This document shows positions 1-64,000 of a DNA stretch of 64,000 nt, piece by piece (the first letter of the stretch is position 1; every line of letters starts with the position of its first letter). The notes beneath the pieces are model-generated. The model ran no database searches. It was not told the DNA's origin and saw nothing but the letters and a program-made list of their open reading frames with translations. This DNA is from Ylistrum balloti (lineage: Eukaryota). The translations under genes and the position numbers were made by a program. The stretch lies in NCBI RefSeq assembly GCF_031769215.1, contig NW_026781973.1, positions 372,001 through 436,000 of the forward strand, in the 5' to 3' direction.

Positions 1-144
1 AGTCCACAATATAATAGAAGCCAACACTTTTCCAATATTGCGACAGTTTTATCTATCAAAATTGATAAAAGATACATAAGTTACATATCATGATTAGTTT
101 TAGAGTTGTATTAAGCATGTACTGGTGTAGTAACACAAGCCCTG

Positions 145-483
145 TTACTCCTTCTTCATTGTAATTGTAATTCCGCTGAATATCCTTCCGCAAGCTTCAA
201 ACACGGGGCTGACCACGGCCTCTATGAATATTCTCCATATTTTGGCGTAAGGGATTATTTCTATGGCATAGCGTCTAATCATTGGCCGCACGTTCCATAC
301 AAAGCCACATGTCAGGCATGCGAAACTGATTCCCCAGCAGAACGCACACGGGATTGCGAAAATAGCAGTGAGAATCCGATAGCACCAAAACTTAGTTTTT
401 GTGAAAACAACAGAACTATTCACCCAAACACAGTCGATACTGTGGTAGCCGTCCGGTTCTGCGAACAAGTCATCAAACTCCAC
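145..483 (-). CDS. CAV: Caveolin A, terminal core exon (112 aa + stop)
   Basis: Acceptor ttttcag at 484-486, then VEFDDLFAEPDGYHSIDCVW...AIFAIPCAFCWGISFA...VWNVRP...PVFEACGRIFSGITITMKKE*. Matches the caveolin signature, scaffolding and intramembrane segments. Confidence 0.95.
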   Translation of the reverse strand: MEFDDLFAEPDGYHSIDCVWVNSSVVFTKTKFWCYRILTAIFAIPCAFCWGISFACLTCGFVWNVRPMIRRYAIEIIPYAKIWRIFIEAVVSPVFEACGRIFSGITITMKKE

Positions 484-522
484 CTGAAAAATAAAACATG
501 ATCGTAATAATTCTAACAATAA

Positions 523-2270
523 GATCCCAATCTTACAATGGATACACGCGTATTGTCACCAGTCAGTGGGTACACGCGTATTGTCACCAGTCAGTGGGTA
601 CACGCGTATTGTCACCTGTCAGTGGGTACACGCGTATTGTAACCAGTCAGTGGGTACATGCGTATTGATACAAGTCAGTGGGTACACGCGTATTGTCACC
701 AGCCAGTGCATACAGGAGTATTGTTACTTAAGGATTAACTGTAATACTTTTTTACATTATTGGGATCCCAATCTTACAATGGATACACGCGTATTGTCAC
801 CAGTCAGTGGGTACACGCGTATTGTCACCAGTCAGTGGGTACACGCGTATTGTCACCAGTCAGTGGGTACACGCGTCTTGTTACAAGTCAGTGGGTACAC
901 GAGTATTGTCACCAGTCAGTGGGTACACGCGTATTGTCACCAGTCAGTGGGTACACGCGTATTGTCACCAGTCAGTGGATACACGCGTATTGTCACCAGT
1001 CAGTGGATACACGCGTATTGTCACCAGCCAGTGGGTACACGCGTATTGTCACCAGCCAGTGCATACAGGAGTATTGTTACTTAAGGATTAACTGTAATAC
1101 TTTTTTACATTATTGAGATCCCAATCTTACAATGGATACACGCGTCTTGTCACCAGTCAGTGGGTACACGAGTATTGTCACCAGTCAGTGGGTACACGCG
1201 TATTGTCACCAGTCAGTGGGTACACGCGTATTGTCACCAGTCAGTGGGTACACGCGTATTGTCACCTGTCAGTGGGTACACGCGTATTGTAACCAGTCAG
1301 TGGGTACATGCGTATTGATACAAGTCAGTGGGTACACGCGTATTGTCACCAGCCAGTGCATACAGGAGTATTGTTACTTAAGGATTAACTGTAATACTTT
1401 TTTACATTATTGAGATCCCAATCTTACAATGGATACACGCGTCTTGTCATCAGTCAGTGGGTACACGAGTATTGTCACCAGTCAGTGGGTACACGCGTAT
1501 TGTCACCAGTCAGTGGGTACACGCGTATTGTCACCAGTCAGTGGGTACACGCGTATTGTCACCAGTCAGTGGGTACACGCGTATTGTCACCAGTCAGTGG
1601 GTACACGCGTATTGTTACAAGTCAGTGGGTATACGCGTATTGTCACCAGCCAGTGCATGCAGGAGTATTGTTACTTAAGGATTAACTGTAATACTTTTTT
1701 ACATTATTGAGATCCCAATCTTACAATGGATACACGCGTCTTGTCATCAGTCAGTGGGTACACGAGTATTGTCACCAGTCAGTGGGTACACGCGTATTGT
1801 CACCAGTCAGTGGGTACACGCGTATTGTCACCTGTCAGTGGGTACACGCGTATTGGCACCAGGCAGTTGGTACACGCGTATTGTCACCAGCCAGTGGGTA
1901 CACGCGTATTGTCACCAGTCAGTGGGTACACGCGTATTGTCACCAGTCAGTGAGTACACGCGTATTGTTACAAGTCAGTTGTTACACACGTATTGTCACC
2001 ACTCAGTGGGTACACGCGTATTGTTACCAGTCAGTGGGTACAGGCGTATTGTCACCAGTCAGTGGGTACATGCGTATTGTCACCAGTCAGTGGGAACACG
2101 CGTTTTGTTACAAGTCAGTGGGTACACGAGTATTGTTACAAGTCAGTGGGTACACGCGTATTGTCACCAGTCAGTGGGTACACGCGTATTTGTTACAAGT
2201 CAGTGGGTACACGCGTATTGTCACCAGCCAGTGCATGCAGGAGTATTGTTACTTAGGGATTAACTGTAAT
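523..2270. repeat. 28-bp minisatellite with higher-order structure (intron of caveolin A)
   Basis: Unit gtcagtgggtacacgcgtattgtcacca; a constant ~73-bp insert recurs at 523, 764, 1117, 1414 and 1711. Confidence 0.95.
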
Positions 2271-2906
2271 GCCTCAATAACGTAAAAGAAGTATTACAGT
2301 TAATCCTTGAAATTTAATTTTAAAAGATAAAAAAAATCTTACGTTAAATTTTCATTGTTTATTCCCTTCAAAACAAGTAACAATTCATTTCAAAACGGGG
2401 TAAACGTAGGCTAGTCTTGTTACCTCCCCTTGATCAATATTTGTTTACACTGTGAACTTCCGGTAGATGCGAAAGTACTTCCTTTTTTATTTTTTATGTT
2501 ATGAACTGATAACATGAAAACATATAGCCAATGAAAATGCTTGTTACTGGTGAAATTAAATTATATATCATTGGGTACACGCGTATTGTGAAATGTTAGT
2601 CGATACACGTGCATCGGTACGAGTCAGTGGGTACACGTGCATCGCTACGAGTCAGTGGGTACACGTGTATTGTCATATCGATTACTTGGACGATAGTTAC
2701 TCTTTAAAGTGACTACACGGGAAGTGGATACACTGAAATACAGGGAAGATAATTATGATATAGTTGAAATGTGAATTTATGCTCATGCAGTTTGCTAATT
2801 GCGTTTTAAAATCGTTTTTTGACCTCACGTGTTTAAAGAGTGTTATTTCAATGCATGTCTTGATCAATCTTCAATTTGTTAAGTCAATAGTGTTTTAATG
2901 GCTTAC

Positions 2907-3137
2907 CTTGACATCATCATTCATGTGTGTCGGGTCTCGGTCAGACAGGTCAATCTTGATGATACCGGGTTCGTTGCTGAACTTGGAAGCGCTGACTTGG
3001 GGTGTGTAGACATGGCTTGGAGTACCCGCTTTCGGAGGAGCCTGGCCCGGCGGTGCTTCGGGCTGTTGATGTTCCTGGTGAAGAGCGCTCTCGTTGAGCG
3101 GGATGTCGTCATATGTGATGTCATATGTGTTATCATA
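2907..3137 (-). CDS. CAV: Caveolin A, internal exon (77 aa) ending ...IDLSDRDPTHMNDDVK
   Basis: Acceptor ttgacag (3138-3140), open frame YDNTYDITYDDIPLNES...KIDLSDRDPTHMNDDVK, donor aag|gtaag at 2906. Phase 0 matches the core exon at 483. This frame is absent from the ORF track. Confidence 0.9.
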
Positions 3138-3261
3138 CTGTCAATAGCCAAAATTATAAATTATTACAAGCAGCCAATTCATTAGATTAATTTGTGTAGT
3201 TGTTTTAATTCAAATAATCACACGCATATTTTTAATGTAGCACAGACTCATACACCCCCAG

Positions 3262-6200
3262 CCAGGTAACATACAATGGTATCACCTATCGAAATTTCCT
3301 ATCCACATGTCTAGGTTACATACAATGGTATCACCTATCGAGATTTCCTATCCCCTGTCTAGGTTACATACAATGGTATCACCTATCGAGATTTCCTATC
3401 CCCTGTCTAGGTTACATACAATGGTATCACCTATCGAGATTTCCTACCCACCTGTTTAGGTTACATACAATGGTATCACCTATCGAGATTTCCTATCCCC
3501 TGTCTAGGTTACATACAATGGTATCACCTATCGAGATTTCCTATCCACCTGTCTAGGTTACATACAATGGTATCACCTATCGAGATTTCCTATCCCCTGT
3601 CTAGGTTACATACAATGGTATCACCTATCGAGATTTCCTATCCACCTGTCTAGGTTACATACAATGGTATCACCTATCGAGATTTCCTATCCACATGTCT
3701 AGGTTACATACAATGGTATCACCTATCGAGATTTCCTATCCACCTGTCTAGGTTACATACAATGGTATCACCTATCGAGATTTCCCCTGTCTAGGTTACA
3801 TACAATGGTATCACCTATCGAGATTTCCTATCCACCTGTCTAGGTTACATACAATGGTATCACCTATCGAGATTTCCTATCCTATGGTATCAGCTATCGA
3901 GATTTCCCCTGTCTAGGTTACATACAATGGTATCACCTATCGAGATTTCCTATCCCCTGTCTAGGTTACATACAATGGTATCACCTATCGAGATTTCCTA
4001 TCCCCTGTCTAGGTTACATACAATGGTATCACCTATCGAGATTTCCTATCCCCTGTCTAGGTTACATACAATGGTATCACCTATCGAGATTTCCTATTAC
4101 ATACCTCCCCTGTCTAGGTTACATACAATGGTATCACCTATCGAGATTTCGTATGTCCTGTCTAGGTTTGTTACAATGGTATCACCTATCGAGATTTCCT
4201 ATCCCCTGTCTAGGTTACATACAATGGTATCACCTATCGAGATTTCCTATCCCCTGTCTAGGTTACATACAATGGTATCACCTATCGAGATTTCCGATCC
4301 CCTGTCTAGGTTACATACAATGGTATCACCTATCGAGGATGGTATCCTCGAGATCCCCTGTCTAGGTTACATACAATGGTATCACCTATCGAGATTTCCT
4401 ATCCCCTGTCTAGGTTACATACAATGGTATCACCTATCGAGATTTCCTATCCCCTGTCTAGGTTACATACAATGGTATCACCTATCGAGATTTCCTATCC
4501 CCTGTTTAGGTTACATACAATGGTATCACCTATCGAGATTTCCTATCCACCTGTCTAGGTTACATACAATGGTATCACCTATCGAGATTTCCTATCCCCT
4601 GTCTAGGTTACATACAATGGTATCACCTATCGAGATTTCCTATCCCCTGTATAGGTTACATACAATGGTATCACCTATCGAGATTTCCTATCCCCTGTCT
4701 AGGTTACATACAATGGTATCACCTATCGAGATTTCCTATCCCCTGTCTAGGTTACATACAATGGTATCACCTATCGAGATTTCCTATCCCCTGTCTAGGT
4801 TACATACAATGGTATCACCTATCGAGATTTCCCCTGTCTAGGTTACATGCAATGGTATCACCTATCGAGATTTCCCCTGTCTAGGTTACATACAATGGTA
4901 TCACCTATCGAGATTTCCTATCCCCTGTCTAGGTTACATACAATGGTATCACCTATCGAGATTTCCTATCCCCTGTCTAGGTTACATACAATGGTATCAC
5001 CTATCGAGATTTCCTATCCCCTGTCTAGGTTACATACAATGGTATCACCTATCGAGATTTCCTATCCCCTGTCTAGGTTACATACAATGGTATCACCTAT
5101 CGAGATTTCCTACCCACCTGTTTAGGTTACATACAATGGTATCACCTATCCAGATTTCCTACCCACCTGTTTAGGTTACATACAATGGTATCACCTATCG
5201 AGATTTCCTACCCACCTGTTTAGGTTACATACAATGGTATCACCTATCGAGATTTCCCCTGTCTAGGTTACATACAATGGTATCACCTATCGAGATTTCC
5301 CCTGTCTAGGTTACATACAATGGTATCACCTATCCAGATTTCCTATCCCCTGTCTAGGTTACATACAATGGTATCACCTATCGAGATTTCCTATCCCCTG
5401 TCTAGGTTACATACAATGGTATCACCTATCGAGATTTCCTATCCCCTGTCTAGGTTACATACAATGGTATCACCTATCGAGATTTCCTATCCCCTGTCTA
5501 GGTTACATACAATGGTATCACCTATCGAGATTTCCTATCCCCTGTCTAGGTTACATACAATGGTATCACCTATCGAGATTTCCTATCCCCTGTCTAGGTT
5601 ACATACAATGGTATCACCTATCGAGATTTCCTATCCCCTGTCTAGGTTACATACAATGGTATCACCTATCGAGATTTCCTATCCACCTGTCTAGGTTACA
5701 TACAATGGTATCACCTATCGAGATTTCCTATCCACCTGTCTAGGTTACATACAATGGTATCACCTATCGAGATTTCCCCTGTCTAGGTTACATACAATGG
5801 TATCACCTATCGAGATTTCCTATCCACCTGTCTAGGTTACATACAATGGTATCACCTATCGAGATTTCCTATCCCCTGTCTAGGTTACATACAATGGTAT
5901 CACCTATCGAGATTTCCCCTGTCTAGGTTACATACAATGGTATCACCTATCGAGATTTCCTATCCCCTGTCTAGGTTACATACAATGGTATCACCTATCG
6001 AGATTTCCTATCCCCTGTCTAGGTTACATACAATGGTATCACCTATCGAGATTTCCTATCCCCTGTCTAGGTTACATACAATGGTATCACCTATCGAGAT
6101 TTCCTATCCCCTGTTTAGGTTACATACAATGGTATCACCTATCGAGATTTCCCCTGTCTAGGTTACATACAATGGTATCACCTATCGAGATTTCCTATCC

Positions 6201-7630
6201 CCTGTCTAGGTTACATACAATGGTATCACCTATCGAGATTTCCGATCCCCTGTCTAGGTTACATACAATGGTATCACCTATCGAGATTTCCTATCACCTG
6301 TCTAGGTTACATACAATGGTATCACCTATCGAGATTTCCTATCACCTGTCTAGGTTACATACAATGGTATCACCTATCGAGATTTCCTATACCACCTGTC
6401 TAGGTTACATACAATGGTATCACCTATCGAGATTTCCTATCCCCTGTCTAGGTTACATACAATGGTATCACCTATCGAGATTTTTCCCCCTAGGTTACAT
6501 ACCACCTGATTTCCCCTGTCTAGGTTACATACAATGGTATCACCTATCGAGATTTCCTATCCCCTGTCTAGGTTACATACAATGGTATCACCTATCGAGA
6601 TTTCCTATCCCCTGTCTAGGTTACATACAATGGTATCACCTATCGAGATTTCCTAGGTTACATACAATGGTATCCCACCCTGTGTCTAGGTTACATACAA
6701 TGGTATCACCTATCGAGATTTCCTATCCCCTGTCTAGGTTACATACAATGGTATCACCTATCGAGATTTCCCCTGTCTAGGTTACATACAATGGTATCAC
6801 CTATCGAGATTTCCTATCCCCTGTCTAGGTTACATACAATGGTATCACCTATCGAGATTTCCTATCCCCTGTCTAGGTTACATACAATGGTATCACCTAT
6901 CGAGATTTCCTATCCCCTGTCTAGGTTACATACAATGGTATCACCTATCGAGATTTCCTATCCCCTGTCTAGGTTACATACAATGGTATCACCTATCGAG
7001 ATTTCCTATCCACCTGTCTAGGTTACATACAATGGTATCACCTATCGAGATTTCCTATCCCCTGTCTAGGTTACATACAATGGTATCACCTATCGAGATT
7101 TCCTATCCCCTGTCTAGGTTACATACAATGGTATCACCTATCGAGATTTCCTATCCCCTGTCTAGGTTACATACAATGGTATCACCTATCGAGATTTCCT
7201 ATCCCCTGTCTAGGTTACATACAATGGTATCACCTATCGAGATTTCCCCTGTCTAGGTTACATACAATGGTATCACCTATCGAGATTTCCCCTGTCTAGG
7301 GTATATATGACCTGTCGAGATTTCCCCTCTCTAGGTTATATATGACCTTTCGAGATTTCCCCTGTCTAGGGTATATATATATGACCTGTCGAGATTTCCC
7401 CTGTCTATGTTATATATGACCTGTCGAGATTTCCCCTGTCTATGTTATATATGACCTGTCGAGATTTCTCCTGTCCCGTCTATGTCATATAAGACCTTTC
7501 TAGATTTTCCCTGTCTATGTTCTATATGACCTGTCGAGATTTCCCGTCTATGTTAGATAAGACCTTTCGAAATTTTCCCTGTCTACGTTATATAAGACCT
7601 GTTGAGATTTCCCCTGTCTAGGTTATATAT
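3262..7630. repeat. 48-bp minisatellite (~4 kb) with 43-bp variants and a degenerate ~36-bp tail
   Basis: Unit atggtatcacctatcgagatttcctatcccctgtctaggttacataca; diverged tatatgacctgtcgagatttcccctgtcta units from ~7300. Confidence 0.95.
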
Positions 7631-8199
7631 GGTCCACCGTCTCTTTTGATAAAATCTGGCTTTAGTCTCACATTAACCTAATAAACGCCTGGGAAACATG
7701 AAATTTAAAACGTTTACACAGGAAAATGGCAAGATGGAAAAACCGAATGCAATCAAGAAAAAAATACGACAAGTTTGAAGTCGACCGTTTGAGAAAACAT
7801 AACGAAGGCACCATGGTTGTTGTTTTTATATGTAAAGTAACGCAGCATATTTCATAAGACACATATACATATGTACACAGGTGGCATGCCCTATTTTATT
7901 ATTTTGCGGTGAAACAATCCATAGTAGGGATCCCCTATTGTCAAACTAAACCTGTTTACTTCTATTGAACGTTTCATTCTACTTCAACATGTCATTTGAT
8001 ATATGCAGGTCGATTGTTAGACAATAGTTAGGACTATAAACACATCTGTTTACCGTAAATACTACTATTTAATTCAGTTAGATTTTACTTTGACGGTAGT
8101 TTTAATAACACACTGTTTATCAGACGATAGAGAAAATTTTAAAATGTGACCAGTTCTCGCTAAGAAAGTCAACGAGTTTCGCAAGGTTGAATTCATGTA

Positions 8200-9395
8200 G
8201 TGGTACCAATTGTACCACCAGTAATGAACTGTTACTTCCTGGTGTCCTGTACTGAGTATGTTACAGATTGTACCACCAGTAATGAACTGTTAGTTCCTGG
8301 TGTCCTGTACTGAGTATGTTACAGATTGTACCAACAGTAATGAACTGTTAGTTCCTGGTGTCCTGTACTGAGTATGTTACATATTGTACCAACAGTAATG
8401 AACTGTTACTTCCTGGTGTCCTGTACTGAGTATGTTACTGATTGTACCACCAGTAATGAACTGTTAGTTCCTGGTGTCCTGTACTGAGTATGTTACAGAT
8501 TGTACCAACAGTAATGAACTGTTAGTTCCTGGTGTCCTGTACTGAGTATGTTACAGATTGTACCACCAGTAATGAACTGTTAGATCCTGGTTTCTTGTAC
8601 TGAGTATGTTACATATTGTACCACCAGTAATGAACTTTTAGTTCCTGGTGTCCTGTACTGAGTATGTTACAGATTGTACCACCAGTAATGAACTGTTACT
8701 TCCTGGTGTCCTGTACTGAGTATGTTACATATTGTACCAACAGTAATGAACTGTTAGTTCCTGGTGTCCTGTACTGAATATGTTACATATTGTACCACCA
8801 GTAATGAACTGTTAGTTCCTGGTGTCCTGTACTGAGTATGTTACAGATTGTACCACCAGTAATGAACTGTTACTTCCTGGTGTCCTGTACTGAGTATGTT
8901 ACATATTGTACCACCAGTAATGAACTGTTAGTTCCTGGTGTCCTGTACTGAGTATGTTACAGATTGTACCACCAGTAATGAACTGTTACTTCCTGGTGTC
9001 CTGTACTGAGTATGTTACAGATTGTACCACCAGTAATAAACTGTTAGTTCCTGGTTTCTTGTACTGAGTATGTTACAGATTGTACCACCAGTAATGAACT
9101 GTTAGTTGCTGGTTTCTTGTACTGAGTATGTTACAGATTGTACCACTAGTAATGAACTGTTAGTTGCTGGTTTCTTGTACTGAGTATGTTACAGATTGTA
9201 CCACCAGTAATGAACTGTTAGTTCCTGGTTTCTTGTACTGAGTATGTTACAGATTGTACCACCAGTAATGAACTGTTACTTCCTGGTGTCCTGTACTGAG
9301 TATGTTACAGATTGTACCACCAGTAATGAACTGTTACTTCCTGGTGTCCTGTACTGAGTATGTTACATATTGTACCATCAGTAATGAACTGTTCT
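8200..9395. repeat. 58-bp minisatellite, ~20 copies
   Basis: Unit gtaatgaactgttacttcctggtgtcctgtactgagtatgttacagattgtaccacca; starts at 8221 and 8279. Confidence 0.95.
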
Positions 9396-9529
9396 CGTTT
9401 TCTTGTTCCCAGTAAAGCATTCTAAACACGTGATTAAGGTTGGCAATAACAACTTCTATTATAACGCTTTATGTAACTAAACCCAATAACCACGTTATGC
9501 ACGTGTTTTATGATTGACAGCGAACATAC

Positions 9530-9757
9530 CTTGGAAGTCCTGACGGATAGGGTTGCAGGTGGCGTTGTTCTGTGAACTTCCGGTACGTTTGTCTCCTTAC
9601 GATGTGACGATTTCGAGGCGTTTGAATTTGCTGATGTTATTGACGATGACCTTGATGGTGGATTGCTTGACTGTTGCGTTTGGCCTTGACCTCCATCTCC
9701 ATCTGCAATGGAATTCTTTTCTTCTTCATCACTTCGCTGTGGACTAACATCGGCCAT
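9530..9757 (-). CDS. Putative first coding exon of caveolin A (76 aa, Ser-rich)
   Basis: aacaagATGG with an in-frame TAA 15 nt upstream; MADVSPQRSDEEEK...SVRTSK then donor aag|gtatgt at 9529. Phase 0 is compatible with the 3137 exon; the join is inferred. Confidence 0.6.
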
Positions 9758-10214
9758 CTTGTTGGGTTCTTATTATTCCTGGTTTTCCCTGATGAGGATG
9801 AATCACAACTCAGAAATCAAAAGAAACTGCAACACCTGCAGCATTGGGCTTTGTCTGTATACGTAGGACAGTGAGAGACGACTACAAGTGGTGTGGACAG
9901 TGAGAGATGACTACAGTGTACTGTCTATCGGGGAGCGGTGTTAGAAAGATGGTGGACTTCATCCCTTGTCAGATGCACTGTAAATATACATGACATTGTA
10001 TGTAAGCACAGACGTGTATCCTGATTATACAGAAACATTGTACACTAAGACTGTGCCTGCTTGAGATATCCCGTGTGATAACACGACTCCTTAACATAGA
10101 TAGTACACGATAACCGTCCACCCAGCGTCCAGTACCTAACCTCGCATGCCTTTAGTATTTATATTGGTTTTCTATTTCATCACTTATGTCTGTATCGAAA
10201 ATAAATAGTTACTG

Positions 10215-12460
10215 GTTAGTACGGAGTGTACTGGAGGTAAAGTTTGTGTGTACGATTTGTATAGGAGGTAAAGAATGTGAGTACGGAGTGTACAGGAGGT
10301 AAAGTTTGTGTGTACGATTTGTATAGGAGGTAAAGAATGTGTGTACGGAGTGTACAGGAGGTAAAGTTTGTGTGTACGATTTGTATAGGAGGTAAAGAAT
10401 GTGAGTACGGAGTGTACAGGAGGTAAAGTTTGTGTGTACGATTTGTATAGGAGGTAAAGAACGTAGTGTACTGGAGGTAAAGTTTGTGTGTACGGAGTGT
10501 ACAGGAGGTAAAGTTTGTGTGTACGATTTGTATAGGAGGTAAAGAATGTGAGTACGGAGTGTACTGGAGGTAAAGTTTGTGTGTACGGAGTGTACTGGAG
10601 GTAAAGTTTGTGTGTACGATTTGTATAGGAGGTAAAGAATGTGAGTACGGAGTGTACAGGAGGTAAAGTTTGTGTGTACGATTTGTATAGGAGGTAAAGA
10701 ATGTGAGTACGGAGTGTACAGGAGGTAAAGTTTGTGTGTACGATTTGTATAGGAGGTAAAGAATGTGAGTACGGAGTGTACTGGAGGTAAAGTTTGTGTG
10801 TACGGAGTGTACTGGAGGTAAAGTTTGTGTGTACGATTTGTATAGGACATGCGGAGTGCACTGGAGGTAAAGTTTGTGTGTACCGCATGCACTGGAGGTA
10901 AAGTTTGTGTGTACCGCATGCACTGGAGGTAAAGTTTTGTGTACCGCATGCACTGGAGGTAAAGTTTGTGTGTACCGCATGCACTGGAGGTAAAGTTTGT
11001 GTGTACGATTTGTATAGGAGGTAAAGAATGTGAGTACGGAGTGTACAGGAGGTGAAGTTTGTGTGTGGTGAAAGTTTATGTGGAAGTCGGTGTTGTGTTC
11101 TGAAGGTAAAGTTATCTATGTATAAATTGTGTACTGGACGTTAAGTTTGCCAGTGTGAGCCGCATGCACTGGAGGTAAAGTTTGTGTGTACCGCATGCAC
11201 TGGAGGTAAAGTTTGTGTGTAGTTTGTGTGTACCGCATGGTAAAGTTTGTGTGTACGGCGTGTGCACTGGAGGTAAAGTTTGTGTGTACGGCGTGCACTG
11301 GAGGTAAAGTCTGTGTGTTGTGTACTGGAGGTAAAGTTTTGTGTACCGCATGCACTGGAGGTAAAGTTTGTGTGTGCCGCATGCACTGGAGGTAAAGTTT
11401 GTGTGTGCCGCATGCACTGGAGGTAAAGTTTGTGTGTACGGTGGGTATTGGAGGTTTGTATGAAAGTCGTGTACAGGAGGTAAAGTTTGTGTGAACGGCA
11501 AAGATTTGAGGTAAAGTTAGCATGTAAGGCATGTACTGAAGGTAATGCACTGGAGGTAAATTTTGGCTGTGTGTACGGCGTGTGCATGAGGTAAAGTCTG
11601 TGTGTACGGCGTGTGCATGAGGTAAAGTTTTTCTGTGTGTACGGCGTGTGCATGAGGTAAAGTATGTGTGTACGGCGTGTGCATGAGGTAAAGTTTGTGT
11701 GTTCGGCGTGTACAGGAGGTAAAGTTTGTCTGTGTGTACGGCGTGTACAGGAGGTAAAGTTTGTCTGTGTGTACGGCGTGTACAGGAGGTAAAGTTTGTG
11801 TGTACGGCGTGTGCAGGAGGTAAAGTTTGTGTGTACGGCGTGTGCATGAGGTAAAGTTTGTGTGTACGGCGTGTGCATGAGGTAAAGTTTGTGTGTACGG
11901 CGTGTACAGGAGGTAAAGTTTGTGTGTACGGCGTGTACAGGAGGTAAAGTTTGTCTGTGTGTACGGCGTGTACAGGAGGTAAAGTTTGTCTGTGTGTACG
12001 GCGTGTACAGGAGGTAAAGTTTGTCTGTGTGTACGGCGTGTGCATGAGGTAAAGTTTGTCTGTGTGTACGGCGTGTGCATGAGGTAAAGTATGTGTGTAC
12101 GGCGTGTGCATGAGGTAAAGTTTGTGTGTTCGGCGTGTACAGGAGGTAAAGTTTGTCTGTGTGTACGGCGTGTACAGGAGGTAAAGTTTGTGTGTACGGC
12201 GTGTACAGGAGGTAAAGTTTGTCTGTGTGTACGGCGTGTACAGGAGGTAAAGTTTTTCTGTGTGTACGGCGTGTACAGGAGGTAAAGTTTGTGTGTACGG
12301 CGTGTACAGGAGGTAAAGTTTGTCTTTGTGTACGGCGTGTACAGGAAGTAAAGTTTGTCTGTGTGTACGGCGTGTACAGGAGGTAAAGTTTGTCTGTGTG
12401 TACGGCATGCACAGGAAGTAAAGTTTGTCTGTATGTACGACATGTAAGGAGGTAACTGTT
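10215..12460. repeat. 31/35-bp minisatellite family with a 62-bp dimer subdomain
   Basis: Core ggaggtaaagtttgtgtgtac in every unit; dimer period 62 (10221 to 10283). Confidence 0.93.
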
Positions 12461-15115
12461 GTTTATAACGTGCACATGTTATAAGAAAAATAAAACGTTG
12501 TCCATTCGTACACATTAGAATCTTAATCGTTTTGGAAATGTTGACATTACCCGTTGTCAGTCACCCTTTATAACAATCTTATCAGTTTATGATACTATGG
12601 CGACAAATCGGTCAATCAAGAGTTTATAGATAACGCCATTTATACTATAATTAGTACCGGAAGTGTCGGATAACAGTGACCGAGTTAATCACACCAGCTA
12701 TTTAACACTGCTTGTGCCTTAGTCCTGTAAATAATGTCAACAATTTTCAAAACCAAACAGTTAAAAATAATGTTATTTCATCTCACATATATAGATATAT
12801 CAGATATGGATCAGGAGTAGAATGAACTTCTTCCCCTTTTCTCAACCTCGCAGTAGAAATGTTACGGCGTAGACAAAATACGGCGTGAAGATGGCAACTC
12901 CTTTGGTATGTTAACCTCTTTGGATTGTGGACGTAGTGGTGTTCCCTGGTCACAGCTATGTGTTCTGTATTCCATGAATGTGAATCGGTGTATTTTGCAT
13001 TCCAAGCTTACAGAACTAAGATTATTGAATATGTGATATAATGTTGTAAACGGTATGAACACAGCTTGGACATTTTCTCAATCCAACCTCCATTTCTGTG
13101 CAGTGATCGAATTAAAATGAATCACAGTACAAAAGCACTGCCATGAACCCGACAGGGAGAGGAACCGATTGACTACGTTTATGATTGATTAGTTATATCT
13201 GCTGGTATAAAATGTTTATTTCCTTAGAGGTGGATGTATCATTTCAGGAAAAAGATTGTACAATGAATGTGGGGGACAATAAGACAAGAATTTGCCTGAG
13301 AAAACAGAAACCGCTCGAGCACACATCAGATGCTTTGTCCTGTCAGTGTAGCGAGTGCGATGCTTCGTTCCCAACAACTTATGATTTTAATACCAGGAAT
13401 ACTGTCTCGTGTGTAGCACATTAAAGAAATGTCATTCCCTCCATACCTTATCATATGCACTACCTATCAAAATAGGTTATCTCCCTACATTTAATATATA
13501 ATTTCGAGTTCCCTCCGGTGACTTACTTGCCCAAAACCCCGAGTTCCCTTCTGCTGTCGTGTTGTTTTGTGAAGAAGTAATTAATTATTTAACCAAATTA
13601 GAGATAAATCTTTACCACAGCCGATAACCAACATGTGTGACGATATTTGTAACTAAAAAGTTCGACAGAATGGAAACACACTGTAAAGAATCGTTTACAC
13701 TTCGAACACGGAACTGCGATAAGCTTTAACTTGATATCGCAGATAAGGAATTTCTTGTAATTCGCGAACCGAAACTAAATATAGATATGTTCCAGAGCAA
13801 TTCACTAATTAGTCACGGGAAAAAATATCCAACTTAAGATTAACAATTAGGAAAACCGGGCCCCATAATTCAATGTATATCATAATTTTCATCTTTTATT
13901 TGACAAGTTTAGAAAAATAAATATGGCAAAGTGCACGTGTTAGTTTTGAATAGTGCCACTATTCGACTGAACTAAATATGTATAGTGCAGGAAGAAAAAT
14001 CACGTTCCTCGAACCTATACGAGATATGACCCGAAAAATTGATGAATTTGTGTGAAGTTATAATCCAAGATACAGAATTATTTACTTTTGCCTTCCATCT
14101 CTCTGCACAAATTATACATTCATCATATTTTTACAATTAAAAAAAATCTGATATTTTTTCAAATAAAGCGAAAAAATACTAAAGATTTCAGTTTACCCAG
14201 TAATCCTAACATCGCGGGATGAAGCCACCTCACCTCGACTGTCTACAAATTGTTTCACTTTTCGTCCATTAATATTTTTAGGATTTTTCTATTGTCTTGT
14301 AATGTCTGATGTATTTACCGAGAATTTTGGCAAAATAATCAGATAGCGATGTTAAATTAAACCCGGACACTGGGATTTGTATAAACGTGACTGACCGAGT
14401 GATTCACAGAAAAAGTCACATCAACAATGAATGAAATTCTTGACGGGCGCAAATTCGTTTTCTGTACAACGAAATACACAAAAGAAAATCAAAAGCGAGA
14501 TGGTTTTACATGTTTTATCTTGTGGGGGGACACGGAGGATATTTCTCGGGAAAGGATTTATTGAACATTGACAAATATAAAGAGTCCAGGCCGTTGGCAC
14601 TTTTACACATGCAGTAAATCTAACTTTTCAGAAATTTTATTCGAATGGAGTTAATGAAAAAGTGATTTTTTAGCAATGCCCTCGTGATATGATAGAGACT
14701 CAGGTAACAAAATAAGATATTCATCGATGTCCTTGTTTAGATCTCTCAACATTTTTTTGAAATAAAAGTTTAAAAAGATATTTTAACAATATTTTATTTG
14801 ATGATATATTTTACATCATAAATAGGGATGTGTATGTGTAACAATCTCTCCTTATCCTTAAGTTTGTGTGATAAAGTGTGTCACGTCCTACTGTCTCACA
14901 CTCCTTACCGTGTGATTATAAGTAGATGTATATCATCCACATATCAGCTTCATTTGATCCCAGTAAAAAGTCCAGAGAGATAAACTTGTCACTTAAGTGT
15001 AAGAATCTTCGCAGTGTCTTAACTAGTCAATCTAATGACCAATAAATCACGCGCAACAGACGTCAACCTGTCGCTGCATCATGTCCTATTGGACTAATGC
15101 GCCGTAGTTAGAGAA

Positions 15116-15481
15116 CTATTTTTTCTCGGGTATGGGTAATGGCGGAGCGCCATGATGTGACACGGCTATGTTACTGAAGAATAAGCCACATGATTCACAA
15201 ACGGGAGCCAGAAAACAATTTATAACTGTCCCGAAGCATTTTTGACACTGGTTGCATTGGATAATGAACATGCGCATGCCTGGTGTGCAGCACCACACGT
15301 GCGTATACGTCAGAAGCGCAAACTCGAGACCCCAGTAAAACGCCACAAATATTCCAGTAAAGATGGCGCATAAATTGTAACAACAGGTCTTCGTGCATCT
15401 GTAGCAGATGAACGTCACCTTCCAGATACACTCGACGCTGTGGGTACCATACGGCTCGGCAAAGACGTCCTCAAACTCTAC
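15116..15481 (-). CDS. CAV: Caveolin B, terminal core exon (121 aa + stop)
   Basis: Acceptor gttgtag at 15482-15484, then VEFEDVFAEPYGTHSVECIWKVTF...FYWGLEFA...HVWCCTP...APVCESCGLFFSNIAVSHHGAPPLPIPEKK*. Confidence 0.95.
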   Translation of the reverse strand, partial: VEFEDVFAEPYGTHSVECIWKVTFICYRCTKTCCYNLCAIFTGIFVAFYWGLEFALLTYTHVWCCTPGMRMFIIQCNQCQKCFGTVINCFLAPVCESCGLFFSNIAVSHHGAPPLPIPEKK

Positions 15482-17912
15482 CTACAACAGAAATAATAGT
15501 GTTATTTCTTACCTGTCTTCCTACATAGTCTGTAACGGAAACATGTCAGTAGTTTCAAATTGAAGTTGTCTGAAGCTTCAAAATGAAATTGAGAAGAAGT
15601 TCTTTAAAATAACCAAACAAACAAACAAAAAATTAAAATAAAATGAAACTGTCATTTATTTCACCCAAACAATGTGGAAATAGAAACACGCGCTACAGGA
15701 ACAAGCTGGATAACAGACAAACTAAGTTCCACCAAGCACTTCTTGTCGCACAATAAAAGAAATATTTTTTCCAAACTGTAACATGAAGACAACCATAAAC
15801 TTTACGTTATCACTCAACAACTCTTAACATCTACGAGTTTCGCAATTACTGCAGCTGAGAGTTGTGTTAATTGGGGAAACAGAAATGTTGATATCAAGAA
15901 ATGGAAATGACGGTTATCTAGTTGCTCGCGATATGAGAAATCTGAAAATAAATGCATCATTTAACAGAGAATATACTTGTTTATTTGTAACAAGAAGTCT
16001 AAGACCATTTAAAGGTACACTCAAACGGTTAGATGGAAAGACAACATACATTTGATACAGTTTTATCACTCAGCTGATAGTGTAATACCGTTGTCAGATT
16101 ACATGGAGTACATAGATAAATCAAAACCGCACATTCCAGGTTTTAGGTCTTGTTTCTTTTTAATACAAATTCGAGAACGTAAATGTATCGAAATATGAGA
16201 GTAGGAACTTACGACCGGAAGTAATGGACTGGTTTTAATGAATCCTCCGGAAATCGCCAAACTGCGCGTGACAATTATTATCGTGACACCTATCTGCTAC
16301 CTTCAGTAATCTGTCATGGTACCATCAATTATACGTATCCGGCATCAGAACAGATCAGCTTTACACTCTGTATCCTTTTGTTCTCTGTCATTTTAATTTG
16401 TTTTTCATGGTTCCATCATTCCTGTCCACGTCAGCCAAGTCATGATGAAGTGGCACAGATAACCAGCTTGATATTTGTACCAACTGGAAGTTTTCCCAGT
16501 CTGTCTGCGTCACTGAGATAACACCCATCCCAAACTTCACAGCAATATTCTAATATTGGAAGTACGGATGCTTTGCAGATTCTGCCTAAAGTTTGTCTAT
16601 TCAATATGTATTTAAGTTTACGGAGAATACTTACCTGTTTGGGTGTATCATACGTCCTAAACTCTACTTCTGTCAGTCAATGTAAGTATTTCAGTAGAAG
16701 AGATGGAAACAGCGTAATCTTTAAGAATATTAGCTTTACCTTCATTTGAAATTTCAAGATTACCAAAATTGTTATGAAGGGGAGGTATAGTATTGGCTAT
16801 GTCAGATGTTTTTAGTAGTCTGCGGACAAATTTCTTTAATACGTTTCTTTACATTATTTTTAGATTATTTACATGAATGCGTTGTTTCCGGAAATTAGTC
16901 AGACTACCTGGTGAGCGATTAGTTTTGAATTTATTAAGAAGTCTGTTTCCTTAATTCTCGCCGTAAGCCTTATTTGAACCAGGGCTTGTCATTCAGTCGA
17001 ATCGTAACAATTGTAGTCGGGATTCATTCCCCGGCAAAGGCCAAGAATTTATCTGTAAAAATATCACACATGTCGTCCGGGATATATGTCGCCGAAAACA
17101 AATCTAACCAGTCAGTATCGTCAAATCTGTTGTTCAAAAGTTCAAAATTAGCGCCACTATAACATGCTATCTTTCTTTCATATGTCACCGTTCAGTCCCT
17201 ACAGTCAATTCAACAGTAGTCGATTTATGGTCTGTAAGGTTATTATCTATGTCAATTACATCAGAAAAACTTCGGTTTTAGCTTATTTTCTTCTAGAGTT
17301 ATATATTGAAAAAATTACAAGAAACTCTACGAATATACTGCAGGATACGCCGCACCTCAAGACTTGTCTAAATGATTGTTTAACTCGATACAACAGGACA
17401 AGGATATGTCTGGTAGTATCTGTTATTATATATCTTAATCACGAACCACGCGCTATTCTTCTATCATATATGGTATGAATTGTGTTATTCCGAGTATTTG
17501 TCATGAAATCAAGATTTTTATAAGTCTCTGAGACACACTTAAGTTATTTATCAATTTGCATTGCTTCGTTGATAATTATATATAAATATATATATATATA
17601 TATATTAATTTCAAGACAATCTTTGCTTCAAGTTAAGCGGATAAGACATTGATACATTCAGGCGTGTGATAATGTTATTCCAGTAGCGTTCAAAACATTT
17701 AATAATCGCTCATATTTTTTTAAAATATCGTAAGTCATTCAACCACAATTATTTTTCCTAAAACTGTGTAATTAGTAATGAAGGACTTGTCTACATATAC
17801 GGCTTTGATACTCTGTATTCTGAATAATCTATACGGACGTGAACTTATCGTACACGTCATGACAATGGAGTGCATTATTTCTACAGTATTTGTGTTACCT
17901 GTTGGTACTAAC

Positions 17913-17990
17913 CTGAAGGTGCGTGTTGATCTCATTCGCATCTCGAATTTCTAAATCTACATTCGCCTTCCCTCCATCATCGTCATCCAT
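17913..17990 (-). CDS. CAV: Caveolin B variable first coding exon V1 (26 aa)
   Basis: aaaATGG; MDDDDGGKANVDLEIRDANEINTHLQ; donor cag|gttagt, phase 0. Confidence 0.9.
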
Positions 17991-18464
17991 TTTGTTTTTA
18001 TATCGATTTCAATGAACTGTTTATCAAAAAGTCTGGTCAGTACTCCCTTACGAAGTGCGGTGAGATTTTACACATTAATCAGCTGACCTATATTTGATTA
18101 TTGCCTATTGTTTTAGGTCCTTTTTGTGTCTTTGTTTTGGTTGTAGTCAGGTTTGTGTCTATACAACTGAGTGGTGTAGTTTAGCCCGTATCAATTACCT
18201 ACCTGTATTAGAGACAATTACCTATACCTTCGTTACAGGAGGTCGCGACCATACTAGTCACGATAGTAAGTATTTATATACCGATCTGTTGCTTAATGTG
18301 TTTTATTATATCAGTATCAACGTGCCCTGAATGGTCGATAACTGTATCAAGTTACATGGAATTCTGGTAAAGAATGTAGTACAAAATTTAAATGTATACT
18401 TATATCAAAATTAAATTTTATCTATTTTACAACACTTGCCAAACAAGCTTTTCCAACTTAAACT

Positions 18465-18645
18465 AACCAGTGTTGTTGACCCGGGTGGAAGCGCGGGGGT
18501 GTCTTACTGTGTGAGGAAACCAGAATACCCGGAGAAAACCCACGTGGTTGGGCAGGTGACCCCATACCTTTTCACGTCAATTACGGCCATCGGACGACTA
18601 GGTGAAAGGCGAGTGGGCTGCCACTGCGCCATCCGACCACACTGA
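18465..18645 (-). mobile_element. tRNA-derived SINE (degenerate)
   Basis: Minus strand has an A-box-like ATGGCGCAGTGG (18621-18632) followed by GTGGGTTTTCTCCGGGTATTCTGGTTTCC (18515-18543), a motif typical of invertebrate/fish tRNA-head SINEs. B box not recognisable. Confidence 0.65.
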
Positions 18646-18917
18646 ACCATACTTATATCTTTCACGTTATTACGTATTAATATGTCATTTATTTATTCAA
18701 TTTTTTTCACCCCGATTTTTTTTACACGAAATGTAAAACCGTTTTTTTATGTTTCCCCCGATTTTTTTCACGTTACATGTAAAACAAGACACATGCGATG
18801 CTTGTTGATGACTTAATAAGTCATGTATATATAGACATGATTAGTTATGTAAAATATATAGAACAAAGGTTTATAAACCATATTTTAATCTCCCACATTT
18901 AAATATTTCGGCTCTTA

Positions 18918-18961
18918 GCATCACTGACGAGTCCTAAAAGGACGAAACAGCTGTATAATGC
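18918..18961 (+). ncRNA. Type I hammerhead ribozyme (minimal, Penelope-like-element type)
   Basis: gcatca CTGACGA gtcc-taaaa-ggac GAAA cagctg TA taatgc: intact core, stem II, palindromic stem III, GUA cleavage triplet, stem I with 5/6 pairs. Confidence 0.75.
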
Positions 18962-19855
18962 AACTTCGCTTACGTGTCCTAAAAGGACGAAACATCTGTA
19001 TAATGCAGCATCGCTGACGTGTCCTAGAAGGACGGAACAGCTATATGATGTAGCAACGCTGACGTGTCCTTGAAGGAGGAAGCAGCTGTATGATGTAGCA
19101 ACGCTGACGTGTCCTTGAAGGACGAAGCAGCTGTATGATGTAGCAACGCTGACGTGTCCTTGAAGGACGAAGCAGCTGTATGATGTAGCAACGCTGACGT
19201 GTCCTAGAAGGACGAAGCAGCTGTATGATGTAGCAACGCTGACGTGTCCTTGAAGGACGAAGCAGCTGTATGATGTAGCAACGCTGACGTGTCCTTGAAG
19301 GACGAAGCAGCTGTATGATGTAGCAACGCTGACGTGTCCTTGAAGGACGAAGCAGCTGTATGATGAAGCAACGCTGACGTGTCCTTGAAGGACGAAGCAG
19401 CTGTATGATGTAGCAACGCTGACGTGTCCTTGAAGGACGAAGCAGCTGTATGATGTAGCAACGCTGACGTGTCCTTGAAGGACGAAGCAGCTGTATGAAG
19501 CAACGCTGACGTGTCCTTGAAGGACGAAGCATGTATGTGAAGCAACGCTGACGTGTCCTTGAAGGACGAAGCAGCTGTATGATGTAGCAACGCTGACGTG
19601 TCCTTGAAGGACGAAGCAGCTGTATGATGTAGCAACGCTGACGTGTCCTTGAAGGACGAAGCAGCTGTATGATGTAGCAACGCTGACGTGTCCTTGAAGG
19701 ACGAAGCAGCTGTATGATGTAGCAACGCTGACGTGTCCTTGAAGGACGAAGCAGCTGTATGATGTAGCAACGCTGACGTGTCCTTGAAGGACGAAGCAGC
19801 TGTATGATGTAGCAACGCTGACGTGTCCTTGAAGGACGAAGCAGCTTTATGACGC
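18918..19855 (+). repeat. 45-bp tandem array of hammerhead-derived monomers (~21 copies)
   Basis: Unit gcaacg ctgacgt gtcc ttgaa ggac gaag cagctg ta tgatgta; period 45 (18924, 18969, 19014). Confidence 0.93.
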
Positions 19856-20469
19856 GGGTAAATTCATCGTTTGACTCTATTATATTGATTAGATCTGTAT
19901 TAAAGGTGCTATTCACTTATTTGTCTTCAGTTTCTTATAATAAACATTTTTGTATGTATATATCATAACCATAACGACGATTTCTTGTCATCATCAAATT
20001 CAGACCGAGGTTATATCATCAACGCTTATGTGTTCGATCATAATAATTACACGATACATGTGTTATTGTTGCAGAATAAATTTTGCAAGAAAATATGTTA
20101 TTACTTGGTTTGCAATTGTTTGATAAATAAGTACGAATACTGAGATTTATTCTCTATTTAAGGCCCTTGGACTTAGAGCTGTTAGATGTATTGACAGAAT
20201 AAGAGTTCCGGTATATTTCCCATGTTTGTTCATACCCAAATTTTCTATGGGAGGCAGGTTTGATTTATTTTTGCCTATTGTTTTGTACAGTTTTTGTTTT
20301 TTATGTAAGTAAACTGATATATTTCAAAAAGAAATTAAAATTACGATAGATGTCCTTAATGAAGCTGTTTCTGTTACACAAACTTGTTTTTATTGTCCAC
20401 AGGATGAACTTAAACTTTCATTTTCTGATTTTGAGAGCGTGACATTTCTAACTTGGATTGACCAACAGT

Positions 20470-20570
20470 TGCATTGCAGGTGTTGTCGATGAAGCAGAAT
20501 ACACTTACTCTTCCGCAACACCTGATCTAATTCTCCTTGTACTTTTTCAGGAGTCAACCTTTAAATCTTT
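20470..20570 (+). mobile_element. Dispersed repeat copy, probably a Penelope-like element 3' UTR
   Basis: gatgaagcagaatacacttactcttccgcaacacctgatctaattctcc; homologous to 25815, 32115, 43940 and 44130. Confidence 0.6.
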
Positions 20571-21568
20571 CTCCTGTTCAAATTTTGCCGTAGTTTCATT
20601 GAATTTGAGTTTGGATTATAATTATGATGACATATAGGTATTTCTTTCTTTCTCTTTATGTTTTTTTTCGTCTCCTATGTTTCAACATTTCAGACCCCGA
20701 GCATACATGGCGAGTCAGAGAACAAAACAAACGTGTAATATAGGTGATAGGTTGATTAATTATTCAACTCTACTGTATATAATTCCTTACAATTGTAGTG
20801 ATAGTTGCAATCAAACCTTTTGTACAAATTTATGCACTAATATCTAAACAAAATAACAAAAACCTATAATTTAAGCCCTTAGAATCACTCACAAGTGTAA
20901 GAAGGAGAAAACAGTTGTATAATGCAGTTTGATTTATCATTTGACTCTACTGTTTCTAAGTCTAAATTTGCATTTAAAGATGCAGTTTAATTGTGTGTCT
21001 TTTGTACAATATTCCATGTTTCAGTAATTATCTCAATGTCATCTTAATGATTCTAATAAAGAGAGAAGTATTTTTGACGAAGTATTATTTAGACATCAAC
21101 TGATGTATGGCTATAGGCAATACTTAGCATGGTAACATTGGTAATGTTTGACTTATCTCCCTTTACACATGGCATCAATACCTTATAACATTAGTACCGT
21201 GAAGGGTCATAAAAAAACCTCATAACCATAATGCTCTGTAATGACGGCTTGTCATTCTATGGTTAAAGTCAGGTTCCGGTTTATTGACTTAAATGTCATA
21301 TAAAACATGATTTTACTATGTGAACACCTTACTTTTGTATTGGTTTGGAAATATGAAGGCTAAAAAACTGAAAAGTAAACCCCTGGCAACATTTTCAGAA
21401 CCTTGATATCGATTTATAAGAAACGCTCTATGTGCGTTGCATTACTATCACTCGACCTGTCGGTATAAATAACAGTTTAATACCGTTTATAAAGATATCC
21501 ACTTGATTGACCATCTGTGGCAGTCTGTACATACCTCCGTCAGTGGTCAGATGTTAGGTCACTCTAAC

Positions 21569-21608
21569 CAGAGACGTATATTACACATATATGTTATATA
21601 TGTCTCTG
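21569..21608. mobile_element. 40-bp hairpin mini-MITE (cagagac...gtctctg)
   Basis: Inverted ends, flanked by ctctaac/ctataac; homologous to 23701-23745. Confidence 0.5.
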
Positions 21609-22149
21609 CTATAACTGAAAGATAGATTGGTATATGGACCGCTTCAGATATTAACCATTTACTGAAAACGACCTCTACTCCTTAAGTACAGTTTAATCAA
21701 AGATCGAACAACTATTGTTCATACTGAAATCACTCGTTAAAATCCGATCAGGCGGTGGCCATCTTGGTATTCAATGTTATTTAACTACCTTCAAATATAT
21801 AAATTGTGAGTCTTACTATCAGCTCATTAGAGGTAAATAGGAGGTACTTTTCTGATCCAGTAATTTCAATTACTTCACATTCAGATACTCATCCCTAAAT
21901 AACAAGGTTATCTTGATTTTCTCTTCAAGTAAAACAAAATTCAGATGTCCTCCTGTCTTCAGAAAGTTCAATATTTACATATAATTTTGTATAAGCATAC
22001 ATTGACTTTTAACAAACACTATTATCTCTTTGTGATCACATCCTGGTTCCAGTATCACCACTATGCAATATGAATAGAAGATTTTACATAAGAGATTTAC
22101 ATAACAAATTTAGGGTCAGATACAGTAGAGCCAAACAACGAATTATACC

Positions 22150-22190
22150 GCATCATACAAGTGATTCGTCCTTCTAGGACTGGTCTGTAC
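22150..22190 (-). ncRNA. Degenerate hammerhead ribozyme relic
   Basis: Minus strand cagacca gtcc tagaa ggac gaat cacttg ta tgatgc; core mutated. Confidence 0.55.
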
Positions 22191-22626
22191 TTAGAAGGTG
22201 ACTGATGAAAAAAATCCAGACTGTCGAAATCAATGTAAAACACCTGACGGATCGGTGCAGTAATTCCTAAATTAAATAAATTTCATGATATTCCATAGTG
22301 AATAATTTCAAAGAATATTAAGTATGTTTGTATATTCTGAACCCTACCGTTATTCGAATGAGTTAAAACTTGTTTGTTTACAATGTACGTCATTTGCTAA
22401 AACAGATATGGATGGTACCAGATATGGATGGTACCAGATATGGATGGTAAGGATGTTAAAAGTTATTTCTGTTCACATTTACCAGGAGAGGTACAAGTTG
22501 TTGACTGTTTACATTTATCAGAAAATAAAATAACTGGATTATTGTACCTGGAAATGAGAGTTTAAAAGTTTCATTTTCAATTACAATAACTGAAGAAATT
22601 AACAAAAGGAGTCACTGGAAGATTAC

Positions 22627-22701
22627 CTGTAGATGGGCGTTGATGTCGTTGGAATCCCTCTGAACCAAGTCAACATTAACCCCCGCGATGTCATCGTCCA
22701 T
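22627..22701 (-). CDS. CAV: Caveolin B variable first coding exon V2 (25 aa)
   Basis: aagATGG; MDDDIAGVNVDLVQRDSNDINAHLQ; donor cag|gtaatc, phase 0. Confidence 0.9.
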
Positions 22702-23700
22702 CTTCGGTTATTAAAAATTCTATCCGGTCACTTGTCGTCTCACAGTTACATTAGGTATCTTATTTATCTAGGCAGTGTGTGTCATTCTCAATCAGACACT
22801 TCTGATAAGAAATGAGAAATAAGCTGGCCACGGAATCAAAGAACAGACAGAACAGAGAGTATTGAATTAAAAGGCGTCGACGATGTGTTAGAATGACGGG
22901 AACTTTAGGGAAGACAAACTAGGACCTGTTTTAAACACTGTTATACAAATTATGTTATCTTTATAGGTATAACACTACCTACGTAAACACTGCGACTTTG
23001 GTGCACATAAACAATGCACAACCTAAAAAGACCATTTTATGTCATTGTTCTCTTGTCAGTCCCCATCCTTAACTTTAAATATCCGGTACTATAGCGCCGG
23101 CACTGACATGTAAGACCGCGTGATTGTGATAATATCTCTAATCATTTTGTTTTACGGAGTGTTAGGTCCTTGTATTCGAGCGAGGAGAATAATTAATGGA
23201 GTGTAACGTAGGTACGTATCAAACATTCGAGACCATTCCTTTCAGGCGATAGAACATGTTTTACTGACAGCTGAAAAATCATCCAAATATTTTTGTACCT
23301 GTTTCTGTGTTATCTTAGACATATTAATTGTTTAGTGGACATTGTTTAAACTACTGGACATTGTTCAAACTGTTGGTAAACTGCTATATATTTTTATTGG
23401 TACCTGAAGAGCGATTTTAGGTAAGGGGAATAACTCTAATAATATGAGTTAGTACAAAAGCATTAGCTGTGGAGCTCTTCACTATATAACACCAACTCCA
23501 TCGTCACTAAACTATTGTACGGCAAAATGATTGCTCATAGAAATATGTTAATAATCACCTGGAAATGTAGGCTGAGTGAGGGAACTTTTGAATTTTCTAG
23601 TTGTACTGATGATATTACGGTTGATTTTGGGACAGAAAAAGCTATATTTAGTGTAACGAAAGTGTTACATTAACATGAAATGATACGAAGTTATTGCGTA

Positions 23701-23745
23701 CAGAGACATATATAACACAATGTTAATGTGATATATACGTCTCTG
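23701..23745. mobile_element. 45-bp hairpin mini-MITE (cagagac...gtctctg)
   Basis: cagagacatatataacacaatgttaatgtgatatatacgtctctg; opposite orientation to the 21569 copy; flanks ttgcgta/tcgctta. Confidence 0.5.
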
Positions 23746-24082
23746 TCGCTTATTTCTGAGACTGTACAAATGGCACACAAATAAATAGCAACTTTTATTC
23801 AAATTTAAAGTTAGATACAATTATTTCGCGAGAATAAGTAGGAAACTGACTTGGAAATCCATTTTAAGTATGAAACCAAAGAAACGAAATATTACGACAC
23901 CAATTGATAAGATGATATTAACCGGAATGATTTTATCAGTTGGTTTCTTGGTATCTATATTTTAGACGCACAAAATTCACATGTACATATTTTGAAATAA
24001 TTACTGGGGAATCCTAAGCCTGCATGCGACGGGAAATTCACGACGTTCATTAACTTGACAAACAGATAAGTAAAATTCTCAC

Positions 24083-24148
24083 CTGTATATGGGCGTTTAT
24101 GTCGTTGACGTCACGGTTGTTTAAGTCGACGTTCACTGTGTCCCCCAT
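24083..24148 (-). CDS. CAV: Caveolin B variable first coding exon V3 (22 aa)
   Basis: aagATGG; MGDTVNVDLNNRDVNDINAHIQ; donor cag|gtgaga, phase 0. Confidence 0.9.
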
Positions 24149-25430
24149 CTTATTTATCTTTTAAATTAAAGAACACCATGACCTGTTCCAATACGATGTT
24201 AATGCGTTTTACATTTAATCTACATTACTGCTGTATATTATCCCTGTCTCTAAGCAGTATTGAAAAGGTTTGGAACGTAAACGAATTCAACATATTTTGC
24301 ATATAAATTGTCTGTTAGCTGACATTGAAGATAAGTGGTGCATATTGCGTTGGATGTGAAATGTGATTTGTGGATTCTCGGGTATTGTCCTCCACGTCAC
24401 AGACACGTCTATTACTATATTACCTATGCGGAGATAAGGCTTATTCAGAACTCGTCATGCATGCTAAGCTAATTAATTGTGTTAACACTTTGAGTTTATC
24501 TGAGATATGACGTAAGGCGTGAGCTGTTACATTTAAGATCAGATAGACAATATGGATCAGACTTTGACCAGTTTTTATATTTAGCCATTTATGTAACATA
24601 GGTTAAGTCCGTGTACTTGGTTAGAATACAAACCTTTCAGAACGACGTAAGTTACCAATGGAATATTTAAAAAAAGATTGGTTCTCGTCTTGGTATATGT
24701 TTTATGGTAAATATCCCGCACGTTTTGTCAATATTCTATGTAAAATGTCAGGATTTTCATATTTAAGATTTTAAGTAAACTGTCTTCAATATACGAAAAC
24801 CGGACTAATACAAATCTAACCATGTGGAGCTGTGCATGTGGGGTCAAAATGAAGGAACATGGGAACTAAGTAGAACGAATATGACGTATATTGACCTCGC
24901 CAAGTTGAAGGCACCTCTCAAAGAACACCTGATAATGTATTCGATCATCCGACGAAATTAATAAAATGATTTGTATTGAAATAATTTGACGAGGAGAGAT
25001 TAGAGGTATTAATGTATAGGATAGATAATAAAGTCCCCATCTCTAATGTTAAAAAGTACATATATAAACCTGTCATACCAGATAACTTAAGTAAGCACAT
25101 TTAAATGTTGAAAATTAAAACCTGAACGGAAGTTGACGACATTTTCCCACGTAAAGAAAACTGATATTTTAAGCGACATGTTATGTAGGTGGTAGATAAA
25201 TGTATGTTAAATACAAGAATGTCGTTGACAAGTAGAGCTAAAAGCGCTTACTATTTTGCGATGTTTTCTGGTTTACAGAGACAGTTCATATCTACTATAC
25301 TTTGTAAATAATTTCACTTTTGTTATTTTTAGAAGACTTCGGACAAGGTTTGGATGTTAGACAGAAATGCTATGATAAATGTTAGTTGAGCGTAAGTACT
25401 ATATCACTGTCATAATTAATTATCCTTTTT

Positions 25431-25778
25431 GAGCTTTTGACTGCCTTCCTTCTCGGATCGTTTAGGGGTTTTTGAGCTTTTGACTGCCTTCCTTCTCGGA
25501 TCGTTTAGGGGTTTTTGAGCTTTTGACTGCCTCCCTTCTCGGATCGTTTAGGGGTTTTTGAGCTTTTGACTGCCTCCCTTCTCGGATCGTTTAGGGGTTT
25601 TTGAGCTTTTGACTGCCTACCTTCTCGGATCGTTTAGGGGTTTTTGAGCTTTTGACTGCCTACCTTCTCGGATCGTTTAGGGGTTTTTGAGCTTTTGACT
25701 GCCTACCTTCTCGGATCGTTTAGGGGTTTTTGAGCTTTTGACTGCCTACCTTCTCGGATCGTTTAGGGGTTTTTGAGC
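25431..25778. repeat. 43-bp minisatellite, ~8 copies
   Basis: Unit gagcttttgactgcctaccttctcggatcgtttaggggttttt; starts at 25431 and 25474. Confidence 0.95.
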
Positions 25779-25814
25779 GATATCCTCATGATTTGTTACT
25801 CAGAACTCAGTTAT

Positions 25815-25900
25815 ATGGCGGGTGTAATTGACGAAGCAGAAGACGCTTACTCTTCCGGAACACCTTATCTTATTCTCCTTGTATTTCTTCAGGAGTATCC
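25815..25900 (+). mobile_element. Dispersed repeat copy, probably a Penelope-like element 3' UTR
   Basis: gacgaagcagaagacgcttactcttccggaacaccttatcttattctcc. Confidence 0.6.
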
Positions 25901-27284
25901 CTGCAAATCTGTCAATCATGTTAAAATTTTCTTTTGTTTTATGTTTTATGTTGATATGTTGGTGATGGGTTTTGGGAGACCTTTGCTATAACATTATAAC
26001 ATACACAACTAAAAGTACACCCACGACAAAAAAGTTAGTTCACCTAAGCAGGGGTTTCATATTTCAATCAATCCATTTAATTGACACATGACCTTTTAAG
26101 ATTAAGTGATAGCGATGATTTTAGATGTGTAATATTTAAAATTATACATGTTATGTTGAGACATATCGGGGAGATATTCAGAACCCTCAATTATATAACA
26201 CGATAGTTGTATCAACATTTCCACTGTAATGATAGATATAGACTGAACTGTTTTGGTTTTAAGACCGAGTGGGGAACAGTCACCGGGATATTGGAATAAA
26301 CCATGCTCATGATACTTGATCTTGAAATGTCTGTTGATGGACTTTCGTAATGATTGCTTTTGTCGATGTTCTTCACCAATGACCTATTAGTTCCACGAAA
26401 TGTTTGGTCATTTTAATCATCTGATGATTTTCCTGTCAGCTGCTGATAAGGGGGTGTTAGATCAAGCTGGTTATATCGGGTTTTTACTAGTATGTGTCCA
26501 GTTGTTTGATACCTTTAACGCCATGTTAGTGTAATTTAACTTTCTAAGTCAAATACAAATTTAGAATAAGATATATTGTCACAAAATCAGGAATTTTACA
26601 TTGTACATTTAGTACAGGATTCTAATGATAAGAATTGCTGAGACTTAGGAGGCTTCTGTTAACGTTAAAATTTGTAGAAATAGATGTCAAAAACACACGG
26701 GGAGGCGCACCCCCCCCAAAAAACTCAATAAATTCTATAAGTCTTATTTTAATATTAGATAATTTCAAAAGAATGTGGAATACATTTCTATACTCTTAAA
26801 CGTGCCATGATTAGAATGAATGAAAGATTGGCATACAAGTCCATAAGTCTGCCACATAATAAAGTTATAACATTTTTGTTTAATATTTTTGATGTGTTTT
26901 CTTTACATATTTGTTATACCCAGTATACCACATGTCTTACAAAAGTCACAACTGTAAATTTTATCAAAAGAAACTTCTGTGCGACATCCTTATTAATTAA
27001 CGTTGAGCCCTAGTCCGCCATTACTTAAACTATCGTACGTAGATAATCATATCGTATTGTAAATATGATAGGCGTTATCAGAAAACTGATAACTGAAGTT
27101 CCAGCATCATACTACAAAACACTACTACAGTCATTAGTATATGTTATCCTACAAGGCTGATATAATGTCTGAAATGACAAGCGGAGAAAACGAATCCTCA
27201 TTTGTATAGTCGTAAAACATTGTACACAAATACACATCCTTCATTTATAAGTAGATAGAATAGAGCTACATTATAAGTTAAATC

Positions 27285-27331
27285 GCACCCTACAGCTGAT
27301 TCGTCCTTCTAGGACGATTCGGCAGTGATGA
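27285..27331 (-). ncRNA. Degenerate hammerhead ribozyme relic
   Basis: Minus strand catca ctgccga atc gtcc tagaa ggac gaat cagctg ta gggtgc. Confidence 0.55.
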
Positions 27332-27464
27332 TAAAGGCTTGAATTTTGAAACCAATGAGGCAGCTGAGGAAAATTAAAACTGACTGAAAGAGATGAAACT
27401 ACCTATAGGGAGCATCACTATTACCATGATGGAAAATAGAAAATTTTCGTAAAATATACGTCAC

Positions 27465-27542
27465 CTGCACGTGGGAGTTCACTTCGTTGACGTCGCGGTT
27501 GTTTAAGTCCACGTTTACTGTATCTTTAATCTCATCATCCAT
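27465..27542 (-). CDS. CAV: Caveolin B variable first coding exon V4 (26 aa)
   Basis: aatATGG; MDDEIKDTVNVDLNNRDVNEVNSHVQ; donor cag|gtgacg, phase 0. Confidence 0.9.
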
Positions 27543-28799
27543 ATTGGAATTTCTTTAGTTGGTTAAATTATAGAACAGTCTATCCTGTAAGGCATACACG
27601 ATCATTTAACTAAGTCTTCATTCTAGATCATCTCAAATCTGTATGTTTAATATATAGTACAGTACAGGAGGTGACACTGTCTCCAAGCAATACCATAAAG
27701 TTTGATGAAGTATTTTATTTTTGGAATGGAAATGATTTTGAATAATCATTATCTGTCATTGACAATGAGTGCGTGAGTAAGGTGGTAAGGGGATCACACG
27801 GTAATCTGTCACGTGACGTATGAGGTACATTTGTAATTAGATAAGATTTATTCAAATCTCTTCTGGTGTGACATGCTAATTGAATAGTTGTTTGATCAGT
27901 GGTATAAGTACGCGTCAGATATATACTTAAACACACTGCATGTAAGATACTAGATAATTAATATCTAACCATTTATACTTGGACTAAAGATATTTATTTA
28001 CACTCAAAATGGTAATATAAAACAAGACAACTTATATTGCCCTCAATATTAATCCTGTGAGTTATGTCAGTTATGTCATGTCAAAATATGTAACTGTAAT
28101 GTGCACATGAAAGAAACAATCATGTTGATGACCCAAAAGCCAGCCAATGTACTATTCCAATCTTGTGAAATAGTACACGGAAAATACAGCAGTGTGTTCC
28201 AAAATGGTAAGGTCTTCTGCTTCATAGAGGAAACCCGTGTTACATGTCACATTCTCAAAGCGAACAAGGTATACCACAGCGGGACCAACAGACAAACTAA
28301 TGAGCATCATATACGTCCAGCTTCATATCGCTCAAAGAAATATAAGGTTTCTCATTGTTATTACTATGACGACCATAAAACTTCCCTAAGATTTTCAACA
28401 GCCCACAACCCTGTTTTATGAGGTTTTCTGTCGACTGACGATTTCTTGTATGAAAATAGTGATATTGAGAACATGCCCTCGAATATCGATTTAACTGCGA
28501 CATGTAAGCATCATAGGTTGGGAATCCAGGGATGTTGCTATCCAGAAATTCAGAAATGCATATAATTCATCCAGTATTAATTAAATATGTGGATCAGAAT
28601 GGAGAAAGATGTGAATAAAGGATAGTTAGCTAAGATTATTGAAGTCGTGGGAATGGATGCAACATTACCGAACATTATAGATAACCAGTGCATGGTTATT
28701 GGGTATCAAATAATTCCCTCGAGAACGGCGAGTCATAAAGTAATACAGAATGGTACTGCTCACGGATAACTAACTTTAGATAGTAGAATACACGTCTAC

Positions 28800-29420
28800 G
28801 TTAATATCTTAGCTCATCATCAGATAGCGAGTTCAAATCGCCTCGTGTCCGTCCGCCCGTCCTTATCAAATCTTGTTTTCGATATTTTAAAGAAGTACTG
28901 GACGAATCTTGTGTGTGTACCGCTTGATCCATATCTGTGGCCTTTTTAATTTGGAACTGATCAGTATAGCAGAATTATTGACGGACGGCCATCTTGAATT
29001 TTGAAAAAAAAAAGTTTGTTATCACTGTCTCTTGGGCAATAATGGGCGGATCTTTATTAGTTCGATTTGTTGGGATTTCGTTTTCATTGGCTCCTTGTTG
29101 TGCCATCCTGATTTTGGGATTTATAATGAAAAAAAGGTCGACAGGTGACCATTTGGATTTGGCCATTAAAGAAGATTATCGCTATTTTTTGTAGGGGAAT
29201 TTTCAAATTTCATGCAATTAAGAGCAAAAACACAAGAAAGAAAAAGGGAAAAAAAGAAAAAATAGCCAATTTCTAAAAACCAAACGATGGCGGGCGTCAA
29301 TATCCTTCTGGGATTTTCTTTGTTTAAATGATCAATTTAAATCAAGTTCTCCAACAACCGAATGGCGGAGCTATAACTTTCGGCATCAATTTCGAGATCA
29401 AGAAGAGTTTCTTTAATCTT
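28800..29420. mobile_element. Degenerate non-autonomous DNA-type repeat (ttagctca...gtccgtcc...gccatcttg family)
   Basis: Motif succession ttagctcatc, gtccgtccgcccgtcc, ggccatcttgaattt resembles non-autonomous elements common in bivalve genomes; class and boundaries uncertain. Confidence 0.4.
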
Positions 29421-30239
29421 ATTGGTGTTTTTAAGACGAACATGACATGTAGATACAACACGAATTACGTCACTTTTATATCATTGTGTAACACAGAAAA
29501 GAGGCACACATGATTTTTAATTAGGTCTGATTAGATTTGAATAGATTTAGTTCTGATTTGCAACGGATTGGTGTTGGCAGAATCAACTAGGTGTAACTAA
29601 GTTAACTAAAATATAAAACATCTTGATATACTTCCGTCATTGACGGATTTGCTATACAGTCGTGTTGTTATTTCCTTAGATAAGGACATAAATAACATGG
29701 TGGATGAGTCGGCGCCCAGTATAAAAAAGACTCACTTGATAGGTCCAAAGTGTACAGAACTGATTATGGGAAAACAGGGTACCCCTAGGATTGTCCTTAA
29801 GGACGTTACTAATGTTACATCAAGCCCTGAAAGAATTTTGAACAATTAAAATTCAGAATCGGCAGCACAATTAAAACCGTGCAAAATCTACCTCACAGAT
29901 TTACATCGGAATTTTTTAACATTTTGAAATAGGGAACAAAACACTGCAAAACTTTCAATATTCTAGTTACTAAAGAGAAATGCATACGACAATTCGTATA
30001 CTACTAGAAGCTTTGAGTTCTTATATATTATAAAACTACCAACATTGTGTATGGTATGAAGTGTGCTCTGTGTGGTTTGATATATATAATATATATCGTT
30101 CAACAGCGAACCGCGGAGAGAATCAATAGCTGTATCGACATTTCGATGAGTGTCCGTATTTTGGAAAAGAATTACCATGGTATAATGACGTAGACAGCTG
30201 ACAATCTGCTTGGCACGGTTGCACCGTATGGTTGCAATT

Positions 30240-31200
30240 AACTTCACAAGAAACCATATGAACGTTTTATTGCTGACCCAACTAACTGTTCAACAAAGCC
30301 TTTGTCAAAACTACTAACCACCATTCTAAGTACTATCAAATCTGGGTTACAATCTTATTGTGATACACAAGAAGTGGAATAAATAGCATGTGGATTTTTG
30401 AGAACTCAAAAGAACTTTTGGCAAATCTTCTAAAAATGTTTCCTTCTATAAGAACTTTTTGTACTCCACTATACACCATTCCAAACTGAAAGAACGCTTT
30501 CGTTCTCCTGTTATAAGAGCGTCATTTTTCAAGAAATGTGAACAAAGGTACAAATATATGGGTGTAAACTATAATGAATCGAATTTAGTGAAAAACAATC
30601 GTCCATATAAAAGAAGAAATATATAGAGGACGAAATCATAAAAATTATCATGTTTTTGACTAACAACATCTTCATCGAGTTTGATCGTAAGATCTTCCAA
30701 CAGCCTATTGGCATACCTATGGGACATAACTGTCCCCTCGGTTGGCTAACTGAATATATCGAAGAGCTTATCAAAACAGGCCATAAAGACCTTGCAATGT
30801 CGTTTAATGTCATTTTCAGATATATAGATGACGTCTTGTCTTTAGATAAAAAGAAATTTATCGACTACATCTATTGCAGATACCCACCAGAATTGGAAAC
30901 CAAGGACACGACAGACTTATCTCAATATTGTCCTACAAAGAAACCAACATGAACAGCTTTTCACCAAGCTGTATGTCTTCAATTTCCCCTACTGTGAATT
31001 TTTATTTCTGGATAGCAACATTCCTGCATCCACATTCTATGACGTTTACTTGTCACAGTTAATTCGATATTCAAAGACCTGTTCCCGTTATCGCTTTTGT
31101 CGTGCATTAAGTCAACTGACGGACAACGTCGGAACACAGGGTTATTAAAAGATGAAGGTTGATGACACTTATGGGGAAATTTTGATGGCCATCATCATCA
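30240..31200 (+). mobile_element. Penelope-like retroelement reverse transcriptase remnant (frameshifted)
   Basis: LHKKPYERFIA..CSTKPLSKLLTTIL, FQQPIGIPMG.NCP, FRYIDDVLSL and YPPELE.KDTTD, spread over broken frames. Confidence 0.85.
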
Positions 31201-32114
31201 TTCCAACTAGATTTTACTGTAGTTGTTTGGAGAACACCTTGGCATTTGAATTGGAGATGAAAAGGGGTAATAAAAAACTTCTGGATATTGAGTTGAGGGT
31301 TTTATAAATATATGTAGTAGATTCTACACTGTGACATACATTGCATAATGTTGATTTTGATTGGCCTAACAAACACTATATGTGATTTGACTTTACATAA
31401 CATTCACAAATAAAACTGATATCTCTGATTCAGACTTAATGATTTTGTATTTAATGTATGTAACTAACCAGCATTTATGAGAAAATAACCATAATGATTG
31501 TAAACGGTAATAACATCGCTGGGATCCACTTCAGTCACGTTCAATGTTTATCTTTCAGTGTAATTCATCGTATCGTAACCGGTACAGTTCAGTGATCCAC
31601 TTTTCTTGGAAAACTTTCACGGGGGATTTTCTTTCTCGGACCTTTGTATCGTCAATTCTGGTATTTTTTGTCTTCCTGCATATTTTTACAGAAGACCAGG
31701 CTCGGACTTTTCGCTGACTCGCTTAGCAAAGCCTGACCCAGTGACAGCAATAAGATATTGATGTTGATTGGCTTCTTTAGACAAAATACAGGAAGGAAGT
31801 ACCAATCAGATTTATCGACACAAGTTTAATAATGTTTAATCAAGTTTATTATGCTATATAAAATGAGTCAAGTGGTGGATAATGATTGAACTATAATTAA
31901 TTGTACGTTTTCCGAACCCTCAATTTTTCTATTTGTTTGACAATTTCTGCAGTACGTAAATGGAAATGCTGGTCATACTTATTGAGAAATATTCTATTTC
32001 TTTGTGTGATTTATCACTGGACGTGTTTGATGTTCGTTAGTTTGCCAGTGGGTTCTGTTGTTGTAGGCGTTGTCCGCATTTGAGCACGTGACTTAACTTA
32101 CTTAAACCAAGGTT

Positions 32115-32200
32115 TACAGGGCGATAATTATGCAAAAGAAGTTTTCTCTTCCGGAACACCTGGTCTTATTCTTCTTCTACTTTTTCAGGAGTCTCCGTGT
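32115..32200 (+). mobile_element. Dispersed repeat copy, probably a Penelope-like element 3' UTR
   Basis: ttctcttccggaacacctggtcttattcttc...tttttcaggagtctcc. Confidence 0.55.
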
Positions 32201-32456
32201 AAATCTTTCTTTTTTATGTTTTGCCCTAGTTTTATTAAATTTGAGTTCGGATTACGATCATATTAACATGTTTGTATTTTCTAGGAATTTTTTCCTTAAC
32301 AATCCTTGTATTATTAACATTAAATTTCGTCAAAGATCATTATTAAGTCTTTACACTTCAGTGTTGTTCTTTCACTGCATCAGATCTGCCGTGTCACGTT
32401 AGTTATTCGACAGAACTGGACGTGAAAGACGAAATCACATCAAAAGTTACACAGTG

Positions 32457-32801
32457 TTAGCCATTGTTTCCATTGTGTTGGACAGAGATACTGGAAAACA
32501 GGAGACCGCACGTCTCGCAAACTGGCGCGAGAATACAACCAACGAGATTTCCGACAAACTTCTGCAAGGCGCTACAGTTGATGACAAAGAGTTTCAACGC
32601 AGGAGTCAAACACCAGACATGTTCAAACGCCACACACGCGAACTGGAATCCCCAGAAAAAAGCCGCACAGAGTCCACAGAAAACAGCCAGGAAGTTATAG
32701 CAACAGTTCTTACTGCATGAAAAGCATTGCTGTGAGGTTTTCCAGACACAGTCGACGCTCTGTATGTCATAACTCTCAGCAAATACATCCTCGAAATTAG
32801 C
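32457..32801 (-). CDS. CAV: Caveolin C, terminal core exon (114 aa + stop); not in ORF track
   Basis: Acceptor cattag (32802), open frame ANFEDVFAESYDIQSVDCVWKTSQQCFSCSKNCCYNFLAVFCGLCAAFFWGFQFACVAFEHVWCLTP...APVCETCGLLFSSISVQHNGNNG*. Confidence 0.93.
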   Translation of the reverse strand, partial: ANFEDVFAESYDIQSVDCVWKTSQQCFSCSKNCCYNFLAVFCGLCAAFFWGFQFACVAFEHVWCLTPALKLFVINCSALQKFVGNLVGCILAPVCETCGLLFSSISVQHNGNNG

Positions 32802-33134
32802 CTAATGTTAGATAAAAACAGCAATGATGAAAAAAATCACAAATTAACAAATTATTTTGACAAATCATCAATGTTGATGAATTTTGAAAATATCAAAATT
32901 TGATGTGATTTAAACACTCTCCATTTTTCTTGTCTTTTTCCTCTTCTGCTTCAGCGAACAGGCTGAAGCAAACGATAAAAAAGGTTTAACACATACATGT
33001 AGCTATTTCACTATTGGTAAAACTACGTGCTTTTGAACTTGATCTTGTTAGAGATTTTAATCATTTGACAATACAGTAAAGCCATATAATTTCTTAATCG
33101 ATAAATAATTCTATTAAATCTGGTCAACATATCT

Positions 33135-34175
33135 ATGAACGAACTCTTACACTCGCCCCATACATCAAAGCTGGTAGATTGTACTGACGAACTCTTACAC
33201 TCGCCCCATACATCAAAGCTGGTAGATTGTACTGACGAACTCTTACACTCGCCCCATACATCAAAGCTGGTAGATTGTACTGACGAACCCTTACACTCGC
33301 CCCATACATCAAAGTTGGTAGATTGTACTGACGAACCCTTACACTCGGACCCATACATCAAAGCTGGTAGATTGTACTGACGAACTCTTACACTCGGACC
33401 CATACATTAAAGCTGGTAGATTGTACTGACGAACCCTTACACTCGCCCCATACATTAAAGCTGGTAGATTGTACTGACGAACCCTTACACTCGCCCCATA
33501 CATCAAAGCTGGTAGATTGTACTGACGAACTCTTACACTCGCCCCATACATCAAAGCTGGTAGATTGTACTGACGAACTCTTACACTCGCCCCATACATC
33601 AAAGCTGGTAGATTGTACTGACGAACCCTTACACTCGCCCCATACATTAAAGCTGGTAGATTGTACTGACGAACCCTTACACTCGCCCCATACATTAAAG
33701 CTGGTAGATTGTACTGACGAACCCTTACACTCGGACCCATACATTAAAGCTGGTAGATTGTACTGACGAACCCTTACACTCGCCCCATACATTAAAGCTG
33801 GTAGATTGTACTGACGAACTCTTACACTCGGGACCATACATTAAAGCTGGTAGATTGTACTGACGAACCCTTACACTCGCCCCATACATTAAAGCTGGTA
33901 GATTGTACTGACGAACCCTTACACTCGGGACCATACATTAAAGCTGGTAGATTGTACTGACGAACTCTTACACTCGGGACCATACATTAAAGCTGGTAGA
34001 TTGTACTGACGAACCCTTACACTCGCCCCATACATTAAAGCTGGTAGATTGTACTGACGAACCCTTACACTCGGGACCATACATTAAAGCTGGTAGATTG
34101 TACTGACGAACCCTTACACTCGCCCCATACATTAAAGCTGGTAGATTGTACTGACGAACTCTTACACTCGCCCCC
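33135..34175. repeat. 48-bp minisatellite, ~21 copies
   Basis: Unit gacgaactcttacactcgccccatacatcaaagctggtagattgtact; starts at 33186 and 33234. Confidence 0.95.
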
Positions 34176-34680
34176 ACTAACCTGTAACTAAACCTGACAT
34201 TTTACCATCACCTTGCAGTGACTTAACCTAACACGTTACCACCACTAACCTGTAACTACACCAGACACGTTACCACCACTAACCTATAAGTGAACCAGAC
34301 ACGTTACCACCACTAACCTGTAACTAAACCTGACACGTTACCACCACTAACCTGTAACTAAACCTGACACGTTACCACCACTAACCTGTAACTAAACCTG
34401 ACATTTTACCATCACCTTACAGTAACTTTACCTAGCATTACCACCACTAACCTGTAACTAAACCTAACACGTTACCACCACTAACCTGTAACTAAACCTG
34501 ACACGTTACCACCACTAACCTGTAACTAAACCTGACACCTTGCAGTAACTTTACCTAACATTACCACCACTAACCTGTAACTAAACCTGACATTTTACCA
34601 TCACCTTGCAGTAACTTAACCTAACACGTTACCACCACTAACCTGTAACTAAACCTGACATCTTACCACCGCTAACTTTA
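34175..34680. repeat. ~34-bp minisatellite abutting the previous array
   Basis: Unit ttaccaccactaacctgtaactaaacctgacacg with variants. Confidence 0.9.
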
Positions 34681-34899
34681 GGTATTATATGCATTTGCAC
34701 AGGTAATCTGTACGAGTGTCTGACTCTTAACAATAACTTTATGGTGATCCGCCATTAGAACCCAGTCTATAATTCATAGATTATCGAATAAAAAACAATT
34801 AATTTCGTAGATGAAAAATTTTTATCATGTTTTATCATCTGCAAATAATGACTAATTTTGAAAACTTAAGTACTGAGATTAAATATTGTAGTCCCTCAC

Positions 34900-34953
34900 C
34901 TGTATATGTACGTTGACACCATTAGGGTCCCGGTCTTGCTTGGGGGAGGCCAT
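34900..34953 (-). CDS. CAV: Caveolin C first coding exon (18 aa)
   Basis: acaATGG; MASPKQDRDPNGVNVHIQ; donor cag|gtgagg, phase 0; candidate acceptor cctttacag just upstream near 34998. Confidence 0.9.
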
Positions 34954-36729
34954 TGTTATTCAACTCTTATTTTGTAAACTTTTGATAAGTATATACCTGT
35001 AAAGGTAAGTAATCTATGGAAGATGTTAACATAGATATCACCTTTTTGGAGAGTATTTTACTTGTACTGAAATATGTAAACAGGAACTGTATACATCGAT
35101 CATTGTAATTGATTAAATACCCCACAACTTCTTACTAGTCCTACTCTTTGACAAGAATTACAACTTAGGACGGAATGTTGAGATTTCTTCCTTATTTTGT
35201 ACACGTACCATTGCAATCAATTGGTTTCAATGTACTAAAAAAAGAATCCAAGCTCCCAGCGTGTGAGATTTCCATGTCGTGTGGTCGAATTGTTTTATTT
35301 GAGTTGACAAAATAAAATCGATATATCTTATACATTTTGTATATTACCATGTCATGATCAACATTTCATAACACAGTAAATATTACCGGGTTGTTTGATT
35401 GCAGTAATAAAATATCTGTGATAGCCTAACAACACTCGAGGTTCTTCAGATTTAAAACTCTCAATACCTTTCTTGAGAGTGAGGTGAAAACACAAGTGGA
35501 AGGTATTGAAACCTTGTTTTTAACGTGCAACACTTGCAATTGAAGTGTTTCCAGTTAAAAATTAAAAAAAAAAAGATAAAATCGGCCGAAGAACTACAGG
35601 CACATGCTCGGTGATGAGGTTTTTTTTCTCAGTTACATAATGGGGTAGATGGACAGGTGTTTATCTGGGGGTACGCATTACATTGTATCTATATACATAT
35701 CAGCTTATTAAGGTAACAGGTACTTGTTGGTCACACCGAGGTAGAAGCGGGAGGTTACACGCCATGCCTCTTTAGATTTTTTATCGTTATTTATCTAAAA
35801 TATCTGAAAAATAATTTGTATTTCAAGTTTTCACGTTCATGATATCAGTGGGTTTCTGGACGTTTTTTTACCAAATACGTTATCGATTCTCAATAAACAT
35901 GTATCATGGTGTCAGATTGATATTATATCACCAAAGTTTAAACGACAGTCTACATTAAAGAAAAGTCAATACACACCATGACTAAAATGTATGTAACGTG
36001 TTTAGATTCATCAAAGGTTGAATAGAAACAAGTTCGTTATTATATAGTATCACTGGTGTTTCGCGTTTTATCATTTTGGAGCTTGTTCACCACCCAATTT
36101 GGCTTTGGCATCAATTTCTACCAAATCTTTCTTACGAGTCTTACCGATTCTCATTTTCTATTTATCACTTGTTCTGGAAAATCTGCTGTATAGCTGTGCG
36201 AAGTCGATTCTCATGTAAAAATGGAATGACATTTTCGTCAGTACTTTCAGGTATAATGTGTAATTTTGTTTATTCTACTTCAGGCTGTAACCGACATCTG
36301 GGAATGTACACGTTACCAATGCCTTAGACAATACAATAACAGCTACAGTAAACCACGCCCCCCCTTTTTTTTTTATCTAGAACTGTTCAGTAATTGTAAT
36401 GTACTAAACGTATTATATGAATTAACAGTAAAATATATGGAAACAGACATATAGACGATTTCAGATCTCTATCCTGATTGGTTAAAAAAGTGACCATATT
36501 AAGATCAAGGTCTTCAAATGATATTGTGTTTGTCCCTATCTATAAATGGCATTTGATTGGTCTAGCTCTACTGATGACGTCATGTTATTAATCTGGATAG
36601 AAATAGACCACATATAAAGTATAATGTGTTTCATCAATGGTACATTAATTGTATTTGATAAAAGGTTGAGTCGATTTCGTTTGGATTTCTAAATTTATAA
36701 AACAGTTTTATCCATAAAATGTATTTACG

Positions 36730-37470
36730 TTTTCAGAACCGTCATTGTTGATAATAGTTCGGCTCATAAGACACTTTTGTGTTATAAGACGGTTTTCAGA
36801 ACCGTCATTGTTGATAATATTTTGTATCATAAGACACTTTTGTGTTCAAGACGGTTTTTAAAACCGTCATTGTTGATAATATTTTGTATCATAAGACACT
36901 TTTGTGTTATAAGACGGTTTTCAGAACCGTCATTGTTGATAATATTTTGTATCATAAGACACTTTTGTGTTATAAGACGGTTTTCAGAACCGTCATTGTT
37001 GATAATATTTTGTATCATAAGACACTTTTGTGTTATAAGACGGTTTTCAGAACCGTCATTATTGATAATATTCTGTGTCATAAGACACTTTTGTGTTATA
37101 AGACGGTTTTCAGAACCGTCATTGTTGATAATATTTTGTATCATAAGACACTTTTGTGATAAAAGACGGTTTTCAGAACCGTCATTCTTGATAATATTTT
37201 GTATCATAAGACACTTTTGTGTTATAAGACGGTTTTCAGAACCGTCATTGTTGATAATATTTTGTATCATAAGACACTTTTGTGTTATAAGACGGTTTTC
37301 AGAACCGTCATTGTTGATAATATTTTGTATCATAAGACACTTTTGTGTTATAAGACGGTTTTCAGAACCGTCATTGTTGATAATATTTTGTATCATAAGA
37401 CACTTTTGTGTTATAAGACGGTTTTCAGAACCGTCATTGTTGATGATATTCTGTATCATAAAACACTTTT
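36730..37470. repeat. 63-bp minisatellite, ~12 copies
   Basis: Unit ttttcagaaccgtcattgttgataatattttgtatcataagacacttttgtgttataagacgg. Confidence 0.95.
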
Positions 37471-38362
37471 GTATTTTAAGACACAGCTTGAAGGTGATAC
37501 AATACAATAAAAGATAAATCATTGTCCTCTAAAACATAGATATAACAATCAACCATTGCCTTATACCCTGTTTATTTAGGACGTCAATAAAGTTTTGTAT
37601 TTATTATTTATTGCGTACGAACTTGTCCGCTGTGTTTCTTACGTCAACGAGCATTAACTGTTGTACAACATCAAATGTAGGAATGCTTACATACACTTAC
37701 TGACCTGAATATCTTCTTGTTAACTGATACTGATATCAACCGAGACCAATTATTGTAAAACATGGTTATTAAACCAATAAAATCACAGATTAATGTGCTG
37801 TTAATTTCATGGTGATTTTTTTATGAAATTAGTTGCGCCAGTCTATCGCCACATTATCAATGACGTCATATATATCCAAAATAATGATGGCAAAAATGAT
37901 ATATGACCTACGCATGAGTTTCAATTTGCATACCAGATATGGACCCTCCAATCCTTCCAATAAAAAAACACATCTATTCGACCACATTTCATATTTATAT
38001 CGATTTGGTTAAAATCGTTTTCTTTTCCCCTATTTTATGTGAGGTTTAAGCAATGAGTCCCTGATATGTTTCTTGGCTCTAACAGTGTATGGTTACCTGT
38101 TAGCTCACTTTTGGTGTTATAACAGACCGTTCCATATCGTTAATATTGTAATTGACTGACTAGCATGCCTGTATCACAACTTAATTCTTACTTTCATTCT
38201 AAAATACAGCAGTTAAACTTGTAACTGACAGAATGGGAGATACCACAGAAGAGAGGTTTGCCACCCATAAGTATACAGGACTGTACAAAAAGCTCACAAC
38301 TGAATCACATCTTGCGATACAAAAAAATAATCAGATAGAGTAAAGCCAAACAATGAATTAAA

Positions 38363-38408
38363 GTGTATCACACAGCTGTTTCGTCCTTCAAGGAGTCGTC
38401 AGTGATGC
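38363..38408 (-). ncRNA. Near-intact hammerhead ribozyme relic
   Basis: Minus strand gcatca CTGACGA ctcc ttgaa ggac GAAA cagctg TG tgatac: core intact, but C-C mismatch at the base of stem II and a GUG triplet. Confidence 0.65.
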
Positions 38409-41087
38409 TAACACCCTGAATGTTAAACCTAGGAAGCGACTGATGAGGAAAAGTGATCGAACTTTATGTCAAAATCTTGATGGGGAGGTGAACTAGCCCC
38501 GTAATTCAATAAATTTCGTGATTTCTATCTAATTCATGTGATCATTTCAAAAGAACATCAAGTTGACGTATAAATTCTTATCATAACGTACATTACGACA
38601 GTTTTGTTTATTGATGTTTTTTTTAAACATGTAAGGACGCCATGTTCCTATTTAAATGCCATATGTAAGCCCAATTTCCACATGTGACAACACAAAATTT
38701 CGAAAAACAGATTGATTTATCTCCCTTCCCACATGTAAACTATGTCCGCTGACTGAAAAAAAATCTACGGCTCATCAAGCCTTTCAAAAGTATATACTGA
38801 TATCATTCTTAGTGTATTCATGTCTAATCTATTTATATGGTATCTATACACAACATAGATAACAATACAACATAAATAACAATACAACATAAATAACAAT
38901 ACAACATAAATAACATGAAAACAATAAGAATTACTATATAATTGATCAACATTTGACACGCCGTAGAAATCACGGATCAAAGCGATTGCACCTCTATATA
39001 CAACGCTCATTTGTAGTTCAACAGAGACGACGATAAGGTTTCCTTTGTACAATGGAAACTTCGATGAAACTTCTGTTGAGAGGAGTGAGCTCACAAGGAA
39101 ATCAACCAACAACCGATTATAAGAGTTGTAGCAAAATTTGAAAACTACATGATTCTGTTTGTCATTTGTGAAAACATAATGAGGAGGAGAGAGACGGGAG
39201 GGGGTGTGAGTATTTCATATACATCAAAAAAATGTCCTGTGGTCGGAATGTCGTACCTATTACATCTGTGACATAACTAGTCTTAAAGATAAACGATATA
39301 TTATCTAAATAAGCTTCAACATAATAATAACCCAAACTCACATTCTAGTAAGTGTCACATTGTCGAATGATTACAATCATGATGATGAAAATAGGTCCTT
39401 AAACATTGAATCTGCGATATGTAAACACCTAAGGTTGGGAATGCGGGGGTGTTGCTATCCAGAAATAGAAAATTCACAATAGGGAAATGGAAATCATCAC
39501 GCTTATCATACAGCTTCGTGGAAAGCTGTACATGTTTGTTGGGTCTGTAGGATGGAGATGGTCAATAAATTTCTTTTTATTTAATTTATCGCGCAAGCTT
39601 ACTTCTTATTTGCATACAGTAAATGTTTTATTGTTTGCATACAAGGATCAACTTATTGAACGCCTTATCTGTAGACACAATAACACACCTGTCATGCAAA
39701 TCTTGAAGTGTTGATTTAACACCAGGATCGCAGAAGGCAAGAATAGATATCGTTTTATGAAAGTAACACTATTAAGGGTCCACAGGCAATGGAGGCAAAC
39801 TGTATTTCAGATTTTTTAAATGTATTTCACAAACATCGAGACATTCCATTCTGATCTCCCAAATCAGAGTTACTGCCCTTAGTTTTACTCTGTCAGATGG
39901 TATAGCTATAAGCTTGACAGTCGATGGGGGCAGACATACATAACACTGTTACACGGATGGAATAGAAGGGCTTTTGTATATTCTGAGTGTTCGGAACGAG
40001 TAAACACACACAAATATTTTCCGTGTTTTTCAGCTTTGACACATTTGTAAAACATCCAACAACAAACAACAAACACTTCCAAGCAGAGTAAATAGTCATT
40101 AACTTTTGAAATTACTTCACTATGACGAATGACATACCGACCGTAACCATCCTGGTTACATGTATTTTGTGTACTATTACTGTTTTGAAGCCATCCGTGT
40201 TGAAGTTGAGTTGAGAGAACAACAGTTTAGATATTACTTTGAGAAACGTTTGGTTAAAGTCACTTCATAAATTCATTCTGTACGATGGAACCTTGCCAAG
40301 CTTTAAATTAAAAAGCCAGTAGAAATCTTCAGACGTGTAGTTAACAGGACAGTGTTCCCTTCTCAATCTGCCAGTCCTTATGACCCTTTCGTGCTCTTTA
40401 TGGCCTCTATAACATTTCTTTGTTTTATAAGAGTAATGAATTCTATATGGCTAGAGGAGTTAGATATACCGAGAGATAAATTAACCTTTCTTAAATGAAT
40501 TCGTTATTTTCTTTGTACATTAAAATTTTTCAGCCTTACAATCTGTGAATGTGTTTATCATTAGAAATTGGTCACTGTGCCACGCCGAAGACTTTTGATT
40601 GTATCACATGCTCTAAATAACAGGTCCGACAGAAGTTTCAATTTTATGTGAGATTTCAGAAATGAGTCTCACCTTTACATAACACACATGAAAGGAAAGG
40701 AATTTAATGTTCTGTTTATCACATCATTTTTGCAGGCATTCGGAAAAACAGCTTTCTATTAGATCGATATAAAATCTAATTTGAGGTTTGTTTAGCTTTG
40801 GTAACGCCATAATAAGCAGGGAAGTTATGACGTCACACTTGAAAAAAACATATCCCCAAACCGAAAGCCCTATCGTGTCCATCTTTATTATGATGTAGAC
40901 AACAGGTGTGTTGATTTGCAAATGATGACCACAGGTAAGATATATTATTTCAGGGTATGTATCTTATTCACGTATTAAATAACAGAAGGACTTGTATAAT
41001 TATGTAATAATGTAGTATGTCAATATCATGTTACTGGTAAAATTTTAGCGCGATGGACCTTCTGAACGCCCCGTATGAGGATCTTAC

Positions 41088-41136
41088 CTGTAAAATGTAG
41101 ACTGGTATCCGTGACGTCATCGTTGACTAGGGCCAC
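41088..41136 (-). pseudogene. Degenerate caveolin variable-type exon upstream of core C
   Basis: VALVNDDVTDTSLH(+1 nt)LQ then cag|gtaaga; 8/16 identity to V3; one extra T in a 4-T run. Confidence 0.5.
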
Positions 41137-43244
41137 GTCACAATACTAAAGATATTTGTTACGGTTAGATTCATATCAGAATATCTTAGTGATTAAAGAT
41201 ATTACACACAGTAGGAATCTGACAAGTAAAGCAATCGGTGTCATGTGGATGATTAATGTGTTAGCATCAGATCTAAATATCATGATGGCTTAATCAATGT
41301 TATACTGTGAACAAACTGCAGGCTGTTCCATTTTATTGTCGGATATAAGTGTAAAAATGTATTATAGGATGGAGAGAACTTTTATATAGACATAAGCTAG
41401 ATGTTCAATCCGATTGCTTGCCAATATTTGCTGAAATATAATGAAAATTGTCCTTTATCATGATTATAATCCCATACCAGGTTTGCAACAATTCACCAAA
41501 CACGTTCGGACAAGAGACCAGTATACTTATATTGATAAATGACTTCCATTTATTGATTTGTGAATTTAAAAGTTGGTGCGTGTGCCCTCAAAAGCTTACC
41601 AGGAGTTTTATAATTTTGATTTTGAATGTGTTGATAACATTGTAGAGTCGTCTTGTAATTTCTGTCTCGGCACATGTGTTCTGTAAACTAGCAACACGAG
41701 TTTCACATTATATTAACCTACGTGATATAGCGGATATATGTTTCTATCTATTGTGAAGGTTTTGAATACACGATCTTGTCTCTTTACAAGAAAAGGATTC
41801 TGTAATGCAATATTTATCACGTTAATACGACAGTCTAAATATCAGAAGACAACATACGTGTTGAGTTGTGTGTTGTGAGGAGGCTCGCTTGCAAGGTGCT
41901 ACCTTGGGTGAGAGGTGTTTGGGAAACTTTGGCTATCGCCATTACCGTGCCTGAAATATATCAGGCAGTGGTGGGGGTCTTCTTTTTCAGTAAAGACACA
42001 ATTGGTAATTGAATAATTTTAATAAACGATATGGAGTTAATGAATTTTCGAAACAATTACACATGATAACAGGCTGGTCATAAATTAGAAAGCTTTGGTA
42101 TCACTCACCGTGTAATATACCGATGTTTTCCTTTTCATCATATGAGGTCCTTAAAGAATACATGTATAGAAAACACTAAGGGTTTTTGTAAGATCTATAT
42201 AGGACGAACCCCATTACCTATTCTAATGTACAAAGGTTCATGATAAGAGAGAAAGTTCTACATTTCTATTACTGAGAAAATCTATGTATACATTATGTAC
42301 CTAAGATTCTATCGGATTGCTGCGAAAGTCATTAAGTAAATTTTATCTTCTGTTGAATAACGTGCAAAAGTTATTGTGAAATATTTCCTATTCAATCAAA
42401 ACAATATATATGACGTATTACATGCATTGATCTATGTTATCATCCTATCTCATGTTATGTATTTTAATGTTTCTTAGGAAACCAAACCAAGTGAAACAAA
42501 CGGAAGATTTTCTGCTAATAAAACGCACACATTGTATTTAACCAGACTTAAATGTATTTATTTTTCGATAGATTGTTAACAATAACAGCGTATCTAGGAT
42601 ATCAACGACAAGTCACGTGTGAGACAACAGAGAGTTTACATTTGCAAGATACGAAGTACTTTCTTCAGTGTTGTTGTTGTTGTTTTTTATCTGGCTTGAA
42701 AGAGAGTATTAAACCTACTTAATGGAATCCAGATATACAAGTGTTATAGGCGTGTAACATAATGAATGTCTACATCATGTTATATGTTTTGGAGAGAGAG
42801 AATCGTCCTTCGTATAGAATCGAAGTTGAAGGTATTGCGTTTTCTCTGTCCATGTTTGCATGATTTATATTGACGTTGCATGAATGAATATTTTGTAACC
42901 TGGTAAGTCCTGTTTAGATACAAGTATTCTGTTCTATCATTACTAAATATCTGAATTATGGTACTAATGCACCTCCCTGTCTAGAGTTTGACATCAGTGA
43001 CAAGTCCTTCAATGACGAAACATAATGCAGTTTTATTCATTCCTTAGCTCGACAGTATCTAACTCTAATTTGTGTGTCGTGTTTGCAATCATCTGGAAAC
43101 AACAGCAATCACTCTTTAACCTAGACTTTATAAAAGACAGACAAAGTCGTGTTTAGTGTAACTTGTGAACGTATAAGTTTGTAAACACATAATTTAGGAA
43201 CACTAGTTTTATTGACTGTCCTCATTGAGTGAACAACGATATTG

Positions 43245-43589
43245 TCACCCTTTGCTTCCACTGTGCTGGATGGAGATGTTGGAAAACATGAGACCACAAG
43301 TCTCGCAAAGTGGCGCGAGAATACAACCAACGAGATTTCCGACACACTTCTGCAAGGCGCTACAGTTGATGACAAAGAGTTTCAACGCAGGAGTCAAACA
43401 CCAGACATGTTCAAACGCCACACACGCGAACTGGAATCCCCAGAAAAAGGCTGCACAGAGTCCACAGAAAACAGCCAGGAAGTTATAGCAACAGTTCTTA
43501 CTGCATGAAAAGCATTGCTGTGAGGTTTCCCAGACACAGTCGAAACTCTGGGTTCCATCGCTTTCCGCAAACACATCTTCAAAGTCAGC
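43245..43589 (-). CDS. CAV: Caveolin D, terminal core exon (114 aa + stop)
   Basis: Acceptor ttttctag (43590), ADFEDVFAESDGTQSFDCVWETSQQ...HVWCLTP...APLCETCGLMFSNISIQHSGSKG*. Confidence 0.95.
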   Translation of the reverse strand, partial: ADFEDVFAESDGTQSFDCVWETSQQCFSCSKNCCYNFLAVFCGLCAAFFWGFQFACVAFEHVWCLTPALKLFVINCSALQKCVGNLVGCILAPLCETCGLMFSNISIQHSGSKG

Positions 43590-43939
43590 CTAGAAAAGAG
43601 CACCAATATATCGCTAATGATATCACATTTACGTAAATCTTCCATAAAGCTTACTTACAGTGGATTCATCACGTTTAGTTTACACAGACAAAGCATGTTA
43701 CATTGCAGTGTACCTAAAACATATCTCAAATCAAAATAAATATATAGAAAGCAATTTGCAAGATCAGCTACTTTGACAAACCTTAGGAATCAGTCGTGAC
43801 AACGACATCATTGCTACACATTCTATTTCCGTGTTGGACATGAAGTTCTATGTATTTGTGTGCCTGGTGGCTCCGTTGCTCTTTCCTTATTCTCACCTGA
43901 GAACGTAATCTGATTTATTTGGAGTGACCAAGGCTCGCA

Positions 43940-44210
43940 TGTTTTCGACGATGAAGCAGAAGACACTTACTCTTCGGGAATAAATGGTCTTATTCTCTTG
44001 TATCATTTCAGATGTCTCCATGTGAATCCATCTTTTGTTCTTATTTTGCACTCGTGTCATCGAATTTCAGTTTGAATTCAGATTATGTTGATATAAGTAT
44101 TTCTGTCTTGCTTTTAATTTATCATAAGTCGACAGTGAAGCAGAAGACACTTATCCTTCCGAAACACCTGGTCTTATTCTCCTTTTTCATGAGTCTTTAC
44201 GTCTTTATTT
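43940..44210 (+). mobile_element. Two adjacent copies of the dispersed repeat (probable Penelope-like 3' UTR)
   Basis: gatgaagcagaagacacttactcttcgggaa (~43950) and gtgaagcagaagacacttatccttccgaaacacctgg (~44135). Confidence 0.55.
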
Positions 44211-44989
44211 TGACGATGTTTATTCCCTATTTTAGTTTGAATAAAGATTCTGTTGACATGTCGATATTTTCTTTCTTCATTTTGAATTATACAAATTATC
44301 TAAACAAGATAAGTAGTATCAAAAGACGTCGTACAGGATGACTATTATATACATAATCGATCAGAACTGTTACATGTATGTAAAGAGGAAGACACAATAC
44401 AGCCTATACATGATAATGTTAATTAGACGTACATTTTAAGCGTATGTCAATATTTCTGCTATCATTTTATAATAATAAAATAAGAAAAAAATAGGATGAA
44501 TCAACATTTACGTACAGATAGCTTTATTACAGTGGATGTTTACGATACGCTTACTAAACATACTTATGTACACTTAAGTTTCTAGACGCTCGCTAACATG
44601 TGTAAGGGTTGGTTTAATCGGATATCTACTGTAGGCGACTGAGTGAGTTAATAGTTTGTAAGATTGTTGAGTGGTCTGTACTTATGTTGATTGAGAGCTG
44701 TATATTTACGATATAAACTTCATTCGGGGTTTTGTTTGACTTCAGTTGTGGGTATCGGAGAGCTGAATGGTGATTTTTGGTGTGTAGGTGGTGTATATTG
44801 TTTGGGCGGATATAAATGCACGTACTTTTCATGTATCAGGCAGAGAGTGCACACGAAGCAATAGTCCTGCCGCTAACTCTCTCGCCTTTCCACAGTGTCC
44901 CGGGTAGGAAACATGTAAAATGATAGGGCATTGTAAATAGCGGAGTACAGATATATTGTAAATAAACTACCTATCACAGACGTATAACC

Positions 44990-47732
44990 TCTCACTGTTA
45001 CAGTTGATACAATCTCGCTAACTCACATTTGTATCAACTCTCGCTAACACAGTTGATACAATCACGCTAACTCACAGTGGTATCAACTCTCACTAACACA
45101 GGTGATACAACTCTCGCTAACACAGTTGATACAAACTCGCCAACACAGTTGATACAATCTCGCTAACACAGTTGATACAATCTCGCTAACACATTTGTAT
45201 CAACTCTCGTTAACACAGTTGACACAGACTCGCTAACGCACATTTGTATCATCTCTCGCTAACACAGTTGATACAATCTCGCTAACACAATTGTATCAAC
45301 TCTCGCTAACACAGTTGATACAATCTCGCTAACACAGTTGATACAATCTCGCTAACACAGTTGATACAAAATCCCTTACTCACATTTGTATCATCTCTCG
45401 CTAACACAGATGATACAAACGCGCTAACTCACATTTGTATCAACTCTCGTTAACACAGTTGATACAAACGCGCTAACTCACATTTGTATCAACTCTCGCT
45501 AACACAGTTGATACAATCTCGCTAACACAGTTGATACAAACTCCCTAACTCACATTTGTATCATCTCTCGCTAACACAGTTGGTACAATCTTGCTTACTC
45601 ACATTTCTATTAACTCTCGCTAACACAGTTGATACAATCTCGCTAACTCACATTTGTATCAACTCTCGTTATCATAGTTGGCACAGACTCGCTAACTCAC
45701 ATTTGTATCATCTCTCGCTAACACAGTTGATACAAACTCGCTAACTCACATTTGTATCAACTCTCGCTAACACAGTTGATACAAACGCGCTAACTCACAT
45801 TTGTATCAACTCTCGCTAACACAGTTGAAACAATCTCGCTAACACAGTTGTATCAACTCTCGCTAACACAGTTGATACAAACTCGATACAACTCTCGCTA
45901 TCGCTAACTCACATTTGTATCAACTCTCGCTAACACAGTTGATACAAACGCGCTAACTCACATTTGTATCAACTCTCGCTAACACAGTTGATACAAACGC
46001 GCTAACTCACATTTGTATCAACTCTCGCTAACACAGTTGATACAAACTAACGCACATTTGTATCAACTCTCGTTAACACAGTTGATACAAACGCGCTAAC
46101 ACAGTTGTATCAACTCTCGCTAACACAGTTGATACAATCTCGCTAACACAGTTGATACAAACGCGCTAACTCACATTTGTATCAACTCTCGCTAACACAG
46201 TTGATACAAACTCGCTAACTCACATTTGTATCAACTCTCGCTAACACAGTTGATACAAACGCGCTAACTCACATTTGTATCAACTCTCGCTAACACAGTT
46301 GATACAAACTCGCTAACTCACATTTGTATCAACTCTCGCTAACACAGTTGATACAAACGCGCTAACTCACATTTGTATCAACTCTCGCTAACACAGTTGA
46401 CACAGACTCGCTAACGCACATTTGTATCAACTCTCGTTAACACAGTTGATACAAACGCGCTAACTCACATTTGTATCAACTCTCGCTAACACAGTTGATA
46501 CAAACTCGCTAACTCACATTTGTATCAACTCTCGCTAACACAGTTGATACAAACGCGCTAACTCACATTTGTATCATCTCTCGCTAACACAGATGATACA
46601 AACGCGCTAACTCACATTTGTATCAACTCTCGCTAACACAGTTGTACAATCTCGCTAACACAGTTGAACACACACATTTGTATACTCGCTAACACAGTTG
46701 ATACAAACGCGCTAACTCACATTTGTATCAACTCTCGCTAACACAGTTGATACAAACTCGCTAACTCACATTTGTATCAACTCTCGTTAACACAGTTGAC
46801 ACAGACTCGCTAACGCACATTTGTATCAACTCTCGTTAACACAGTTGATACAAACTCGCTAACTCACATTTGTATCAACTCTCGTTAACACAGTTGACAC
46901 CGACTCGCTAACTCACATTTGTATCAACTCTCGTTAACACAGTTGATACAAACGCGCTAACTCACATTTGTATCAACTCTCGCTAACACAGTTGATACAA
47001 ACTCGCTAACTCACATTTGTATCAACTCTCGCTAACACAGTTGATACAAACTCGCTAACTCACATTTGTATCAACTCTCGTTAACACAGTTGACACAGAC
47101 TCGCTAACTCACATTTGTATCATCTCTCGCTAACACAGTTGACACAGACTCGCTAACTCACATTTGTGTCACCTCTCGCTAACTCACATTTGTATGAACT
47201 CTCGCTAACACAGTTGATACAAACTCGCTAACTCACATTTGTATCAACTCTCGTTAACACAGTTGACACAGACTCGCTAACTCACATTTGTATCAACTCT
47301 CGCTAACACAGTTGATACAATCTCGCTAACACAGTTGATACAATCTCGCCAACACAGTTGATTCAAACTCGCCACCACAGTTGATACAATCTCGCTAACA
47401 CAGTTGATACAAACTCCCTAACTCACATTTGTATCATCTCTCGCTAACACAGTTGATACTCGCTAACTCACATTTGTATCAATCTCTCTAACACAGTTGA
47501 TACAAACGCGCTAACACAGTTGATACAAACGCGCTAACTCACATTTGTATCAACTCTCGCTAACACAGTTGATACAAACGCGCTAACTCACATTTGTATC
47601 AACTCTCGCTAACACAGTTGACACAGACTCGCTAACTCACATTTGTGTCACCTCTCGCTAACTCACATTTGTATGAACTCTCGCTAACACAGTTGATACA
47701 AACTCGCTAACTCACATTTGTATCAACTCTCA
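44990..47732. repeat. ~23/49-bp composite minisatellite with internal inverted repeat
   Basis: Subunits ctcgctaacacagttgatacaaa and ctcgctaactcacatttgtatcaact. Confidence 0.93.
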
Positions 47733-47849
47733 TGTTAAACAGCTAACAGTCTAACAGAATGACCGTAAACTCTCGCAAACACGCTTTAAAAAAGATCATT
47801 TTAGTTGGTAGTACTGTGTGTATTTAATCATTTATCCACCACCTGAAAC

Positions 47850-48830
47850 ATACTCCTAACCTTACCGTTAACTCATGTTTAGTAGGACTATTACTGAGTA
47901 TACTGCTAACCTTACCGTTTACTCCTGTTTAGTAATGAGTATACTGCTAACCTTACCGTTTACTCCGTTTAGTAATGAGTATACTGCTAACCTTACCGTT
48001 TACTCCTGTTTAGTAATGAGTATACTGCTAACCTTACCGTTTACTCCTGTTTAGTAATGAGTATACTGCTAACCTTACCGTTTACTTCTGTTTAGTAAGA
48101 CTATTACTGAGTATACTGCTAACCTTACCGTTTACTCCTATTTATTAATGAGTATACTGCTAACCTTACCGTTTACTCCTGTTTAGTAATGAGTATACTG
48201 CTAACCTTACCGTTTACTCCTGTTTATTAAGACTATTACTGAGTATACTGCTAAACTTACCGTTTACTCCTGTTTAGTAAGACTATTACTGAGTATAATG
48301 CTAACCTTACCGTTTACTACTGTTTAGTAATGAGTATACTGCTAATCTTACCGTTTACTCCTGTTTATTAATGAGTATACTGCTAACCTTACCGTTTACT
48401 ACTGTTTAGTAAGTATACTGCTAACCTCACCGTTTACTCCTGTTTAGTAATGAGTATACTGCTAACCTTACCGTTTACTCCTTTTTAGTAAGTATACTGC
48501 TAACCTTACCGTTTACTCCTGTTTAGTAAGTATACTGCTAACCTCACCGTTTACTCCTGTTTAGTAATGAGTATACTGCTAACCTTACCGTTTACTCCTG
48601 TTTAGTAAGTATACTGCTAACCTTACCGTTTACTCCTGTTTAGTAAGTATACTGCTAACCTTACCATTTACTCCTGTTTAGTAAGTATACTGCTAACCTT
48701 ACCGTTTACTACTGTTTAGTAATGAGTATACTGCTAACCTTACCGTTTACTCATGTTTAGTAAGACCATTACTGAGTATACTGCTAACCTTACCGTTCAC
48801 TTCTGTTTAGTAAGACCATTACTGACTATA
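47850..48830. repeat. ~41-bp minisatellite (38-51 bp variants)
   Basis: Unit gagtatactgctaaccttaccgtttactcctgtttagtaat. Confidence 0.93.
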
Positions 48831-49398
48831 CTGCGTCTGTTTGTATATATTTTTCTGACACTATATATGACTGAAACTTTTATGATACCGATAACTGATA
48901 CAATGTAGAAGAACCAAATCACATCGACTGTTGCTATGTCTAAATCTATGAATCCAGTTATTACTGATAATCTGATATCATATATAAAAAAGTGACGCCC
49001 AGTACTGCTAAAACAAGAAACATTATAATGATGCTATTGGTTTTAGATAGTAGTGGTTCTAGTATTCTCAATCTTATAATTTATTTTTATAATATAAAAC
49101 TGCCATGATTCTAAAAATGTTAATGATTGGTAACGCCACACACCATATATTTCTCTGTAGATATGTCTGAAGTAAATGTTTTGTGAAAATTTTAATTCCT
49201 GTATTGAGAATGAAAATGTTAAATACATGTAGTATGTCGTGCATTTAACCAGACCAGACATTACTATATGTATTATTTTTACATGCTATATGCGTATCTC
49301 ATCAATGTACATTTTATATTTCTTAAATGTTCGAAACTTTGATAAAATATACTTTATCTATGTTATCTATTGTTTTCTATAACTGCGGTTGACCTCAC

Positions 49399-49455
49399 CT
49401 GTACGTGGATGTTGATGCCGTTTGGATCTCTGTCTTGTTTGGGATGATGGTTCAT
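49399..49455 (-). CDS. CAV: Caveolin D first coding exon (19 aa)
   Basis: MNHHPKQDRDPNGINIHVQ; donor cag|gtgagg, phase 0; paralog of 34900-34953. Confidence 0.9.
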
Positions 49456-49949
49456 GATGGTTCACAATGTTAGCTGTTTATATAAATATCCTGTTTCTAA
49501 GGTAGGAGTGAACAGTCCTTGGAAGATGTGATGGTGTGGACAACCTTTGCAGTGTGTAGTCTACCCGAGCAGGTAAGCTCAAATTGACTTAAATGTTGAT
49601 AACAATTCCGAGAAGAATGCTACCTATGCTGCCCTGCTTTTATGGGGGAACATAAATTTACAGGCGACAAATCTAGGTAATCATAGTGTCACACCTTACA
49701 GGTAAAAGAACGAGCAATCGTCTCAGCACAGGGACCTGAGAACTTGATACACGTGTATTTAAACTTAGCCCGAAATTCTCATGTCCCTAATTTACCTATC
49801 ATCGAGATTTCCCAATCACAGCTACACTCCCCTTTACATAAAGGTATAGTAACTATCACTAGCGATTTATTGGAAGCCGAAACTAGTGACCTTGATAGAA
49901 TAGTATTAAATTTTGTTGGAAAATCAGTTTACATATGTATCTTCATTGA

Positions 49950-50285
49950 CAATTTTCTCCCAAAATTTCCACTGATATTCATTTCGTCAAACATTTCCAC
50001 TGACATATTCTTTTCGTCAAAAATTTCCATTGAAAAAATCTTTCGCTCAGAATATTTCCATTGACAAACGTTTTTCCATCCAAAACTTTTATTGACTTTT
50101 CAACGAAATGATTTCGCACTAATTTTCCATTTATAAAAAAACTTTTTTTTACAATATTTCCATCGACAATTTTTTCTCTCACAAAATTGTTTTATTGACA
50201 AAAAACGCTTTCGCCCAAAATTACCATTGATATTTTTTTCGTCCAAAACTATTTTCATTGGTAAAATCTGGTCTCCAAACATTCC
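49950..50285. repeat. Degenerate ~30-bp repeat
   Basis: Recurring tttcgtcaaa and tttccattga motifs. Confidence 0.55.
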
Positions 50286-52614
50286 TGTTGGCAATTCTTT
50301 TTCAAAATAGGTATACTGTGTAATTATAGTCAGTTGACATGACGTGTGTATAGTTGTCAGCTTTAGCTGTAATATCACACTAATCGATTTACCATCTGAT
50401 ACTGATGGAGTGAAACGAAGGGAAGTAACTCAGGGAAATCAGAATGTTTGGTATTGTTTTCTTCCATTCGGCGGTTCCTTTGTCATACGTCATTTCGTGA
50501 ATTTCAGATCAAGTAGGTAATTGCGTGTTTAATATATTAGCTTTACATGTGATTCAGGATGCATCACAGTACAAAAATGTTTACAAATCAATTTCTGTAT
50601 TGACTCATAATTCAGCCCACCGTACTATTATCATCCCTGCCGGACTGACAGGTCCTCCCTTCCAATGACACAGCGCCAATCCCTAATGTTTAGGCATGTA
50701 TTAGCTGTATTGATTGAACAAGCAATAAATCAAAAGGATTTCGGGAGAGATAACAACATAAAATTGGACGGTGCCGCATAAAGTTTAGAATAAATAAATC
50801 CGTCAACATTTCTTGTTAAGAAATAAATTGTATGTTCTTACAAACGTGGCGTCTTTTGACCCTAAAGATAAGATCGGACGACTAAGTATACCTCTACAAG
50901 TGCCCACACTGACATTGTACTTTTGTACATTACTAGGTAGGCTAGAAGGCAAGTAATTCGAAAGTCATACTGATATAAAATCGGTATGTGGAATATGCGA
51001 TCAATCCGTCCATTCGTCCGTTCTCTCACCCGCCCGCAAGTCAATCCATTCATCGACATATTCTCGGCCCCACCTGCTGTCAAGCTTATCGTTATAGCTG
51101 AAGGGCAGTAACTCTGACATATCAGAATAATCCACCCATCCATTCACCCACCCATTTATGCATGCCGCTATCAGTTCGTCCGTCCGTCCGTCTGTCCACA
51201 CAACAACCTACCCACCCATCAATCCTTACATATGTCGATATATTATTCTATACTTTTTCTCGGTCATTAAGTTGTTTTCTACAGAGACCTATATTTCCTT
51301 AGGATTTGGGTTGGATAGAGAAATATCGGCCATGTGGGAGAAATATACCAAGGGTACATAACCAATATAGAATGGCCAGTGTCTTTAAATTACCAACTGT
51401 ACTTTAGGTCGGGATTTAGTATTTCTATATCCTCCTACACTTCAGATTGAAATCCCCCCATCCCCTCTCTCCCATATCACCCCAAGGGGTCCCGATTATT
51501 TCGCAGATTGCGATTAAAGGGAAATAACTGTTGGGCTTTTAAAAACGCTTATGTACATCGCATAGCAGTGTAAAATCTGGCGTGCGAGAGGTGTGTATAC
51601 ATATATATATATATATAATTTGTGAAATAAGATACACTTAAAGTATTTGATTTAAAACTCGATGAAATGAATAAGTTAAAATCAAAAAATCACTACAAAG
51701 CTTAAGTATACACAGTTTAATTATGACACGAATAACACATAGATGTACGCTGTATTATTAGAACGTATTTGTCATAAGTCCGAAAATACCTCTGACACAC
51801 ATCTTGTTGCACTGGTCAAAATTAGTCATCTTCAACATGACACCTGATCAATATTTACATATCGCCGCACAGGTAAACACGGTATTTATATTACCGTTAT
51901 TTAAACAACAAAATAAATAGATATGTAAATATATGTTATACAGGTTCCGTGATATCTCCACCATTTATTACAATAGACATCAGTTTCTGCATTTGAAAAC
52001 AATTTAAACCATCAAAATCGTCGAAAATTTCTGGAGTAAATGACACACATCAAGAAACAATAAACTGTGGCAACATTAGATACGAATAAGTTGCTTTTTA
52101 TTTATAAACATGCATTAAAATACTGACATTTCAAATGAAATTCATATAAAAAATGGATATTGGAGAAAAACATATGTTACAGGTAATCTCTGTATATACA
52201 CAAGCCAAGATCATCAACAATTAGAGACGTTTATGTTACATTAACAAGTAAAACAATATTATTTTAAATATTATCCTTTATTCTCCTCTCGGTATATCAA
52301 TAGTGTCGTCTCTACAATTAACAAAAATAACACGATCATTTAAATGTTTCTTTAGTGTCGCCCTGGGATTCCTGCAATGTTTCGTTTATACCAGTATTCC
52401 ATTAGTTATTTGTATCCAGGCGGTATTTTTAAAATTCAATGAAAGAGTTTTACTTCACACAAATTTCTTAAAAGCATCCCAACCATCGCGATGAGAGGTA
52501 AGTATTTTAATTTACGTCAGTTTAACGGTTTCGGAAGTGGTACAGTCCGGAAGTGGTATAGACCAGATGTGGCACTGCATTCGAGTTTTCCTTATGATAT
52601 TGATCATGGTCCCT

Positions 52615-52938
52615 TTAGCGTTTGAATGGCGTGAAGATGATGCTCATTGCCTCACAGAATGGATCCATGCAACAGTGGATACACATGCCGTACAGTTTTT
52701 GCAAGCACGCGCAGTTGATCTCGAGAAGCTTGAATAAGGGGGTCACGTACCAGACGTGTACGAAAGAAACATACGCAAACTCGCAGCCCCATTCGGCGGC
52801 AATACAGATCGCACACAGTGTTGTCATAATGTAATAGCACAGGTCCTTCCAGCACGTGAAGCACCGGTGCGAACATTTCCAAACGCAGTCAAGACTGTGA
52901 GCACCCTCTGGTTCCGCCAAAATATCCTCGAATGTTAC
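52615..52938 (-). CDS. CAV: Caveolin E, terminal core exon (107 aa + stop)
   Basis: Acceptor ttttcag (52939-52941), VTFEDILAEPEGAHSLDCVWKCS...AAEWGCEFA...HVWYVTP...DPFCEAMSIIFTPFKR*. Confidence 0.95.
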   Translation of the reverse strand, partial: VTFEDILAEPEGAHSLDCVWKCSHRCFTCWKDLCYYIMTTLCAICIAAEWGCEFAYVSFVHVWYVTPLFKLLEINCACLQKLYGMCIHCCMDPFCEAMSIIFTPFKR

Positions 52939-53235
52939 CTGAAAAATACAAATGTCAAAAGTAGATGAATGTGAACGTTTGGACGACAACGAGAATGACA
53001 TCTGACTGGAGTTGGGGTTGTACTTAAGCTAGAGAAAAGACATGAAAGGTTGTGGTACATCAACAATAAATGGTGTTTCGGAATTCTGTGTAACACCTAT
53101 CAAATACGATATAAAGAAATTTTACACCAATGAGATATGGTGTTCCAAAATCCAGTATTGCGGGATGTATTTTAATACAACAAAATTGAACCAATTACTA
53201 TCTCTGTGATTATTGGATAAGAAATTAAGAACTCC

Positions 53236-53610
53236 ATACCAAATAATGACTATTTTACCAAACAATACCAAATAATGAGGATTTTACCATACAATACCAA
53301 ATAATGACTATTTTACCAAACAATACCAAATAATGAGGATTTTACCATACAATACCAAATAATGAGGATTTTACCAAACAATACCAAATAATGAGGATTT
53401 TACCATACAATACCAAATAATGACTATTTTACCAAACAATACCAAATAATGAGGATTTTACCATACAATACCAAATAATGACTATTTTACCATACAATAC
53501 CAAATAATGAGGATTTTACCATACAATACCAAATAATGACTATTTTACCATACAATACCTAATAATGACTATTTTACCATACAATACCTGATAATGAGGA
53601 TTTAACTATA
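53236..53610. repeat. 29-bp minisatellite, ~13 copies
   Basis: Unit ataccaaataatgactattttaccaaaca; starts at 53236 and 53265. Confidence 0.93.
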
Positions 53611-54504
53611 CAATATACTCTTTTTGTTATCAGGCGCATTTTGCTTTGCGATGTTTCGCTTGTGTCCTGCTGTATTGAGTTTTCAGGATTCTATATCTTC
53701 TGGATCGGATGAAGAATTTTTTTATTTGGAAGTAGTGGTTTTAAAAACTGATTATTGGTGCATTATCAGACGTTTTGACGTTTCAGTTTGACAACACTAG
53801 ACTCGTCTTCGTAAACCTTCATAGAAACCAACGAACCAGTCACAATTTTGTCAATAATGACAGGATCGTCGAGATGAATTTGAAAATATTTGTATCGGTC
53901 GTTCTTATTATGAAGAAGAGATCGAACAATCGCAAAACCTCATTTCCAGTTCCAATCATATTGTTTACAACGTAAGACTGACCTAAGGTATGCAGTAATA
54001 ATGTCGATACAGCGGTGTAGAGACTGTTCACAGATAGATTGCATGGAACTGGGATGCTGCCAGAAGTCTTATCAATGTTTCATGAACAAATCAAACGATG
54101 GTATTGTTATTTATCTACACGAACAGTGTTGTCCTACCGACCATGTAAACAGGTATATGTGTGTGATGTTGGTAGGCTTAAAGGGCATTCATTAAATATG
54201 TAAAAGATGAACGAATCTTCTAAATTCTCGAAGGTATCTCAAGAAAGCAGAAGTCATGGCAACAATGTAATATTTGTTCATAAGACGAAGGTAAAAACAA
54301 AACATTGACATCCCTAGCAAGCTGTTGCTTCGATACGGAAGTACATAAAACACAAACTGGAGGAGAACACATATTTTGACATTAAATAATTCTGTTTAAT
54401 TATGAAGGTGGCTATTCAGAATTTCTTAACTGCTCTTGAAATATGTAACTTTCCAAAAAAACAATAAAAAGCTGAATAACTTTTTCCTATGTGATACGTC
54501 CTGT

Positions 54505-56660
54505 CATTTGTCTACTACGGTACGTCCTGTACACTTTGTCTACTACGGTACGTCCTACGAGCTTTGTCTACTACGGTACTTCCTGTACACTTTGTCTACT
54601 ACGGTACGTCCTACACACTTTGTCTACTACGGTACGTCCTGTACACTTTGTGGTGTACTACGGTACGTCCTACACACTTTGTCTACTACGGTACTTCCTG
54701 TACACTTTGTCTACTACGATACGTCCTACACACTTTGTCTACTACGGTACGTCCTGCACACTTTGTCTACTACGGTACGTCCTACACACTTTGTCTACTA
54801 CGGTACGTCCTACACACTTTGTCTACTACGGTACGTCCTGTACACTTTGTCTACTACGGTACGTCCTGTACACTTTGTCTTCTACGGTACGTTCTACACA
54901 CTTTGTCTACAACGGTAAGTCCTACACACTTTGTCTACAACGGTAAGTCCTACACACTTTGTCTACTACGGTACGTCCTGTACACTTTGTCTACTACGGT
55001 ACGTCCTACACACTTTGTCTACTACGGTACGTCCTACACACTTTGTCTACTACGGTACGTCCTACAAACTTTGTCTACTACGGTAAGTCCTACACACTTT
55101 GTCTACTACGGTACGTCCTGTACACTTTGTCTTCTACGGTACGTCCTACACACTTTTTCTACTACGGTACGTCCTGTACCCTTTGTCTTCTACGGTACGT
55201 CCTACACACTTTGTCTACTACGGTACGTCCTACACACTTTGTCTACTACGGTACGTCCTACACACTTTGTCTACTACGGTAAGTCCTACACACTTTGTCT
55301 ACTACGGTACGTCCTGTACACTTTGTCTACTACGGTACGTCCTGTACACTTTGTCTACTACGGTACGTCCTGTACACTTTGTCTACTACGGTACGTCCTA
55401 CACACTTTGTCTACTACGGTAAGTCCTGTACACTTTGTCTACTACGGTACGTCCTACACGCTTTGTCTACAACGGTAAGTCCTACACACTTTGTCTACTA
55501 CGGTACGTCCTGTACACTTTGTCTACTACGGTACGTTCTGTATACTTTGCCTACTACTACGGTATGTCCTGTACACTTTGTCTACTACGGTACGTTCTGT
55601 ACACTTTGTCTACTACGGTACGTCCTGTATACTTTGTCTACTACGGTACGTCCTGTACACTTTGTCTTCTACGGTACGTTCTACACACTTTGTCTACAAC
55701 GGTAAGTCCTACACACTTTGTCTACTACGGTACGTCCTGTACACTTTGTCTACTACGGTACGTCCTGTACACTTTGTCTACTACGGTACGTCCTACACAC
55801 TTTGTCTACTACGGTACGTCCTGTACACTTTGTCTACTACGGTACGTCCTACACACTTTGTCTACTACGGTAAGTCCTGTACACTTTGTCTACTACGGTA
55901 CGTCCTACACGCTTTGTCTACAACGGTAAGTCCTACACACTTTGTCTACTACGGTACGTCCTACACACTTTGTCTACTACGGTAAGTCCTACACACTTTG
56001 TCTACTACGGTAAGTCCTACACACTTTGTCTACTACGGTAAGTCCTACACACTTCGTCTACTACGGTACGTCCTACACACTTTGTCTACTACGGTACGTC
56101 CTACACACTTTGTCTACTACGGTACGTCCTACACACTTTGTCTACTACGGTAAGTCCTACACACTTTGTCTACTACGGTACGTCCTGTACACTTTGTCTT
56201 CTACGGTACGTCCTACACACTTTTTCTACTACGGTAAGTCCTACACACTTTCTCTACTACGGTACGTCCTACACACTTTCTCTACTACGGTACGTCCTGC
56301 ACACTTTGTCTACTACGGTACGTCCTACACACTTTGTCTACTACGGTAAGTCCTACACACTTTGTTTACTACGGTACGTCCTGTACACTTTGTCTTCTAC
56401 GGTACGTCCTACACACTTTGTCTACTACGGTACGTCCTACACACTTTGTCTACTACGGTACGTCCTACAAACTTTGTCTACTACGGTAAGTCCTACACAC
56501 TTTGTCTACTACGGTACGTCCTGTACACTTTGTCTTCTACGGTACGTCCTACACACTTTTTCTACTACGGTAAGTCCTACACACTTTGTCTACTACGGTA
56601 CGTCCTACACACTTTGTCTACTACAGTACGTCCTGTACACTTTGTCTACTACGGTATGTC
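54505..56660. repeat. 28-bp minisatellite, ~77 copies
   Basis: Unit ctactacggtacgtcctacacactttgt. Confidence 0.95.
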
Positions 56661-56945
56661 TTCGTCGCTTGTATACACTGTGTTGCGTCCAGCGCACTTC
56701 GACTACATACAGGTGTTTAGCACTTTTCTATGTATACTACGTTATGTTAATTAATTGAAGAATATTTCAAACGATGAATTATCTATACTTACATCATGTT
56801 CCGAACCGAAACTGAAAAAAACTGCTTAGCCATTCGAATAAAATTTCGAGATCTTTAAACATCCAAAAGATACACAATGTTACATAATTACCAGAAAATT
56901 ATCAAATAAATAAAAATTGTATGAACTAGCCATTAGTAAGCTTAC

Positions 56946-57005
56946 CCTCAAGTGGTCGTTAATGTTGTTTGGGTCCCGGTTGACGAGGTCTATTTCTTCC
57001 GTCAT
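56946..57005 (-). CDS. CAV: Caveolin E first coding exon (20 aa)
   Basis: aaaATGA; MTEEIDLVNRDPNNINDHLR (canonical IDLVNRDP); donor agg|gtaagc, phase 0. Confidence 0.92.
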
Positions 57006-57374
57006 TTTGCGTCGTTATGATGCACCACAAAACGGGTAAGGATAGCGAGGGTAGATTCCGGAATAAAGTGGACGCGTCTGTACCCGAACCGGCTTTTATA
57101 GCATCGCTAACTTACGTTGCTGGTCATGAAAAATTGATGACAAGAAACAGTAACGGCACTGCCCAATACACGGTCAGGTGTGATATTAGCTGATTAGTAT
57201 AGGTGGGTAGGGCCTTGCATTGTTTACCTGAGGAATCACCCGAGTTACGAAACAAATCCAACCATTTTAAATGCCAACTTTGCTGAATGTAGCTCACAGG
57301 AATGTAGGTGGGATGATATGTTTATTTAATAAAAGAAATACTTTCAATATGAAATACATGATTGGCCATGTCAT

Positions 57375-58592
57375 GAACCAGACGGATAGCCGTGATCAGT
57401 TACAGCACCAGATGGACAGCTGTGATCAGTCACAGCACCAGACGGACAGCTGTGATCAGTTACAGCACCAGACGGACATCAGTTACATCACCAGACGGAC
57501 AGCTGTGATCAGTTATATCACCAGACGGATAGCCGTGATCAGTGACAGCACCAGATGGACAGCCGTGATCAGTCACACCACCAGATGGACAGCTGTGATT
57601 AGTTACAGCACCAGACGGACAGCTGTGATCAGTTATATCACCAGACGGATAGCCGTGATCAGTGACAGCACCAGATAGACAGCCGTGATCAGTTACAGCA
57701 CCAGACGAACAGCCGTGATCAGTTACAGCACCAGACGGACAGCTGTGATCAGTTAAAGCACCAGACGGACAGCTGTGATTAGTTACAGCACCAGACGGAC
57801 AGCGGTGATCAGTTACAGCACCAGACGGACAGCCGTGATCAGTTACAGCACCAGACGGACAGCCGTGATCAGTTATAGCACCAGACGGACAGCTGTGATC
57901 AGTTACAGCACCAGACGGATAGTCGTGATCAGTCACAGCACCAGATGGATAGCCGTGATCAGTTACAGCACCAGACGGACAGCCGTGATCAGGCACAGCA
58001 CCAGACGGACAGCTGTGATCAGATACAGCACCAGACGGACAGCTGTGATCAGTTACAGCACCAGACGAACAGCCGTGATCAGTTACAGCACCAGACCAAC
58101 AGACGTGATCAGTTACAGCACCAGACCAACAGACGTGATCAGTTACAGCACCAGACGGACAGCTGTGATCAGTTACAGCACCAGACGGATAGCCGTGATC
58201 AGTTACAGCACCAAACGGACAGCCTGATCAGGCACAGCACCAGACGGACAGCTGTGATTAGTTATATCACCAGACGGACAACTGTGATCAGTTACAGCAC
58301 CAGACGGATAGCCGTGATCAGTTACAGCACCAGATGGATAGCCGTGATCAGTTACAGCACCAGACGGACAGCCGTGATCAGGCACAGCACCAGACGGACA
58401 GCTGTGATTAGTTACAGCACCACACGGACAGCCGTGATCAGTTACAGCACCAGACGGACAGCCGTGATCAGTTACAGCACCAGACGGACAGCCGTGATCA
58501 GTCACAGCACCAGACGGACAGCCGTGATCAGTTACAGCACCAGACGGACAGCCGTGATCAGTTACAGCACCAGACGGACAGCCGTGATCAAT
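57375..58592. repeat. 30-bp minisatellite, ~40 copies, followed by a (GTT)n tract (~58605-58655)
   Basis: Unit cagcaccagacggacagccgtgatcagtta. Confidence 0.95.
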
Positions 58593-61278
58593 TACACATG
58601 TACGGTTGTTGTTGTTGTTGCTGTTGTTGTTGTTGTTTTTGTTGTTGTTGTTGTTTCTGCTGCTGCCTTTGTGAAACAAAACAAAAACAAATGAAAAAAT
58701 TATATCAAGACGAAACAAAACATGGTTCTCAGAGTTTTTAAGACAGTATGTGACTGATTCATGATAAAGAGTTTTCTCCGAGGACAATTGTAAACTGTGT
58801 GGTATTAGCTAGTCTTCGCTATCGTAACTGGGAAAGGACATTGTCAAAAAAATTGCATAACTAATTCGAAAAATAACATATCTAGATCTATACGATATCT
58901 TTAAAAACATAAATGAGGAATTTGTTAATTATACAGTTATACGATAAATAGTAGTACTATCATTTAGTTTACAAATATTTTATTCAATATTCAACCTTTT
59001 AACACATATACATGATACGTATGGAATTGAGTTAGGAGCGGCACAGCAGTTGACAAAATGGGAAGACAGCCACGGTTGATCTCGAGCATTTCCGTCCCTG
59101 CCTGCACAAATTTCATTCCTATTTTCGTAAAATGAAGAGCTGGAAACGCATTACTTTTGTGTGTGATATAACACACGTGTATGAATGCGATAGAGATAAA
59201 CTCAGATCCTGACAACATTGAAGGAAGTGATGGATGTTATCGAACCGTACGGAATTATATTCCGTCTTTTACAAAGTCTCACACAAAGTAACCTGGTATG
59301 ATAAGCAATACATGTAGCTCTGTATAACGATAAGACAGTATTATTGCCTGATAGCGGTATATATATATTAATAGATATATTCTCTTATTGTATATTTTCT
59401 TCGTCTACGAGTCTTTCCAATTGGTTTCATTAAAGTTTGTTTTAATTAAATCTAAAACAGTAAACAACGTAATACAGACATAAAAAAATGGTTTCTCTTT
59501 TTAAATTGTAAACGATTATTGATGGAATAAAAAAGGCTAATTTGTTTTACCTTAATATTCATGCTTTGGGAATTGTCGAAATAAATTGACTCAAGAGTTG
59601 GCAAAACTATATCACCAATAGGGGGAAAACCAGTCAACACAGCAGCGTTTTTTTGTGGTGAATGAAAACTGTGAAGTGAGGGTACGTGATTTCGCACACT
59701 TTTTGTACGTATTGATATATGATTTGATCTTTTTCGAAACGGTAAAGATTGTCTGGCAAGGTTAGATGTACATACACTCGGTAATATTTAAATACATAAC
59801 CTGGTATACCATCGCATATCACTGTGTAAGTGTTATCAACCGGTGTTTACTTCATGGTATGAAGACAAGAGGCAACGTAATCTAGTACACCCATCTAGCC
59901 TCCTTATTTTTGTTGCTAAGCACAGTTTTCAAACTTTTTGTACTAAAAAAATTACATCCCAAACTTAGATTGAACAAAAAAGGCTTTTGAAACGTTAAAA
60001 GCCGATTTATTCCGTCGAATTTTAAAAAGTAATTTCACCGCCATTGCACTTTCTTTCATTAATGAAAACTAAAATTCATTCAAAATCTGTATTAATCTTA
60101 TTTTATGTAGTTATATGGTATATATGCTATTGAAAATATAACGGTGAAAATGCTTAATGGCCCGTATTCTTTAATACTGACTGTTACCGAAGGAAGTATA
60201 TGTGAAGCAGACGACAGGTCATGGGGCCTCGCCGTAATTAATTGTATTCAACTAATTTAAAATATTTTTTATAATGATCTGAGGAAACGACATATTCCCT
60301 TAATATTTGGAAATGTATAATCTAAAAGGTCTGTGAGATTATTTTTTGTTAAGGTCCATTTTCATTGCGGTTTCGTTTTCAAAACGAGGTTCTTTGAAAG
60401 TGCTATATTTAGAACAGCAAAAGCACGGCATAAATCTCGCCTAAATCGGCAAATAAACGGAAAAAACATAATCTACTGCTAGTGGAAGAAAAGGGACGAA
60501 AAATCACCGAGTGTGCAAAATTACGTACTGTGCGAAATTACATACCCTTGCTCTTCCACTGTAGCACATTGCAGGCCCATTTCAAGCATACTTCCTGCAC
60601 AATATCACTACTAGATCTTTATCAATTTACAAAGTTTGCTCAAAAGCTGGTGAGATAGGAGAAATCCATTTTTTATGTGGAACAATTACGAGTAATAATT
60701 TCAGAAGCTCGGAGTAACAGTAATCAAGTAAAATTAATAGAAAACGTAAGTACATATAATGAGAGATCACATCATACACATGGTTGAAAATATAAGACGA
60801 TAAACATACAAGGTAATTTACATCAGGATAGTTATAGTAACAAAACCCAAAGCTACAGGTATATTTCTTCGATATCGTTCCCTGATTTCTCGCATAATTT
60901 CTCACAGTCACCGTCTTTTTTTTTTAATTTTTATTAGAAGAGTCGTGATTTTTTAACGTGTTGTCTTCCAATCTGAGCATATTATCTCCCTTCAATCGTC
61001 AGAAAGAAAAAAAGGATGAAGTTACCTCCCTTGTTACATTCTGACACAAAAAAAAGAAATTAATTTATGTAACACAAAATTGCTATAAGATAGAAATATA
61101 AATGTAATTTATAATTATTTTAAATTGAAGTTTTATATATAGTAATATAATTTAAATCAAATATAATTTCTTTTACGTAATATAATTGAATATTATTTTC
61201 TGATATGTTAATTTTTAAATACCTGTATTTAGTAATCTTACTTTTAATTCATATATTGAACCCATAGCTCAAAAATTC

Positions 61279-61441
61279 ATACTTACCTGGTACAGGGGAT
61301 ACCGTGATCAGCAAGGCGGTTCCCCCAGGTCGAGGCCCTTCCATTGCACTCCGGTCGGGCTGAACCCTGCGATAATCCCAAATGCGGATTACTCGGGTAC
61401 GCTATTTTTTAGTGTGGGGGTCTGCGTTCGCGCTAACCCTC
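61279..61441 (+). ncRNA. U1: U1 spliceosomal snRNA (variant)
   Basis: ATACTTACCTGG 5' end, SL-II loop ATTGCACTCC, SL-III ...caaatg..., terminal GCGTTCGCGC tetraloop stem; ~163 nt. Confidence 0.92.
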
Positions 61442-62199
61442 GACCATAAACAAAACAAAAATAAGAATTAACTCCACTCACGCTGTTAGATTGTGGATTC
61501 GCCATTCCCTTCAGGCCGTTTTAGCTTTATCATTACATGCTATCCCTTCATTCACTGCAGGTTAATTTAAGCATAACATAATCTAACCTTTTCGTAAGTG
61601 AATTCAGTGAGACAAGACTGTCTCTGTTTCTATTTAAAGCCCATGCTACATTATGTGCACGCGTAATTATTTATACAGATGAAGTGAGTAGAAACTTGAT
61701 AATTGGAAGTACAAAATCTTATTTTGCTATAAACATCGCAGACTGATTAACCGTATAATGGAAAATTCAAGCAAGTTACACCATGTAAATACATTTCATT
61801 GCATAAATAAAGCAATCATATTGGACACAAGTTGTAACAACATTACAAAGACCCTTTCGTATCTGTAGGTTGATAAGTAGCATGATATTATCATAATTAA
61901 TAGAACAAGTGTAAACTTGAAGGAAATAATGATACAGATAAATAATAAGAAGACTTAATTCATATGATTTAAAGTAAGCGTTTTGCTGGATAACTCGCAA
62001 CGAATTTATATCGATTGAAGGGAGGCAACTCGTGTTAGCATACTCATTGAAAGGTACATTTTTGTCCATTCTTTGTGATTGAACCTGATCAAGTACTTAA
62101 CTGATGTGACTTTTAAAATATTTATTCATCTGAATCTTCACAACTTTATCAGCATTTTCCGTTTGATAAGTTTCTTAAATTCTTAACAAAACTCGGCGC

Positions 62200-64000
62200 A
62201 ATAATGCACGTTGGCCATGGATTTACATTGTACATGTGTTTGCGGATTCAAATCTTGTTTTTTTTTTTAATGTAGAAACATTGTGGAAGAATGGATGGGG
62301 AGGTGATATCAAATTTGCATCATGTTCATCTAATTGTAGGGGTATCGCAATTCTGTTTAAAAAATCGTTCGATTACGACGTGAATGGTTAATACAAGGAC
62401 GCAGACGAGAATATTCTATTATTGTCTATGATGATATCAAATGTTAAATTAACCCTTTGTGTAAATAATGATACGCCGGCGTTTTGTCGTAATCTACGAG
62501 ATAGAGTAGATATCATTCGCCCGTTATCAACATTGATGCTTGAAGATGATGATGCAAAATATTTTAAAAAGTCCTTATACACTTGTGTATTTGGTCGACA
62601 TGTATGGGGGATGTTCAGGTCTAATAACAAATTTTGATAAGTCACATGCTGTATGGACTAGGGTAAAACGGGGCTGCGGGCAGGAGACAGAAACAGAGCA
62701 TACTTACCTTGGAATCATCAAAGGAAATTTTAGCTTTTAGGAGTAAATTATGATTTATCAAAAGATGATATTAATGAAGATGATTTTCTAGAAAAACATA
62801 AGTCAGTGCAGTCATTTCTCCAAGACTGGTCTTTCAGGAATCGTTTTATAATTGTAGAGTGACTGTTATCAAGAGGTTAGATGTTCCTATTGTTGTAAAA
62901 ATACTACCTGTAATCCATAGTCCACATGTTAAGATCATAAAAAAAATCAAATATGATTTTTCATCTTATATTGAATAGTATAATTGATGAATTTAAAACG
63001 AAGTTTTTAATTGGTGATTTTAAAGATGGAGGTTTGAAAGTACCAGATATTTTTTCTTATAGTAAATAATTAAAACTAGTGCTGATAAAGAAATGCTTGG
63101 ATCCAAGTAATCATGCAGACTGGGAAAAATATTAATTAATGATATAGAACGATTGGAAGGAAATGAAATAGGGAGTTTAACAAAATGTGGATTAGAGGAA
63201 GTAAGTCGTAAAATGGTACAGTTTGGGAATTTCTGGAAGGAAATTAAGTCTATTTAAGGAAATATTTACGAACGCTACCCGGCAGCGCCCGAAAACTTTC
63301 TGTCTCAGTCTCTGTGGTTTAATAAAGGGAATAAAGTTCATAGACAAACTATCTTCTTCAAAAATCTGCAATGAAAGAATCTTTTATGTTAAAGACGTAG
63401 TAGACGAGCATGGAAATATTACGTCTTTGAATTGTTTTATTAAGAAATACCAAATAAATATCAATTTCATGTACTTTAATAGTATCATTAATGCAATATC
63501 GGTGGACTGGGAGAGAATGATAACTAATTATGGACGAAATACTGAACATGTTTTGCATAATAGTTTGAGGCAACTGAAAAAACATTGAAAAAACTGTCTC
63601 AGTATTTCTATCACAAACTATTATCCCTGTATTGACCTATTCTCAACATTCTAATGAAAGGTGGCAAAATGACTCAAACTATTCAGTTTACAATACAGAA
63701 TTACTCACAGAATATTTTTCACAAATTCAATGTCATTTTAGAACATCAGGAATGTAGCTTTTGTAGTAGGGCACCTGAAATAATATATCACCTTTTTGGG
63801 ATTGTACACATAGTATGTCACTCTGGACATGCTTTATAAATTCATTCTTTCCCAAATATAATGTTGTTTTGGAAAAGAAATCCGGCCACTTTCCTTTTTG
63901 GCATGGTCGAAAATGTTCAACTGTTAGGCTTGAACATATGCATATTGCTTATTAAGAAATACATTTCGCTGGTGCGACAAAGAAATAAAATTCCAAATTG
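62200..64000 (+). mobile_element. L1/Tx1-clade non-LTR retrotransposon remnant, internally deleted
   Basis: APE endonuclease segment GWGGDIKFASCSSNCRGIAILFKKSFDY (~62295), RT C-terminal SGLITNFDKSHAVW (~62615), GGLKVPD (~63030), SLWFNK (~63310), CSFC....IYHLF zinc knuckle (~63755); many stops and frameshifts. Confidence 0.85.

What the first reader, a model, noticed from the sequence alone, without database searches (positions are those of the whole stretch)
15116..27542. Variable-constant caveolin gene: four alternative ATG-bearing first exons feed one core exon
Exons at 17913, 22627, 24083 and 27465 each have their own ATG, encode a paralogous NVDL..RDxN..N.H.Q peptide and end in a phase-0 CAG|GT donor. 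I found no core exon between them, so all must splice to 15481. V3 and V4 share DTVNVDLNNRDVN with four silent and no replacement changes, which indicates purifying selection. The layout parallels clustered protocadherins and UGT1A (variable first exons plus a constant exon); I do not know of it in caveolins. Caveat: a weak AAG acceptor 9 nt before the V3 ATG is in frame, so serial inclusion cannot be excluded.
Basis: partly seen in the sequence, partly recalled or inferred. Interest (0 to 1): 0.85.

Follow-up and report, generated by a model that had tools for sequence, protein, structure and literature searches.

The report
Scallop caveolin gene with alternative first exons
One caveolin gene of the saucer scallop Ylistrum balloti has four interchangeable start exons, each encoding its own version of the short loop that locks caveolin subunits together, all apparently spliced to one shared main exon; this gene layout is well known in other families, and the databases already list three such isoforms in two other scallops.

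Summary
On the minus strand, four ATG-bearing mini-exons (27542-27465, 24148-24083, 22701-22627, 17990-17913) each end in a phase-0 CAG|GT donor. They lie upstream of one caveolin core exon (15481-15116). tblastn and a profile HMM find no other core-like exon between them.

The window is Ylistrum balloti (100% match to GCA_031769215.1). It holds five tandem caveolin genes, and only the second has several first exons.

- RefSeq lists isoforms X1-X3 in Mizuhopecten yessoensis and Argopecten irradians, with one identical core and N-termini orthologous to V1, V2 and V4.
- The exon order is the same in those genomes. In Pecten maximus only the distal exon and V2 could be seen.
- Orthologous exons are saturated at synonymous sites (pS 0.5-0.9) but nearly unchanged at replacement sites (pN 0.02-0.08 for V1 and V2).
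- Each exon class has its own conserved upstream non-coding block.
- Every exon has an in-frame stop 9-72 nt before its ATG and no conserved in-frame acceptor, so serial inclusion is unlikely.

V3 is a Ylistrum-lineage duplicate of V4 that kept the upstream blocks. The variable exon encodes the pin motif (human CAV1 residues 49-60). This is a new member of a known kind (multiple variable first exons), of moderate interest.

The parts
27465..27542 (-). Variable first exon V4, coding part (ATG to the last base before GT), 26 codons. It is the positional orthologue of the distal exon of Mizuhopecten, Argopecten and Pecten.
   Evidence: Flank orthology. In-frame TAA at -15 and no in-frame AG.
27655..27888 (-). 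Conserved non-coding blocks upstream of V4, including TTGCTTGGAGACAG at 27690-27677. Putative promoter or 5'UTR elements.
   Evidence: blastn hits to L001, L002 and L005 upstream regions. Alignment, motif search.
24083..24148 (-). Variable first exon V3, coding part, 22 codons. It is a duplicate of the V4 unit, seen only in Ylistrum among the four species.
   Evidence: Against V4: pS 0.51, pN 0.12. No positional orthologue in L001, L002 or L005.
24244..24499 (-). Upstream blocks of V3 that keep the elements conserved upstream of V4-type exons (CTGCTTAGAGACAG at 24257-24244; block at 24499-24442).
   Evidence: V3 matches V4 at 71% of the columns that are invariant in the four orthologues, against 30% elsewhere.
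22627..22701 (-). Variable first exon V2, coding part, 25 codons.
   Evidence: Orthologues in My, Ai and Pm are 88-96% identical in protein with pS 0.58-0.86.
22912..23091 (-). Conserved non-coding block about 210-390 nt upstream of the V2 ATG.
   Evidence: 77-79% identity to Pecten and Mizuhopecten, also found in Argopecten.
17913..17990 (-). Variable first exon V1, coding part, 26 codons, nearest to the core.
   Evidence: Orthologues are 92-96% identical in protein with pS 0.69-0.89. In-frame TGA at -21 and no in-frame AG in any species.
17991..18281 (-). Conserved non-coding region upstream of V1.
   Evidence: blastn of window 18281-17900 against L001 19841-20241 gives 70% over 415 nt. An L002 block lies at 18169-18084. 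Alignment.
15116..15481 (-). Constant (core) exon: 121 codons plus stop. It encodes the signature motif FEDVFAEP, the scaffolding domain, the spoke region and the C-terminal strand. It carries the only acceptor downstream of the four donors.
   Evidence: 86.6% and 84.9% nucleotide identity to L001 and L002. RNA contigs of related species cover only this exon and not the flanking intron.

Best explanation
This is one type-II (CAV1-like) caveolin gene of Ylistrum balloti, the second of five tandem caveolin genes.

Shown:
- It has four tandemly duplicated first exons, each with its own ATG, and a single constant exon.
- The products are four proteins of 143-147 aa that differ only in the first 22-26 residues.
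- Those residues are a short acidic tail plus the pin motif. In human CAV1 this loop lies over the signature motif of the neighbouring protomer and locks the disc-shaped oligomer.
- The constant exon supplies everything else.
- V1, V2 and V4 predate the split of four scallop lineages. V3 is a later copy of V4.

Inferred:
- Each variable exon has its own conserved upstream regulatory block and most likely its own promoter.
- The donor of the transcribed exon joins the only available downstream acceptor at 15481. The other variable exons lack usable acceptors and are removed as intron, as in UGT1A and the clustered protocadherins.
- Promoter choice therefore decides which pin variant a cell makes, and the variants plausibly tune how caveolin subunits assemble.
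For: Architecture:
- Four ATG exons with phase-0 GT donors and one core exon.
- No other core between them by tblastn or profile HMM, in the window and in two relatives.
- Same-species DNA contigs tile 14600-18900 without a break.

Use as alternatives:
- RefSeq isoforms X1-X3 of M. yessoensis and A. irradians have an identical core and N-termini orthologous to V1, V2 and V4.
- The submitter's own GenBank annotation of M. yessoensis also holds the V1+core protein (OWF53212.1).

Selection:
- V1 and V2 orthologue pairs have pS 0.52-0.89 against pN 0.017-0.084. For example, Ylistrum V2 against Pecten V2 has 12 silent changes and 1 replacement.
- The distal class has pN 0.06-0.21 at similar pS.
- V3 against V4 has pS 0.51 and pN 0.12, Fisher p 0.002-0.015.

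Own regulation:
- Class-specific upstream blocks are conserved across species whose silent sites are saturated.
- V3 kept 71% of the invariant upstream positions against 30% elsewhere.

Mutual exclusivity:
- Every one of 12 exons in 4 species has an in-frame stop 9-72 nt before the ATG.
- V1 has no in-frame AG in any species. The AGs at V2 and V3 are weak (40-55% pyrimidine) and not conserved.

Pin motif:
- phmmer aligns the variable peptide with human CAV1 residues 48-65 in 7SC0.
- The role of residues 49-60 is taken from PMC9094659 and PMC12330381.
Against: - No RNA of Y. balloti was available. The only run holding the locus is genomic DNA with flat 10x depth, so no junction from any of the four donors to 15481 has been seen in this species.
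- V3 has no orthologue and no isoform model anywhere.
- The gene appears unannotated in the Y. balloti and P. maximus protein sets held here.
- Transcription start sites are unknown. One shared upstream leader exon with mutually exclusive splicing is not excluded.
- The RefSeq isoforms are computed models. I could not inspect their transcript support.
- The functional effect of the pin variants is pure inference.
Confidence: 0.85

Rival explanations
1. There is one promoter and mutually exclusive splicing. A single non-coding leader exon upstream of V4 is spliced to one of the four ATG exons, which would then be internal exons, and from there to the core.
For: Several distal-type exons have an AG about 40-50 nt upstream of the ATG (W_V4 ccttacag|GATAGA, My gtag|GATAGA, Ai gcag|ATTTAGA; alignment). 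A 5'UTR acceptor is therefore conceivable. No start-site data exist.
Against: - That AG is absent in Pecten.
- V1, V2 and the distal class each carry different conserved upstream blocks 100-400 nt from the ATG. This fits separate promoters better than shared acceptors.
- V3 kept these blocks after duplication.
Confidence: 0.1
2. The exons are orphan relics. V2-V4 would be leftover first exons of tandem caveolin genes whose core exons were deleted, and only V1+core would be a working gene.
For: - The locus is a tandem array of two-exon caveolin genes, so loss of cores is a conceivable history.
- The gene is unannotated in this species.
- A degenerate V-like relic lies between genes D and C of Pecten.
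Against: - Relics would not keep ATG, frame, donor and amino-acid sequence while silent sites saturate. V2 has pN 0.017-0.084 at pS 0.52-0.86 across four species.
- The upstream blocks are conserved too.
- RefSeq joins the V2 and distal orthologues to the core in two species.
Confidence: 0.03
3. Serial inclusion: the V exons are internal cassette exons that can be strung together in frame, for example V4-V3-V2-core.
For: In-frame AGs exist 9 nt and 0 nt before the V3 ATG and 0 nt before the V2 ATG in the window. All donors are phase 0.
Against: - These AGs have poor pyrimidine tracts (0.40-0.55) and are absent at the same place in Mizuhopecten and Argopecten V2. The Pecten V2 has only a different weak AG at -6.
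- V1 and V4 have none.
- An in-frame stop sits 9-21 nt upstream of each window ATG.
- All six RefSeq isoforms carry exactly one variable peptide.
Confidence: 0.02

Closest known systems
RefSeq caveolin-1-like isoforms X1-X3 of Mizuhopecten yessoensis (XP_021347603/4/5) and Argopecten irradians (XP_069141569/70/71)
   Same: These are the orthologous gene. The core is 95-98% identical in protein. The N-termini are orthologous to V1, V2 and V4. The exon order is the same (distal, V2, V1, core), as are the neighbouring genes: two 132-aa caveolins upstream and a 265-267-aa caveolin downstream.
   Different: They have three variable exons rather than four, with no V3 copy. They exist as database models only, and I found no paper describing the arrangement. 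In Y. balloti itself the gene seems not to be annotated.
UGT1A and clustered protocadherin alpha/gamma loci (multiple variable first exons plus constant exons)
   Same: A tandem array of paralogous first exons, each with its own ATG and 5' splice site and no usable acceptor, joins a shared downstream constant part. There is lineage-specific gain of variable exons (birth and death). Each variable exon is preceded by its own conserved upstream sequence (PMC1885805, PMC3325998 abstracts).
   Different: - The scale is tiny: 3-4 exons of 66-78 nt, against large exons that encode whole ectodomains or substrate-binding domains.
- The variable part here is a 12-residue oligomer-locking loop plus a short tail.
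- There is a single constant exon.
- Promoters are inferred, not mapped.
- No stochastic or CTCF-based choice is implied.
Mammalian caveolin-1 alpha and beta isoforms
   Same: These are N-terminally different caveolin isoforms made from distinct mRNAs of one gene, with cell-type-specific use (Kogo et al. 2004, as cited in PMC5715436).
   Different: The beta form is a truncation that lacks the first 31 residues (my own knowledge). Both forms keep the same pin motif and the same exon 2. In the scallop gene, paralogous exons swap the pin motif itself.
Human CAV1 8S complex (PDB 7SC0)
   Same: Residues 11-135 of the scallop isoform align with CAV1 residues 48-173 at E 2.6e-26. The signature motif FEDV(I/F)AEP is shared. 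The exon boundary falls at the position of human K65|I66, which from my memory of the published gene structure (exons of 30, 165 and 342 coding nt) is the human exon 2/3 boundary.
   Different: The N-terminal disordered region is almost absent (about 8 residues against 48). The RDP proline of the pin is replaced by A, S or V in all four variants, while the four neighbouring paralogues keep RDP.

Membership tests
Caveolin (Pfam PF01146), type-II / CAV1-like | Caveolin domain above Pfam's gathering score | tested here: met
   The core exon alone scores 101.3 bits against a cut-off of 25, matching profile positions 24-132 of 133.
Caveolin (Pfam PF01146), type-II / CAV1-like | Signature motif FEDVIAEP at the start of the hook region | tested here: met
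   FEDVFAEP occupies residues 3-10 of the core exon and aligns to human residues 68-75.
Caveolin (Pfam PF01146), type-II / CAV1-like | [quoted passage not shown] | tested here: met
   The variable peptide NVDLxxRDxNxIN aligns with human 48-60 EIDLVNRDPKHLN. The proline is replaced in all four variants.
Caveolin (Pfam PF01146), type-II / CAV1-like | Assembly into a disc-shaped oligomer | not testable with these tools
   No multimer prediction or experiment was available.
Multiple-variable-first-exon gene (UGT1A / clustered Pcdh type) | Tandem paralogous first exons, each with its own start codon and 5' splice site | tested here: met
   Four exons in the window and three in each of two relatives, all ATG...CAG|GT or CAA|GT.
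Multiple-variable-first-exon gene (UGT1A / clustered Pcdh type) | One shared set of constant exons downstream and none between the variable exons | tested here: met
   tblastn and hmmsearch --max.
Multiple-variable-first-exon gene (UGT1A / clustered Pcdh type) | Variable exons lack a functional 3' splice acceptor, so only one enters each mRNA | tested here: inconclusive
   In-frame stops lie 9-72 nt upstream of all ATGs and there is no conserved in-frame AG. All RefSeq isoforms carry one variable peptide. Splicing itself was not observed in this species.
Multiple-variable-first-exon gene (UGT1A / clustered Pcdh type) | Each variable exon preceded by its own promoter | tested here: inconclusive
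   Class-specific conserved upstream blocks exist. There are no start-site data.
Multiple-variable-first-exon gene (UGT1A / clustered Pcdh type) | mRNAs that join each variable exon to the constant exon | tested here: inconclusive
   Met for three classes in relatives, as RefSeq models. RNA contigs of relatives cover the core exon and stop at its acceptor. There is no RNA of Y. balloti and nothing for V3.

The most novel reading that the evidence does not exclude
The three ancient exon classes could be a conserved system for swapping the pin motif. Each variant would lock caveolin protomers differently and so set disc stability, protomer number, or which isoforms and neighbouring paralogues can co-assemble. 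Separate promoters would deploy the variants in different tissues or stresses. That would make the scallop gene a natural allelic series for the least understood and evolutionarily youngest structural element of caveolins.
Probability: 0.2. Interest if true: 0.65.

Novelty: new member of a known kind. Interest (0 to 1): 0.4.

Why it matters
For caveolin biology this offers a natural experiment. Evolution has kept three to four versions of the pin motif on an otherwise identical protein while silent sites saturated. The class-specific residues are the two between DL and RD, the one that replaces the RDP proline, and the tail. This argues that these residues matter for function. Expressing the isoforms separately and together could show what the pin contributes to disc assembly.

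For genome annotation it adds a gene that seems to be missing from the Y. balloti and P. maximus gene sets. It is also a clean invertebrate example of the variable-first-exon layout, with birth of a new variable exon together with its regulatory blocks. It does not reveal a new mechanism.

Tried and rejected
- RNA evidence in the window's species failed. The look-up of sequencing runs gave RNA runs that hold only 4-6% of the words, which are relatives, and one run with 94%. That run proved to be genomic DNA with flat 10x depth across introns.
- I laid reads on 14600-18900 rather than on V2-V4. That stretch avoids the 353-nt and 937-nt tandem arrays and lets relatives' transcripts map to the conserved core. 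The result showed transcription of the core only, with contigs ending at the acceptor, and a faint contig of organism D on V1. No junction was seen.
- The first protein search, with the core alone, returned a single cluster. A profile search was needed for the wider family.
- The Pecten maximus locus could be fetched only up to V2. Its V1 and core lie beyond the 10-kb flank, so I cannot say whether the gene is intact there.
- The sigma-70 promoter scan is meaningless for an animal gene and is disregarded.
- Rfam at gathering thresholds found nothing in 14000-29000.
- I did not look up the exact spliced Y. balloti proteins, because they have no reference and would have had to be typed.
- I did not run a structure prediction. 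A monomer model would not inform on the inter-protomer role of the pin.
Full report
**What is there.** All features lie on the minus strand. The core exon runs from 15481 to 15119, with the stop codon at 15118-15116. It follows a good acceptor (tttctgttgtag|GTAGAG). It encodes 121 residues starting VEFEDVFAEPYG and matches Pfam Caveolin at 101 bits against a cut-off of 25.

Upstream are four short exons, each opening with ATG and ending in CAG|GT in phase 0:
- V1, 17990-17913
- V2, 22701-22627
- V3, 24148-24083
- V4, 27542-27465

They encode related peptides of 22-26 residues. These find each other by tblastn at E 1e-6 to 1e-15.

**Context.** tblastn with the core finds five core exons in the window, all on the minus strand: 483-160, 15481-15119, 32795-32469, 43586-43254 and 52938-52630. 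Single first-exon-like peptides lie upstream of the other four. So this is a tandem array of five two-exon caveolin genes, and only the second has several first exons.

Nothing core-like lies between 15481 and 32469. A profile HMM run without filters scores the true core at 201.8 bits and nothing in that interval above 0.2 bits. The same holds for the orthologous intervals of two relatives.

The window is Ylistrum balloti. Locus L003 from GCA_031769215.1 (contig JAUZWB010000861.1) is 100% identical to window 44953-22457.

**Evidence from relatives.** A protein search with the core returned one 90% cluster of six RefSeq proteins. These are caveolin-1-like isoforms X1, X2 and X3 of Mizuhopecten yessoensis and of Argopecten irradians. 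Within each species the three share an identical core. They differ only in an N-terminal peptide that is the orthologue of V1, V2 or the V3/V4 type.

In both genomes the exons lie in the same order (distal, V2, V1, core) with no core between them. The neighbours are also the same: two 132-aa caveolins upstream and a 265-267-aa caveolin downstream.

Pecten maximus has the distal exon and V2 in the same place. Its V1 and core lie beyond the DNA I could fetch.

To my knowledge, NCBI's pipeline reports alternative isoforms only with transcript support. I could not check that here.

**Selection.**
- Core: pS is 0.51-0.59 and pN is 0.012-0.026 between species.
- V1 and V2: pS is 0.52-0.89 and pN is 0.017-0.084. 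For example, Ylistrum against Pecten V2 has 12 silent changes and 1 replacement.
- Distal class: it changes faster, with pN 0.06-0.21, mostly in the tail.

Every orthologous exon keeps its ATG, frame and GT donor. Exons that were relics of dead genes would not behave this way.

**V3 and V4.** Flanking similarity shows that V4 is the positional orthologue of the single distal exon of the other three species. V3 has no positional orthologue. It is a duplicate of the V4 unit, and not a recent one (pS 0.51 on about 13 silent sites). Replacements are scarcer than silent changes (Fisher p 0.002-0.015).

V3 also carries the three upstream blocks that are conserved in front of all distal-type exons, including TTGCTTRGAGACAG. 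It matches V4 at 71% of the positions that are invariant among the four orthologues, against 30% elsewhere. The multiple alignment favours this contrast somewhat.

**Regulation and exclusivity.** Each class has its own conserved upstream non-coding block:
- V4: 27888-27655
- V2: 23091-22912, 77-79% identical to Pecten and Mizuhopecten
- V1: 18281-17991

These persist although silent sites are saturated, and the blocks differ between classes. This is what separate promoters or 5'UTRs would leave. No start site has been mapped, so it remains an inference.

All twelve exons examined have an in-frame stop 9-72 nt before the ATG. V1 has no in-frame AG in any species. The AGs before the window's V2 and V3 have weak pyrimidine tracts and are not conserved. 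Serial inclusion is therefore unlikely, and none of the six RefSeq proteins carries more than one variable peptide.

**Reads.** No RNA run of Y. balloti was offered. The one run that holds the locus (X24) covers exons and introns evenly at about 10x, so it is genomic DNA. It tiles 14600-18900 without a break, which confirms the assembly there. RNA contigs of three related species map only to the core exon at about 88% identity, not to the intron, and end at or near the acceptor. So splicing from the four donors has not been observed in this species.

**What the variable part is.** phmmer aligns the scallop isoform with human CAV1 in the cryo-EM structure 7SC0 at E 2.6e-26. The variable peptide NVDLINRDVNDINAH-MQ pairs with human 48-65 EIDLVNRDPKHLNDDVVK.

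Residues 49-60 are the pin motif. This loop lies over the signature motif of the neighbouring protomer, locks the protomers together and is needed for caveola assembly (PMC9094659). It is confined to type-II caveolins (PMC12330381).

So the variable exon carries the lock, and the constant exon carries the signature motif it covers. The class-specific residues are conserved within each class across species. All four variants have A, S or V where the neighbouring paralogues keep the RDP proline. A different assembly behaviour of the isoforms is a reasonable guess and no more.

**Comparison and novelty.** Genes with multiple variable first exons and shared constant exons are a long-known and common layout: UGT1, GCNT2, clustered protocadherins, plectin, NOS1 (PMC1885805). 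They show birth-and-death evolution of the variable exons, as seen here with V3.

Mammalian CAV1 makes alpha and beta forms from distinct mRNAs (Kogo 2004, cited in PMC5715436), but these do not swap paralogous pin motifs.

I found no paper on variable first exons in caveolins or on scallop caveolin genes. Among the 120 cluster representatives listed from the profile search, only the scallop cluster and one hemichordate entry are named as isoforms. The arrangement is, however, already present as isoform models in RefSeq for two scallops.

I file it as a new member of a known kind. The finding is real, and in Y. balloti the gene is apparently unannotated. It is moderately interesting, mainly as a natural series of pin-motif variants.

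Noticed in passing
window 18916-19852 (+ strand): A 45-nt x 21 tandem array. Its first unit (18918-18961) matches Rfam Hammerhead_1 at 32.2 bits, just under the gathering score of 34, with E 7.9e-6 and an intact CUGACGAG...GAAAC core. Later units read CUGACGUG. It lies on the strand opposite to the caveolin gene, so it would not cut the caveolin pre-mRNA. A similar unit lies between the distal exon and V2 of M. yessoensis (L001 13364-13411).
   Followed up: partly
window 18488-18631: A very high-copy element with a tRNA-like T-arm (GGGAATCGAACCCCGGAC). Word depth is about 20,000 in the same-species DNA run and hundreds to thousands in relatives' RNA runs. It is probably a SINE.
   Followed up: no
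window 16472-17335: A repeated element fragment inside the V1-core intron. Depth is 60-600 against a 10x background in the DNA run, with many internal joints.
   Followed up: no
window 25426-25778: A 43-nt x 8.2 minisatellite with 99% matches, between V3 and V4.
   Followed up: no
window 15116-27542; L005 35687-45686: The multi-first-exon caveolin gene seems absent from the Y. balloti and P. maximus protein sets held in the collection. The exons are intact in Y. balloti, and the distal exon and V2 are intact in P. maximus.
   Followed up: partly
L005 6678-6716 (Pecten maximus): A weak V-like peptide, VDLSNRYVSDSNA, between caveolin genes D and C. It may be a decayed variable-exon relic.
   Followed up: no
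window 15419-15475: Highly expressed RNA contigs of relatives (depth 150-440) match only these 57 nt of the core. They carry an upstream ...NEINTDIQ peptide, so they come from a paralogous caveolin with a V1-like first exon elsewhere in those genomes.
   Followed up: no
window 44900-47800 and 57400-58600: Long minisatellite-like arrays in the introns or flanks of caveolin genes D and E, seen as repeated tblastn noise hits.
   Followed up: no
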